DNA from: Candidatus Latescibacterota bacterium
GTDB taxonomy: Bacteria > Krumholzibacteriota > Krumholzibacteriia > WVZY01 > JAKEHA01
Assembly (NCBI GenBank): GCA_963707635.1
Contig: OY970173.1
Location: 2,592,001-2,656,000, forward strand
DNA length: 64,000 bases
Direction of reading: 5' to 3'
Below, in pieces: positions 1 through 64,000 of this stretch (position 1 is its first letter; every line of letters begins with the position of its first letter). The notes beneath the pieces were generated by a model that saw only the letters and a program-made list of their open reading frames with translations, ran no database searches and was not told the DNA's origin. A program made the position numbers and the translations under genes.

Positions 1-455
1 AGAACCAGTTTCTTGCCCTTGAGTCGCTCGTTGATGCGGACGATGAACATCGCGAACTTGGCGAAGGAGCTTTCCGCCGGCTGCGCCAGGAAATGCTTCT
101 CCAGCGAGATCTCCGGGTCGCCGATGGCGTCGACGATGCCCTGGCCGACCTTGATCAGGAAATCGAGGTCGTTCTCCACGGCCATGGCCTGCATGTCGAT
201 CAGGACGGGGAAAAAGTCGGGGCCGAGACGGCCCTGCAGCACCTGGAAGAGGATCGACGTCTTGCCGCTGCGGCGGCTCCCGCACAGCACCAGCAGGCCG
301 CCCTTTTCCGCTCCTCCGACCTTCTTCTGGATGTAGGCAAAATCATCCTCGCGACCGAAGAACATCTTCCGGTCCTTGATCGGGTTGCCCACGATGTAGG
401 GATTGTGAATCGGCTGGAACACGGCCTGATCGGAACTACCCATGGTGTCTTTCAT
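1..455 (-). CDS. P-loop (AAA/STAND-like) ATPase domain protein, 5' part only; runs off the window edge
   Basis: Not in the ORF track. Manual translation gives MKDTMGSSDQAVFQPIHNPYIVGNPIKDRKMFFGREDD...LLVLCGSRRSGKTSIL, with a Walker A motif preceded by the NPY..G.P...FFGRE motif typical of these ATPases. Confidence 0.8.
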   Translation of the reverse strand, partial: MKDTMGSSDQAVFQPIHNPYIVGNPIKDRKMFFGREDDFAYIQKKVGGAEKGGLLVLCGSRRSGKTSILFQVLQGRLGPDFFPVLIDMQAMAVENDLDFLIKVGQGIVDAIGDPEISLEKHFLAQPAESSFAKFAMFIVRINERLKGKKLV

Positions 456-500
456 CGCTCAACCGGAGTACTACCGCGCCGGCGGAGGCGACGCAAGCGG

Positions 501-1253
501 TCAATTGGACGGCGGGGGGGGAGGCGCGGCCAGGGGTTGCGGCTCGGGCGGGGTTCCCTCGTCGCCCCCGCTGACTCCGACGGCCACCGCCACCGCCGTG
601 ACCGCCGCACCACCGATCCAGGCGGGCCACCACCACCACGCCCGGTCCCGGTCCAGCGAGAGGCCGCTCAAGTCCCGCGTGAGTTCCGGCTGGATCTCGA
701 TTCGCGAGACGTAGTCCTTGTACCCGGATTTCGTAACCGTGAGGTCATACTCGCCCACTCGAACCAGGCTGAGAATGAGCGGCGTGTCGCCCACATGCGT
801 GCCATTCAAGTAAACCTTGCACTCCTTCGGCTGGCTGATGACGAACGAGCCGAACATCTCCTTGCGCAATTGATTGTAGACGTCGTTCACCCTGCCGGGG
901 AATTCCAGCTCGTCCGCCGTCAAGTCGGGGAACTTTTCCAGCGCGGCGCGCCCCGCCTCCCGCGCACCCTCCTCGTCGTCGTTCTGAACGTAGACGGTGA
1001 GGAGGTGGTTGTAGGCCCGGCGAAGGACCTCATCGGAGTTTACGTAGCTCGCGATGACTTCACTCAACATCGCGACCGCCTGATCGTACTTTCCGTCCAG
1101 ACGCAGCGCGACGATCTGCTCGAATGTGGACTGCACCGCTGCAGCCGATTTCGGTGCAGCCGTTTCCTGACCGGCCGCCGGCGCAGGGAGAGCCTGTGCG
1201 CCCACTACGGCAACGCACAGGCACCCCATGCACCGGAACCAGCCAATTCGCAT
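501..1253 (-). CDS. Exported TPR-like + PEGA domain protein with C-terminal TM helix and Pro-rich tail
   Basis: Signal-like N-terminus; helical segment GKYDQAVAMLSEVI; PEGA motif VYLNGTHVGDTP...GEYDLTVTKSGY; WWWWPAWIGGAAVTAVAV then PPPPP; AGGAGG upstream of ATG 1253. Confidence 0.75.
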   Translation of the reverse strand: MRIGWFRCMGCLCVAVVGAQALPAPAAGQETAAPKSAAAVQSTFEQIVALRLDGKYDQAVAMLSEVIASYVNSDEVLRRAYNHLLTVYVQNDDEEGAREAGRAALEKFPDLTADELEFPGRVNDVYNQLRKEMFGSFVISQPKECKVYLNGTHVGDTPLILSLVRVGEYDLTVTKSGYKDYVSRIEIQPELTRDLSGLSLDRDRAWWWWPAWIGGAAVTAVAVAVGVSGGDEGTPPEPQPLAAPPPPPSN

Positions 1254-1277
1254 ACTAAATGAGGACCTCCTCACGCG

Positions 1278-4235
1278 CTATTTGAGCAGCACCATCTTGT
1301 GCGTCTGTCTCGTCTGGCCAGCCTCGAAGTGGAGGAAATACACGCCGCTGGCCGCGGGGTTGCCCCCCTGGTCCCGGCCATCCCATTCGATCCGGTGCTG
1401 CCCCTGCGCCATCGGGCGGTCCACCAGCGTTCGCGCCAGTCTCCCGTTCACGTCGTAGATCTTGAGCGAGACGTACAACCCCGTCTCCAGCGTGAACTCG
1501 ACCGACGTGACCGGGTTGAACGGATTCGGCGAGGGCGCCTGCATCGACGTATGGAGTGTCCGCACTGGCTCATCGAAGATGGCGGTCGGCGAGCAGTTCC
1601 CCACCGGAAACGCGCCGATCTGGTTGGGCCCGCAGGGATGGTTGGCCGGGGCCGCCGGCGAATTGGGCGCCAGGAAGAAGTCCCCTTCGATGGTGGCGTC
1701 CGCCTGGCAGTTGTTCGAATAGTACGAGCTCGGATAGTCGCAGAAGTCGGGGATGCCCGTCGTGGTCTGTGTCGCGTGAATCACGCCGGTCCCCGCGATT
1801 TCATTGACGTCCGAGTGCGAACAACCGATCTCGAACTGGTTGTTCGCCAGTACGAATGCCTCCCCCTGCGGGCTGACGGTCGAGCAGTTGCCCCAGAGAA
1901 TCGTCCGGCTGAAATCCGCGCGGGCCAGTCGGCCGATGCCGACCTGCGTCACCCCCATGTAGACGCCGCCGCCGTCCTGCGCGCTGTTGGCCGCGATGGT
2001 GCAATTGTTGAAGACGGGCGTGATGTCGGCGTTGGTTGCGCGGCCGCAAATCGCGACCCCGCCGCCTTCGAAGGTGGCATGGTTGCCCGTAATCCTGCAG
2101 TTGGTGAACGTCACCGTGTACGGGCCCTCTGGTTCGTTGGTGCAGTCGAAGTAGAAGCCCGCGCCCCGGTCCGTCGAGTGGCCGGAGAACTCGCAGTTGA
2201 CGAACTGGTTGCTCGTGGGCACCGCCGTCGTCGACGCGGGCTCGCTGCCGGTTCCGGTGGCGAATGGGCTGGCGCCCAGGCCCGTCACGACCACACCTCC
2301 GGCGCCGTTCTCTCTGAATATGACCCCGTCGAACACGGCGGAGGCGGCGTTCACGACGACCCCTCGATCCGCGTTGCGCGAAATGTCGCTGTTCTCGATC
2401 ACGCTCCAGGCGCGCTCGTTCTCCGGAGGACTCGGATCGACCACCATCTGGACTCCCGCCAGCGACGCGGCCGGTTCCAGGTACACACCGCAACCGCCAT
2501 TGCCGGTGACTTGTGTGGTGGTGATCATCATCGGCGTGGCGACCCTCACCGCGTTGGGCGTTTCATTGTTCCGAACGATGCATTCCTCGAGTGTCGGGTT
2601 CCCTCCCACAAACTCCAGCACGCCGTTCATGGTGGTAACCGTATTTTCCTCGATCGTGCAGGACTTGAACACCGGGTCGCCGCTTTCGACGCGCACGGCG
2701 CTGGCCTCACCGTCGTTCTGCTTGATGATGCAATCGCGTATGACGGGCGAGCTTCCTCCGTTCACGAGCACGGCCGAGCCGGGCACTCCGGCGGCACCCC
2801 GGGTGAAGGTAAAGCCCTCGACCACGGCCTCGTCGCTTTCGCCATTCTGGAACACGATGCCCCGTACCGAATTGCCGCCGTCGATAATGGCCTGCTCCGC
2901 TCCACCATGCGACTTGAGCACAATGTTCTTGCCCCCGAAATCGAGCTCGGTGTTGCGCGGACCCGACCAGGTGTCGTCGGCCACCAGGACGGTGTCTCCC
3001 ACACCGCTCACCGCCCGGTCGATGGCATCCTGGATCTTAGCGAACTGTCCGCCGTCCCCGACACCGAGCGAGCGGCCCGTGCAGCCCTGCGGCTGCGAAC
3101 CGATCAGCTGCTCGCACGGACTATGTGCGGCCAGGGCCGGAGAATCATCGTCGAGGGTGTAGTCGCCGCCCGTGGTCGGAGCGCTCGTGCAGGCAAACTC
3201 ACCGCAGAAAAGCGGGTCGGCATGAATCGTGTTCCCGTCGTAAAGCGCGGTTCCACTGCCCTCCACACCCGAGTTGTCTACATCGCTGCAGGCAAACGAA
3301 ACGCTGGCCCAGAAAGCGACGTAGATCTGGTCGCCCGGCGCGTCCGCACAGTTGCTCCAGACGGTCGTCCGGGTGACGGGTGGCTGAACCGAGGCGGCCA
3401 CGTACATCCCGCCCCCTTTCGCGAGCGCATGATTGGCGGCAATTGTGCAACTGGTGATGTCGATGTCGCTGCTGAAGACGATCATCAGCCCTCCACCGAA
3501 CGTCGCCAGGTTTCCCGAGATCGTACTGTGGTCGATTATCGGGGAACCGTTGTAGTACACGAACAAGCCACCCCCCTGAAACGCCTGGTTTCCGCTGATG
3601 GTGCAGTTCGTGAACGTGGACACGCCGTCATTGTGTCCATAAACCAAACTCGGCTGGAGCTCCGCTTCCACATCGTATTGAAAGTCCTCGCCCACTCCGA
3701 TCCCCCCGCCAAGCAGCGCCTCGTTCTTTTCGATCGTGCAATCAATGAAGGTGGGGGAACTATCTTCACTCACAAAAACCCCACCGCCAGCCGCCCCGGC
3801 CGAGTTTTCGACGATTACGCAATTCTTGATGGTCGGCGAGTTATGACTCTGCACGCTGATGCCCGCGCCCAGGGAAGCGCTGCCATGCGTAATCGTGAAT
3901 CCATCGACGACTGCCGTGTGATTGACATTGCCGTGCAGCGCGATACCCCGGGCGACTCCCTGACAATCGATGGTCGTCAGGCTCGCGCCGCCGGCCGACA
4001 TCAGCACGATGTTCCGGTTGCCAAAATTGATGTCCCTGTTGCCCGGCCCGGTGTACGTGCCGCTCGCCACCAGGACCGTGTCACCGGTCGCCGCGGCATT
4101 GATCCCGGCCTGAATGGTCGGATAGTCGCCGGGGACGTGGATCACCGCCCCGGCCCAGGCGCTCGCGTCCGGCAGGGCCAGAACAAAAGTGCAAAGCAGG
4201 AAACAGCCGGCGGTTGCACGGCACCAGTTTCTCAT
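1278..4235 (-). CDS. Secreted right-handed beta-helix repeat protein (two tandem modules) with FlgD-Ig-like C-terminal domain
   Basis: Two modules beginning TIQAGINAA..GDTVLV and KIQDAIDRA..GDTVLV; many N-A-xx-GGG repeats; C-terminus SPNPFNPVT...HKMVLLK; AGGAGG 9 nt before ATG 4235. Confidence 0.8.
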   Translation of the reverse strand: MRNWCRATAGCFLLCTFVLALPDASAWAGAVIHVPGDYPTIQAGINAAATGDTVLVASGTYTGPGNRDINFGNRNIVLMSAGGASLTTIDCQGVARGIALHGNVNHTAVVDGFTITHGSASLGAGISVQSHNSPTIKNCVIVENSAGAAGGGVFVSEDSSPTFIDCTIEKNEALLGGGIGVGEDFQYDVEAELQPSLVYGHNDGVSTFTNCTISGNQAFQGGGLFVYYNGSPIIDHSTISGNLATFGGGLMIVFSSDIDITSCTIAANHALAKGGGMYVAASVQPPVTRTTVWSNCADAPGDQIYVAFWASVSFACSDVDNSGVEGSGTALYDGNTIHADPLFCGEFACTSAPTTGGDYTLDDDSPALAAHSPCEQLIGSQPQGCTGRSLGVGDGGQFAKIQDAIDRAVSGVGDTVLVADDTWSGPRNTELDFGGKNIVLKSHGGAEQAIIDGGNSVRGIVFQNGESDEAVVEGFTFTRGAAGVPGSAVLVNGGSSPVIRDCIIKQNDGEASAVRVESGDPVFKSCTIEENTVTTMNGVLEFVGGNPTLEECIVRNNETPNAVRVATPMMITTTQVTGNGGCGVYLEPAASLAGVQMVVDPSPPENERAWSVIENSDISRNADRGVVVNAASAVFDGVIFRENGAGGVVVTGLGASPFATGTGSEPASTTAVPTSNQFVNCEFSGHSTDRGAGFYFDCTNEPEGPYTVTFTNCRITGNHATFEGGGVAICGRATNADITPVFNNCTIAANSAQDGGGVYMGVTQVGIGRLARADFSRTILWGNCSTVSPQGEAFVLANNQFEIGCSHSDVNEIAGTGVIHATQTTTGIPDFCDYPSSYYSNNCQADATIEGDFFLAPNSPAAPANHPCGPNQIGAFPVGNCSPTAIFDEPVRTLHTSMQAPSPNPFNPVTSVEFTLETGLYVSLKIYDVNGRLARTLVDRPMAQGQHRIEWDGRDQGGNPAASGVYFLHFEAGQTRQTHKMVLLK

Positions 4236-4285
4236 TGTAACCATCCTCCTGGGGGGCTCGACCGGTTGCCCGGTGGCCTGCTGCA

Positions 4286-7200
4286 CTACTTGATAAGCAA
4301 CATCTTCCTGGTTTCAGTCATTTGCCCGGCGGTCATGCGACAGAAGTAGATCCCCGACGCCACGGGATGCCCCGCGTCGTCCGTCGCATTCCAGGTTACT
4401 TCGTAAGCGCCCGGTTGCCGGTTGCCGACATACAAGTCGCGAACACGGGCGCCGCTCACATCGTAAACTCTGATCGCCACGGGTGCCGCTTCCGCGATCT
4501 CGTAGCGAATGATCGTCACCGGGTTGAACGGATTGGGACGGTTCCCGCGCAGGGAGGTCCTCGCCGGCGACCCCGGCAACTCATCCTTCCCTGGCATCCG
4601 CGAACGCCTCGCTACCCACCAGGAGTACAAAACGCGCCTGGCTTTCGTTGGTGACGAAATTTCGTTTTCCTTCATAGAATACGTACCGCCCCTGTTTGCG
4701 CAGATCGACCACCCGTTTCAGGTCGTAATCGATGAGCAGCACCCGGGCGTCCGGCGCCAGGTCGTCGATGCCGGAGAATGCCAGCGCGACCTCGTCCCCG
4801 GCCGACACGTCGGCGAAGCTCTTGGCGACGTCGAAGCGCCAGAGGTGACCCCACACGTCGGAGCCGAGCCCGAACTCTTGAACCGCGGCCTCGTCGAGGG
4901 CCTCGTAGCCGCCCCGCATGTCCACCGTGTAATTGCCGTTTCCACCGCGCCAGTCGCGGTGCGGAAAATATAGAGACACCGAGCGATCGGGGCTCATCGG
5001 CGCCTCGGAGCGGTCCGCCGCGTCCCACTGGTCGCGGGCGCCGCGTCTCATCCCCACGATGTTGTGCGAGTCGATCGCACCCCGCGACGCCGCCGTGATC
5101 GACACGCGCCACTCGCGTTCGGATGCGGTCTGGCTGCCCGCCGCGGCAACGGCGACGTGACCGGGCCCGTTCGCGGACGGTGTCGCTTCCCGCGGAGGGA
5201 TCTTCAACCGGAACGTCGACGCCGTCCGGTTCCTGACCCAGTATCCCTCCCACGGCTCGAGCCGGTCCACGTCGTATCCGTAGTGATCTCCGCGCCAGGC
5301 CACGGGAGGTTCAACCAGAGCCGAATCGACGCCGACCGACGCCCACGAAACCGGGAACGCGAATGGCTGACCGATCAGATTCCAGCCGGGCTCGAGTGCC
5401 AGCGCGAACGCGCTGTCCGTCGGCGCCGACTCTCCGAACACCGGAGCCGTATCGAGCCGGTACTGGGCGTTGGTGATCAGCCAGTACCCTTTTCCCTGCT
5501 CGAACGCCAGCACGCTGTCGTTGGGCACCTCCACGTAAACCGAGTCGGCCGCGTCGTAGCCGAACAACCGCCACCGGGTCGCATCCGGGAAGCCGACGTC
5601 GTCCTGGAGGACCCGGATGATCGACACGTTGCTCTCCAGTTCGAGTGGAACCGACATCAGGCGATACTGCAGACCCGGGTGGGTGACATTCTCCACCAGA
5701 TTGGTCGCCGTCACGCGGATGGCAATCGGCCGCTGGGACGGGTTCGTCCGCGGGTCGGTGAGGGTCTCGCTCGGAGTCTGCGCCTCCGCGTAGTACTCGA
5801 TCCCGCGCTCCCCGACCCAGTCGGATGGAATCGTGGCGAAGGGCAGGGGGTTGCCTTCTTCGAAGCCGGTCTGCTGGTAGACGCTCTCTCCGCCGCGACG
5901 ATAAAACAGCCGGGCCTGGTCGCGGGTGACGCCCGGTGGGAGGCGCAGCTCGACAACGATGTCGCGCGTCTCGAAGAACTCGGAGCCACTGCTGGGCCGG
6001 GCGGAGGTATCGACCAGTGGAATCTGACCGACTTCCACCAGGTAGGATGGGGTGCGACGTGTGACGCTTACCCGCTTCGGAATCTCGATGGTGGTGAGCC
6101 GAAGGACGATGTCTCGCGGGTCGGACGGGACGCGCGACGTGTCCCAATCGATCGAATCCGCCATCGCCGCCGGCGAGGTGGCGAACATGCCGACCCGGCC
6201 GACCCGGCCGTCCACATCGGCCCGGTACCACGTGGGGTCACCCTCGAACTGATACTCGGCGAGCATCCAGACGGGGTCGGACTCGACGTCCACGAGCGAG
6301 AAGGCGATCCGCTGCGTGTTCGGACCGATGTGCCTGACCTTGACCGACGAGAGAAAGGCAGTGTTGTTCGTCTGGTTGTGGGTCGGTGCCAGCGGATCAC
6401 GCCGATAGGGCGGATTCTTGTTCCCCGCGTAGAGCGCGTTGGGCGCGAGCTCATTTCCAAAAACGGCGTCGAGATCCCCGTCGCCGTCTACGTCACCGAG
6501 TGCCACGTCTTCGGTATCGCTCAGCGGCCCGGACAACCAGGTCGGGCTTCTCTCCAGCGTGCCCCCCTCGTTCATGTACGCGAGGTTGGGTTGCGCCAGC
6601 TCGTTGCCGCAAACCAGGTCGAGATCGCCGTCGCCGTCGAGATCGCCCAGCGCCACGCTCGTCGTCGGCCGCGAGGGCGGGCGGGATGACCAGCCGGCCG
6701 ACGGCGCGAAGGTGCCGCCCTCGTTGAAGTAGGCCGTGGTGGCCTGCGGATTGTTGGCACACACGAGGTCGAGATCACCGTCTCCGTCGAGGTCTCCCAG
6801 CGCCACGTCGGTGGTGAAGAGCTCTTGCGAGCTGGACCACGCGGGGGCCGAAGAGAACATCTCTCCGTCGTTCTTGTACATCGTGCTCGGATCGCCGTTG
6901 TTGCCGCAGACGAGGTCGAGATCGCCGTCGCGGTCGACGTCGCCCAGCGTCACGCCGCTGGTCCGCAGCGCTGCATTCGAATGCCACGCGGGACGCGTAT
7001 CGAAGGTCGTCCCCAGATTGAGATAGACGGTGCTCGAGTCCGCCCCGTTCCCGCAGACCAGGTCGACGAAGCCGTCGCCGTTCACGTCGCCGATCGCGAT
7101 GCTGGTCGTGACCTCCTGGGGCTCCGACACCCAGGTGGGAGCCGCCGTGAATACGGCGCCGATATTCTCGTACGCGGTGCTGGCCTCGCCGTTGATGCCC

Positions 7201-8600
7201 TGGTTGCCGCAGACCAGGTCGATGCGATCGTCGCCGTTCACTCTAGCCAGTGCAATGGACGCCGTATATCGCAATTCCCCCGACGACCAGGCCGGCGTCG
7301 TTTCCAGCCGGCCGCTGTCGTTTCGATACAACGCGCTGACCATGGCCTCCGCGCCGCCGTTGCCGCACACGAGGTCCAGGTCGCCGTCGTTGTCCACGTC
7401 GCCCAGGGCGACACTCTTGGTTCGATTGATTGCGGGCCCGGCGGATTCCCACGACGGCATCGTTTCGAGCGGGGGCGTCAGGTTGAGGTACGCCGTGCTG
7501 AGCTGGTCCGCGTTGCCGCAGATCAGATCCAGGTCACCGTCGCCATCGACGTCGGCCAACGCGATGGCGATCGTCCGGTCGCCGCGGCTGGTGGACCAAT
7601 CGGGTATCGAGTCGAGCGTGGTCGCACCCGGGTCGTTCAGATTGTTCAAGTAGAGGGTGCTCGGCTCCGCGAGGTTCGCAAAGACCAGATCGAGGTCGCC
7701 GTCGCTGTCCACGTCGGCCACGTCCACGTCCTCGCCCGCTTCCGTCGGTCCGGACTGCCACGACGGCGCCGTCGCGAAAAGCGAGTCGCTCTGGTCGTAA
7801 TAGATCGCGTGGGTCTGATTGAGGTTCGCACAGATGAGATCGAGCCGGCCGTTACCGTCAATGTCGGCCAGCGCGATCCCCAACGTCTGATGCCCCGGGT
7901 CGGAGGTCCAATCGGGTATCGAGTCGAGGGCGCCCTGCTGATTCAGGTAGACGTGGTTCTTCCCGGGACCATTCCTGTCCGCCACATTGCCTTCGACGAG
8001 ATCGAGATAGCCGTCCCCGTCCACGTCCCCCAGCGACACACACCGGGTCTCGTTGGGCCCGCCGATCTTCAGCGGGGTGTCGGGAAACTGGCCGTCGTCG
8101 TTCATGTAAATCGCATTGGGAAAAAGTGGAACTCCGAATACGACGTCGAGATCGCCGTCGTTGTCCAGATCGCCAAGCGCCACGCTCTCGCCGGTGTTGG
8201 CGGTCCACAGCGTGTCGGCGGGCACCCGGCTCAGCATGCCCCCCTCGTTGAGGTAGAGGGTATTCGCGCCCCCGAAATTTCCGCAGACGAGGTCCAGATC
8301 GCCGTCACCGTCGATATCGCCCAGCGCCATGCTCCGCGTCCGGTCGATGGAAACGGGAAGCCAGGCCGACACGATCCCGAACATCCCGCCCTCATTGAGA
8401 AAAAGCGTGTTGGCCTGCTGCGAATTACCGCAGACCAGGTCCACGTCACCATCGAGGTCGATGTCGCCCAGCGCCACACTACGGGTGGTGTTGGGCTCCG
8501 GCGATTCCCAGTGCGGCTCGGGGGTGAAGAACACGACTTGCGGCCACGCGACCGCGGGCGCCAACACGAGGGGCCCGCCGACGAGGAGCAGTCTGCTCAT
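4286..8600 (-). pseudogene. Large secreted FG-GAP/VCBS repeat protein with FlgD-Ig-like C-terminal domain, split by a 1-nt frameshift near 4590 (possibly a sequencing error)
   Basis: ORF 4581-8720 has 14 xxD(I/V/L)DxDGDxDL-type repeats and stops at AGG GAA GGA TGA. The +1 frame continues KDELPGSPARTSLRGNRPNPFNPVT...RKMLLIK to 4286. Confidence 0.75.
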
Positions 8601-8876
8601 ATGCCTGGCACTCACGCCAAAGAACACCCGCCACCTCGAACCGTGTGAGGAGTCGTAGCCAAGATCGTTTGTCAGGCCACCGAATTGGGGCTCGCCGTTA
8701 CGAATCTTTGGGACAGGCAATTATACCTGAAATGGGCTTCAACCTTCCCCTCAAATTATTCTCCAGAGCAAGGTTGGCGCTTCGGGTGATTCGCCGGCCT
8801 GAAGGGGGCCGACCCGGTCGGCCGGCCCACCGGGGATGATCGCCGGAGGGTGGTTTGGATGGCAGGCCAGCCGCTG

Positions 8877-10532
8877 CTACTTGAGCAGTGTCATCTTGTA
8901 GCTGCGCGCACCGGCCGGCGACGTGATTCGCCCGAAATACACGCCCGAACTCACCGGGCGGCCTCGATCGTCGCGGCCGTTCCATCTGGTCGAGTAGGCG
9001 CCCGCGATCTTGTCCCCGTCCACGAGGGTGACAACGCGCGCGCCGCGGGGGTCGAACACTTCGATGGTGACACGTCCCCCCGCGGGCACCGTGTACCGGA
9101 TCGTTGTCGCGGGGTTGAACGGGTTCGGATACGCGGAGATCGAGGGCAAGTTGGTCACCGGCGTTGCGCGCGCGCCGGTCGGCGTGGTAGTGAACTTCGC
9201 TACGAACGCGTCGAAACCCCCGGAGGCGGTCAACGGCCCGCCCCCGAGGTCGACCACCCCCTGGAAGAACCCGGTCGCGACCATGTCGTCCGACGCGTCG
9301 GTCGCGATGCACGCGACCTCCTGGGTCGCTGAATCGCCGTAGCGCTGGCTCCACTGGTACACGCCCGACACGTCGAATTTCGCGAGGTAGAAGTCGGTGC
9401 CGCCGAGACTCGTCAGGTCGCCGCCCCCGAGATTCACGGTACCGTCGAAATCACCCGCCATATAGACGTCCCCCCACGAGTTCGTCGCCGCCGAGGCGCC
9501 GTACTGATCGGCGCCGTCTCCCCAGCGATGGCTCCACTGGTAGGCGCCCGCCGCGTCGACCTTGGCGAGAAACGCGTCCGAACCCCCGGCGCTCGTGAGC
9601 GGGCCGCCCCCGAAGTCCGTCGTGCCCAACATCCCGCCCGTCAGGTAGACGCAGCCCCAATGATCGGTCACCACCGCGCGAGGTTCCTGACTCTCGGAGT
9701 CACCGTAGCGCTTGCTCCACGCGTGCAGCCCGGCGTAGTCGAACTTCGCGAGAAAAATGTCGAAATCCCCTGCGCTCGTGAGACTGGAGCCACCCAGATT
9801 GATGGTGCCCTTGAACGGTCCGGCCACGTAGACGTCCCCGTAGGCGTCGGCCGTCATAGTGGTGCCGCGTTGATCGGCGGCATCTCCGAATTGCTTGCTC
9901 CATTGATGGACGCCGTCGGAATCGAAACCGGCGAGGAAGACCTGATAGCTCCCGGTACTGCCTAGATTCGCGCCCCCGAAGTTCACAGAGCCGAGAAAGT
10001 ACCCGGTCGCGTAGACGTCCCCGGCAGCGTCCACGCCGATCGACATGCACCGCTGCTCCGACGCATCGCCGAAGCGCTTGCTCCACTGATGCGTACCCGC
10101 AGAGTTGAACTTCGCGAGGAAAACGTCGCGGTCGCCGGCGCTGGTGAGCGGGCCGCCTCCGAAGTCGACCGTGCCCTGGAAGAACCCGCCTACGTAGACG
10201 TCTCCCGCCGCGTCCGTCCCCACCGCGTAACCGTTCTGCTCGGCGGCATCTCCGAAGTGCCGGCTCCATTGATACGCGCCGAGGGCGTCGAATTTCACGA
10301 GGAAGACGTCGGAGTTTCCCGCGCTGGTCAGATCGCCACCTCCGAAATCAAGCGAGCCGAGGAAGTATCCGGTCACGTAGATGTTCCCGAACGCGTCTGT
10401 GGCTATCGAACGCGCATTCTGACCGTCCGTGTCGCCGAAGTGCTGGCTCCAGAGCTGGCCCGGCGACGCCGCCGTCGCCGGCTGGTTCAGGCAGGTCATC
10501 AGAAGCATGGCTGCGAGGGTCGTTCGTCTCAT
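8877..10532 (-). CDS. Secreted seven-repeat beta-propeller (SBBP-like) protein with FlgD-Ig-like C-terminal domain
   Basis: Signal peptide; seven ~61-aa repeats WSxx(F/Y/W)GD...D.FL.KFD; ends YPNPFNPAT...YKMTLLK. Confidence 0.8.
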   Translation of the reverse strand: MRRTTLAAMLLMTCLNQPATAASPGQLWSQHFGDTDGQNARSIATDAFGNIYVTGYFLGSLDFGGGDLTSAGNSDVFLVKFDALGAYQWSRHFGDAAEQNGYAVGTDAAGDVYVGGFFQGTVDFGGGPLTSAGDRDVFLAKFNSAGTHQWSKRFGDASEQRCMSIGVDAAGDVYATGYFLGSVNFGGANLGSTGSYQVFLAGFDSDGVHQWSKQFGDAADQRGTTMTADAYGDVYVAGPFKGTINLGGSSLTSAGDFDIFLAKFDYAGLHAWSKRYGDSESQEPRAVVTDHWGCVYLTGGMLGTTDFGGGPLTSAGGSDAFLAKVDAAGAYQWSHRWGDGADQYGASAATNSWGDVYMAGDFDGTVNLGGGDLTSLGGTDFYLAKFDVSGVYQWSQRYGDSATQEVACIATDASDDMVATGFFQGVVDLGGGPLTASGGFDAFVAKFTTTPTGARATPVTNLPSISAYPNPFNPATTIRYTVPAGGRVTIEVFDPRGARVVTLVDGDKIAGAYSTRWNGRDDRGRPVSSGVYFGRITSPAGARSYKMTLLK

Positions 10533-10536
10533 CGTG

Positions 10537-12063
10537 TCACCTATTTTTCGGTGGTCGATACGGGTCGGGCGTGCCCGGAACGATCAGCGGGTATTTCGCG
10601 AGACTGGCTTCGAAATCCAGGACGATCTTGTGCATCGGGGCGTCCATCTCGGTGTGGGCCCAGTATACGCTCTGTTCCTCTCTGGGGTCGGTACGCACGT
10701 TGTAGAGGTTCTTCGCTTTCCTCACGTAGTGCATCTTCCAGTCGCCCCATTTTACGGCATAGAGATGGCCGTACGCGTAGACCGGGAAGCCGACCCGGTT
10801 CGACGTCTCTTGCTTGCCCGTGAAGAAATCCATCTGGTCGACGCCGTCGATCGCGCGGTCGGTCGGGACCTCGGCGCCCGCCGCCCTGGCCAGGGTCGTG
10901 AACAGGTCGGTGATGTGCACGATTTCGTTGCTCACCCGGCCGGCCGGGATGTGACCGGGCCACCGGATGATACACGGCGCGCGCAGAGCGCCTTCCAACG
11001 CTGAGTCGAGGTACCCTCTCCACGGACCCGAGCTTCCCTTCCACGGCTTCAAGTCGGGGCCGCCGTCGCTGGCGAAGACAAGAATGGTGTTATCTTCGAT
11101 GCCGGCCTGCTTGATCGCGTCGGCAATGAGGCCGACGTTGAAGTCCATTCCCATTACGGCATCACCGATCGGGCCGCCTCCGGACTTGCCGGTGAAATCG
11201 GGATGGGAATACACCGGCCGATGCACGGCCGTCATCGGCACGTAGAGAAGGAACGGTCGTCCTGCCTGGGCGTTGCGCTGGATCCACGCAACCGCTTTGT
11301 CGGTCAGCTCGCGGTCAATCAAGCGCCCCACCTCCGGGTCGAGGATCTTGACCTGGCGGGCTTTCTGACCCCTGGAGCACTCGAGGATGGGGGGCGGGCT
11401 GTCCGCGGGGATGTAGCCCTTCGCCGTGATCGTCCCCTCATCCCACGTGATCGGGACCCCGTACCACTCGTCGAAACCCTGGTCGGTTGGAAAGCGCCCG
11501 TCCTGGTCCCCCAGATGCCACTTGCCGTACTCGGCGGTGGCGTAACCGCGCGCGGACAGCAACTCGGCCAGCGTCACCTCCCACTCCACCATCCCCTTCG
11601 GACCGGACGTCGCCACCTGGTCCGTACCGGAACGAACGCCGTAGCGCCCCGTCATCAGCGCCGAACGCGACGGCGAACACCAGATCTCGACATTGAAGTT
11701 GGTCAGCCGAAGGCCTTCGGCGGCCAGAGCGTCGATGCGCGGCGTCGCCACCATGCGGGGGCCGCCGTAGCAGGCGATTTCACCGTAGCCGAGGTTATCC
11801 GCGAGGAGGATGACGATGTCGGGCTTGCCCCGGATGGCGCCGACGTTCGCTGGTCGCGGTACCGCTTCGCCATCGCCCGTCACCGACGCCGCGGGAACCG
11901 GGGTACGCGCAGACCGTACCCACATGGCGACGAAGAAAATGACGAGTGCCGCCAGCGCGGCTGGTAGCATCCAGCGGCGCCGGCCGCTTGCGCTCGCCGC
12001 GGGCGGCGACCGGCTAAGATCCTCGGGTGATTCGAGTGCGACGCGTGGGGGGCGGGAGGGCAT
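10537..12063 (-). CDS. Arylsulfatase-family sulfatase (Cys type), N-terminal membrane anchor
   Basis: ILLADNLGYG, CSPSRSALMTGRY (CxPxR formylglycine motif), GKWHLG. Confidence 0.9.
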   Translation of the reverse strand: MPSRPPRVALESPEDLSRSPPAASASGRRRWMLPAALAALVIFFVAMWVRSARTPVPAASVTGDGEAVPRPANVGAIRGKPDIVILLADNLGYGEIACYGGPRMVATPRIDALAAEGLRLTNFNVEIWCSPSRSALMTGRYGVRSGTDQVATSGPKGMVEWEVTLAELLSARGYATAEYGKWHLGDQDGRFPTDQGFDEWYGVPITWDEGTITAKGYIPADSPPPILECSRGQKARQVKILDPEVGRLIDRELTDKAVAWIQRNAQAGRPFLLYVPMTAVHRPVYSHPDFTGKSGGGPIGDAVMGMDFNVGLIADAIKQAGIEDNTILVFASDGGPDLKPWKGSSGPWRGYLDSALEGALRAPCIIRWPGHIPAGRVSNEIVHITDLFTTLARAAGAEVPTDRAIDGVDQMDFFTGKQETSNRVGFPVYAYGHLYAVKWGDWKMHYVRKAKNLYNVRTDPREEQSVYWAHTEMDAPMHKIVLDFEASLAKYPLIVPGTPDPYRPPKNR

Positions 12064-12355
12064 GAAAAGTGACTCCGGCCAGGACGGTTACGGACTGCTA
12101 TCCGCGCCGCCCATCGGCTGTTTCGCGCTCCTTCAGGTTGGGTGCGTGCAGGCCGGTCGTCGGGAACCAGTGGAAGAACAGCCGACGGTGCAGGCGTTCG
12201 ACCGGGGAAGCATAGCCGCGCGCGTGACGAATCGTCAACTGTCGGGTTACTTTGAGAATCTGTTCACATCACCATTGGCTCCTGCCAGCACGTCGTGAGA
12301 GCATGTGCGCGACTGGCGTGCACCAAACGGAACAATGGAAAGAGGAAGGGAACCC

Positions 12356-13355
12356 ATGTGGCCTGAAATGATCTGCCCCGAGGACGGTCAGCCGCTGACC
12401 CTTGCGCGCGAGGAATTGACATGCCCGCGGGGCCATGAATGGGGCGTGCACGCAGGAATCCCGCGGATGATTCCCCGGAAGGAGAACTACGCCGACGCGT
12501 TCGGTCTGCAGTGGAAGGTCTATCGCAAGGTGCAGTTGGATTCGTTCACGGGGACCACGCTGTCGCTGGATCGCGCGCGGCGCTGTCTGGGTGGCGCGGG
12601 TTGGGACCTGCTCCGCGCTGGCGCCCAGGTCCTCGAGGTCGGCTGCGGGGCCGGGCGGTTCACGGAGGTCCTCCTCGGAGCCGGTGCTTCGGTCACATCG
12701 GTCGACTTGAGTTCCGCGGTGGAGGCCAACCAGGACAATTTTCCGCAGGATCGACGCCACCGGATTCTTCAGGCCGACGTGCTTCGCCTTCCCTTCGCCC
12801 CGCAGCAGTACGACGTCGTGTTCTGCCTCGGCGTGATCCAGCATACGCCGGATCCTGAAAAGACGATCGAGAAACTATACCAACAGGTGAAACCCGGCGG
12901 CTGGGTCGTCAGTCGACCACTACACGTACCGGCTCTCGCATTTCACCAAGTCCGCGCCGCTGTTTCGACTGGTGCTTCGCCGCCTGCCGCCAGAGGAAGG
13001 GCTCAAGCACACGGAGCGTCTGGTGCGAACGTTCCTCCCTTGGCATCGCGCCGTGCGCAATAGCCGAAGCGCTCAGGCACTGGTGAGCCGGGTGTCGCCC
13101 GTGTTGTCCTACTACCATGCGCTTCCGCTCGACGACGAACTCCAGCGCCAGTGGGCGCTCCTCGACACACACGACTCGCTCACGGATTGGTACAAGCATT
13201 TCCGCACCCGGGGGCAGATCCGAACCACCCTCGAGAGGCTCGGCGCCAGAGAGATCTGGTGCGAATACGGTGGCAACGGCGTCGAAGCGCGCGGCCGCCG
13301 GCCAGGGGGTCATGACACCCACCGCATCTCACCCAATCTGTGCACTGCCGTTTAG
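12356..13355 (+). pseudogene. Class I SAM-dependent methyltransferase with N-terminal Cys/His knuckle, 1-nt frameshift near 12911
   Basis: CPEDG...CPRGH; VLEVGCGAGRF SAM motif; LGVIQHTPDP. After WVV the coding sense continues in another frame (VDHYTYRLSHFTK...) into ORF 12972-13355. Confidence 0.7.
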
Positions 13356-13588
13356 AGTAGGAGAGCGGACGGATCGCCTGAGTCACCGGGGCCGGGCACT
13401 CGCAAATCGGGCCTCGGCCGCGTTCTGTGTTTGGCAGTCGTACATGAACGTGGTAAACTACCCCCAACTCGGACCACGTCGGCGGTGGAGACAGACTGGG
13501 ACCGGGAGTGGAACGAGGTGCTGTTAGACCTCTACGCGTTTATCGGAGCAGTTTAAGGGCATTGCCACGATTTGACCCGGAGGTCATC

Positions 13589-14506
13589 ATGAATTTTCGT
13601 TACCGTACGTTTGGAGCCATTGCACTGACTGTACTGATCGGGCTGTCGTCCCTCGTGCAGGCGGCCACCGACACACCGTCGCTTAGCCTGGGGATGAGCG
13701 GGCACGGCAAGCAAGCGCTTACCGTCACGGCCGGACCCAGCGGTCTGCCGGATGGCTTCACCCTGTGGTGGATGGACGCGGCGCAGTTCGCAGCGAGCGG
13801 GGGCGCGTGGCCCAGCGACGTCGTTCCGGAACAAGGCTTCGCAGCGTTTTCCGGCGCACCGACGCTGAATACGTTCGGTGGGACCCAGACCACGTTCAAG
13901 CTGGGGCCGAACCAGAGTATCGTGATTGAAGTGGGCGACCTCACCGACGAAACCGGCGTGGCGGGCGAGCTGGGTGAACTCGACTACGGAATGACGTATC
14001 ACTTCGTGGCCTTCGCTCGCGATGCAGACGGTAACGCGGCGAGCGGCTTGAGCGTGACCGTCACCGACGCGACGACCTCCAGCACCAATTGCACGTACAC
14101 GTGGGGATACTGGAGAAACCACGTGGAGATGTGGCCGGGTCTGCCGGGCGGGGTGCTCATGCTCGGGTCGGTGGCCTACACGCAGGCTCAGCTCCTGGCC
14201 ATCTTCGATGAGCCGGTAGCCGGCAACGGTCTCATCAGTCTCGCGCACCAGTTGATCGCAGCGAAGCTCAATATCCTCGCCGGTGCAAATCCGGCCGCGG
14301 CGGCGGCGACGATCGCGGCGGCGGACGCTCAGATCGGCTCGCTGGTCATCCCGCCGGTCGGCGCGGGATACATCCACCCGAGCCTCACGAGTTCCAAGAC
14401 GCAAAGCCTCGACGACTACAACAATGGTCTGACCGGACCCGGCCACTGCGCCACGATCCCGGTCAACCAGGCCACGTGGGGCACGGTCAAGGCCCTGTAT
14501 CGGTAG
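13589..14506 (+). CDS. Secreted hypothetical protein with short C-terminal TWGxxKxLYR motif
   Basis: GGAGG before ATG 13589; signal peptide; TWGYWRNH...QLIAAKLN domain; ends QATWGTVKALYR. Confidence 0.75.
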   Translation: MNFRYRTFGAIALTVLIGLSSLVQAATDTPSLSLGMSGHGKQALTVTAGPSGLPDGFTLWWMDAAQFAASGGAWPSDVVPEQGFAAFSGAPTLNTFGGTQTTFKLGPNQSIVIEVGDLTDETGVAGELGELDYGMTYHFVAFARDADGNAASGLSVTVTDATTSSTNCTYTWGYWRNHVEMWPGLPGGVLMLGSVAYTQAQLLAIFDEPVAGNGLISLAHQLIAAKLNILAGANPAAAAATIAAADAQIGSLVIPPVGAGYIHPSLTSSKTQSLDDYNNGLTGPGHCATIPVNQATWGTVKALYR

Positions 14507-14535
14507 GAATTGAGTCGCACGAGTCAGGTTGAAAG

Positions 14536-14568
14536 AGCCCGTCGCTGAAGCGGCGGGCTTTTTCTTTT
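14536..14568 (+). terminator. Rho-independent terminator
   Basis: AGCCCGTCGC-TGAA-GCGGCGGGCT stem-loop followed by TTTTCTTTT, about 30 nt after the stop at 14506. Confidence 0.8.
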
Positions 14569-14573
14569 CCACT

Positions 14574-15521
14574 ATGGCACCAGCTTCGCGCACAGACACA
14601 CGGCCGGACAGCCGGCGGCGATTGTCCCTGGGAATCTGGAAACTGATCGACCCCAAGATCTCCCTGGCATCCATTGCCTCGCTGGTGCTGGGAACGCTCG
14701 CCGCCGCTCGCGATGGGTCCCTCGCCTACGGCTGGCTCGCCGTCACGGTCGTTGCCATCCTCGCCATCGAAGCGGCGAAGAACGCATCGGGTGACATCAT
14801 CGATTTCGATTCCGGGGTCGACGTGGACGTCCGGCCGGAGGAGCGCAGCCCGTTCTCGGGCGGCAAGCGGGTGATCGTCGACGGGCTGCTGACCCGGCGC
14901 GACACAACGATCGTGGCGGCCGACTGCTATGCGGCCGGAATCGCCGGCGGCGTCGCCATCGCGCTCCTGCGCGAGCCGCGCGTGTGGCTCCCGGGGCTCA
15001 TCGGAGTCGCGTGCGCGTTCTTCTATCACGCTCCTCCGCTTCGGCTCTCGTACCGCGGCTTCGGTGAAGCGGCCGTGGCCGCGTGCTACGGGCCGCTGGT
15101 CGCGTGCGGCGCCTACCTCGTCCAGCGCGGGAGCGTGCACGGGCCGGTCGTTCCCCTGTCGATTCTCCTGGGCGTGTTGATCGCGGCGTTTCTGTGGGTG
15201 AACGAGTTCCCCGACCGGCGCGCGGACGCCGCGGCGGGAAAGCGGACCCTGGTGGTGCGGCTGGGGGCCCGCCGGGCGGCGGTGGTGTTCACGTGGCTGG
15301 AGGCGTTGCCGTTCGTGGTGCTGGCCGCGCTTCCGTTCTTCGGTGCTCCGCCGGGCGTGCTCGCGGGGCTGGCCGGCGCGTGGCCCGCTCGCCGCGCGTC
15401 GCGCGCGCTCTCCCGCGCAGGGGACGACGTCGCGCGGATCGTTCCCGCGCAGGTGGATGCACTTCGCGCCTTCGCTCTGTTCGCGCTCGGGGCAGGACTG
15501 GGACTCCTGCTCCTGCCGTAG
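14574..15521 (+). CDS. menA: UbiA-family prenyltransferase, MenA-like (DHNA polyprenyltransferase)
   Basis: Multi-TM; NASGDIIDFDSGVD and NEFPDRRADAAAGKRTLVVRLG Asp-rich motifs; YHAPPLRLSYRGFGE. Confidence 0.75.
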   Translation: MAPASRTDTRPDSRRRLSLGIWKLIDPKISLASIASLVLGTLAAARDGSLAYGWLAVTVVAILAIEAAKNASGDIIDFDSGVDVDVRPEERSPFSGGKRVIVDGLLTRRDTTIVAADCYAAGIAGGVAIALLREPRVWLPGLIGVACAFFYHAPPLRLSYRGFGEAAVAACYGPLVACGAYLVQRGSVHGPVVPLSILLGVLIAAFLWVNEFPDRRADAAAGKRTLVVRLGARRAAVVFTWLEALPFVVLAALPFFGAPPGVLAGLAGAWPARRASRALSRAGDDVARIVPAQVDALRAFALFALGAGLGLLLLP

Positions 15522-15524
15522 CGC

Positions 15525-16646
15525 TCACTTCAGCACGACCATCTTCCGCGACAACGAACGTTCGCCGGCGGTGAGCACGCAGAAGTACGTGCCCGACGCG
15601 ACGCGTTCGCCGTTCTCCCCGGTGCCGTCCCAGGTCGCGAAGTGCCGCCCCTGCGAGAGATCGCCCTCGACCACCGTCGCCACGCGCGAGCCGCGCACGT
15701 CGTGGATGCGCACCACGACGCGCGCCGGCGCGGGGAGGGTGAACGGAATGGTCGTCGAGGGATTGAACGGGTTCGGCGAATTCTGCCCGAGCGATAACAC
15801 GGCCACGGGCGTGCTCACGGTGGCGGGCAACGAGGCTACCTCGTCGCCGCTCTCCTTGACCGCGGCGATCAGGTAGGTGTACCTCGTTCCCGCCCGGGTC
15901 GTGCGATCGACGTACGATGCCGCTTCCACCGGGAGCAAATCGACGAGTCGAATCGGCACCGCGTCGCCCTCGCCGCGGTAGACGCGCACCCCGCGCACGA
16001 TTTCGTCCGTCTCGATTCGCCACGACAGCTCCACGCCGTCGTCGCGGACGCGCGCGTCGAAGGAGCTGATCAGCACCGACACCACCACGATCAGAACCGA
16101 CCGTTCGCTCGAGTAGGCGCTCATCACGCCCAGGTGGTTGCGGGTGCGAACCGCGAAGTAGTATGTGCCGGCCGCGAGCTGGCAGACGTCGTGCGTGCTC
16201 GCCGCGCCGGCGTCGACGGTGTACTCGTACTGCGCGGCCTGCCCGCCCGCCACCGAGAACCTCCCGTAGCTCACCGAATAGCCGACCACGGAGGGGTCGC
16301 CGCTCGGGAGCCAGGTCGCGCGCGCGCAACCCGGGGCCGGGCTCGCGAGCGCCGAGAACAACGGTGGCGGGGGCGGCTGCAGATTCCCGGCCTCCGCAAT
16401 CACCAGCACGTCGCCGGTGGTGAGGTCCGCGTCGAATACCGCCGACGCCGCGGAGGACGAAGCGGCGCTGGCAACCAACGTCCCGTTTCGCTGCACGTCG
16501 TACTGTTTCGCGGGTGTCAGGTTGAACAGGCGTACGGTGGTCGGACGGGCCAGCGCGCGCGACGGGCCGATTGCGAGCAACGCGACGGTCAAAAGCGCCG
16601 CCGCGCGAGCGAATGACTTCGCTCCGTTGCCATCCAAACGATGCAT
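15525..16646 (-). CDS. Secreted FN3-like domain protein with FlgD-Ig-like C-terminal domain
   Basis: GAAGGAG before ATG 16646; FN3-like W....D..V.GY...GTYYFAVR; ends QNSPNPFNPST...RKMVVLK. Confidence 0.75.
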   Translation of the reverse strand: MHRLDGNGAKSFARAAALLTVALLAIGPSRALARPTTVRLFNLTPAKQYDVQRNGTLVASAASSSAASAVFDADLTTGDVLVIAEAGNLQPPPPPLFSALASPAPGCARATWLPSGDPSVVGYSVSYGRFSVAGGQAAQYEYTVDAGAASTHDVCQLAAGTYYFAVRTRNHLGVMSAYSSERSVLIVVVSVLISSFDARVRDDGVELSWRIETDEIVRGVRVYRGEGDAVPIRLVDLLPVEAASYVDRTTRAGTRYTYLIAAVKESGDEVASLPATVSTPVAVLSLGQNSPNPFNPSTTIPFTLPAPARVVVRIHDVRGSRVATVVEGDLSQGRHFATWDGTGENGERVASGTYFCVLTAGERSLSRKMVVLK

Positions 16647-16935
16647 GAGCGTACTCCTTCGGTCCCGGCGCGCGCGGTCGCCGATGGGCGCGGCCCCGCG
16701 CTCGCACCGGAGGACATGCGAGCCATGGCGATGCAGATCGGGTTTTGTGGCGTCCTTATCAGCAATTTTCGTGTCGCCGGCGCGGGTGGGTTCGCGAGAG
16801 TGGCGCAGCGTGGCACAGACGGGCCGTCGAGCGCGAACGGTGGCGCGGGGGGAGCACGGCGCGCGGCGAACGCATGAGAACGTGTGTGCCGCCGGGTTGC
16901 GCGCGGGACCAATTGCGGCTATCATTCACCGCGAC

Positions 16936-17880
16936 ATGCCGACATGGACACGAATGCGAACGCGATCGACGCTCGTCGGCACGACTCGCTCGGTCGCGGC
17001 GCTCGCGGGTATCGCGACCTGCGCGTTTGCGATCGCGCAAATGGCATCGTCCCCCCGGTCCGCGGTCGCGCAGGTCCCCGGTGTCGCGTCGGCGCCCGAG
17101 CCGGTTCGCGCCGAGCTGGTGGCCGACGCGGCGTCCATCCAGCCCGGGAAGCAGTTCCGCCTCGCCGTTCGCCTCGTTATGAGCGACGGGTGGCACGTGA
17201 ACTGGATCAATCCCGGCGACGCCGGGCTGGCGCCCTCGGTCGCGTGGCGGCTCCCGAAGGGTTTCCGGGTCGGGCTGATCGAGTGGCCGCTGCCTCGCCG
17301 GTTCGAGACCGGTTCGCTGGTGATCTTCGGGTACGGCGAGGACGTGCTGCTGTCGGTGGACGTCGACGCCCCCGCCACGCTCGAGACCGGTACGTCGGCC
17401 GAGCTGATCGCGGAGGTGTCGTGGCTCGCGTGCGCGGAGGCGTGTGTGCCCGGGACGGCAACGGTGTCGCTGCAGCTGCCGGTGGAAGCGGCGTCGCGCC
17501 CGAGCCCGGAATGGAAATCGCGGATCGACGAGTCCCGCGAGCGGTGTCCGGTCCAGCCGGCGGATTGGAGCGTGGATGCGCGCGTCCGCGACGACGCCAC
17601 GCTGCTCTTCGATCTGCAGACGGCGGCCGAGAAGACGCCCGCACTCGACGGCGTGTTCTTCTTTCCGTTCGATCAGGGTCTGATCGAGAACGCGTCGGCG
17701 CAGACTTTGGCCGCGATGCCGGGCCCCTACGGGCGCGTCGCGTACCAGCTGCGCATCGAGCGGGCGCGAATCGGCGTGGAACTTCCGAAGCGACTTACGG
17801 GTATTCTGGTGTGCGAAAGTGGCTGGACCGCCGGAGCCGGCCCGCAGGCCATCACGATCGATGTGCCCCTCGGTTATTGA
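16936..17880 (+). CDS. DsbD N-terminal-type (protein-disulfide reductase) domain protein without the TM domain
   Basis: GWHVNWINPGDAGLAP..W.LP...IEWP.P and WLACAEACVPG motifs; start codon uncertain. Confidence 0.75.
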   Translation: MPTWTRMRTRSTLVGTTRSVAALAGIATCAFAIAQMASSPRSAVAQVPGVASAPEPVRAELVADAASIQPGKQFRLAVRLVMSDGWHVNWINPGDAGLAPSVAWRLPKGFRVGLIEWPLPRRFETGSLVIFGYGEDVLLSVDVDAPATLETGTSAELIAEVSWLACAEACVPGTATVSLQLPVEAASRPSPEWKSRIDESRERCPVQPADWSVDARVRDDATLLFDLQTAAEKTPALDGVFFFPFDQGLIENASAQTLAAMPGPYGRVAYQLRIERARIGVELPKRLTGILVCESGWTAGAGPQAITIDVPLGY

Positions 17881-17939
17881 CAGCGCCCCGAACGTTCGAT
17901 TCAGCAGACCATACCGAATTCAACCTGGGAGGATCCTCG

Positions 17940-18581
17940 ATGTTTCGTTCAATCACCCGCATTGCACTGCTCGTCGCCGTCGCGGCGCTGGCGGCGGCTG
18001 CCGCTGCGGACACGACTACTGACCCGAAAGCCGCCACCGCCGCTCTGGACCAGAAGGCGCCGGATTTTTCCCTCGCCGGCATCGACGGCAAGACCTATCG
18101 GCTTTCGGACTGCAAGGGAAAGTACGTGGTGCTCGAGTGGAACAACCTCGACTGTCCGTTCGTGAAGAAGTTCTACGGTGCCGGCGCGATGCAGGCGCTC
18201 CAGAAGCAGTACGTCGAGAAGGGCGTCGTGTGGCTTACGATCTGCTCGTCGGCGCCCGGCAAGCAGGGGTTCTATGAACCCGACCAGCTCAAGACGATGG
18301 CCGCGGAGAGGAAGCTGGCGTCGACCGCGTATCTACGCGACGTGGACGGCGCCGTGGGCCATGCGTACGGTGCCAAGACGACACCCCACATGTTCGTGAT
18401 CAGTCCCGAGGGCGTGCTCATCTACGCCGGAGCAATCGACGACAAGCCGTCGACGAACCCGGACGACCTCAAGGGTGCGACGAACTACGTCCAGGCCAGC
18501 CTGAACGAGGCCATCGCCGGCGAGAAGATCGCGGTGAAGTCGACCGCGTCCTACGGCTGCAGCGTCAAGTACGCCAACTGA
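17940..18581 (+). CDS. Exported redoxin (AhpC/TSA, thioredoxin fold)
   Basis: APDFSL..IDGK, VVLEWNNLDCPFV, YGAKTTPHMFVI, YAGAIDD, YGCSVKY; GGAGG RBS. Confidence 0.85.
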   Translation: MFRSITRIALLVAVAALAAAAAADTTTDPKAATAALDQKAPDFSLAGIDGKTYRLSDCKGKYVVLEWNNLDCPFVKKFYGAGAMQALQKQYVEKGVVWLTICSSAPGKQGFYEPDQLKTMAAERKLASTAYLRDVDGAVGHAYGAKTTPHMFVISPEGVLIYAGAIDDKPSTNPDDLKGATNYVQASLNEAIAGEKIAVKSTASYGCSVKYAN

Positions 18582-18654
18582 ACCGAGTTACTCAGGGCGG
18601 GCGCCGAAGGGCGCCCGCCGCCCGCACCGATTTCCCCGGCCGCGGCCCAATGGG

Positions 18655-18684
18655 TTGACACAACCCTTTGTAATCCCGTACAGT
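18655..18684 (+). promoter_or_regulatory. Putative sigma70 promoter of the C25 peptidase gene
   Basis: TTGACA-N18-TACAGT, 38 nt upstream of ATG 18723. Confidence 0.5.
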
Positions 18685-18722
18685 TACCGCTGCGGGCCGG
18701 CTCAGGAACCGGCCCCGATCCG

Positions 18723-21700
18723 ATGCGCAAGACCGTACTGACCCTGCTTCTCGTCTCGATCATCGCGGTGCCGCTCTGGATCTCGGGGCACACGGCATCG
18801 GTTCGTATCGAGGTCGATGTCCCGACGAGCCCGGGAGACTTTTCCGTCACGGCCGCCGGAAGGTATACCTCCGTCTCGCCCGTCCCATCCGCCTCCGGAT
18901 CATTTTTCACCGTTAACGACGTAGGCCGCCCCTCCATCCCGGCGCGCATCGTTTACGTCGCGTTACCCGACGGCAGGAGTTTCGCCAGCGTCATCGCATC
19001 GGCCGAGGGAACCAGCACGCTGGCTCGCGGCGTCGAACTCGCCGTGGCCGCGCCGCCGGCGCCGGCGCCCGACCTGCCCGCGCCCGGCGTCGCAGTCGCC
19101 CAGGATGCACTCGCGCCATACCTCGCGGGCGCGGAATTTCCGTCCGAGCTGGTTCGCTACCTGGGAAGCGGGACCTGGCACGGCTACACCGTCGCCAGCT
19201 TCGCGGTATTTCCGCTGCAAGTGGTGGAAGGCGATCTGGTGCTGCACGCCGACGTCCGGCTCTCGATCGACACGGAGCCCGCTGCCGGGCCCGGCGCCGA
19301 GCGGGCGCTGCGGATGAGCAGCGCGCGCGCGCGCGACATCGAAACGCGGCTGCGCGGTTTGATCGCCAACGACGAGGCGCTCGCCACGTATCCTCCCATC
19401 CCTCACGACGAACACCGCGGGCCATTCGGCGCGTCGGTTGCGCCCTCGCTCGAAGGCAGCCCGGTCGACTGCATCATCGTCGCCCCCGCCGCGCTGGCCG
19501 CCCCGTTCGACGCGCTGGCGGACTGGAAGACGGCCAAGGGCGTTCCCACCGTCGTCCGCACGGTCGAGTGGATCGAAGCCAACTACCCTCGCGGGATCGA
19601 TCGCGCGGAGACCATTCGCTTTTTTCTCCAGGACGCCTACACCAAGTGGGGTGTCCAGTGGGTGCTCCTGGTGGGTGACACACCCGAGATTCCCCCGCGC
19701 TACCTCTACACGGCCTATTACTACGGCGGCACGCTGGTCCCCGCGGACCTCTATTTTGCCTGCCTCGACGGTTCCTTCAACGCCGACGGTGACACGCGCT
19801 TCGGCGAGCAGCCGGCCGACCAGCCCGACCTGTACGCCGAATTGAGCGTGGGACGGCTGCCGGTGTCAACCCTGGCCGACGCGGCGAATGTGGTCTCGAA
19901 GATCATGAGCTACGAGACGCCGCTCGACACCGAGTACGTCGACAAGACGCTGTTCCTGGCGGAGGTGCTCTTCCCGGCGCCGTGGTCGCCGCCCGCGCCC
20001 ATCCAACTCAACGGCGGCGACATGGCGGAGTTCGTGCGCATCCGGCACGTGCAGAGCCCCTCGCGCCGCGTCACCCGGCTCTACGAGACCCCGGCCCTGT
20101 TCGCCGGCTCGCTGCCGGAATCGCGCTCCATCGCGATCGATTCGCTCAACGCGGGCTACGATTTCGTCTTTCACGTCGGCCACGGTTATCGCTTCAACAT
20201 GCACTGCGCGGATGAAAACATCGCCATTCCCGACGCGGACGCGCTCTACCACCCGAACCGCTTCTTCAACCTCTACATGTCGAATTGCACCGCGGCGGCG
20301 TTCAATTTCGACTGTCTCGCCGAGCGCATGCTGCGCAATCCCAACGGCGGCGCGGTGTCGGTAATCGGCGCCGTAAGCAGCTCGTTCGCCGAGATATCGA
20401 CCGACTACATGGAAGCCTACGCGGGCGCGGTGTTCGACGGCGCGGACCCGGTCCACATTGGGGACGCATTTGCCGCCTCGCGTGCGTCGCGCACCGCGCT
20501 CGCAATGCTCGACGACAATTCCGACCTCTGGACCCACTACGTGTACACGCTCCTGGGCGACCCCGAGATGACGCTGTGGACCGGCCCCGTGCGCACGCCG
20601 GTCGTGAGCCACCCGGCCAGCCTGGTGGCGGGAACCACCGTGGTCGCGGTGGGCGTGGACGTCGACGGGCTGCCGCAGGCGAACGCGACCGTCTGCCTCT
20701 CGAAAGACGGCGAAGACTATCAGGTCGGAACGACCAACGCGGCGGGACAGGCGTCGTTCGTGCTTTCGACCCGGACCACGGGACAGGTGCGCGTGGTGGT
20801 CACCGGTCGCAACCTCGCCCGCCACGAGAGCGCCATCGCGATCGAGTCGGCGGCAAGCGTGCTGCTCTCGATCGACGAGGTCCTGATCAACGACAATCGC
20901 TTCGAGTTTGGAACCTTCGTAATCGGGGACGGAGTCGTGGACGCGGGCGAGGCCGTCGAGTTGACGCCGACCGTGCGCAACACCGGCGGCGCGGCGTCCG
21001 CACCGGCGGTTGCCACCTTGACGACGACGGCCCCGTTCGTAACGATTGCAAACGCTACCGTCCCGGTGCGTGTGTTGGCCCCGGGCCAGAGCGTGCTCGC
21101 CGACGACTCGTGGCGCGTCCAATTCGCGGCCGACGCGCCCGATGGGGCCCTCGCCAGTTTTTCGGTCACGATCGCGGGGAATGCGACGTGGAGCGACACG
21201 TTCTCGGAGACCGTCCACGCCCCGGCGTTCGCGCTCACCTCCCTGCGCACGTCCGACGCGGCACCCGTCGGCAACGGCGACGGCGTCATTTCCAGCGGCG
21301 AGCAGTTCTTGCTGTTCGTGACGCTCAAGAACCATGGAACCGGAACGGCAGCCGGGCTGGTCGCGACACTTTCCGCGCTCGACGCCGGAGCCACGGTATT
21401 TTCCGGCCTGGCGCAGGTCGGCGACATCGCCGCGCTGGCCGAGCGCGAGTCGGAGTCGGCGTTCCGTCTCCTCGAGGCCGACGCGACGGTCCAAAACCAC
21501 CTGCGGCTGATCGTGACGGATACGTACGGGCACTCCCTCACGCACACGATCGAGCTGCGCAAACCTGTCGCCCCGGCCATCCAATCGTTCGACGCGAGCC
21601 TCGGGGTCGACAAGATGCTCATCCGATGGAATGCAAGTCCCTCGAGCGACGTCGTCGGTTACCGCGTGTACCGTTCGACGTCCGCGACCGGGCCGTTCAC

Positions 21701-23438
21701 GCGCGCGACTCCCGACGTCGTGACGCACACCATGTTCACCGACGCCGGGCTGGCGCCGAACACGCGCTACTACTTCGCCGTTACCGCCGTCGACGGGTCG
21801 TGGAACGAGAGCGCATTCTCCGCGGTCGGCTCCGCGTCGACCAACCCGCCCCAGCTCGCGGGCTGGCCGAATTCGCTCGCCGATCCCTCCTCGAATTCAC
21901 CCGCGATCGGGGACATCGACGGCGACGGCGACCTCGAGGTCGTGATCGGAAACAACCTTCTCTACGCCTTCGGACACGACGGCGGCGAAGTCCGCGACGG
22001 GGACGGCCAGGCGTTGACCTGGGGCGTGTTCTCCGGCCTGGGCAGGGACTTCATCGGTCCGGCCGCGCTCGCGAAACTGGACGCGCGCACGGGGCTCGAT
22101 ATCGTGGCCGCGGCCGCCACCTCGCGGGAGGTCTACTGTTTCAACGGTGACGGCAGCGTGCTGCCCGGGTGGCCGCGGCCGACCATCGACGCGGTGCGCG
22201 CGGGCGTGGCAGTCGGCGACCTCGACGGCGACGACAGGCCGGAGATCGTCGCGATCGACCAGGACGCGAATCTGTACGCGTGGCATGCCGACGGATCCGA
22301 AGTCCGCGACGGCGACTCGAATCCCGCCACCGACGGCGTTTTCCGCCGTCTGCCGGATACGTCGCAGATGCAGTACCAGATGCCCGCGCTCGCCGACATC
22401 GACCAGGACGGGAAGGACGAAGTGATCATCCCGACCCAGGACAAGAAGCTATACGTGCTGAACGAGTTCGCGGCGGACGAGCCGGGTTGGCCGCGCACGC
22501 TTCCCAACTACGCGGGCGGCGGAGTCGCGGTGGGCGACATCGACGCCAACGGCGATCTCGAGATCGTGGTCACGGTACGGGGTTCCGGAGAGACATACGC
22601 GCTGCACCACGACAACACCCAGATGTGGATTCGCTGGCTGCAGCACAACAACTTCTTCAATCCGTCCCCCGCGCTCGCCGACATCACCGGTGACGGCAAG
22701 CTCGAGGTGCTGATCCCGGGCTCCAACGGAAGGCTGTACGCGATCACGCCCACCGGAGCGGACGCGCCGGGATGGCCGGTGGTCTATTCGGCGACCACCT
22801 ACACCGAGTCGTCGCCCATCGTCGCGGACGTGAACGGCGACGGGTCGCCCGACATCCTGCTGGGCGACGAGGGGGCCTTCATCAACGGCTGGAGATCCAG
22901 CGGCGCGCCGCTCGACGGCTTCCCGCTGGTGATGAAGGACTCGGTGCGCGGGACGCCGGCGATCACCGACCTGGACGGGGACGGCAGCGTCGAGATCGTC
23001 GCGGTCGGGTACGACCGCTCGGTGTACGTGTGGGACATGCCGGGGGCATACAGCGAGGCGACGGCGCCGTGGCCGATGTTCCACGCGAACCTCCATCGCA
23101 ACGGGGTGTATGGCTTCGTCGTGCCGACGGGCGTCGGCGACTCGCCACGGGCGGCCGGGCTGACGCTCGAACCGAACTACCCGAATCCCTTCAACCCCAC
23201 GACGTCGATCGTGTTCGAGATTCCGGATGGTTCGGCGCAGAGAGTTTCGCTGGTCGTTTACGACGTGACCGGTGCGCGCGTGCGCACGCTGCACGAGGGA
23301 GTGGTGCAACCGGGCCGCCACGTCGTCGCGTGGGACGGGCGCGGCGAATCGGGGGCCGCGGTGGGTTCCGGCGTCTACTTCTACCGGCTCGCCACCCCGC
23401 AGCAAGCGCTCACCCGCAAGATGGTGCTCTTGAAGTAA
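18723..23438 (+). CDS. Gingipain-like C25 cysteine peptidase with propeptide, FN3, FG-GAP repeats and FlgD-Ig-like C-terminal domain
   Basis: LADWKTAKG, VLLVGD, DLYFACLDG, VGRLPV, HVGHG (His), SNCTAA (Cys), LLGDPEM; GDIDGDG repeats; ends NYPNPFNPTT...RKMVLLK. Confidence 0.85.
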   Translation: MRKTVLTLLLVSIIAVPLWISGHTASVRIEVDVPTSPGDFSVTAAGRYTSVSPVPSASGSFFTVNDVGRPSIPARIVYVALPDGRSFASVIASAEGTSTLARGVELAVAAPPAPAPDLPAPGVAVAQDALAPYLAGAEFPSELVRYLGSGTWHGYTVASFAVFPLQVVEGDLVLHADVRLSIDTEPAAGPGAERALRMSSARARDIETRLRGLIANDEALATYPPIPHDEHRGPFGASVAPSLEGSPVDCIIVAPAALAAPFDALADWKTAKGVPTVVRTVEWIEANYPRGIDRAETIRFFLQDAYTKWGVQWVLLVGDTPEIPPRYLYTAYYYGGTLVPADLYFACLDGSFNADGDTRFGEQPADQPDLYAELSVGRLPVSTLADAANVVSKIMSYETPLDTEYVDKTLFLAEVLFPAPWSPPAPIQLNGGDMAEFVRIRHVQSPSRRVTRLYETPALFAGSLPESRSIAIDSLNAGYDFVFHVGHGYRFNMHCADENIAIPDADALYHPNRFFNLYMSNCTAAAFNFDCLAERMLRNPNGGAVSVIGAVSSSFAEISTDYMEAYAGAVFDGADPVHIGDAFAASRASRTALAMLDDNSDLWTHYVYTLLGDPEMTLWTGPVRTPVVSHPASLVAGTTVVAVGVDVDGLPQANATVCLSKDGEDYQVGTTNAAGQASFVLSTRTTGQVRVVVTGRNLARHESAIAIESAASVLLSIDEVLINDNRFEFGTFVIGDGVVDAGEAVELTPTVRNTGGAASAPAVATLTTTAPFVTIANATVPVRVLAPGQSVLADDSWRVQFAADAPDGALASFSVTIAGNATWSDTFSETVHAPAFALTSLRTSDAAPVGNGDGVISSGEQFLLFVTLKNHGTGTAAGLVATLSALDAGATVFSGLAQVGDIAALAERESESAFRLLEADATVQNHLRLIVTDTYGHSLTHTIELRKPVAPAIQSFDASLGVDKMLIRWNASPSSDVVGYRVYRSTSATGPFTRATPDVVTHTMFTDAGLAPNTRYYFAVTAVDGSWNESAFSAVGSASTNPPQLAGWPNSLADPSSNSPAIGDIDGDGDLEVVIGNNLLYAFGHDGGEVRDGDGQALTWGVFSGLGRDFIGPAALAKLDARTGLDIVAAAATSREVYCFNGDGSVLPGWPRPTIDAVRAGVAVGDLDGDDRPEIVAIDQDANLYAWHADGSEVRDGDSNPATDGVFRRLPDTSQMQYQMPALADIDQDGKDEVIIPTQDKKLYVLNEFAADEPGWPRTLPNYAGGGVAVGDIDANGDLEIVVTVRGSGETYALHHDNTQMWIRWLQHNNFFNPSPALADITGDGKLEVLIPGSNGRLYAITPTGADAPGWPVVYSATTYTESSPIVADVNGDGSPDILLGDEGAFINGWRSSGAPLDGFPLVMKDSVRGTPAITDLDGDGSVEIVAVGYDRSVYVWDMPGAYSEATAPWPMFHANLHRNGVYGFVVPTGVGDSPRAAGLTLEPNYPNPFNPTTSIVFEIPDGSAQRVSLVVYDVTGARVRTLHEGVVQPGRHVVAWDGRGESGAAVGSGVYFYRLATPQQALTRKMVLLK

Positions 23439-23448
23439 CGCTTCCGCT

Positions 23449-24903
23449 CTAGACCGCGAGTTCCCGGACCGTCGCCTTGAGGTATTTCCAGAAGGTTTCC
23501 ACCGACGCGATGTTGATGCGCTCGTTGGGCGAGTGCGGCGCCTCGATCCACGGGCCGATCGAGATCATGTCGATCCCGGGCAGCTTCTCGCCGATCACGC
23601 CACATTCCAGTCCCGCGTGCACCGCCTTGAGCTCCGGCGCGCGACCCAGCTCGCGCTCGTGCACCCGGCGCGCGACATCCAGCACCTGCGAGTGCAGGTT
23701 CGGCTTCCACCCCGGGTAGGGGTCGTTGTCTTCGTACGACCCGCCCGCCGTCTCCGCGGCGATGTGCACCCGGTCCCGCAGCGCCAGGAGGGCCGACTTG
23801 AGCGAGCTGCGAACCGAGACCAGCACGCGCACGGCGTCCAGCTCCGTGCTGACCGCGGCGAGGTTGCTCGACGTCTCCACCAGCCCGGGCACGTCGAGGC
23901 TCATCGCATCGACGCCGTGCGGAATCGTGAGCAGAGCGCCGATGATGCGCCGCTGCGACGCGGCGTCGGCCACGGAACCGATGGCGTCGCTGGCCGGCTG
24001 CAGCGCGACCTTGCACCCCGGATCCGCGCCCCCCAGCTCGGCGGCGATGGCGCGTCCCTCCGCCTCCACCGCGCGCGCAAACGCGTCCGCGCCGGCCGCG
24101 GGCACGGCGCACAGCGCGAAGGCTTCGCGCGGAATCGCGTTGTGCGCGTTGCCGCCTTCGATGCGCGCGATGCGCGCGTCCACCGACGCCCCCGCGACCC
24201 GCAACACGCGCGCCAGCGCGCGTATCGCGTTGCCGCGCTGCAGGACGATGTCCATCCCCGAGTGCCCGCCCCGCAGCCCCGTCACCCGCACTTCCACGGC
24301 GCGCGCGCCCTTCGCCGCCGGCTCGCGCGAAAGCGGCAGCGTGAGGGTGGTGTTGCCGCCGCCGGAGCAGCCGATGTAGATGGCGCCGAGTTCCTCGGTG
24401 TCGAGATTGAGCAGCCGGCGCCCCTTGACCATCGACGCGTCCAGCTTGGCCGCCCCGGTGAGGCCGGTCTCCTCGTCGACGGTGACCAGGATCTCGAGCG
24501 GCCCGTGCACGACCTCGGGATCGTCGGCGAGGGCGAGCGCCGCGGCCAGGCCCACGCCGTTGTCGGCCCCCAGGGTGGTCCCGCGCGCCTTGAGCCAGTC
24601 GCCGTCGCGTTCGAGCTGGATCGGATCGCGTGAAAAATCGAACGTAACGTCCGCGTTCTTCTCGCACACCATGTCCATGTGCGCCTGCAGCACCAGCACA
24701 CCGGCGCGCTCGTGCCCGCGCGTCGCCGGAACCTCGACGACGAGGTTGCCCGCCCGGTCCACGCGCGTCTCGAACTTCCGTTCCCGCGCCCACGCCAGCA
24801 AGTGTTCGCGAATCCGCTCTTCGTGTTTCGACGGCCTCGGAATGGAGCGAATCCGGTCGAAATGGCCCCACACATGGCGCGGCTCTAGTTTGTCGATATT
24901 CAT
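23449..24903 (-). CDS. pepD: Aminoacyl-histidine dipeptidase (M20C)
   Basis: IPRPSKHE, LQAHMDMVCEK, TTLGADNG, DEETGLTGA, GLRGGHSG, HAGLECG, PHSPNE. Confidence 0.92.
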   Translation of the reverse strand: MNIDKLEPRHVWGHFDRIRSIPRPSKHEERIREHLLAWARERKFETRVDRAGNLVVEVPATRGHERAGVLVLQAHMDMVCEKNADVTFDFSRDPIQLERDGDWLKARGTTLGADNGVGLAAALALADDPEVVHGPLEILVTVDEETGLTGAAKLDASMVKGRRLLNLDTEELGAIYIGCSGGGNTTLTLPLSREPAAKGARAVEVRVTGLRGGHSGMDIVLQRGNAIRALARVLRVAGASVDARIARIEGGNAHNAIPREAFALCAVPAAGADAFARAVEAEGRAIAAELGGADPGCKVALQPASDAIGSVADAASQRRIIGALLTIPHGVDAMSLDVPGLVETSSNLAAVSTELDAVRVLVSVRSSLKSALLALRDRVHIAAETAGGSYEDNDPYPGWKPNLHSQVLDVARRVHERELGRAPELKAVHAGLECGVIGEKLPGIDMISIGPWIEAPHSPNERINIASVETFWKYLKATVRELAV

Positions 24904-24922
24904 GGGAGATTCCTTCGGGTGA

Positions 24923-24955
24923 CGACGCGCCCGGTCACGTGGACCGGGCGCGTCG
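24923..24955. terminator. Strong GC hairpin between the lipoprotein gene and pepD
   Basis: CGACGCGCCCGGTC-ACGTG-GACCGGGCGCGTCG, a 14-bp perfect stem with no U tract. Confidence 0.4.
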
Positions 24956-24964
24956 CGTGCCGTA

Positions 24965-25576
24965 TCAGAACGGGTCGGGAACTTCGACTGTCTGCGGGAT
25001 GATTATCTGGATGGCGAGCCACGCGCGCCAGTCGAACACCATCGGATCCCCCGGTGTCGGCGTGTTCGGCAGGATCGTCCCGTGCTGGACCTCGAAGGTC
25101 AGTACCGGGTTCTGGTTGTTGTTGATGAAGTCATTCAATGCGTCGTTGATCAGGTCCACGCCCAGCGGCTCGAGCGGGGCCGCTATCTTCTTGCCGAGAG
25201 CGGCCTGCACCGACTGACTCGTGTAATCCACGATCACCACCGCGGGGCCGCCGTCGCGCGCGACCCGGATCTGACCGGTGAGGACCCAGTCGTGGGTCTG
25301 CGAGGAAGGAATCGATGTGACCCCGTAACTCACCGACGTCACGAACGCCGAGTCGAGGTCACTGGTGGTGTAACCATTGTCCTCCAGGATGTCGCGGACC
25401 TCCTCGGCAACGTCGACCACCGCCGTTTCGGGGTTGTCGGCGCTGGTCTCGTTCTCATTGAAGTCGGCGTAGGTCTCGCCGGTCAGCACCAGCTGGAGCA
25501 CCTTCTCGTCGAGGCAACTACCCAGAAGCGCGACGAGACCAAGCGTCAGGACCAAAATAAGCAACGTACGTGTCAT
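24965..25576 (-). CDS. Hypothetical lipoprotein
   Basis: MTRTLLILVLTLGLVALLGSC lipobox; AAGGAG upstream. Confidence 0.7.
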   Translation of the reverse strand: MTRTLLILVLTLGLVALLGSCLDEKVLQLVLTGETYADFNENETSADNPETAVVDVAEEVRDILEDNGYTTSDLDSAFVTSVSYGVTSIPSSQTHDWVLTGQIRVARDGGPAVVIVDYTSQSVQAALGKKIAAPLEPLGVDLINDALNDFINNNQNPVLTFEVQHGTILPNTPTPGDPMVFDWRAWLAIQIIIPQTVEVPDPF

Positions 25577-25593
25577 GTCTCTCACGCTCCTTT

Positions 25594-26526
25594 CTATGGC
25601 CGGCCGACGTTGCCGAGGGCGAGGCCGAATGAAAAACTGTTGACGCTGGCGAAACTGTAGTCCGCCCACACCTGCCCCGCCACGAAGTTGAGGCCCGCTC
25701 CCAGCGTGAAGCGGATGTCATTGGAGCCCTCGAGCGAGATGTTCTCGGGAACACCGTTGGGGCCGTCGTAGGAAACGTCCGCGTCGAGCTTCTCCCACCC
25801 GAACATGGTATAGGGCTCGAGGGTCATGAACCCGATCGGCATCCTCTTGCTCGCCTGGAGCTGAATGGCGAGCGCGTCGGTCGACACGAAATTGTCGCCC
25901 ACGTCGAAGGTCTGCCACAGCACGCCCACCGCGAGGTCGACCGGCGGCGTCTCGCCCATGTACTGCGAGAGGCTGTGGCGCCCGCCGATGCCGAAGAGGT
26001 CGATCTTGCCGACGTCGGCATCCCCGGACTCGAACGCGATCCAGCGTATGACCGCTTCCGTGCCCATGAGCGCCGAGATGCGAAACTGCGGCACCACCAG
26101 CCCGAAGGAGTTGAGGTCGAGGCCGCCCGGAAATGCGAAAGTCGCGCCGCCGGTCCCGCTGACGATGACCGCTTCGCCGGGACCAACCACCGTCGGCACC
26201 GCGGTGGTGGTCGTCGGCTGGAAGCCCGACTCGGTCGTGGCCTCGAAAGACCGGTCGGCGTCTTCGAAGAACACGCCCATCACCGGAGCTTCGAGTGAAA
26301 TATGGAAGCTGGACTTCGGAATGTAGGCGGTATAGCCGAATGAACTGTTGAGCGCGGCCGCGAACGCGTTGGCGAGCGGCTGCAAGTAGCCTACCGCGTT
26401 ATCGCCCGTGTATACAGAGATCTGGTTCTGGACCGCGCCGTCCTCGGCGACGGCCGCCGTTGCAAGCAGGACCGACAGCGCGGCTGCGGAAGTCAAAGCC
26501 CCACCGGCTCGGATACGTGGGCGCAT
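25594..26526 (-). CDS. Putative outer-membrane beta-barrel protein (DUF6588-like)
   Basis: Signal peptide; GYLQPLANAFAAALNS; alternating beta-strands; C-terminal FSFGLALG. Confidence 0.6.
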   Translation of the reverse strand: MRPRIRAGGALTSAAALSVLLATAAVAEDGAVQNQISVYTGDNAVGYLQPLANAFAAALNSSFGYTAYIPKSSFHISLEAPVMGVFFEDADRSFEATTESGFQPTTTTAVPTVVGPGEAVIVSGTGGATFAFPGGLDLNSFGLVVPQFRISALMGTEAVIRWIAFESGDADVGKIDLFGIGGRHSLSQYMGETPPVDLAVGVLWQTFDVGDNFVSTDALAIQLQASKRMPIGFMTLEPYTMFGWEKLDADVSYDGPNGVPENISLEGSNDIRFTLGAGLNFVAGQVWADYSFASVNSFSFGLALGNVGRP

Positions 26527-26575
26527 TCGACTCCTCCTTTCGTTGGTTGGGGACGGGATACGAAAGAACGGCGGA

Positions 26576-26605
26576 AGCCTAGCACCTTCGCCCGGTCGAT
26601 TTCAA
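26576..26605 (-). promoter_or_regulatory. Putative sigma70 promoter
   Basis: Minus strand TTGAAA-N18-TAGGCT with an extended TG. Confidence 0.4.
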
Positions 26606-26640
26606 CGCCTTCGCCGGGCCCGCCGCGACCGTGCCCGAGG

Positions 26641-27975
26641 CTACCCGCGCACGCGGCTGCGCATCACCATCGGCTGTCCGGTCGCCGCGACCACGCTCCG
26701 CCACAGGTAGCTCTCGGGATGGATGTGCTTGCGGCCGCGCACCGTCAGCGGGATCGGCACGTGGGTGTAGATGCCGTGCCAGAGCCCGATCACGACGTCG
26801 GTCTTTCCCGACATGCCCGCGTGGACCGCGTTGCGCGCGAGGTTGTCGCAGAAGATCGCGTCGCTGGCATTGGCCTTCACGCTTCTGATCATGTAGCTGG
26901 GATCGATGTACTTCATCGCGAACATGCGGCTATCCGCGCGCAGAAACTTCGCGATCTCCTCGCGCAGGAAGATCCCGATGTCGTGCGGCACCACGTTGCC
27001 GGAAGCGTCCTGTTCGCGCGGATAATTCCGGAAGAACTGCTGCCCCGCCCCTTCGGCGACGACGATGACCGCGTGCCCGTGGCGCTGCAGCCGCTGGTCG
27101 AGGCAGTCGAAGAAGCCCCCTTCGCCGTGGAGGTCGAAGGGCACTTCGGGCACGAGACAGAAATTGACCTGCATGCTGGCCAGGCTGCCGTACGCCGCGA
27201 TGAACCCGGAGTCGCGCCCCATCACGCGCACCAGCCCCACCCCGTTGATGGTGCCGATCGCTTCGACGTGCGCGCCGTCGATCGCCTGCCGCACCACCTC
27301 GACCGCGGTGTCGAATCCGAAGGTCTTGTAGACGAAGGGAATGTCGTTGTCGATGGTCTTCGGGATGCCGACGATCGCGATCGGCGCCCCACGGCGCTCG
27401 ACTTCCTGAAAGATGGCGTGCGCGCCGCGCAATGTCCCGTCGCCGCCGATGCAGAACAGGATGTTGACCCCCATCGCGACCAGCTGATCCACGATCACGC
27501 TGGCCTCCTCGGCGCCGCGCGAGGTTCCCAGCACGGAACCGCCCTCGTTGTGAATCGTCCGCACCAGTTCGTAGGTCAGCGGCACGGGCGCGTATCCGCG
27601 CGCGGGGTTGATGCCGCGAAAGCCGTAGCGAAAACCGACGATGTCCTCCACACCGTACTGGAAGCGCAGCTCGAGCACGAGCGAACGGATGACGTTGTTG
27701 ACGCCGGGAGACAGGCCGCCGCAGGTGACGACCGCCACCCGGGTGGTGGCGGGGTTGAAGTGAATCACCTCGCGCGGACCCGCGCGCTCCATGAACAGGT
27801 CCAAGTCGAAGTCTTCTTCGCGCTCGCCGGACGCCTTGTACAGCACGCGCGTGCCTTCGGGCACGTAGTGCGCGAGCCCGTCCCCCACGTGGGTGGAGAG
27901 CTTCAGCGGCGAAGGGACCCGGCTGGGCCCCAGCGTCTTGACGGCGAACTGCTCGGGTGTCAGACGATTCGACAT
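26641..27975 (-). CDS. pfkA: ATP-dependent 6-phosphofructokinase (long, plant/spirochaete-like type)
   Basis: VTCGGLSPG, GGSVLGTSRG, IGGDGT, PKTIDND, MGRDSGFIA, YIDPSYMIRS. Confidence 0.9.
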   Translation of the reverse strand: MSNRLTPEQFAVKTLGPSRVPSPLKLSTHVGDGLAHYVPEGTRVLYKASGEREEDFDLDLFMERAGPREVIHFNPATTRVAVVTCGGLSPGVNNVIRSLVLELRFQYGVEDIVGFRYGFRGINPARGYAPVPLTYELVRTIHNEGGSVLGTSRGAEEASVIVDQLVAMGVNILFCIGGDGTLRGAHAIFQEVERRGAPIAIVGIPKTIDNDIPFVYKTFGFDTAVEVVRQAIDGAHVEAIGTINGVGLVRVMGRDSGFIAAYGSLASMQVNFCLVPEVPFDLHGEGGFFDCLDQRLQRHGHAVIVVAEGAGQQFFRNYPREQDASGNVVPHDIGIFLREEIAKFLRADSRMFAMKYIDPSYMIRSVKANASDAIFCDNLARNAVHAGMSGKTDVVIGLWHGIYTHVPIPLTVRGRKHIHPESYLWRSVVAATGQPMVMRSRVRG

Positions 27976-27998
27976 ACGCGCTCGCTACGACCTCGCGC

Positions 27999-29360
<1,362 letters not shown>

Positions 29361-29561
29361 CGGGGCTCCTTTCGGCCGCGCCCGACTCGGTGACGTTCGG
29401 GACGAAGGAATCCGCTGCTCCGCGTGCGCGACATTGCGGGCGCGAGCTCTGATCGAGGCGGGCGGGCGAGGCCTTATCATCCGCGCCCGCGCGCGGGGTG
29501 TCAACGGACTTTCGACGCTTCTTGCGCGGCGGGGCGAAGTGGCGTCAGCGGTCGCCGGAAT

Positions 29562-29990
29562 TCACGGTTTCCCGGCGCGCACGAGCAGGATGGGAACGGT
29601 GGCCTTGTGCCTGACCTCGTTGATCGTGCTGCCGTAGATCAGGTCGCCGAGCAGCCGGTGTCCGTGCGTGGTCATGGCGATCAGGTCGCACTCCTCCCGC
29701 TCGGCGGTCTGGAGGATGCCGGTGGGAGGATCGCCCAGCGCCAGGTGCGCGGACACCTGCAGCCCCTCGGCGCGCAGCCGCTCGGCCGTGCTCTCGAGAT
29801 ACGCCCGGTCCGCCTTCATCTCGTCCGATTCGGTCAGCGCCAGCCGGTCGAAATTGCGCGCCACCCAGCCGTCGGCCACGTGCACGAGCAGCAGGGTGGA
29901 GTGGAAGCGTTTGGCCAGTTCCGCCACGTGCGGCAGAAGGCTCTGGTCCGCGCGGCTGTTTTCGAGGGCGACGAGAATCTTGCGATACAT
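29562..29990 (-). CDS. Universal stress protein
   Basis: MYRKILVAL, DLIAMTTHGH, GSTINEVRHKATVPILLV. Confidence 0.9.
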   Translation of the reverse strand: MYRKILVALENSRADQSLLPHVAELAKRFHSTLLLVHVADGWVARNFDRLALTESDEMKADRAYLESTAERLRAEGLQVSAHLALGDPPTGILQTAEREECDLIAMTTHGHRLLGDLIYGSTINEVRHKATVPILLVRAGKP

Positions 29991-29996
29991 ACGAAC

Positions 29997-31367
29997 CTAC
30001 TGAAAGAGGCGCGTGATCCACGCGGTAACGCCCGCGAAATCCAGCAGAAATTTCAGATTGAGCGACACGATCAGCCCGGACGTGATCCAGGCGAGAATCT
30101 TAATCCAGAGCGGGTTGACGAACTCACCCATTTTTTCGCGGTCGCTGGTGAACATCACCAGGGGGATGACCGCGAACGAGAGCTGCATGCTGAGAATCAC
30201 CTGGCTGAACACCAGCAACTTGGCGGTTCCGCTCTCGCCGTAGAGCGCCGTGCAGATGACCGCCGGGACGATGGCGATCAGGCGCGTGATGAGCCGGCGC
30301 AGCCACGGCCGCAGCCGGATGTTCAGGAAGCCTTCCATGACGATCTGGCCCGCGAGCGTGCCGGTGAGCGTCGAATTCTGGCCCGACGCCAGCAAGGCAA
30401 TGGCGAAGATCGCGCTGGCCGCCGACACGCCGAGCAGCGGGCTCAACAACTGATACGCGTCCTGGATTTCCGCGACCCCGTGCTCGCCGCGGGTGTGAAA
30501 CGTCGCGGCGGACACGATCAGGATCGACGCGTTGATGAACAACGCGAACATCAGCGCCACGGTCGAGTCGATGGTGGCGAACTTGATCGCCTCCGCCTTG
30601 CCCGCGTGGTCCTGTTCGTACTTGCGCGTCTGTACGATGGACGAGTGCAGGTAGAGATTGTGCGGCATCACAGTCGCGCCGATGATGCCGATGGCCACGT
30701 AGAGCATCCCCGTGTTCTGGATGATTTCCAGCCGCGGGACGAAACCGCCCAGTACGCTGGCCACGTCGGGCCGGGAAAAGATGACTTCCAGCAGGAAGCA
30801 CCCGCCGATGGTCAGAATCAGCGTGATCACCAGCGCTTCGACGTAGCGAAATCCCTTGTTCTGGAGATACATCACCGCCAGAACGTCGAGTGCGGTGATA
30901 CACACGCCCCAGACCAGGGGAAGCTTGAAGAGCAGATTGAGGGCGATGGCCGAGCCGATGACCTCCGCGAGGTCGCACGCGCAGATGGCCACTTCGCACA
31001 GGAGCCAGAGCCCGACGGCCACCGGCGGCGAGTAGTGGTCGCGGCACGCCTGCGCCAGATCCCGTCCCGTCACGATCCCGAGCTTCGCGCACAGGGACTG
31101 GAGCAGAATCGCCATCAGGTTGGAGAGGAGAATGACGAACAGGAGCGTGTAGCCGAATGCGGAGCCGCCGGCGAGGTCGGTGGCCCAGTTGCCGGGATCC
31201 ATGTAACCGACCGCCACCAGATACCCGGGGCCGGAAAACGCGAGCATCTTCTTCCAGAAGCTCAACCCTTTCGGCACCGGGATCGTCCGATAGACCTCGG
31301 AGAGGCTGGGCGTCACGCCGGAAAGACGCCACGCCTTGCCCATTTTCTCTGGCGGGTTCGTATTCAT
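29997..31367 (-). CDS. mntH: Nramp-family Mn2+/divalent cation transporter
   Basis: [14 protein letters not shown] and [13 protein letters not shown] signatures. Confidence 0.95.
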
Positions 31368-32053
31368 CAGCGCGTCACCTGGACGCTGGCCGCGGCGTCG
31401 CGCCCCAGCGCGAGTTCGCGGCCGTCCACCCGTGCGGTAATGGAACCTCCGAACGGCTCGACGACGACGACTTCCAGACGGGTGCCGGGATAGAGGCCGC
31501 GTTCTCCCAGGTAGCGCAACAGGGCGGGATCGCGGTCGTCCACTTCGACCACCTCGACCCGTTCGCCCGCCGAGACGTCCGTGAGCGGACGGCCGGACAC
31601 CCGCTTTACGGTGCCGTCGCGGCTCGGGATGGGGGCGCCGTGGGGATCCACGGTTGGAAACCCAAGCGCACCGTCGATCCGGTCTTCGAGATCTTCCGAG
31701 ATGACGTGCTCCAGCTTCTCCGCCTCCTCATGCACCCGGTCCCACGGCACGCCTAGCGCCTCGGCGAGGTATTTCTCGATCAGCCGGTGGTGCCGAACGA
31801 TCTCCACCGCGGCCATCTCCCCCACCGCGGTCAGGCGGACCCCCTGATAGGGCGCGTGGGTCACCAGCCGTAACTCCGCCAGCTTCTTCACCATCGCCGT
31901 TACGGACGGCGGCGCAATCCCCATGCGCTCGGCGATCGAGGAGGTAGATGCGCGCTCCTCCCACTCGAGGATCTCGAAGATCGCCTTCAGGTAGTTCTCC
32001 ATCGACTGGGTCAAGGCGAGGGAGCGAGCATAGTCGGGATCGAATTTAGCCAT
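31367..32053 (-). CDS. mntR: DtxR/MntR-family metal-dependent repressor with C-terminal FeoA-like domain
   Basis: [35 protein letters not shown]. The true start may be the in-frame TTG at 32014. Confidence 0.9.
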
Positions 32054-32060
32054 GGCTAAA
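32045..32060. promoter_or_regulatory. Putative MntR/DtxR operator
   Basis: Perfect 16-bp palindrome TTTAGCCATGGCTAAA at the 5' end of mntR. Confidence 0.65.
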
Positions 32061-32123
32061 ACGCAAGCTAGTGCAAGTCTCATTCCCGGTCAAGGGGGGA
32101 TTCGAGGCAGCGAATTTTTTCTT

Positions 32124-32149
32124 GGAACCAATCCGCCGGGGGTATCGTC
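32124..32149 (+). promoter_or_regulatory. Putative ECF-sigma promoter
   Basis: GGAACC-N16-CGTC upstream of the gene at 32243. Confidence 0.45.
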
Positions 32150-32242
32150 TTACCTGCAACACACGGATCGAATCCCCACCCGTGCCTGGGTTTCCGGATT
32201 GCCCGCCGGGGCGAGTCGCGAGTCTCTGCGCAGGAGGAAGAC

Positions 32243-34582
32243 ATGGATCGCCAGTGGTTCACGCGCGGCAACCGATCGAGCGCGCTTCTTTTTGCACTCT
32301 CCAGCCTGTTCTTCGGATCGGCGGCGTGGGGCGACAACACCCCGTCCGTCGACCCGGCGGACACGTCCTTCCACGGCAATACCTCACTCGCGTTCGCAGT
32401 CCCGCGTCTCCCCCAGTCCATCCAGGTCGACGGGAAGCTGGACGAACCCCTGTGGGCGACGGCGACCCGGCTCACCAACTTCGTCGAGATCGAGCCCGGC
32501 GACAACTGCCGTCCGCCGGTCGAGACCGAGGCGCTGGTCGGCTACGACGACGAGAACCTCTACATCGGATTTCGCTGCTACGACGACAACACCGGCGCCA
32601 TTCGCGCGTCGATTACCGACCGCGACCGCATGTTCGGCGACGACTTCGCGGGGGTCATGATCGACACTTTCCGCGACCAGACCAACGGCTACGAGTTCTT
32701 CGTCAACCCGCGGGGAATCCAGGGGGACCTGTACCGGTCGCGCAACAACGAGGATTCGAGCTACGACACGGTGTGGCAGTCGGGCGGGCAGATCACCGAC
32801 TTGGGGTGGACGGCGGAGATCGCGATTCCGTTCCGGAGCATCCGGTTTCCGGACAGCCCGTCGCAGAACTGGGGCGTGCACGTGTTTCGCAACCGGCCGC
32901 GCGAGAGCCGCGCGCAGTACTCGTGGGCGCCGATTTCGCGCGATGAGAACTGCTTCTTCTGCCAGGCGGGTGAGATGTCGGGCATCGAGGGGATCGACCA
33001 GGGGCGAAACCTGGAGGTGCTTCCCTACGTGATCGGCAACCAGTCCGGGAGCATGAGCGGAGACGACGACGCGAGCTTCGACTGGAAAAACGAACACGCC
33101 TCCGGCGAGATGGGGATGGGCGTCAAGTACGGCCTCACCCCCAACCACACGCTCGATTTCACCTACAACCCCGACTTCAGTCAGATCGAATCGGACGCGA
33201 CGCAGATCGACGAGAACCAGACCTTCGCGCTCTTCTATCCGGAGAAACGGCCGTTCTTTCTGGAGGGCGCGGACCGCTTCAGTTCCATGATCGACGTGGT
33301 ATACACGCGATCGATCAACGATCCCCTTTCCGCCGCCAAGTACACCGGCAAGTCCGGGCGCAACACGATTTCGTTCATCACCGCCATGGACGAAACCTCG
33401 CCCTACATCGTCCCGTTCGAGGAGCAGAGCGGCGGCGCAGCCGGCCGCGACACCTACTCGAACGTGCTGCGCTACAAGCGGGACGTCCTGAAGGAGTCGT
33501 TCGTCGGATTGATCGCCACCGATCGCCGCCAGCGCGACGGCAACGGGTCCAACACCACCGCGGGCGTCGACACGCGTCTGCGCCTGGACGATCATTTCAC
33601 CGTGTGGGGGCAGGTCCAGGGCAGCCACACCCAGGAGCCGCACGACACCATCATGTCCGAGGGCTTCAACGACGTCGCCTTCGGCGACCAGGGTCAGTAC
33701 ACGGGGGCTTTCGACGGCGAGAGCTTCGCGGGCTACGCGGCCGAGATGGAGCTCGCCCGGAGCGGCCGGCACTACAACGCAGACCTGTGGTTCGAGGACT
33801 ACTCGCCGACGTTTCGCGCCGAGAACGGCTTCGTCACCGCCAATGACTACCGGATGGTCGGCTTCTGGAATGGCTACCAGTTTCAGCTCGAGAAAAACCC
33901 GGTCTTCGAACGCATCGAGCCGCAGCTCGACGCGGGGCGGAAGTACAACTACCAGGGCGAGTTCAAGGACACCTGGCTCCAGCCGAACATCTGGCTCCGG
34001 TTCAAGAAACAGACCTACTTCTGGACCGGTTACCTGTGGAGCGAAGAGAGGTTCGCGGGCGTGCTGGTGCCCGGGATTCACCGCTGGGTGACCGAGATGG
34101 ACAGCGAGTTCAGCAAGTACCTCTCGGTCGGATTCGACACCCGCATCGGTCATTCCGTGGTCCGCGACCGCGACGACCCGCGACTCGGCGACGAGTTCAG
34201 CTACGCGCTGTACGCGTACTTCAAGCCGATTTCTCAGGTGCGCTTCGACGTCGACTACAATTCATTCCGGCTCGACGAGCTCGACGGCAGCGCGAACATC
34301 TACGACACCTACGTGGTGCGCACGAAGCTCACCTACCAGTTCTCGAAGAGTCTGTTTCTGCGCGTGGTGGGCGAATACGTGGACGACCAGCGGTCGCTGG
34401 CGGTGGACCCGCTCTTGAGCTACAAGATCAACCCGTTCACGGTGTTTTTCCTGGGGTCGTCGCATTCCTTCAACGACTTTCAGGACGACCCGTCGACCGC
34501 GCCGGTCGAAGTAACCGACCCAGGCTACCGGCAGACCGAGCGGCTCTTCTTCGTGAAGTTCCAGTATCTGTTCAGGGTATAG
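32243..34582 (+). CDS. CBM9-like + DUF5916 outer-membrane protein
   Basis: IQVDGKLDEP.W, YDDENLYI, GWTAEIAIPF.SIRF, NPDFSQIESD, FYPEKRPFFLEG; ends FFVKFQYLFRV. Confidence 0.85.
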   Translation: MDRQWFTRGNRSSALLFALSSLFFGSAAWGDNTPSVDPADTSFHGNTSLAFAVPRLPQSIQVDGKLDEPLWATATRLTNFVEIEPGDNCRPPVETEALVGYDDENLYIGFRCYDDNTGAIRASITDRDRMFGDDFAGVMIDTFRDQTNGYEFFVNPRGIQGDLYRSRNNEDSSYDTVWQSGGQITDLGWTAEIAIPFRSIRFPDSPSQNWGVHVFRNRPRESRAQYSWAPISRDENCFFCQAGEMSGIEGIDQGRNLEVLPYVIGNQSGSMSGDDDASFDWKNEHASGEMGMGVKYGLTPNHTLDFTYNPDFSQIESDATQIDENQTFALFYPEKRPFFLEGADRFSSMIDVVYTRSINDPLSAAKYTGKSGRNTISFITAMDETSPYIVPFEEQSGGAAGRDTYSNVLRYKRDVLKESFVGLIATDRRQRDGNGSNTTAGVDTRLRLDDHFTVWGQVQGSHTQEPHDTIMSEGFNDVAFGDQGQYTGAFDGESFAGYAAEMELARSGRHYNADLWFEDYSPTFRAENGFVTANDYRMVGFWNGYQFQLEKNPVFERIEPQLDAGRKYNYQGEFKDTWLQPNIWLRFKKQTYFWTGYLWSEERFAGVLVPGIHRWVTEMDSEFSKYLSVGFDTRIGHSVVRDRDDPRLGDEFSYALYAYFKPISQVRFDVDYNSFRLDELDGSANIYDTYVVRTKLTYQFSKSLFLRVVGEYVDDQRSLAVDPLLSYKINPFTVFFLGSSHSFNDFQDDPSTAPVEVTDPGYRQTERLFFVKFQYLFRV

Positions 34583-34609
34583 TCAGGCACGATCACGGGT
34601 GCCACGGGA

Positions 34610-34696
34610 CGGTGTGTGCTCCCTCCGCCGCCGTCCTCCCGCGCACAATGGTTGAAATGCGCGACTGCGGATTGGCGTCAGAGGGAGCACACACCG
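34610..34696 (-). repeat. Structured intergenic repeat, family 1 copy A
   Basis: 16-bp terminal inverted repeat CGGTGTGTGCTCCCTC/GAGGGAGCACACACCG; core nearly identical to 52511-52600 in reverse orientation. Confidence 0.8.
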
Positions 34697-34707
34697 CCCA
34701 ACGAGAC

Positions 34708-34803
34708 TCCGGGCGATATGTCGGGCGGAGTGCGATTTCGCGAGGCGCGCTATAGACCTGGCGCGCGAAGCGCATGAGCGCGGAGCCCGATATATCGCCC
34801 GGA
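34708..34803 (+). repeat. Structured intergenic repeat, family 1 copy B
   Basis: 19-bp terminal stem with one G-T pair; core similar to the reverse complement of 48233-48329. Confidence 0.8.
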
Positions 34804-34823
34804 CTCCCCCATTGTGCAACGCG

Positions 34824-36272
34824 CTACCGCAGGCTGATCCAGACCGATTTCTTTTCCAGGTACATGTCGAGGGCGTCGGCGCCGAGTTCGCGGCCGAACC
34901 CGCTTTCGCGGTAGCCGCCGAAGGGCGAGGCGGGGTGATAGACGTTGTAGGTGTTCACCCACACCGTCCCGGCTCGAAGCGCCGCCGCGACGCGGTGCGC
35001 GCGCGCGGCGTCCTGGGTCCACACCCCGGAGGCCAGACCGTAGCAGCTGTCGTTCGCCATCTTGACCGCGTCCGCTTCGGTGTCGAACGGAATCACACAC
35101 AGCACCGGGCCGAAGATCTCATCGCGCGCCACCGTCATCTGGTTGGTCACGCCGGTCAGGACGGTCGGCTCGAGGTAGTATCCGCGCCCGCCGACCGCGG
35201 CCGCGCGGCCGCCGGCGGCGAGTTTCGCGCCTTCGCGCACCCCGGCCTCGACGCAGGCCAGGATTCCATCGCGGTGCGACTTCGACACCTGGGGTCCCAG
35301 GCGGGTCTTGTCGTCGAGCGGGTCACCGGGAGTGTAACGCGCCATCTTGGTCTTCACGAGCTCCACGAACTCGTCGTGGACGGCGCGTTCCACGAACAAC
35401 CGCGAGCCCGCCGCGCAGACCTCACCCTTGTTGTAGAAGATGCCGCTGCACGCGCCCTGCGCCGCCGCGTCCAGTTTCGCGTCTGCGAAAACGATGTTCG
35501 GGGACTTGCCTCCCAGTTCCAGCGAGACGCGCTTGATCGTTCCGGCCGCGGAACGCATCACGGTGCGGCCGACCTCCGTCGACCCGGTGAAGGCGACCTT
35601 GTCCACGCCGCGCGCGTCGAGCAGCGCCTGGCCGGCGATCGAGCCGCGGCCGGGCACCACGTTCACCACGCCGGGCGGCACCCCGGCCTCAAGGCACAGC
35701 GCCCCGAGCTTGAGAGCCGTCAGCGGCGTGATCTCGGAAGGCTTGATGACCGCGACACACCCGGCCGCGAGCGCCGGGGCCAGCTTCCACACCGTGAGCA
35801 GCAGGGGGAAGTTCCAGGGCACGATCATGCCGACGACGCCGACCGGCTCGCGCAGCGTGTAGGTGAGGAAACCGGGGATGGTCGGGATGCTCTCGCCGGA
35901 AAGCTTGTCGGCCCAGCCCGCGTAGTAGCGCAGCAGGCTGACCACGAAAGGCCCCTCGATCTTTTCCGACTCGAAGATCGGCTTGCCTTGATTGAGCGTT
36001 TCCAGCCGCGCGACTTCCGCGGCGTCGCGCTCGAAGAGGTCGGCGAGCTTCCACAGGATCTTCGCGCGCGTGCCGCCGTCGAGCTTGCTCCACGCCCCGG
36101 AGTCGAAAGCGGCCCGCGCCGAGGCGACGGCGGCTTCGACGTCCTTCACGGTCGCGCAGGCGACGTCGCACAGCTTCTCTTCGGTCGCGGGGTTGACGAG
36201 CGTGGACACGGCGCGGTCGCTCGCGTCCACCCACTCGCCATTGATCAGCAGCTTGGTGTGCTTGATGTCCAT
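34824..36272 (-). CDS. NAD(P)-dependent aldehyde dehydrogenase (candidate 3,4-dehydroadipyl-CoA semialdehyde dehydrogenase by context)
   Basis: PWNFP, FTGSTEVG, LELGGKSP, catalytic GEVCAAGSR, EIFGPV. Confidence 0.9.
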   Translation of the reverse strand: MDIKHTKLLINGEWVDASDRAVSTLVNPATEEKLCDVACATVKDVEAAVASARAAFDSGAWSKLDGGTRAKILWKLADLFERDAAEVARLETLNQGKPIFESEKIEGPFVVSLLRYYAGWADKLSGESIPTIPGFLTYTLREPVGVVGMIVPWNFPLLLTVWKLAPALAAGCVAVIKPSEITPLTALKLGALCLEAGVPPGVVNVVPGRGSIAGQALLDARGVDKVAFTGSTEVGRTVMRSAAGTIKRVSLELGGKSPNIVFADAKLDAAAQGACSGIFYNKGEVCAAGSRLFVERAVHDEFVELVKTKMARYTPGDPLDDKTRLGPQVSKSHRDGILACVEAGVREGAKLAAGGRAAAVGGRGYYLEPTVLTGVTNQMTVARDEIFGPVLCVIPFDTEADAVKMANDSCYGLASGVWTQDAARAHRVAAALRAGTVWVNTYNVYHPASPFGGYRESGFGRELGADALDMYLEKKSVWISLR

Positions 36273-36304
36273 TGGATTCCTTCTGTAGCGTTCTCGCGGT
36301 CAAC

Positions 36305-36408
36305 CACGCGGGTCCTGTCGCCGACAGCCCGGTGCGGCTCGCTTCGTCCGCGCCTTCGCACTAGACTCGCTCGCCGCCCGGGCGCCCGTCGGCGCCACCC
36401 GCTCGTGC
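36305..36408 (-). repeat. Structured motif, family 2 copy 1 (between boxB and the ALDH gene)
   Basis: Minus strand GCGGGT-GG-CGCCGAC...GTCGGCG-ACAGG-ACCCGC; shared with 39517-39595. Confidence 0.7.
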
Positions 36409-36419
36409 TCGATGAAGCA

Positions 36420-37838
36420 CTACAACCGCACGTACTCGAAGTCGAGCGGGCGGCCGTGAATACCGTGCTGCGGGGGAGCGATCCAGTTCGCGAACTTGCC
36501 GCGCTCGGTGACCAGGAACTGCACGCTCTTCACATAGTCGCGGTCCGCGCGCGTGGGCAGGAACTCGTCGCGGCGCGATTCGAACTCGTCTTTGGAGATC
36601 ATGTTCCCGTGCGGGTCGAAGTGCGCCCTGCTGTAGGTCCCGACCAGGCGATGGAAGCGGACAGACGGGAGCAGGATGCGCAGCCGGCTGTCCTCCTGCT
36701 CCAGGATCTTGTTCCAGCGCGCGACCGCCCGCTCGCAATCCTCGATGTAGGCATCGCGGAGCACCGCGTTCATGGCGCGACGCATCGGTATTTCCACTTC
36801 GTGCAGCCGCCGTTGCTCCTCGTCGACACCCAGGTAGCCGTAGTTACCCTCGCGCCCGACTGGATCCGGATAGAGCTTTCGGTTCGCCTCGTTGAAGCGC
36901 CCCTTGAGGCCGTGCGCGAAGTAATTCGCCGCGTTGCTCGAATCCTCGTTGCCGAACAGATCGAGCGACACCGAAAACCAGTAGTTGATGTACTTCTGGA
37001 TGATGTCGAGCGGAATGCCGCCGTAGGGCCGCACGTCTTCGCTCTCGTTCTCCCGCATCAGCTGGGCGGTGCGCCGGATGGTCCGCGCCAGGCCGGTTTC
37101 GCCCACGAAGAGGTGGTGCGCCTCCTCGGTGAGCATGAAGCGGGTGGTTCGCGAGAGCGGCGTGAAGGCGCTCTCGGCGAGCGAACCGAGCTGGTATTTT
37201 CCGTCGCGGTCGGTGTAGGTCGCGAAGCAGAAGAAGTCGAGCCAGTCGTCGATTGGGTCGTTGAAGGTGGACAGGAGCCGCGGCGAATCCGCGTCCCCCG
37301 ACCGGCGTTCGAGCATCTCCTCGGCCTCGTCGCGACCGTCCTTGCCGAAATACGAATGGAGGAGGTAGACCATCGCCCACAGATGGCGGGCCTCTTCGAC
37401 GTTCACCTGGAAGAGGTTGCGCATGTCGTATTGCGACGGGGCCGACAGCGCCAGCCGGCGCTGCTGCTCCACCGAACCGGGTTCGGTGTCGCCCTGCGTG
37501 ACGATCAGCCGGCGCAGTTCATTTCTATGCTCGCCGGGCACGTCCTCCCAGCATTCCGCTCCGATGTAGTCGCCGAAGTGGATCTGGCGTTCGCCCTTGA
37601 CCGGTGCCAGGAATATTCCCCAGCGGTACTCGGGCATACGCACGTAGTCGTACACCGCCCAGCCGGACGAATCGACGCTCACTGCGGTGCGCAGGTAGAT
37701 CTCGTTCTCCTGGTGGACGACCGGCCCCTGGTCCCGCCACCATTCCATGAACTGCGGGTGCCAGCGCTCGAGCGCGCGCAGCAGCTTCTGGTTCTCCTTG
37801 AGATTGACGTTGTTGGGTATGAGTTCTTTGTAGTCCAT
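36420..37838 (-). CDS. boxB: Benzoyl-CoA 2,3-epoxidase, oxygenase (di-iron) subunit
   Basis: IPNNVNL, YLRTAVSV, YRWGIFLAP, TQGDTEPGSVEQQ, VEEARHLWAM, DRDGKYQL, EEAHH. Confidence 0.92.
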   Translation of the reverse strand: MDYKELIPNNVNLKENQKLLRALERWHPQFMEWWRDQGPVVHQENEIYLRTAVSVDSSGWAVYDYVRMPEYRWGIFLAPVKGERQIHFGDYIGAECWEDVPGEHRNELRRLIVTQGDTEPGSVEQQRRLALSAPSQYDMRNLFQVNVEEARHLWAMVYLLHSYFGKDGRDEAEEMLERRSGDADSPRLLSTFNDPIDDWLDFFCFATYTDRDGKYQLGSLAESAFTPLSRTTRFMLTEEAHHLFVGETGLARTIRRTAQLMRENESEDVRPYGGIPLDIIQKYINYWFSVSLDLFGNEDSSNAANYFAHGLKGRFNEANRKLYPDPVGREGNYGYLGVDEEQRRLHEVEIPMRRAMNAVLRDAYIEDCERAVARWNKILEQEDSRLRILLPSVRFHRLVGTYSRAHFDPHGNMISKDEFESRRDEFLPTRADRDYVKSVQFLVTERGKFANWIAPPQHGIHGRPLDFEYVRL

Positions 37839-37839
37839 C

Positions 37840-39489
37840 CTAGATCCTGCTCCAGTCGAACTCCGGTGAGTGCGGCTTGCCGTACGATGTGAGCGCGCCG
37901 CGCTCCCCCACCGCGTTGGGCCGCGTGAATATCCAGTTCTGCCACGCGGAGAGCCGGGCGTAAATCCGGCTCTCCATCGACTCGGGACCCACGAAACGGA
38001 GGTTGGCTTCCATCCCGGTCAGCGCGTCCGGCGAGAGCGAGCGGCGCTCTTCGACCGCCATGCGGATCCCATCCTCCCAATCGATGTCGTCCAGTGCTTC
38101 GGTGACCAGACCCAGCTCCGCGGCCTCTGCGGGAGGGATCGGCTCGCCCCGCCGTTCGAGCGCGCGCGCCACCGATTGCGGCGAACCGTAAAACCGGTTC
38201 TCGAGCCGGGAGAGTCCGTGCGCCATCGGACAGCGCCCCGCGTTGTGCGAGCTGAGCGCGATCGCGTTGTCGCTCTCCGCTTCGTCGAGCATGAACGATC
38301 GGTCGCACGCCAGCGCGATTTCGAAGAGGCTCCCGGCGAAACACGAACCGGGCACGATTATAGCGAAGAAGGTGCGGGCCGTCACGTCGATCATCTTGAG
38401 GGTTCGCGCCTGCTGCAGCAACACCTCGCGCACGAACCAGTGGTCCGCGCGCCCGGAGAGCGCTTCGTCCAGGGCGAGCACGTGCTCCCGCTTCCCGACC
38501 GTCTCGAAGGTGACCAGCCCGATCTGCGGATGGTTGAAGCGCAGCTCCAGTATCGCGTGGCGGAGCTCGCGCCACATGCGCAGCGCATACCACGACGCGC
38601 CGAGCCCCGCGGGGTCCGCCGGAATGCTCGCGTCGGCCGCCTCCGGGCCGCGGACGGTGATTTTCGCCGAGCGCTCCGCCGGCCGGATCTCGACGGTCAC
38701 GAACCGGTAGCGGAGCGAATCACCGTCGGTCTCGGGTTCGACGGACTCGAGCGCCACGCCTTTGGCGTCGTTACCCTTGCCCGCCAGCTCGACCAGCCGC
38801 GAACGCATCGCCTCCGCGTAGACCGACTTCGGGTGCACGAAGTCCACCAGCCCCCATTCCAGCGCCTTCTTCGCCTTCGCGCCCTCGGCGATGGTGCAGA
38901 ACGCGTCGGCCCGGTCGCGCCGGACCCGGCGCTTGTCGACCAGACGGGTAAGCCCGCCGGTTCCGGGCAGCACGCCCAGCAGCGGAACTTCGGGCAGGCT
39001 GACCGCGGAGCTGCGGTCGTCGACGAGATGGATCTCGTCGCACGCGAGCGCCAGCTCGTAACCGCCGCCCGCCGCGGCGCCGTTCAAGGAGGCCACGTAC
39101 TTCTGCCGGCTCTTCGCGGTCGCTTCCTCCATGTTGATGCGGGTCTCGTTGGTAAATTTGCAGAAATTCACTTTGTGGGTGTGCGTCGAGGTCCCGAGCA
39201 TGAAGATATTCGCGCCGGCGCAGAAGATCTTCTCGTTCATGCTTTCGATGCACACGACCGAGACTTCGGGGTGCTCGAAGCGCAGGCGTGTGACCGCGTC
39301 GTCGAGCTCGATGTCCACGGCGAGGTCGTACGAGTTCATCTTGAGCTTGTAGCCGGGGCGCAGCCCCTCGTCTTCCTGGACGTTCATCTTGAGCCACGCG
39401 ATGGGCCCCTCGACGACGAGTTTCCAGTGCTTGTAGGTGTCGGGATGCGCGGCGAAGCGAATCCGTTCCATGCGCGTGTTGGTTTCCAT
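37840..39489 (-). CDS. boxC: 2,3-epoxybenzoyl-CoA dihydrolase (crotonase fold)
   Basis: YKHWKL, NSYDLAVDIEL.DA..RLRFEHPEV, HKVNFCKFTNETR, AGGGYELALACD, RLSAWQNWIF.RPNAVGE.GAL. Confidence 0.92.
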   Translation of the reverse strand: METNTRMERIRFAAHPDTYKHWKLVVEGPIAWLKMNVQEDEGLRPGYKLKMNSYDLAVDIELDDAVTRLRFEHPEVSVVCIESMNEKIFCAGANIFMLGTSTHTHKVNFCKFTNETRINMEEATAKSRQKYVASLNGAAAGGGYELALACDEIHLVDDRSSAVSLPEVPLLGVLPGTGGLTRLVDKRRVRRDRADAFCTIAEGAKAKKALEWGLVDFVHPKSVYAEAMRSRLVELAGKGNDAKGVALESVEPETDGDSLRYRFVTVEIRPAERSAKITVRGPEAADASIPADPAGLGASWYALRMWRELRHAILELRFNHPQIGLVTFETVGKREHVLALDEALSGRADHWFVREVLLQQARTLKMIDVTARTFFAIIVPGSCFAGSLFEIALACDRSFMLDEAESDNAIALSSHNAGRCPMAHGLSRLENRFYGSPQSVARALERRGEPIPPAEAAELGLVTEALDDIDWEDGIRMAVEERRSLSPDALTGMEANLRFVGPESMESRIYARLSAWQNWIFTRPNAVGERGALTSYGKPHSPEFDWSRI

Positions 39490-39516
39490 TTCTTGTTCTC
39501 CCGTTCAATCGTCGTC

Positions 39517-39595
39517 GCACCTGCGCGGGTCCTGTCGCTGACCCACCCCGCGGCATCCGCCGCGGGGGCCCCGTGTCAGCGCCACCCGCTGGTGC
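39517..39595 (-). repeat. Structured motif, family 2 copy 2 (upstream of boxC)
   Basis: Minus strand GCGGGT-GG-CGCTGAC...GTCAGCG-ACAGG-ACCCGC. Confidence 0.7.
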
Positions 39596-39617
39596 CTGAC
39601 CGACGCGCGGCTGACTG

Positions 39618-40649
39618 CTACTTCACCTTGATCACGATCTTGCCCAGCGCGCGGCGTGCTTCCATCGCGCGGTGCGCCTCGGCCGTGTCCTTCAACTCGT
39701 ACACCGCTCCCACCACGGCTTTCATCCTGCCCGCAAGTATCAGTTTCAGCACCGCCATGAGCTCGCTGCGCGAGCCCATGGTCGAGCCGATCACCTCGAG
39801 CTGGCGGTAGAAGATTTGACGGAGGTCCTCTTCGGGATTATACCCGGTGGTGGCGCCGCACGTCACCAGCCGCCCGCCGCGCGAGAGGCTTTGCAGGCTC
39901 TTGACCCACGTGTCCTTCCCCACGTAGTCGACCACCATGTCGACCCCGCGGCGATTCGTCTCCTGGCGGATCCGCTTCACGACATCCTCGCGCGAGTAGT
40001 CGATGAGCACGTCGGCGCCGAGGCCGCGGCACAGCGCCAGCTTCTCCGGGCTGCTCGCTGCCGCGAACACGCGCGCGCCGGCCACTTTCGCGATCTGGAT
40101 GCACGCGATCCCGACCCCGGCGGAGGCGCCGAGCACCAGGACGTCTTCGCCGGCGCGCAGCCTGCCGCGCGTGATCAGCATCCTCCACGCCGTGACGAAC
40201 ACGAGCGGGATCGACGCCGCGTCCTCGAACGACATCGACCCGGGAATCGGAATCGCGTTCGCGGCCGGGATCACGATCCGTTCGCAGCAGGTGCCGCTGC
40301 GCGTCTCGCCGATCAGTTGGTACGACACGCACAAGGTTCCGTCGCCGCGCTGGCAGAACTCGCACGCCCCGCACGAGATCGACGGGTTGATCAGCACGCG
40401 GTCGCCGACTTTGACCGCATCCACGCCGTCCCCGACCTCGTGCACCACCCCGGCCGCGTCGCAACCGGGGATATGCGGCAGCACGGTCTTGACCCCGGGC
40501 AGTCCGCGTCGCAAGAAAAGGTCGATGTGGTTGAGCGATGCCGCGTGGACGTCGATCTTCACCGTGCCGGGGAGCGTGTCCGGTTCGGGCCTCGTCCCCA
40601 GGGTGAGAACCTCGGGGCCGCCGTGCTTCTCGTAGTAGATCGCTTTCAC
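39618..40649 (-). CDS. Zinc-binding MDR dehydrogenase / quinone-oxidoreductase-like protein
   Basis: GTG start VKAIYYEKHGGPEVL; structural Zn motif CGACEFC..G...LC; LGASAGVG; GKIVIKV. Confidence 0.88.
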   Translation of the reverse strand: MKAIYYEKHGGPEVLTLGTRPEPDTLPGTVKIDVHAASLNHIDLFLRRGLPGVKTVLPHIPGCDAAGVVHEVGDGVDAVKVGDRVLINPSISCGACEFCQRGDGTLCVSYQLIGETRSGTCCERIVIPAANAIPIPGSMSFEDAASIPLVFVTAWRMLITRGRLRAGEDVLVLGASAGVGIACIQIAKVAGARVFAAASSPEKLALCRGLGADVLIDYSREDVVKRIRQETNRRGVDMVVDYVGKDTWVKSLQSLSRGGRLVTCGATTGYNPEEDLRQIFYRQLEVIGSTMGSRSELMAVLKLILAGRMKAVVGAVYELKDTAEAHRAMEARRALGKIVIKVK

Positions 40650-40666
40650 GCTTGGCGTCGTGCGCG

Positions 40667-41083
40667 TCAGGGTGCGTCGCGGAACGCTTCGAAGCGCCGG
40701 CGCCACGCCGGCGGGATGGGCACGGGCGCGAAGTTGTCGTCGATGGCGACCGTCTTGATGGTGGCACGCGCGCTGGTCGCCCCGTCGGGCAGGCGTACGG
40801 CGGTGTAGCGCAGGGTCAGCGAGGTGCGGCCGATCTCGGCCACTTCCAGCTCGACGCGAACGCGCTCGCCGTAGCGCAGCGGCTTGAGGAACTCGGTCTC
40901 GATCCGCACGCTGGGAAAGCCGATGCGGTCGCCGTTCACCAGCTCGGGGTACGAAACCCCGAGCGCCTGGGCGAACCACTCCTCGAATGCCTGGTGGAAA
41001 TAGTGAAAGAACCGCGGGTAGTACACGACGTGCGCGTGGTCGATTTCACCGAAGCGCACCGGGAGCTCGGTCGCGAACTTCAT
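40667..41083 (-). CDS. Acyl-CoA thioesterase (4HBT/YbgC-like hotdog fold)
   Basis: VRFGEIDHAHVVYYPRFFHYF, FLKPLRYG. Confidence 0.85.
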   Translation of the reverse strand: MKFATELPVRFGEIDHAHVVYYPRFFHYFHQAFEEWFAQALGVSYPELVNGDRIGFPSVRIETEFLKPLRYGERVRVELEVAEIGRTSLTLRYTAVRLPDGATSARATIKTVAIDDNFAPVPIPPAWRRRFEAFRDAP

Positions 41084-41415
41084 CGACCGAAGGCCCCGTC
41101 CGCCCGCGCGGCCAGAATGAAGTCGCTCTCGGTGAGGCCGTCGATCTTGTGGGTCCAGATCGTGAGCGTCACGCGGCCCCACCCGAGATGCACGTCCGGG
41201 TGGTGCCCTTCGGCCTCCGCGATCTCACCCACGCGGTTGGTGAAGTCCAGCGCCTGCCGGAAATCGTCAAAGGCGTACGACTTCTCCAGGTGGTGTTCGT
41301 CGACCACCTTCCAGTCGCCGCCGAGTTTGGCCGCCACGGCGCGCAGCGCCTCGCCCTTCAGCGGCGGGACATCCCCCCGGCACGGAACGCAATGCTTCTT
41401 CGCGAGCTCCGACAT
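41080..41415 (-). CDS. phhB: Pterin-4-alpha-carbinolamine dehydratase
   Basis: C.PC N-terminus, AEAEGHHPDV, THKIDGLTESDFILAA. Confidence 0.9.
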   Translation of the reverse strand: MSELAKKHCVPCRGDVPPLKGEALRAVAAKLGGDWKVVDEHHLEKSYAFDDFRQALDFTNRVGEIAEAEGHHPDVHLGWGRVTLTIWTHKIDGLTESDFILAARADGAFGR

Positions 41416-41434
41416 GGCATGACCGCAAGGCGGT

Positions 41435-42046
41435 CTACTTCGCCGCCTTCAGCCGGCGCGCGACTTCGTCCCAGTTGATCACGTTCCAGAAGGCGGTGAC
41501 GTAATCCGGCCGGCGATTCTGGTACTTGAGATAGTAGGCGTGCTCCCAGACGTCGAGACCCAGGATCGGCGTCAGCCCCTCGGAGAGCGGCGAGTCCTGA
41601 TTGGCGGTCGACGTCACCACGAGCGCGCCGTCCTTCTTCACCGAGAGCCAGGCCCAGCCGCTGCCGAAGCGCGTTTTCGCGGCGGTCTCGAACTGGGTCT
41701 TGAACGCGTCGAAGGCGCCGAACGCCTTCTCCATCGCACTGGCGAGGTCCCCCGCGGGCTTGCCGCCGCCACCTGGCTTCATGACGGTCCAGAACAGTTC
41801 GTGGTTCGCGTGACCCCCGCCGTGGTTTCGAATCACGGTGCGGATGTCTTCCGGGATCGAGGACAGCTCGCGGAGCAAGTCGCCCACCGATTTCGTGGCC
41901 AGCTCCGGGTGTTTCTCGAGCGCGGCGTTTGCGTTGTCGATATAGGTCTGATGGTGCTTGGTGTAATGGATCTCCATCGTGCGCGCGTCGATGTGCGGCT
42001 CCAACGCGTCGTATGCGTACGGGAGTGCGGGTAGCTTGAACGCCAT
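41435..42046 (-). CDS. sodA: Superoxide dismutase (Mn/Fe family, Mn-like)
   Basis: [35 protein letters not shown]. Confidence 0.95.
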
Positions 42047-42171
42047 GACGACTCCTTCGTTCGTTCGTGTGATCGGTGCTTCCGAAGCCGGCCGGGAGCC
42101 GGCGGGTGCCAGCAGGTCGCGCTCGCGTCGCCGGGCATGTTCCCAACGGCGGTTCGCACGGGGTCGGTGGA

Positions 42172-42200
42172 ATGATACGCACGGGCACTCGGCCCGTCAA
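42172..42200 (-). promoter_or_regulatory. Putative sigma70 promoter for the sod-box operon
   Basis: Minus strand TTGACG-N17-TATCAT. Confidence 0.6.
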
Positions 42201-42266
42201 AGCCAAACCAGAAGCGCCGGTTCCAGGTCACCGGCGCTTTCGCAGGCCAACGAACCGATCGTTTCG

Positions 42267-42596
42267 CTAGACGGTGAACGACTCGCCGCAGCCGCAGGTG
42301 GCCTTGGCATTCGGGTTGGAGAAGACGAACCCCTTGCCGTTCAAGCCCGTGGTGTAGTCGAGGACGAGCCCGTGGAGGAAGAGCTTGCTCTTCTTGTCGA
42401 CAACGATGCGCACGTCGCCATTCTGGATGATCATGTCCGATTCCGCGGCCGTCTCATCGATCACCAGGTTATACATCAATCCCGAGCATCCCCCACCCTT
42501 CACCGAGACGCGCAAAAACGCATTCGCCGGGGTCTTGCTCTCCGCGGCGATACAATCCCGGATCGCCTGTACGGCGCGTTCCGTCACGGTAATCAT
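42267..42596 (-). CDS. iscA: HesB/IscA Fe-S cluster assembly accessory protein
   Basis: GGGCSG, LDY, NPNAKATCGCGESF. Confidence 0.9.
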   Translation of the reverse strand: MITVTERAVQAIRDCIAAESKTPANAFLRVSVKGGGCSGLMYNLVIDETAAESDMIIQNGDVRIVVDKKSKLFLHGLVLDYTTGLNGKGFVFSNPNAKATCGCGESFTV

Positions 42597-42708
42597 TCGA
42601 TCCAATCCTTCCTGTGCAGGCCCAGGGCGTTGCCGGCGCTGCGGTTACGCAGCAAATCCCGGGCCGGCCACGATCTCCCCGGTGATCCAAGTATAATGAA
42701 CGGACCAA

Positions 42709-43572
42709 ATGGCCGTCAAACCCTTCACACTGGCCGCCCTCCTTCTCGCGTTCGCGGGAGCGGCATGGGCCGGGCCCTGGACCCGGGCGCGGGGAACCAG
42801 TTATTCCAAATTCACGGCCTCCTATCTCTATACCACAAGCGAGTACGACGCGAACGGCGAGCAGGTGCCGATTCTCACCAGCAACCCCCTCGTGCAATCG
42901 GCGGCCTATCGAGACGTCTCCTTGTCGAGCTACGTCGAGTACGGGATCCGCGACCAGCTCACCCTGGTGGCTTCACTCCCCTTTAGGATCCTCACGTCGC
43001 GACGGACGGAACTCTCGAGCGACGCGACCATCGAGCGCGAGGTCGACGTCACCAACGCCGGGCTGGCCGACCTCTGGGTGGGACTGCGGCGCGCGCTCCG
43101 GCGCGGGCGCTATCCGGTCGCGATCGACGCCGGGATCAAAGCCCCGCTGGGTTACGACCGCACCCCGGACAACGGCGGGCCGGCGCTCGGGACCGGATAC
43201 GCGGACGCGGAGTTCGCGCTGTCCGCCGGCTACGGGGCTCGCCATGCGTACGGGGTCATCCGCGCGGGGTATCGCGTGTACGGCGGTGATCTCGACAACG
43301 CCGCGGGGCTGGCGGCCGAAATGGGCGCTCATCGCGACCCCGTATTCGTCAAGCTCGAGCTCGACGCGTGGCGTTCCTCCGGCGAGATCCTCCCCCTGGA
43401 CGTGAGTTCTACCACCGTCGTCCCCAACCAGGACGTGACCACGCTGGTAGCGGCGCTCGGCATGCGGGCGAGCGAGCAGGTCTCTCTGGCTCTCGAGACC
43501 TATTACGTGCTGGCCGGGAAGAACGTCGCGACTGGAACTACCGTCGCGCTGACGTTGATCCTGGCCCGGTGA
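42709..43572 (+). CDS. Exported hypothetical protein, probable beta-barrel
   Basis: Signal peptide AWA; YVEYG..DQLT..ASLPF; amphipathic strands; TATAAT 11 nt before ATG. Confidence 0.65.
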   Translation: MAVKPFTLAALLLAFAGAAWAGPWTRARGTSYSKFTASYLYTTSEYDANGEQVPILTSNPLVQSAAYRDVSLSSYVEYGIRDQLTLVASLPFRILTSRRTELSSDATIEREVDVTNAGLADLWVGLRRALRRGRYPVAIDAGIKAPLGYDRTPDNGGPALGTGYADAEFALSAGYGARHAYGVIRAGYRVYGGDLDNAAGLAAEMGAHRDPVFVKLELDAWRSSGEILPLDVSSTTVVPNQDVTTLVAALGMRASEQVSLALETYYVLAGKNVATGTTVALTLILAR

Positions 43573-43656
43573 ATTCCACCAAATACCGGGCGAACATGCG
43601 CCGGCGTGCGGTATAATGGGGCCATCCCCAACCGGTACGTCAAAGGGAGTACAACC

Positions 43657-44613
43657 ATGATCCGTTGGCTGACAGTGGCCGTGGCCGTCGGGCTGTTCGG
43701 GGCTCCCGCCCTGGCAAGTCCGCGCCTGCTGGTGGTTTCCAAAAAGAGCCACTCGCTGCAGGCGTTTGACGCCGTTTCGTATGCGAAGCAGTTCGAGATC
43801 GACGTTTCCGGCGAACCCCACGTGGTCGTCACCTCGGCGGACGGGAAGTTCGCATACGTGGCGGACTTTGGCGGAACCACCAACCTTCTATCGATCATCG
43901 ATCTCGATCAGAAGCTCGTCACCGGCACGGTCAGCTTCAAGCCCTCCCTCAGAGCCCACGGCCTGGCGGTTACGCGCGATGGTTCGCGGCTGTTCGCTAC
44001 GTGCGAGGCCTCGCGTGCGGTGGCCGAGGTGGACCTGCCGGGGCGCAAGGTGGCCCGCAAGTTCAAACTCAACTTCGACAACTGCCACCTACTCGCGCTC
44101 TCGCCCGACGAAACCACCCTGTTCGTGACGAGCGCCTTCGACGGCAACGTGACGATGTTCAACACCACGACGGGAGAAGTGACCTACGCGCTCAAGACGG
44201 GAAAGGGCGCCGAGGGGGTGGACGTGTCGCCCGACGGGCGTCAGCTTTGGGTGGTGAACCGGACCTACCAGAACATCAGTGTGATCGACATCCCGACCCA
44301 CCATGTCGTGGAAAACGTGCTTTGCGAGGGCAGCCCGATGCGCGTCGAGCTTTCTCCGGACGGGAAGACGGCGGCCGTCACGTGCTCGTCGTCCGGCGAC
44401 CTCGTTTTCATCGATACCGCGACACGCAAGGAGGCCGCGCGCATCCCGGCCGGGATCTACCCCTCCGAGATCGTCTTCGATCAGGACGGCTCGCGCTGTT
44501 TCGTCACCGACGCGCGCACCGCGGAAGTCATCGTGGTCGACCGGGCCGCCCGCAAGGTCTTGCAGCGATTCTCTGTCGGCCCCGACCCGGAGGGCATCGC
44601 CTTCGTCCCCTGA
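43657..44613 (+). CDS. YVTN/YncE-like beta-propeller protein
   Basis: Signal peptide; repeated S(P/A)DG motifs; ends VGPDPEGIAFVP; GGGAG RBS. Confidence 0.85.
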   Translation: MIRWLTVAVAVGLFGAPALASPRLLVVSKKSHSLQAFDAVSYAKQFEIDVSGEPHVVVTSADGKFAYVADFGGTTNLLSIIDLDQKLVTGTVSFKPSLRAHGLAVTRDGSRLFATCEASRAVAEVDLPGRKVARKFKLNFDNCHLLALSPDETTLFVTSAFDGNVTMFNTTTGEVTYALKTGKGAEGVDVSPDGRQLWVVNRTYQNISVIDIPTHHVVENVLCEGSPMRVELSPDGKTAAVTCSSSGDLVFIDTATRKEAARIPAGIYPSEIVFDQDGSRCFVTDARTAEVIVVDRAARKVLQRFSVGPDPEGIAFVP

Positions 44614-44618
44614 CCCGG

Positions 44619-45365
44619 TTACCGCTTCTCGAACGACGCGTGCTCGTCCGCGGACGAGACGCGGATTCCGGTCACATCCACCTTCCCGCGCCCCGTCGCC
44701 AGTTTGACGGCACCGAACGAGGTCCAGTTCGTCCACGGGAGTGTGAAGCGCGGAGCCGGGTCGGAGGCGAGCTTGTAGTAGCACCATTGGCTCACCAGCC
44801 CGCTCTCACGGTCCACGAACACGTCGTACTTGTTGTCGGGCGTGTCACCGACGCCCTTGAAGGTCAGCACCAGCATGTCGGCGGCGCGGCCGTCCTCGGT
44901 CGCCTTTTCGCCCGCGTAGCGCAGCGTGACGCCCGAATCCTTGAGCTTGTACGGCATCAACAGCCAGTACGAATCGTTGATCCAGATCGAGGTCGCGTCC
45001 TTGAGGATCGCCGCCAGCGCCCCGGGGTTCGTCACCTCGCTTCCCTTGCTCCACGCGCGACCGACGCCCGTGGTCACGTTCATGACGACGGTGAGCGTGT
45101 CGGCGTCCAGCCGGTACTCGCCAGTCCACTTGTTCCACAGGTGTGTCCGCCCGAAGATGGTCCACCCGATCGTCTGCACCGCGTCCCAGTTCGCGCGCCC
45201 GCCCATCATTTCCATGGTGTGATCGGCGATCTGCATCGCCCGCTGATCCGAGCCGGCCTCGTCGAACCCCTGTGCCGGGGGATTCGACCCGGCGAACGCC
45301 GTCGCGGCGATCGCCCACACCAAGAGCGCTGCGGCGCCGTCCGTTCGCACTCTGATACGCTTCAT
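44619..45365 (-). CDS. Exported conserved hypothetical protein
   Basis: Signal peptide; MGGRANWD, WINDSYWLLMPYKLKD.GV.L, F.GVGDTP.NKY. Confidence 0.7.
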   Translation of the reverse strand: MKRIRVRTDGAAALLVWAIAATAFAGSNPPAQGFDEAGSDQRAMQIADHTMEMMGGRANWDAVQTIGWTIFGRTHLWNKWTGEYRLDADTLTVVMNVTTGVGRAWSKGSEVTNPGALAAILKDATSIWINDSYWLLMPYKLKDSGVTLRYAGEKATEDGRAADMLVLTFKGVGDTPDNKYDVFVDRESGLVSQWCYYKLASDPAPRFTLPWTNWTSFGAVKLATGRGKVDVTGIRVSSADEHASFEKR

Positions 45366-45369
45366 GTCG

Positions 45370-46131
45370 TTACTCCTTCCGGGTCACCGTTCCGTCGTCC
45401 GCCACCTCGAAACGCGAGAGCGGCTCCGTGAGCGCCACCGCGTTGGGCCAGGTTTCGACCTCGCGCACGACCTGCTCTCGCTCCACGGTGCGGATGTGCA
45501 CCGCGAAACTCACCCGCGGCCGAAATCCGCGCTCGGCCAGCCGCTTTCCGAACGGGTAGGTGAGAAACCAGAACGGAACCACCCCAACGTCGATTGCGGC
45601 GTCGATCACGCCCGCGGATCGCAGCGACTTCTCGGCGATGATGCCGTCTCCCAGGTGCAGCACCGTTCGGCCGTCGAGCGTCACCAGTAGCCCCAGGTGC
45701 TCGACGTCGCCGTAGTTCACTTTGCCGTGACTCAATCCAAAGCCGTCGACGCGGATACCCCCCACGTCCACACCGCCGACCACGCCCTCGGTCGCGGGCA
45801 GCGTGTGCATCCGCCCCGCGAAGGCGCCGCCGGTGGCCGCGCGCAATGCGGCCGCCGCCTGCGAGGTCGACACGAACACGGCGCGCGGGTTCGCACCCAG
45901 ATGCGTCGCCACTGCACCCGCGTCGAAATGGTCCGCGTGGTGGTGCGTCGCCAGAATCGCGTCGACCGCGTCGAACGGCGGTCGGGCCCGGCGCAGCGCG
46001 TCGAGCGCGACCGCATCCGGCATTCCAAACGGCGTCGCCTCGTCCGAGTACAGCCCGTCGATCAGGACGCTTCCCGCGCGGGAGCGCACCAGCACGCCTT
46101 CGCAGCCGAGGTAGGTGAGCTCCAGCGGCAT
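45370..46131 (-). CDS. MBL-fold metallo-hydrolase
   Basis: THHHADHFD and LHLGDG motifs. Confidence 0.85.
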   Translation of the reverse strand: MPLELTYLGCEGVLVRSRAGSVLIDGLYSDEATPFGMPDAVALDALRRARPPFDAVDAILATHHHADHFDAGAVATHLGANPRAVFVSTSQAAAALRAATGGAFAGRMHTLPATEGVVGGVDVGGIRVDGFGLSHGKVNYGDVEHLGLLVTLDGRTVLHLGDGIIAEKSLRSAGVIDAAIDVGVVPFWFLTYPFGKRLAERGFRPRVSFAVHIRTVEREQVVREVETWPNAVALTEPLSRFEVADDGTVTRKE

Positions 46132-46251
46132 TGCCGAATCCTAGCACAAACGACCGGGACGGATGGGCGTGGCACTGCCCGTCGTAACCCGGGACCGAAC
46201 CTGATGCTCCGCGCGCCCGATTGGGTTGCACCCCACCTCCTACGGCAGTAA

Positions 46252-48216
<1,965 letters not shown>

Positions 48217-48232
48217 CGTTGCCGCTCGGCCG

Positions 48233-48329
48233 GGCAGTCGATATATCGGACTCCGCGCTCATGCGCTCGCGCGCACATGTGGGAATGCGCGACTCGCGAA
48301 ATCGCGCTTCGCCCGATATATCGACTGCC
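48233..48329 (-). repeat. Structured intergenic repeat, family 1 copy C
   Basis: 19-bp terminal stem GGCAGTCGATATATCGG(G/A)C; core matches copy B; lies between convergent thiC and HEAT genes. Confidence 0.8.
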
Positions 48330-48347
48330 TACGATGGGGGTCCTATA

Positions 48348-49949
48348 CTACTTCCCTAGCAGCTCGCGCAGCGCCTTCTTCGCCGCGGGAGTTCCGATCT
48401 CGCCCAGCGCCTGCACCGCGGCCCGGCGCGTGTCGCGGTTCGAATCGGTGCGCGCCACGTCCGAGAGAGTGGGGACGGCGTCGTCGCTTTCCGACTCACC
48501 CAGGGCCCACACGATCGTGCGGCGCGCGTCCGGGTCCTTCGTCCCCTTGAGCATCTCGACCAGCGACGCCACCGACTCCTCCCCGCCATTGTCGAGCGTC
48601 GCAAACAGCGCCGCCTTGCGCACCTCTTCGAAGGGCGACTTGCGGTACACCTCGAGAAAGAACGAGGCGTCGTCGTCGTCCAGCACCTCCATCAGGCCGT
48701 AGACGGCGGCCTTCGCCAGTTCCTCGTTCTTCTGATCGAGCGCGGCGGCCTTCATCGACTCGATCGCCGCCGGTCCGCCGTGTTCGGCCAGCGCGTAGAA
48801 CGCGGCCTTCTTGACCTCGGGGTCGTCCGAACTCTTCACGATTTCGTTGAGCACGGGCACCACCGAGGGGTCGTCGACCTCGGCGAGCGCGTATACCGCG
48901 GCGCGGCGCAGCTCCTCTGCGTCATCGCCGGGTTCCTTGCCCAGCGCGATCTGCTTCAGGGTCGGCACGATGTTTTCGTTGTCCCGCTCGACCAGCGCGT
49001 ACAGGGCCGCCTTCCTGACCTCGATCGACTTCGTCGTCTGGAGCACGTGTTGCAGCGCCTTGGTCGCCGCGGGGTCGTCGACCTCCGAGAGCGCGTAGGT
49101 GGCCGCCTTCTGCATCTCCTCGTCGGTGTCGGTCATGGCCACGTCGACCAGGATCTTGGTCACGTCCGGGCGGTCGACTTCAGCGATGGCGTAGAGAATG
49201 TGCCGGCGAATGTCGGGGTCCTTCTCCGTCTTCATGATGGCGACCATGGTGTCGATCACCCGCTCGTCGTCGGGGTACTCGGAGATGGCGTAGATCGCAT
49301 GGCGGCGCACGTCGGGATCCGGATCCGTCCGGGCGGCGTCGATCATTATGTCCAGCACCCGCGGGTCGTCCACGTCCGAGAGCATGTAGACGGCGTGCTT
49401 GCGCACGTCGGCGTTCTTCGAGTTCTTGAGCAATGAGGAAACCGTGTCGAGAATCTGGTCGTTGTCTTCGCTGTCCATCAACGCGTACAGCACTGCCATG
49501 GTGAACTCGGGATCCTCGTCGTCCCCCGCCGGCACCTTGAACGACTCGAGCGCGGCTTTCCCGCGCGGGTCGCCGGCATCCGCCATGCGCTTCGCCAGCT
49601 TGACGTACTCGTTGCGCGCGTCGTCCGACCACTTGCCGTCCGGATACCTCTTCAGAAAACTCGCATAACAGTCGAACGATTCCGCGTAGTCGCGCGTCGA
49701 ACGCTCGAGCGCATAGCACTTCCAGAAGTCCGCGGCCTCGACCCACTTGCTCTTCGGGTAGGACTTCAGGAACTGCTGCGCGGCCTCGTACGCCTGCTGA
49801 TAGCGCTCGTCGTAGATGAGGTCCTGCAGATCCTCGTACGCCTGCTCGGTGTGGTCCTTCTTCTCCTCCGCGCGCGCCACGGGCGCCAGAAGATGAATCG
49901 CCAGGACCACCGCCGCAGTCGCCAGAATGCCAGTTGCACGTCGCTTCAT
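48348..49949 (-). CDS. Exported HEAT-repeat protein with N-terminal TPR-like region
   Basis: Signal peptide; FLKSYPKSKW; repeated D.(E/D)(V/I)R..A.(Y/W)AL.E units. Confidence 0.85.
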   Translation of the reverse strand: MKRRATGILATAAVVLAIHLLAPVARAEEKKDHTEQAYEDLQDLIYDERYQQAYEAAQQFLKSYPKSKWVEAADFWKCYALERSTRDYAESFDCYASFLKRYPDGKWSDDARNEYVKLAKRMADAGDPRGKAALESFKVPAGDDEDPEFTMAVLYALMDSEDNDQILDTVSSLLKNSKNADVRKHAVYMLSDVDDPRVLDIMIDAARTDPDPDVRRHAIYAISEYPDDERVIDTMVAIMKTEKDPDIRRHILYAIAEVDRPDVTKILVDVAMTDTDEEMQKAATYALSEVDDPAATKALQHVLQTTKSIEVRKAALYALVERDNENIVPTLKQIALGKEPGDDAEELRRAAVYALAEVDDPSVVPVLNEIVKSSDDPEVKKAAFYALAEHGGPAAIESMKAAALDQKNEELAKAAVYGLMEVLDDDDASFFLEVYRKSPFEEVRKAALFATLDNGGEESVASLVEMLKGTKDPDARRTIVWALGESESDDAVPTLSDVARTDSNRDTRRAAVQALGEIGTPAAKKALRELLGK

Positions 49950-49960
49950 TCCTCTTCCTC

Positions 49961-50902
49961 CTAGTCGATGACGTCCGCCGTGGACGCCCGGGAGCCGGCG
50001 CTGCCGGACTCCCGCATCTGTTCCAGATTGATGCGCAGCAAGACGCCTTCCCGTTCGAGCCGGCCGCGAATCACATCCACGGACTCGAGGTCCGCGTCCG
50101 CTTCCAGGTGCGCGATCTCGCGGAGAATCAGTTCGAGCTGGTCGACCAATTCGAGCAGCCGGCGGTCGTCGCGCGAGAGCGTCTTGCGCACCTCCCGCCC
50201 CTCGACGAGGAGCGCCCCCGCACGCGTGCGGCCGCTTCCCACCTCGGCGGCGTAGTTCTCGCCCGGGTCCGCGTTCAACAGCGCCAGCAGCACCACCTGC
50301 GAACGCTCGATGTACCGCAGCGCCGCGTCGTTGTTCGACGCGGCCACCACCGGGGCCGGCGCGGTGCCCCCCGGGTTGGTCTGTTCCCCGGCGGGAGCGT
50401 CGATCGCGGGCAGTGTTTCGCCGGTTGCGCGGACCGCGGGCGTGGTGTCGGCGCGATCGTGGACACCGGCGTCGGCGGGTGCGCGCGACCCGTCCGCGAG
50501 ATCCCCCGTGGTCGATTTTCCCGCGGGCGGCGACGGGCTCGGCGCCAGCGCCGAACGTCCGATCCACACCCCCGCGGCGAGAATGAGAACGGCGGCAGCC
50601 ACACGGAATCCCCACGACCCGAAAAGCTGCCGCCGTTCCGGCCTGGACGCGTCCCGGGCGCCCGAGTCCGCGCCCGCCAGGCGCCGCTCGAGCCGTTCCC
50701 AGTACGTGTCCCAGTAGTCCGCGCCCGGATCCGGGCGCCGGCGCGCGCTCATCGCGTCGAGCGTCACGCGCATCTCTTCGACGAGTTTCGCGCAGGCGGC
50801 GCATTCGCGCACGTGCGCGTCAAAGGCAAGCTGGCGCTCGCCGTCCAGCTCCCCGTAGAGTGATTCCACCATCCAGTCTCGATAGCGATTGCACGCGCTC
50901 AT
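49961..50902 (-). CDS. Zinc-finger (zf-HC2) anti-sigma factor, single TM
   Basis: HVRECAAC (HxxxCxxC); TM VAAAVLILAAGVWIG; adjacent to the ECF sigma gene. Confidence 0.85.
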   Translation of the reverse strand: MSACNRYRDWMVESLYGELDGERQLAFDAHVRECAACAKLVEEMRVTLDAMSARRRPDPGADYWDTYWERLERRLAGADSGARDASRPERRQLFGSWGFRVAAAVLILAAGVWIGRSALAPSPSPPAGKSTTGDLADGSRAPADAGVHDRADTTPAVRATGETLPAIDAPAGEQTNPGGTAPAPVVAASNNDAALRYIERSQVVLLALLNADPGENYAAEVGSGRTRAGALLVEGREVRKTLSRDDRRLLELVDQLELILREIAHLEADADLESVDVIRGRLEREGVLLRINLEQMRESGSAGSRASTADVID

Positions 50903-51492
50903 GCCAGATCACCCACTTCATCGCGGTAGTGCGCGAGGCGGTCGCGCAGCTTGCGGATCGAGCGAAACAGCAGACTCTTCACGGTGCCCTCCGCGATCGC
51001 GAGCGACGATGAAATCTCCCGGATCGGCATGTCGTGGTAGTGGCGCAGAACGAACACGCTGCGCTCCTGCGCCGAGAGCACGTCCATCGCGCGCTCGACG
51101 TCGGCCTTGAACCGCGCCCGCCCCGCGAGCCGGTCGGGGTGCGGCATGGCGCCGTCCACGAGCTCGCGCGGGGCCTCCTCGCCGCCGTCCTCGCTCGACG
51201 GAGCGAAGTCGATGCTCACGAGTGTGACCGGCTTCCTGCGTTTTGAATCGATGTGTGCATTCATGGTGATCCGGTACAGCCAGCTGGCCAGTTTGGCGTC
51301 GGCGCGAAAACTCCCGATCGCGCGATACGCCTTGATGAAAACTTCCTGCGACAGATCCTCCGCGTCGTGGTGGTTTCCCGACAGGTCGTAGGCCAGCGCG
51401 TAGACGTCGCGCTTGTGACCCTCGACCATCTCCCGGAACGCCGCCGCGTCTCCGCGCTGCAGGCGCTCCACCAGCATCCGCTCGTCCAGCAC
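50899..51492 (-). CDS. ECF RNA polymerase sigma factor
   Basis: DAEDLSQEVFIKAY, SWLYRI, GTVKSLLFR; start codon uncertain. Confidence 0.92.
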   Translation of the reverse strand: MLDERMLVERLQRGDAAAFREMVEGHKRDVYALAYDLSGNHHDAEDLSQEVFIKAYRAIGSFRADAKLASWLYRITMNAHIDSKRRKPVTLVSIDFAPSSEDGGEEAPRELVDGAMPHPDRLAGRARFKADVERAMDVLSAQERSVFVLRHYHDMPIREISSSLAIAEGTVKSLLFRSIRKLRDRLAHYRDEVGDLA

Positions 51493-51508
51493 CGGGAACA
51501 GCGGCGAG

Positions 51509-52336
51509 CTAGCGCTCCCCGTCCTCACCGCGTATCCGAATGGTGCCGTTGACCGCGTCGACGTTGATGCTCGCGCCGCCGTCTCCGATGGTTCCCCGCA
51601 GCGACGCGCCGACGATGTCGTGCTTGGACACGGTGAGCCCCAGGTCGTTCACGATGGAGCCGTTGACCGTGCTGGCCCGCACGCGTGCGCCCCCCTTCTT
51701 CGGAAGGGTCACGTCGACGGTGCCGTTGACCGTCTGCAGCTTGATCGACGCCGATGCATCCAGCTGCTCGAACGCCACCTCGAGGGTTCCGTTTACGGTC
51801 GAGAGATCGACGTCTCCGGAAAGCTCCGACGCGGTCAGTGCGCCGTTGACGCACGACGCCTGCACGCGGCCGGAAAGTCCGTCGACGTCGAGGTCGCCGT
51901 TTACGAGCGAGACCTCGTCGATGCGGATGGTGCGCGGCACCTTGATCTCGAAGTCGACGGTGGCGCCTTCGCCGTCGTAGTCGTGGTGCCAATTCGTCTC
52001 CCTCGTGAACTCGGCGCGGATGCTGACGTGATCGCCCTCGGCTTCCATCTGGACCTCGAGGTCGTCCAGCCTGGACTGCGACGTGGCACGCTTCGTCGCC
52101 TCGATGCTCACCTCGTTGCGCTCCCAGGTGCTGATGCGGACATCGCCGTTGATGTTCTCGAGGCTCAGGCGGCCCTCCGACTTGAGCGGAAAGGTGTCGC
52201 TCAGCTTCTCGGTGTACGCGTATGAGTTCTTGTACTCCTTGCCGGATTGCTTCCGGTCCTTTCCCTGCAACGGGGCGGCGACCAGGACGACGGCCACCAC
52301 CACCAGCGACAGCATGATTGTTCGCGCGCGAAGCAT
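51509..52336 (-). CDS. DUF4097 beta-strand repeat (adhesin-like) exported protein
   Basis: Repeated (T/S)VNG motifs; signal peptide; GAGGAGG RBS. Confidence 0.8.
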   Translation of the reverse strand: MLRARTIMLSLVVVAVVLVAAPLQGKDRKQSGKEYKNSYAYTEKLSDTFPLKSEGRLSLENINGDVRISTWERNEVSIEATKRATSQSRLDDLEVQMEAEGDHVSIRAEFTRETNWHHDYDGEGATVDFEIKVPRTIRIDEVSLVNGDLDVDGLSGRVQASCVNGALTASELSGDVDLSTVNGTLEVAFEQLDASASIKLQTVNGTVDVTLPKKGGARVRASTVNGSIVNDLGLTVSKHDIVGASLRGTIGDGGASINVDAVNGTIRIRGEDGER

Positions 52337-52386
52337 GTCGTTCCTCCTCGTCGGTTGGGGAATCAGTTCAATGCGTATAGGTGTGA

Positions 52387-52414
52387 GACGGATTCGGGCG
52401 GCGTAAAGTTTACA
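52387..52414 (-). promoter_or_regulatory. Putative ECF-sigma (autoregulatory) promoter
   Basis: Minus strand TGTAAAC-N17-CGTC upstream of the DUF4097-sigma operon. Confidence 0.55.
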
Positions 52415-52457
52415 CCCGGGCCGGGAAAGGCGCCGAAGTTCTCGGCCGGCCAGCGGT

Positions 52458-52486
52458 TTGACAGGGAGGCACCCGTCGGCTAGTCT
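52458..52486 (+). promoter_or_regulatory. Putative sigma70 promoter for the M14 peptidase gene
   Basis: TTGACA-N17-TAGTCT. Confidence 0.6.
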
Positions 52487-52510
52487 CCGCGACAACCTGC
52501 GCGCCCTGTT

Positions 52511-52600
52511 GGCGGGATGCACTCCCTCAAGACGCCAATCCGCAGTCGCGCATATCAACGTGCGCGCGGGAGGACGGCGGCGGAGGGAGTGCATCCCGCC
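52511..52600 (+). repeat. Structured intergenic repeat, family 1 copy D
   Basis: 18-bp perfect terminal stem GGCGGGATGCACTCCCTC/GAGGGAGTGCATCCCGCC; core matches copy A. Confidence 0.8.
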
Positions 52601-52669
52601 TCAGACGACACCTAACCAGTTTGCATACAACGAGTTTCCCCGTACTCCTCATCCAAAGCGAGACTGTCC

Positions 52670-55483
52670 ATGCGATCACTGCTGCTGGTTCTCCTGCTGA
52701 CAGGCTTCTCCGCCGACGCCCGGGCCGCAGGAGTCGATCTCCAGGCCATGCGAACCGAACCGGCCCCGGGCCTGGGCGACTATGACGCCCCGTTCTGGCC
52801 GGACGGCGCCTACCGGACGGACGTCCAGTCTCCCTCGGACTTTCTCGGCTACCGGGTCGGCTCGAAGCCAGCCCCGCACGCCGACATCGTCCGTTACTAC
52901 CAGTACCTGGACCAGTTTCCGACCGCGGAACTTCGCTCCTACGGCGAGACCTACGAGGGGCGACCCCTCATCTATCTGATCGTCGCCTCCGAGACGAATG
53001 CGCCCCGTCTGGAGGAGATACGCAAGGCATGCCTCGAGCTCGCCGACCCGCGCCAGACCGGGAAGGTTCGCGAATTGATCGCGCGTACGCCGGCGGTCGC
53101 CTGGATGGCGTACGGCATCCATGGCGACGAGCTTTCGAGCGACGACGCCGCCCTCGAGCTGGCCTACCAGTTGGTGGCGGGCACCGACGCGACCACCCGG
53201 AAGATCCTCGACAACTGCGTAGTCATCATCGACCCGGCGGAGAATCCGGACGGCCGGTCACGGTGGCTCACCCAGCTCGAGCAGTGGAATGGCGTCATTC
53301 CGAGCTACGACGTACAGAGTATCTCCCACACCGGCGTATGGCCGTACGGGAGAACCAACCACTACCTGTTCGACTTGAACCGCGACTGGTTCGCGCTCGT
53401 CCACCCCGAAACGCAGGGGAAGACGAAGGCGATCCTCGAGTGGATGCCGCACTACGTGCTCGACTGCCACGAAATGGGGCCGCTCGACACCTACCTGTTC
53501 TCGCCGCCGCGGGAGCCGTTCAACCCGTACATGACCGGATACATCCACAAGTGGTGGGACCGCGTCGCGAAGAAGCACGCGGAGTACTTCGACCGTTTCG
53601 GCTGGAGCTACTACACCCGGGAGTGGAACGAGGAACTCTATCCGGGCTACGGCAGTTCGTGGAGCATCTACCTCGGCGCGGTGGGCATGCTGTTCGAGCA
53701 GGCCGGCGTCGACGGCTCTGTGGTCAAGCGTCCCGAGGGCAGTGTAATGAGCTACCGTGAAACCGTGCACCACCAGTTCGTGGGCTCGATGGCGAACCTG
53801 CTCGCCGTCGCGGAGGGCCGGGAGGAACTGCTCACCGACTATCGCCGCCAGAAGGAGGAGAATCTGCGCGCCCGCCCCGCCGCGTTCGTGTTCGCGGCGG
53901 GCGCGAACCGCACCCGCCTCGACCGGCTGGTGGAGAAACTCGAGCACCAGAAGATCGAGGTCGAGCGCGCCACCAAGCCGTTCAAGCTCTCGCGCGCCCG
54001 CGCGTGGGACGGGACCGAGGCGCGCAACCTCGAGATTCCGGCCGGCAGCGCCATCGTGCGCACGAACCAGCCGCTCAAGCAACTCGTCGAGGCGATTCTC
54101 AGCTTCGACATCCGCATCCCGACGTCGTTTCTGGAGAGCGAGAAGAAAGAGATTCTCGCGCGCGACGACTCCCGTCTCTACGACGCCACCGGGTGGTCGC
54201 TTTCGCTGGCGTACGGACTCGAGGCCTACCAGGTGGACGGAGGGACCGGCGCCTCCACCGAGCCATACACGATCGTGCCCCGCACGGGCGGACTCTCGGG
54301 CGAAAACGCGAAGGTCGGGTTCGCCTTCGACGGTCGCGACGACCGCGCGTTCGAGCTCCTGGCGCGTCTCTTCGAGCACGACGTGAAGGTGTGGTGCGCC
54401 CGCAAACCGTTCGCCTCGGGCGGGGTCGTTTTTCCGCGGGGGAGCTTCCTCATCCGCCGCGCCGGCAATCCTTCGCTCGACGTGGCCGCGCTGCGCGCCC
54501 TCGCTGAGTCGGCCGGCGTGGACCTGGTCGGCGTGGACTTCGGGCTCGGCGCCGGTGACAACGCCGACGCAGGCGGAAACGAGTTCGTGCTGCTGGCGCC
54601 GCCGCGGATCGCACTCGTCGCGGGCACCGGCATCAACTATTACGACTATGGCGCGATCTGGCACCTGCTCGACAGCCGCCTGCGCATGCGTTCCACAACG
54701 CTCGATGTGTCGCGGGTCGGCGGGAGCGATCTCTCGAAGTACAACGTCATCGTCCTGCCGGACGCCTGGGATGGGGTGGACGGTTACAAGGGGCGTCTCG
54801 GCGAGGGTGGGCTGGCGAAGCTAAAGTCGTGGGTCAACGCGGGCGGAACGCTCATCGGCGAGGACGCCGGCGCCGCGTTGCTCGCGGACACGTCGGTCGC
54901 CCTGTCTTCCGCGCGCCTGCGCGACCAGGTGCTCAAGGATCTGCCCAGGTACGTCGCGTCGCTCGCCGCATCACGGGATGCGATGGCACCCAAAGTCGAC
55001 AGCCTGGCATTGTGGGAAAACCGCGCAGCCATAGCGAAGAAGGATGAGAAAGCGGCCGCGGAAAAAAAGGACGACGATCTCGACGCCCGCAAGCGAACCG
55101 ACGAGATCGCCCGCAAGCTCGCGCCGCGCGGCGCCATCGTGGCGGTGGACGTGGACGTCGAACACTGGCTCGGCTTCGGGTGCGGACCGGTGGTGCCGGC
55201 ATTGCTCAACACCGATCGCGCGTTCGTGACCGAAACCACCCGGGTGCCGGGGCGATTCGCCCCACCCACCCGCCTGCGACTGTCCGGTCTCATGTGGGAA
55301 GAAGCGCGCGCGCGGTGGGGAGAGACCGTGTATGCGGCGCGTGACGGCTCGGGCAGCGGCCAGGTCATCCTGTTCGCGTCGCTCCCCAACTTCCGGGGCT
55401 ACTACTACGGCGCGGAGCGCATGCTGCTCAACGCCCTCTTCCTCGGACCGGGGATGGGAACGGCGACGCGCGTGGAATGGTAG
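52670..55483 (+). CDS. M14-family zinc carboxypeptidase, exported
   Basis: YGETYEGRPL, GIHGDE, ENPDG, NHYLFDLNRDW, DCHEM. Confidence 0.88.
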   Translation: MRSLLLVLLLTGFSADARAAGVDLQAMRTEPAPGLGDYDAPFWPDGAYRTDVQSPSDFLGYRVGSKPAPHADIVRYYQYLDQFPTAELRSYGETYEGRPLIYLIVASETNAPRLEEIRKACLELADPRQTGKVRELIARTPAVAWMAYGIHGDELSSDDAALELAYQLVAGTDATTRKILDNCVVIIDPAENPDGRSRWLTQLEQWNGVIPSYDVQSISHTGVWPYGRTNHYLFDLNRDWFALVHPETQGKTKAILEWMPHYVLDCHEMGPLDTYLFSPPREPFNPYMTGYIHKWWDRVAKKHAEYFDRFGWSYYTREWNEELYPGYGSSWSIYLGAVGMLFEQAGVDGSVVKRPEGSVMSYRETVHHQFVGSMANLLAVAEGREELLTDYRRQKEENLRARPAAFVFAAGANRTRLDRLVEKLEHQKIEVERATKPFKLSRARAWDGTEARNLEIPAGSAIVRTNQPLKQLVEAILSFDIRIPTSFLESEKKEILARDDSRLYDATGWSLSLAYGLEAYQVDGGTGASTEPYTIVPRTGGLSGENAKVGFAFDGRDDRAFELLARLFEHDVKVWCARKPFASGGVVFPRGSFLIRRAGNPSLDVAALRALAESAGVDLVGVDFGLGAGDNADAGGNEFVLLAPPRIALVAGTGINYYDYGAIWHLLDSRLRMRSTTLDVSRVGGSDLSKYNVIVLPDAWDGVDGYKGRLGEGGLAKLKSWVNAGGTLIGEDAGAALLADTSVALSSARLRDQVLKDLPRYVASLAASRDAMAPKVDSLALWENRAAIAKKDEKAAAEKKDDDLDARKRTDEIARKLAPRGAIVAVDVDVEHWLGFGCGPVVPALLNTDRAFVTETTRVPGRFAPPTRLRLSGLMWEEARARWGETVYAARDGSGSGQVILFASLPNFRGYYYGAERMLLNALFLGPGMGTATRVEW

Positions 55484-55572
55484 GCCCGGCGCTTCGCGTC
55501 TTCATCGTGTATACTTGTTGACCACGTGCCCAGGCTCCGGTGCCGGGCGCGTCGATCACCGCCCCGTAGTCC

Positions 55573-56196
55573 ATGCATTCGACCATGACGTCACTCCATG
55601 CTTTCCTGGCGGCTCTCGCATTCGCTGCGCCTGTCGCAGCCCAGACCCAGCCACCGGCGGCCGCGGCTCCCGAAGCCAGGTCGTCTGAAATACAGAAGTT
55701 GCAGAGCTTTCAGGGCATCGCGGGTCTCATGAATCTCGCGCGCGGATGCGTGCGCATCGTGGCGGTCGTCTCGCCCTCCGCCCCCGGAGCCGATGCGCAA
55801 TTCGACACGATTCTCTCCGTCGTGCGAACGAATCCCAGCAAGCGGTTGCGCGCGTATGTCATCCTGACTCCGGGGTCGGACACCGACACGCCGCTGCAGG
55901 CGACCCTCTTCGCCTCGAGGCATCCCGGCGAGCGGGTGGTCTATCTGTGGGATCCGACTGCGGGTGTCGCGAACCTCTGGAAGGAGTCGGTCGGCATCAA
56001 GGCTGCCGACATCCAACCGAGCTTCTATCTCTACGACACCGCCGCGAGCTTCACGCTGGCTCCGCCCACACCCGACGCGTGGGTCCACGGTAGCGGGGAG
56101 GCGCGGTTCGACGCCCGCGCATTCACCGATCGCGCGAGCGAACTGGTTCGCCGGGTCGAGTCCAAGGTCGCGGGGGCGTCGACCCGTACCCCATGA
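55573..56196 (+). CDS. Exported hypothetical protein, possible thioredoxin-like fold
   Basis: Signal peptide; RIVAVVSPS, V.YLWDP, YLYD segments. Confidence 0.55.
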   Translation: MHSTMTSLHAFLAALAFAAPVAAQTQPPAAAAPEARSSEIQKLQSFQGIAGLMNLARGCVRIVAVVSPSAPGADAQFDTILSVVRTNPSKRLRAYVILTPGSDTDTPLQATLFASRHPGERVVYLWDPTAGVANLWKESVGIKAADIQPSFYLYDTAASFTLAPPTPDAWVHGSGEARFDARAFTDRASELVRRVESKVAGASTRTP

Positions 56197-56220
56197 TCCT
56201 CCTTAATTCCTTGTGATTTC

Positions 56221-56250
56221 TTGACTTGAGATTTGTGATGCGGGTACAAT
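56221..56250 (+). promoter_or_regulatory. Putative sigma70 promoter
   Basis: TTGACT-N18-TACAAT within an AT-rich patch. Confidence 0.55.
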
Positions 56251-56310
56251 CGGTGTACTTGCCGGCATGGTCCAGCCCCGCCCCGGGCCCCGACTCCAGG
56301 AGAACGTCTG

Positions 56311-57669
56311 ATGGCTTCGCGCATCGTCCCCTATCTGGCTCTCGCCGTTGCCCTGCTGACCGGCGCCACCCAGGCCGCGGCCGCAACGGGAGACATCACG
56401 CTCGTAGGCCACCTTAGCCTGCCCACGGCCGTCCGCATTACCAACGTCTGGGGCTACTACGACTACGACACCGGCAAGGAGTACGCGCTGGTCGGTGACT
56501 GGTATACCGGGGTCTATGTCATCGACGTCAGCATTCCCGCCAACCCTATCGAAGTCACGAAGGTGCTCGGGGTACCCGGCTTCGATCTGAAGCCCTTCGG
56601 CCACTACCTGTACACCTGCAACGGCAACAACATCGGAAACACCTCGCGGATCATTGACTTGTCGAACCCGGCCTTCCCGGTGGTGCTGCCGAACACGTTT
56701 CATTCGTGCCACACCATATCGATTTCCACGCGCGGGGTGATGTACACGAACTATGTCGGGGTGCGCATCTATGATCTCGTCAACGATCCCACGCACCCGG
56801 ACTCGCTCTTCTATATCCAGACCAACGCGGGGCACGATACCACGCCGCGCGGCGACCGCCTGTACGACTTCGCTGGCGCCATGATGAACATTTGGAACGT
56901 GTCCGACCCGTCGGCGCCAACGCTGATCGGGTCGGACGACAACCCCCTGGTCCAGTACTACCATGGCGGGGACGAGTCGAAGGACCACGACTATCTCTAC
57001 ATGTGCGACGAATTCGCGGTGTCGCCGACGCCCGACATCGTGGTCTACGACATCTCGGACCCTTCGATTCCCACCCGGATCGGAAGCATCAACGACACGA
57101 GCTCGCGCGTTCACCAACTCTACGTGGTCGGCGACCTGATGTTCGTCGGGTACTATACGGCGGGGTTCAAGGTGTTCGACATCTCCAACCCGGGCAATCC
57201 CGTCCTGGCGGACGAGTTCGACACGTCGCCGTATCAGACCGAAACCAGCCCCGACGTCTACAGCGGCGCCTACAACGCGTACCCGTTTGCGCCGTCGGGA
57301 ATCGTGTATGTGGCCGATCACCCGACCGGGCTCTATCTGTTTTCCGTCGAAGGCCACACCGGCCAGGTGACGGCGGCCCGGGAATCGCCGTCGACGGCGA
57401 CGCTGTCCCAGAACTTCCCCAACCCGTTCAATCCCTCGACGACGATCGCATTCGAGCTCGTGCGCCGGGAGCACGTGATGCTGCGCGTCTACGACGTCCG
57501 CGGCGGCCTGGTACAGACGCTGGTCGACGAGACGCTCGCCGCAGGAGCGCACACCGCGCCGTGGTCCGGCCTCGATGCGTCCGGGCAGGCAGTTGCGTCT
57601 GGCGTCTACTACTACCAGCTCAACGCGGGACCCACCTCGCTGACCCGGCGCATGGTGCTCCTCAAGTAG
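56311..57669 (+). CDS. Secreted LVIVD/choice-of-anchor-B-like beta-propeller protein with FlgD-Ig-like C-terminal domain
   Basis: NVWGY...EYALVG, IDVS.PANP repeats, YYTAGFKVFDISNP; ends QNFPNPFNPST...RRMVLLK. Confidence 0.8.
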   Translation: MASRIVPYLALAVALLTGATQAAAATGDITLVGHLSLPTAVRITNVWGYYDYDTGKEYALVGDWYTGVYVIDVSIPANPIEVTKVLGVPGFDLKPFGHYLYTCNGNNIGNTSRIIDLSNPAFPVVLPNTFHSCHTISISTRGVMYTNYVGVRIYDLVNDPTHPDSLFYIQTNAGHDTTPRGDRLYDFAGAMMNIWNVSDPSAPTLIGSDDNPLVQYYHGGDESKDHDYLYMCDEFAVSPTPDIVVYDISDPSIPTRIGSINDTSSRVHQLYVVGDLMFVGYYTAGFKVFDISNPGNPVLADEFDTSPYQTETSPDVYSGAYNAYPFAPSGIVYVADHPTGLYLFSVEGHTGQVTAARESPSTATLSQNFPNPFNPSTTIAFELVRREHVMLRVYDVRGGLVQTLVDETLAAGAHTAPWSGLDASGQAVASGVYYYQLNAGPTSLTRRMVLLK

Positions 57670-57749
57670 ACACGAAGGCCCGATGCGCGCGTGACCGCCG
57701 GGCGGACGGGGTTGCCCGATCGGCCCGGTTCGCGTAGAGTCGTGGCTAG

Positions 57750-59087
57750 ATGCCGAAAAAAGCCGCCGGATCCATCCCATTGATCGCCGCCTGCTGGCTC
57801 GCCGCGCTGGCGGGGACGCCGCGCGCCAGCGTGGACATCACCCTCGTCGGCCGCATGCACCTGCCGAACAGCCTTTTTGTGACCAACGTCGTCGGCTACG
57901 TAGATTCCGGGACGATGCGCGAGTACGCGATCCTGGGAGACGACCACGACCGGGTTTACATCGTGGACGTCACCGACCCGACCGCCCCACGGCTGGCGTC
58001 GCAGGTCTCCGGGGTGCCGGGGTTCGACGTCAAGACCTGGGATCACTACCTGTACACGTGCGACGGCAACACCAGCGGCTTCGACAGCCGCATCGTCGAC
58101 CTCGCCGACCCGGCAAATCCGCAGATTCTCCCCGACGGCTTTGCGTCGGCGCACACGCTGCAGGTCGCCGCGAACGGGATCCTCTTCGCCGAGTACCCGG
58201 GGCTTCGCCTCTACGACCTCGCGGCCCCCACGGCGCCGGTGCTTCTCTACCAAACCGGCGGGGAAGGCCACGACTCGACCCCGCGCGGCACGCGGCTGTA
58301 CGACTTTCACGGCCGCGACGGAACCGTGATCTGGGATGTCAGCAACCCCTCGAACCCGGATACGCTCGGGGTCGTCGACGACCCGGCGATTGTTTTCCAC
58401 CACAGCGGTGACGTCACCCCCGACGAGCGCTTTCTCTATATCTGCGACGAGCTCATGACCGGCCCGGGCGCCGACATCTCGATCTGGGACATCGTGAGCG
58501 CGGCGGCGCCGGTTCGCGTGGGACAGATCGCGGACGCGAACTCCAGCGTGCACAACATCTACATCGTGGGCACCCTCGCCTACGTCGCCTACTACGCCGC
58601 CGGTTTCCGCGTGTACGACCTGACGGATCCCGTGCACCCGGTGCTCGCCGGCGCCTACGACACCTCGAAGCGCTCCGGCGAGGGCTTCATCGGCGCCATC
58701 GGCGCCTACGCGTATTCGCCGAGCGGTAACATCTTCGTGTGCGACATCGAGAACGGGCTTTTCATTTTCTCGGTGACGCCCACCACCGCTTCGCCGGCCA
58801 CGGGAGACGCGGGCTTCGTGCTCGAACAGAACGCGCCCAACCCGTTCAACCCGTCGACGCGGATTCCGTTCGAGCTCACCAGCGGCGGGCGCGTCACGCT
58901 CGACGTCTACGACGTCCAGGGGCGCCGCGTGCGCCAGGTGCTGGACCGCGTTCTCCCGGCGGGCGCGCACGAAGCGGAATGGGACGGGCGCGACGACGCC
59001 GGCACGTCGGTGGCCTCCGGCGTCTACTTCTACCGCATGGCCTCGCTCACGCGGGTCGAGACACGACGCATGGTGTTGCTGAAGTAA
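57750..59087 (+). CDS. Tandem paralogue of 56311-57669
   Basis: Collinear shared motifs (DITLVG, VPGFD.K..HYLYTC.GN, GHD.TPRG.RLYDF, Y.CDE); ends QNAPNPFNPST...RRMVLLK. Confidence 0.8.
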   Translation: MPKKAAGSIPLIAACWLAALAGTPRASVDITLVGRMHLPNSLFVTNVVGYVDSGTMREYAILGDDHDRVYIVDVTDPTAPRLASQVSGVPGFDVKTWDHYLYTCDGNTSGFDSRIVDLADPANPQILPDGFASAHTLQVAANGILFAEYPGLRLYDLAAPTAPVLLYQTGGEGHDSTPRGTRLYDFHGRDGTVIWDVSNPSNPDTLGVVDDPAIVFHHSGDVTPDERFLYICDELMTGPGADISIWDIVSAAAPVRVGQIADANSSVHNIYIVGTLAYVAYYAAGFRVYDLTDPVHPVLAGAYDTSKRSGEGFIGAIGAYAYSPSGNIFVCDIENGLFIFSVTPTTASPATGDAGFVLEQNAPNPFNPSTRIPFELTSGGRVTLDVYDVQGRRVRQVLDRVLPAGAHEAEWDGRDDAGTSVASGVYFYRMASLTRVETRRMVLLK

Positions 59088-59174
59088 GAGCCCAATCGTG
59101 GCTGGGGAAGACGCGTCTTCCCCGGCAGCCGTTGTGATTGCGCCCGCTCGCGCCTCCTGCTATTCTCTCGCCCC

Positions 59175-59948
59175 GTGATCGAAGTACAGGACGTCTTCAA
59201 AACCTTCAAGCTCTCGCGCCAGCAGAAGCGGGAGATGGGGCACGCGTTTCAGGGCAGCACGGTTGACGCTGTCGCCGGCGTCTCCTTCACCTGCCGACCC
59301 GGGCGCATCTTCAGCCTGCTCGGCCCCAACGGGGCGGGCAAGACCACGACGCTGCGCATGATCGCCACCATGATCCGGCCCACCGCGGGAACGATCCGCG
59401 TCGCCGGACACGAGGCGGCGCACCACCCCGAGAAGGTGCGCGCATCGCTCGGGTTCATGACCAATTCGACGCAGCTCTACGACCGCCTGACCCCGAACGA
59501 ACTGGTGCGCTACTACGCGACCCTCCACGGCGTGCACGCCGACGACTTCCGGAAACGGCGCGACGAGATCTTCGCGGCGCTCGACATGGGGGGCTTTGCG
59601 GACCGGCGCATCGGCAAGCTTTCCACCGGCATGAAGCAGAAGGTGTCGATCGCCCGGACCATGATCCACGACCCCAGCGTGCTCGTGCTGGATGAAGCGA
59701 CGGCCGGCCTCGACGTGCTGGCCTCCCGCGCCATCGTCGACCTGATCCGCCACGCGCGCGATCGCGGCAAGACGGTCCTGTTCTCGACCCACCGCATGGG
59801 CGAGGTCGGGCAGCTGTCCGACGACGTCGCGCTCATCCACCGCGGCCACCTCCTGTTCAACGGCACCCACGATCAATTCACGGCGGAAATGCAGGCGCCC
59901 TCGGTGGAGGACGAATTCATCCGGCGGATCGAGGCGGCAGACAAATGA
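59175..59948 (+). CDS. natA: ABC transporter ATP-binding protein (NatA-like)
   Basis: GPNGAGKTT, LSTGMKQKVSIAR, LDEATAGLD, FSTH. Confidence 0.85.
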   Translation: MIEVQDVFKTFKLSRQQKREMGHAFQGSTVDAVAGVSFTCRPGRIFSLLGPNGAGKTTTLRMIATMIRPTAGTIRVAGHEAAHHPEKVRASLGFMTNSTQLYDRLTPNELVRYYATLHGVHADDFRKRRDEIFAALDMGGFADRRIGKLSTGMKQKVSIARTMIHDPSVLVLDEATAGLDVLASRAIVDLIRHARDRGKTVLFSTHRMGEVGQLSDDVALIHRGHLLFNGTHDQFTAEMQAPSVEDEFIRRIEAADK

Positions 59949-61135
59949 GAACCGTCGTTACCGTATTTCGCAAGGAGATGGTCGACACCCTGCGCGACCG
60001 GCGCACGCTCATGTTCATGATCGTGATCCCACTGCTCGTGTTTCCCACGTTGTTCCGCGTCATGTTCGCGGTGCAGCGCAACCAGGCCGAGAAGGCGCAG
60101 TCGAAGAACCTGCGCGTCGTGTGCATCGACGGCACCGCGGGCCGCTTCGTGCGGATGCTGGAGGAGCGCGACGACATCACGCTGGTGCCGGGCGTGCCCG
60201 GCGACAGCGTGGCCGCCATGATCCGCGCCGACAGCCTGGACGGGGCGTTCGTGTTCTCGGCCACCTTCGCCGACGACGTGGCCGAGATGAAGCCGGCGCG
60301 CGTCGACTTCTACTACAAGTCGGCCGACGACTCGCCGATCATTCGCGACCGGCTGCGCGCCATCGCCGACCAGTTCGAAGAGCAGCTCCTCGACGAACGG
60401 TTCCAGCGCCTGGAGTTCGACCGGTCGATCGTCGACGCGGTGGATCTGGAGACCCACAACGTGGCCAGCATGCAGGAACAGGTCGGCCGGACCATCGGCG
60501 GGATGCTCCCCTACATGTTCATCATCTTCTGTTTCATCGGGGCGATGTATCCGGCCATCGACCTCGGCGCGGGTGAAAAAGAGCGCGGCACGATGGAGAC
60601 CCTGCTCACCGCGCCGGTGAATCGCTTTCACATCCTGCTGGGAAAATTCGGCGTGGTGGTGCTCTCCGGCCTGCTCTCCGCGGCGGTGTCGATGATCGGT
60701 CTGTTCGTCGCCTTCAAGCAGTCGAAGGAGATCCCGCCCGAATTCCTGGCCGTGATCGTGAAGATCCTCGGCTGGGATACGATCGTGCTGGTGTTGAGCC
60801 TGTTGATTCCGCTCACCATCTTCTTCGCGGGAGTGCTGCTCTCGGTATCGCTCGCTGCGCGATCGTTCAAGGAAGCCCAGAGCATGATCTCGCCGCTCAA
60901 CATCGCGGTGATCCTGCCGGCGGCGATCGGGATGATTCCCGGCGTCAACATGACCTATGCCACCGCGGTGATTCCGATCCTGAACGTGTCGCTCGCGACC
61001 AAGGAGATCATCGCCGGCACCATCCGCACCCCGCACCTCGTGCTGGTGTACGTGTCGCTGATCACGCTGGCTATCGCGAGCCTGTGGGGTTCGGCGTGGT
61101 GGTTCCGGCGCGAGTCCACGATCTTTCGGTCGTGA
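59945..61135 (+). CDS. natB: ABC transporter permease (NatB-like)
   Basis: KEMVDTLRDRRTL, AGEKERGTMETLL, ARSFKEAQS. Confidence 0.88.
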   Translation: MRTVVTVFRKEMVDTLRDRRTLMFMIVIPLLVFPTLFRVMFAVQRNQAEKAQSKNLRVVCIDGTAGRFVRMLEERDDITLVPGVPGDSVAAMIRADSLDGAFVFSATFADDVAEMKPARVDFYYKSADDSPIIRDRLRAIADQFEEQLLDERFQRLEFDRSIVDAVDLETHNVASMQEQVGRTIGGMLPYMFIIFCFIGAMYPAIDLGAGEKERGTMETLLTAPVNRFHILLGKFGVVVLSGLLSAAVSMIGLFVAFKQSKEIPPEFLAVIVKILGWDTIVLVLSLLIPLTIFFAGVLLSVSLAARSFKEAQSMISPLNIAVILPAAIGMIPGVNMTYATAVIPILNVSLATKEIIAGTIRTPHLVLVYVSLITLAIASLWGSAWWFRRESTIFRS

Positions 61136-61805
61136 CCGCGGGTCGCAGCATGAAGCTGGTCGCAGGGTACGCGCCCCGCCACTGTGCCCACGATTGCACT
61201 GCGGACGGCCGCTCGGACAGCGTCGCCTGGAAGAGGCGTCCGGAGATGCAGGTGAGCCTCGTCTCGCCGGCGAGTCGGTACCAGAGGCTCTCGGTCTCGT
61301 AGTCGAAGAGCACCGACTGGTCGTCGTAGACCCATCCGCTCGCCGATAGCGTGAGCACCGTGCCGGCAACGACGCGCGAATGGATCGACGGAGCGCCCAG
61401 GAGCGGGCGGTGGACGACGGCGATCGCTTCTCCGCCCACCACGTCGTCGACCAGTTCGGCGCCGAGGAGGTCGTCGAGGCGATAGGCGCGCGCTTCTCCG
61501 GAGAACGTCCCTCCGATCACCGGGAAGGCGTCGTCGGATGCCGGGTAGCCCGAATCGGACGGCGTCGCGACCGGCGGCGTCAGGAACGGGACCACCGCGA
61601 AGGCGCCCAGGCCGTATGCGAATCGCGCCGGGTCGAACCCGTAGCGGGACACCGCCTGGGTGATGTCCCAGTGCCTGCCGTCGAGGTCGATGATGGCGAC
61701 GCGTTCGACCGGGGTTTCACGCACAGTGGTGTCCGACAGCTCGCACGCCGTCGCCGCGAACACGCAGGACAGGAACACCCACCATGCCGGTTGCTTCACT
61801 CGCAT
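61071..61805 (-). CDS. DUF3179-like lipoprotein
   Basis: Lipobox-like ATAC; VIG....GEARAY, SG.VY....VLFDYETESLW, W.QWR..YP.T. Confidence 0.6.
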   Translation of the reverse strand: MRVKQPAWWVFLSCVFAATACELSDTTVRETPVERVAIIDLDGRHWDITQAVSRYGFDPARFAYGLGAFAVVPFLTPPVATPSDSGYPASDDAFPVIGGTFSGEARAYRLDDLLGAELVDDVVGGEAIAVVHRPLLGAPSIHSRVVAGTVLTLSASGWVYDDQSVLFDYETESLWYRLAGETRLTCISGRLFQATLSERPSAVQSWAQWRGAYPATSFMLRPAVTTERSWTRAGTTTPNPTGSR

Positions 61806-62920
61806 CGCGCAAACCTCGTGACCAGAGGATAACGAAAAACCTGCTCCGCTGGTACGCCGGTTCGCAGCGCGACCTGCCGTGGCGTCGCTCGCGCGACGCG
61901 TATCGCGTCTGGGTATCCGAGGTCATGCTGCAGCAGACGCAGGTCGCGACCGTCATCCCTTACTACCGTCGCTTCGTGGAGCGCTTCCCCGACGTGGCCG
62001 CGCTGGCCGCCGCTCCCATCGACGACGTGCTCAAACAGTGGGAGGGGCTCGGCTACTACGCGCGCGCTCGCAATCTCCACGCCGCCGCGCGCGAATTGCT
62101 CCGCACGCACGGCGGCCGCATCCCGGGCGACCCGGGCGCATTTCGAAAACTCCCCGGCGTGGGCGACTATATCGCCGCCGCCGTGATGAGCATCGCGTTC
62201 GGACAGCCGCTGGCGGTGGCGGACGGCAATGTGAAGCGAGTCGTCGCCCGCCTCGACGCCCTCGGTGAGAACATGGACCGCCCGGCCGGCGCTCGGGTGG
62301 TGCTGGAGCGGGCGCAGCACCTGCTCCACCAGAACGACCCGGGCGCCTTCAACCAGGCGATGATGGAACTCGGCGCGCTCGTGTGCCGTCCGCTGAATCC
62401 GGATTGCGGCGCGTGCCCGGTTCGCAACCAGTGCGCGGCACGGCGCGAAGGCGACCCGTCCCGCTACCCGGTACGCTCGCCGCGGCGGGAGATCCCCGCC
62501 GCGCGCATCGCGGTCGGCATCGTCAGCCGGAGGGGGCGCGTGCTGATCACACGGCGCCCCGAATCCGGCTTGCTGGGTGGATTGTGGGAGTTCCCCGGGG
62601 GCAAGGTGGCGAAGGGCGAATCGCCGGCGCGCGCGTGCGCGCGCGAGATCCGCGAGGAAGTCAGCCTGGAGGTGGAAGTCGGCGAGCGCATCGCGCGCGT
62701 GCAACACGCCTACTCGCACCTGAAGGTGGAGATCGAGGTGTTCGCCTGTCGCTATCGCGCCGGCGACGTCGTGCTCGACGGGCCGGTCGACTACCGATGG
62801 ATTCGCCCGGACGAAACCGACGAGTACGCATTCCCGCGCGCGAATCACAAGTTCATGGCGGAAGTGAAAAAAGCGCTCGCGCCGCGGCGGCGCAGAGAGA
62901 AGCCGCGGCGGCCGGCTTGA
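61784..62920 (+). CDS. mutY: A/G-specific adenine glycosylase with C-terminal Nudix domain
   Basis: RDLPWR, WVSEVMLQQTQV, WEGLGYYARARNLH, LPGVGDY, DGNV.RV, C...NPDCGACPV..C, GLWEFPGG. Confidence 0.95.
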   Translation: MPVASLASRKPRDQRITKNLLRWYAGSQRDLPWRRSRDAYRVWVSEVMLQQTQVATVIPYYRRFVERFPDVAALAAAPIDDVLKQWEGLGYYARARNLHAAARELLRTHGGRIPGDPGAFRKLPGVGDYIAAAVMSIAFGQPLAVADGNVKRVVARLDALGENMDRPAGARVVLERAQHLLHQNDPGAFNQAMMELGALVCRPLNPDCGACPVRNQCAARREGDPSRYPVRSPRREIPAARIAVGIVSRRGRVLITRRPESGLLGGLWEFPGGKVAKGESPARACAREIREEVSLEVEVGERIARVQHAYSHLKVEIEVFACRYRAGDVVLDGPVDYRWIRPDETDEYAFPRANHKFMAEVKKALAPRRRREKPRRPA

Positions 62921-62945
62921 CTTCCCTTGATGCGGTGGTTACCTT
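62917..62945 (+). promoter_or_regulatory. Putative sigma70 promoter for yceI
   Basis: TTGACT-N17-TACCTT. Confidence 0.45.
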
Positions 62946-62993
62946 CGAATCATCGCTCTCCAATCCATCCCCACTCAACCGGAGGTCATCCTG

Positions 62994-63593
62994 ATGAAGT
63001 TTAGACGCACCGCGGCGATCCTGCTCGCCGCCCTCGCGCTCACGGCCGCTGCAGCCGGCGCGCAGACCGATACCTACACGTTCGACCCGGCCCACACGTC
63101 CGTGGGCTTCAAGGTCCGACACATGATGATCAACGATGTCAGGGGGACGTTCGACAAGGTCGACGGCACGATCGTTTACGACGCAAAGAACATGGCGAAC
63201 TCGTCGGTCAGCGTCACCATCGAGACCGCCAGCGTGAATACGCGCACCGAGAACCGGGACAACGATCTGCGCAGCGACCACTTCTTCGACGCTGCCAATC
63301 ACCCGACCATCACATTCAAGAGTAAGAAGATCGTGAAGAAGGGCGAGCAGTGGGTCGCCGTCGGCGACCTGACCATGCGGGGCGTGACCAAGGAGATCGA
63401 ACTCCCCTTCACCCTGAGCGGACCCGTCAACAACCCGTGGGGCAAGGCCGTGATCGCGGTGTCCGCGTCGACCGAAATCAACCGGCAGGACTACGGCGTG
63501 TCGTGGAACAAGACGCTGGACTCGGGCGGCGTGCTGGTGGGCGACACGGTGAAGATCGAAATCGAGGCCGAGGCGCAGAAGCAAGAGCCCTAG
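62994..63593 (+). CDS. YceI-family exported protein
   Basis: FDPAHTSVGFKVRH, RDNDLRSDHFFD, GDLTMRGVTK, INRQDYG. Confidence 0.92.
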   Translation: MKFRRTAAILLAALALTAAAAGAQTDTYTFDPAHTSVGFKVRHMMINDVRGTFDKVDGTIVYDAKNMANSSVSVTIETASVNTRTENRDNDLRSDHFFDAANHPTITFKSKKIVKKGEQWVAVGDLTMRGVTKEIELPFTLSGPVNNPWGKAVIAVSASTEINRQDYGVSWNKTLDSGGVLVGDTVKIEIEAEAQKQEP

Positions 63594-63761
63594 CGGCTCC
63601 CGCGCCCGGAAAAGAACGCCTACACGCGCGCCGCGTCCGCTCCACGGGCGCGGCGCGGTCGCGTTCGGGCGGACCGGAGCGGTCCCGCGAGCGGACGAAA
63701 ACCGGTGTGGGCCGGTCGAGGGTGGTATAGTTGCTGCAGTACTTGCGTCGAGTGAATCATC

Positions 63762-64000
63762 ATGCGTGAAATTCTTTCCGCCATCGTCGGGATTCTGAAC
63801 GAGTCGTCGGCCTACCTGCTGCTGGGGTTTGCGCTCGCGGGTGTGATTCATGTCGTGCTGGGGCGCCTGCCGCGCCTGACCGCGCAGCTCACCGGGTCCG
63901 GGCGGCGGCCGGTGCTGTGGGCGGCGCTCATCGGCGCCCCTATGCCACTGTGCTCGTGCAGCGTTCTTCCGGCCGCCATGGCGCTGCGGCACCGCGGCGC
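63762..64000 (+). CDS. Permease (DUF318/ArsP-like, putative metal efflux), 5' part only
   Basis: Not in the ORF track. Manual translation gives MREILSAIVGILNESSAYLLLGFALAG...GAPMPLCSCSVLPAA, with the PLCSC motif. Confidence 0.8.
   Translation, partial: MREILSAIVGILNESSAYLLLGFALAGVIHVVLGRLPRLTAQLTGSGRRPVLWAALIGAPMPLCSCSVLPAAMALRHRG

Follow-up and report, generated by a model that had tools for sequence, protein, structure and literature searches.

An undescribed family of intergenic hairpin repeats with an inverted REPIN architecture and no mover found

Described hairpin repeats and the present family

How small bacterial hairpin repeats spread without a RAYT gene or an insertion sequence (IS) is an open question. 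The closest described systems are the REP and REPIN repeats with their RAYT genes and BIME-like dimers. According to the available text of PMC3116915 and PMC3733652, these systems resemble the hairpin repeat family reported here, as intergenic hairpins near coding ends with compensatory stem changes and in their paired copies, lineage-specific subfamilies and long persistence with turnover of sites. The architecture, however, is inverted: a REPIN, as portrayed in the same sources, has conserved ends and a variable spacer, whereas the present repeat has a conserved centre and variable ends. Furthermore, the repeat does not carry the terminal GTAG or CGTC tag of REPs (GTAG lies near an end in 10 of the 73 copies and CGTC in four), and RAYT is absent from 17 of 17 genus genomes. 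The initial annotation of this DNA had offered a REP/REPIN-like non-autonomous element as one reading. That reading holds for behavior, in that the family is a multi-copy extragenic hairpin with compensatory changes, but fails for family membership, given the missing tag, conserved ends and RAYT.

Two other groups of repeats are comparable. CGTC-tagged REPs apparently have no dedicated transposase, as far as the available text of PMC3733652 goes, and are thus likewise hairpin repeats that spread without an identified enzyme; they measure 20-40 bp and end in a tag, whereas the present repeat is ~95 nt long, nested and untagged. The MITEs ERIC and Correia share with it a length of ~100 nt, an intergenic multi-copy distribution, self-folding and a possible effect on mRNA processing (PMC10969869, available text), but the present repeat has neither conserved terminal inverted repeats nor a target-site duplication. 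No IS related to the repeat was found in the host genome in searches with DDE_Tnp_1, rve and IS110.

Integron attC sites have conserved outer boxes (R boxes) and a variable loop, and lie in cassette arrays beside an integrase. They resemble the present repeat in being single-stranded DNA hairpins read by structure, in their strand asymmetry and in stems that vary greatly. In the present family, in contrast, it is the centre that stays constant, the ends are variable and rich in G/C, and copies lie scattered among housekeeping genes, with no cassette array. We found no description of the repeat in a literature search, outside which lie subscription journals and the supplementary tables of motif surveys. 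The family is a real, undescribed repeat for which no mover was found, although as a kind it stands close to the familiar REP and ERIC repeats.

The host, an uncultured bacterium, has a genome of a single closed contig (3.20 Mb, 66% G+C, 96% complete). Iterated profile searches of this genome yielded 73 full copies and one half copy of the repeat, and these 74 matches comprise three subfamilies: 23 are of A/D type, 20 of B/C type and 31, the half copy included, of E type. A covariance model trained on 58 copies recovers 73 copies in the genome. In the window, by which we mean the whole 64-kb stretch of DNA that was analyzed, the model finds nothing besides the four copies A-D (Table 1), to which it assigns 46-78 bits, all four being in its training set. 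Each of the four forms one long nested hairpin of -62.6 to -67.7 kcal/mol (z = -7.8 to -9.6), and none of 200 shuffles was equally stable. The initial annotation had located these copies and their strands correctly, apart from a slightly longer stem in copy A, and had rightly described outer stems that differ and still pair. It recognized two subtypes but saw only four of the 73 copies and missed the E subfamily. Its expectation that a real family would have further genomic copies was borne out at a number far beyond chance.

Table 1. Copies of the hairpin repeat in the window and their adjacent genes
Copy	Subfamily	Position	Strand	Description	Adjacent genes
A	A/D	34608..34698	-	outer stem of ~20 pairs, three short core helices, apical loop; first member of the head-to-head pair with copy B	~25 nt past the stop of a DUF5916/CBM9 gene (32243-34582, +)
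B	B/C	34708..34803	+	second member of the A/B pair	end ~20 nt from the stop of an aldehyde dehydrogenase gene (34824-36272, -)
C	B/C	48233..48329	-	convergent gap	thiC (46321-48216, +) and a HEAT-repeat gene (stop at 48348, -)
D	A/D	52511..52600	+	divergent gap	DUF4097 gene (-) and M14 peptidase gene (starts 52670, +)

From the outside inward, a copy consists of an outer stem of ~20 bp, a first purine-rich G·A loop (GA/GA, GGA/GGA or GAA/GGA), and a helix of 3-4 bp. Next comes an internal loop that GA flanks on both strands; a 3-bp helix then leads to a second purine loop, and the innermost part is a GCGCG-type stem whose loop varies. The core of ~55 nt, with its purine-rich G·A internal loops, is conserved in sequence; the outer stem is free in sequence and maintained in pairing and length. 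Across 14 E1 copies, similarity reaches 93% in the core and 57% in the arms (50% for shuffled arms), and in E, the largest subfamily, the outer-stem sequence is nearly unique to each copy with pairing kept. The mean outer-stem length of the subfamilies lies at 19.6-20.4 pairs, and pairing drops to background 20-22 bases outward of the core; beyond their G/C-richness, the element ends have no other shared sequence. The inner arms are alike within A/D (81%) and within B/C (87%), and the arms therefore travel with the element.

Copies at gene ends and their turnover

Genes were called by our own dicodon model, which may misplace individual boundaries. On this gene set, the 73 copies occupy 63 loci: 39 co-directional, 19 convergent and 5 divergent gaps, copy D being at one of these last. 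The background of gaps of at least 100 nt (n = 1022) comprises 679 co-directional, 85 convergent and 258 divergent gaps. Convergent gaps are thus enriched (p = 1.7e-6) and divergent gaps depleted (p = 1.2e-3), both values being overstated because the copies are not independent. Ten loci are pairs, all ten of them head-to-head with members 1-12 nt apart. The distance to the facing stop codon has a median of ~10 nt and lies between -7 and 41 nt in 53 of 58 cases. Single copies in co-directional gaps are sense in 12 cases and antisense in 20 (p = 0.22), and the copies in the host genome exhibit no replichore bias.

The covariance model matches 15 of 16 other genus genomes and two of six other family genomes. 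In a sample of the class, copies were present in six of the nine genomes from a second family within the order; the other seven families together contributed three of 77. One exact 17-base core motif is present in 13 of 208 phylum genomes, from two families, and the named records that contain the core bear the titles Krumholzibacteriia or Latescibacteria. The scan of genome and relatives proposed at the outset thus located the family genome-wide, across the genus and in a second family. Viral contigs gave no match to two family patterns, and phage and plasmid collections gave none to the family; four metagenome pattern matches were recognized by neither profile nor covariance models and were dropped as chance.

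From 100 copies fetched from relatives, 67 map between adjacent gene pairs of the host genome. These 67 sites in the host are empty in 34 cases (18 of them gaps of at most 32 nt), contain a family member in 26 and contain an unrelated repeat family in seven, so that the search for empty orthologous sites, another proposal of the initial annotation, had a positive outcome. Only 2.3% of gaps in the host genome are occupied and sharing (26/67) is far higher, so that there are old copies, favored sites or both. Of 24 shared sites with a single copy, 16 have it in the same orientation and eight in the opposite one. Two cores from one genome have an identity of 0.88 and two from different genomes 0.77-0.79, even when they occupy the same site. 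For stems, identity is 0.71 between copies at one site and 0.63 otherwise, with 15 of 41 same-site stem pairs at 0.76 or above against a background of 9%. The cores follow the genome, and the stems partly follow the site. The subfamilies have expanded per lineage, and orthologous sites differ in whether they contain a copy. Such presence and absence, together with the young subfamilies, points to mobility, although empty sites could represent losses rather than gains.

The window copies display the same pattern. The gap of copy C has no copy in the five relatives in which both genes are adjacent in the fetched locus, the site of copy D has none in G002, G005 and G013, and the A/B gap in G012 contains a single copy of another subfamily. 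Low-depth contigs on the window contain no joint that skips a copy, and neither excision nor a strain-level empty site was seen in them. In one contig, copy C runs into the flank of a different B/C copy, with which it has 35 identical bases in common; this contig is probably an assembly chimera. One orthologous gap retains, next to whichever repeat it contains, a separate terminator-like hairpin.

We propose, with a probability of roughly 0.55, that the family is a dispersed, non-autonomous set of intergenic hairpins, partly retained by the host, whose mobile form is a folded single strand, probably of DNA. Copies would be gained and lost at many gene ends. A protein would bind the folded core, and an enzyme, of which none was found here, would recognize the element by its conserved core, with the ends set by stem length and not by sequence. 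Insertion may favor, or be tolerated at, gaps just past stop codons, and some copies may have been kept for long and act on mRNA ends. Within a genome, the cores may be homogenized by re-copying or gene conversion, and template switching may add to stem turnover and flip some copies.

The 26 shared sites of 67 and the retention of the core across the order fit host selection equally well. The main rival is therefore an mRNA element selected mainly by the host, whose stem would serve, inside operons and where transcripts end, as a site of processing or stabilization (e.g. as an RNase III substrate), whose core would bind an RNA-binding protein, and whose new copies would arise rarely, by recombination. 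We regard this explanation as unlikely, yet serious. The proximity to stop codons argues for it, as do sites inside a ribosomal-protein operon that are occupied in up to five genomes. The purine-rich G·A loops, 2x2 and 3x3 in size, are of a kind typical of RNA. In addition, cleavage by RNase III is reported for Correia elements in the available text of PMC10969869. However, both orientations to the genes are equally used (12:20) and the element is flipped at eight of 24 orthologous sites, even though the reverse strand does not have the G·A loops. Moreover, 34 of the 67 sites lack a copy, and in seven of the same gaps the repeat present belongs to an unrelated family.

A bolder version of the mobile explanation is a new class of mobile element with neither its own transposase nor fixed ends, in which a housekeeping or other enzyme would read the G·A-rich single-stranded DNA core and measure the ~20-bp stem to define the ends, and new cores would overwrite old ones at occupied sites. 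We consider this class speculative and unlikely; if true, an enzyme-read core with stem-measured ends would constitute a new route of DNA mobility.

Selection on the fold

The initial annotation had suggested that selection acts on a fold rather than on a sequence, and covariation, an excess of G·T mismatches and G·T intermediates all support this suggestion. The covariation score is 0.43 in the first alignment and 0.64 in an alignment of 41 copies from relatives, compared with 0.15 for shuffled alignments in each case and with none of 500 shuffles reaching the observed value; the 41-copy alignment was fitted to the model, and kinship among copies inflates both scores. In a symmetric count of stem mismatches in the host genome, G·T outnumbers A·C by 60 to 10 (22 to 7 in the E copies alone), and in relatives by 59 to 14. 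This excess indicates that the fold of one strand is selected, and the strand defined by the core is more stable than its complement in 64 of 73 copies. G·T intermediates occupy the same stem positions as A-T/G-C swaps. The fold of one strand is favored whatever the direction of transcription or replication.

Do the paired stems require selection at all? Template switching during replication could keep the arms of unselected stems complementary and flip the centre, while the core would be conserved only by recent copying or gene conversion. According to the available text of PMC8794818, template switching is able to create and repair perfect stems in one step. Consistent with such a process, orientation flips occur between homologous-looking arms, and double-sided stem changes are transversions, with no route via G·T, in 15 of 42 cases in A/D (counted over 21 of the 23 A/D copies) and four of 25 in B/C, which suggests that template switching also contributes. 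As the whole explanation it is improbable. The remaining double changes, 27 of 42 in A/D and 21 of 25 in B/C, consist of transitions, G·T intermediates occur at those same stem positions, and the strong preference for G·T over A·C on the core strand extends to the copy-unique E stems. Furthermore, the stem length is steady near 20 bp, and the core is common to two families of the order. The present counts thus lean toward two-step stem changes via G·T over one-step block changes.

The initial annotation had also raised a structured RNA, a reading that the evidence does not establish; the form of it in which every copy is transcribed on its own, as a small RNA, riboswitch or ribozyme, is very unlikely. 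The strong conserved fold, the covariation and a core of defined length would suit such an RNA. However, the comparison with Rfam 15 returned no match at the gathering threshold in the window, and eight other loci gave only sub-threshold matches, mostly to miRNA hairpin models; on that test, the novelty of the family stands. In addition, the constant orientation and coherent neighbors of a cis-regulatory RNA were not observed: copies take either orientation relative to genes and vary in presence from species to species, and the neighboring genes, from ribosomal proteins to peptidases, are functionally unrelated. Many occupied gaps leave less than 25 nt on either side of the copy for a promoter, and the site of copy D contains no promoter-like or terminator-like site and no intrinsic terminator.

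Candidate movers and the folded strand

What moves the repeat? The case is a clean one, with a closed genome, young subfamilies and no match in the host genome to six common mobile-enzyme families (Y1/RAYT, IS110, RT, TnpB, DDE_Tnp_1 and rve). PF01797 (Y1) has no match in 17 genus genomes, many of the relatives being incomplete, and has weak matches in two of 36 order genomes; NF047646 exceeded its cut-off in none of these 36. The RAYT/TnpA(Y1) gene flanked by copies that had been envisaged was found in neither the host nor the genus, and the two Y1 loci of the order do not hold the element. The earlier statement that no cognate nuclease or transposase lies in the window agrees with our scans of part of its open reading frames (19 in one scan and 12 in another). 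A Y2 search matched no control genome and is uninformative on the presence of Y2, and a scan with an HUH motif returned no candidate. The standalone GIY-YIG and frameshifted DUF559 genes have no copy adjoining them. The core, conserved across the order, can serve as bait for a putative binding protein, and dozens of filled and empty orthologous sites are available.

The longest flanking repeat averages 2.63 in the 73 copies, whose ends are approximate, and 2.64 in shuffled pairs, so no target-site duplication was detected. We also considered stems copied from the target site and rejected this origin: the arm-to-empty-site score was 15.3 compared with 15.1, and 95 of 300 shuffles scored as high, in a comparison of 34 sites that has low power at this divergence.

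A multi-copy DUF222-like/HNH endonuclease gene of the bacterial family is a most improbable mover: in G002, a 381-codon HNH gene lies immediately between two sister copies of the repeat, its orthologous site in the host contains no HNH gene and the gene family is present in 23 of 23 family genomes, yet the element adjoins only one of 30 HNH loci and none of eight further ones in G002, the query found no HNH gene in four of four element-bearing genomes from the second family, and HNH matches are many where elements are few (17 and 2 in G006) and few where elements are many (1 and 36 in G001). On the single locus of 30 and the lack of a match in the second family, this gene was rejected as a general driver, a role that is largely refuted.

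Is the folded strand of the proposed mobile hairpin DNA or RNA? The G·T preference and the tandem G·A pairs fit both folds alike and cannot separate them. A weak hint at a DNA fold comes from short variants that have no apical stem. After five of 22 pattern matches were dropped because they have no enclosing stem, the closing loop was GCA, GAA or GGA, that is, a GNA triloop, in 12 of 17 cases, and GNA triloops are extra-stable in DNA according to the available text of PMC13037366. These loops, seen in related genomes, may be what is left of the ancestral internal loop (GAA, GCA).

A second repeat family with a REPIN-like layout

In a second repeat family, unrelated to the intergenic hairpin repeats of the first, the ends are conserved and the interior varies, a layout that is conventionally REPIN-like. 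Its motif has 68 matches across the host genome, a few of them doubtful, and 7 host gaps hold a second-family repeat where relatives have first-family copies. As for the first family, no cognate RAYT transposase was found in the host genome.

Coordinates of repeats and genes (G000 C1, host contig; L-numbers, loci of related genomes)
Feature	Location	Strand	Basis
Second-family copy	window 36307-36402	+	motif match
Second-family copy	window 39524-39589	+	motif match
DUF222-like/HNH gene, G002	L126:1630-2775	+	
DUF222-like/HNH homologue, intact, host	G000 C1 1260970-1262064	-	
Hairpin upstream of intact homologue	G000 C1 about 1262225-1262283	-	
DUF222-like/HNH homologue, frameshifted, host	G000 C1 about 227700-228800	+	
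DUF559 endonuclease gene, frameshifted, near contig end	G000 C1 3198817-3199127	-	
First-family copy between RecA-like (imuA-like) and TfoX-N genes, G001	L144:320-421		
First-family copy between RecA-like (imuA-like) and TfoX-N genes, G012	L120:1501-1602		

Endonuclease and recombinase genes

The DUF222-like/HNH endonuclease gene is multi-copy, with matches in all 23 family genomes (1-17 per genome) at unrelated sites; it is preceded by its own promoter-like leader and is apparently mobile independently. The hairpin upstream of the intact host homologue has short motifs in common with the first-family core, and the covariance model of that family gives it no score. A long, unrelated hairpin follows the frameshifted DUF559 gene. 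Elsewhere on the host contig, at about 774000-818000, 3' fragments of a tyrosine recombinase recur and by motif look like integron integrase ends; the same region has two other local repeat families.

First-family copies in related genomes

G001 and G012, which represent different species, do not differ at any of the 102 nt of the copy between the imuA-like and TfoX-N genes; at this site in G005 the copy occurs as a tandem duplication. In G112, three long variants of the first family are clustered in fewer than 600 bases (L223:1501-2084); in two of the three the apical arm is extended.
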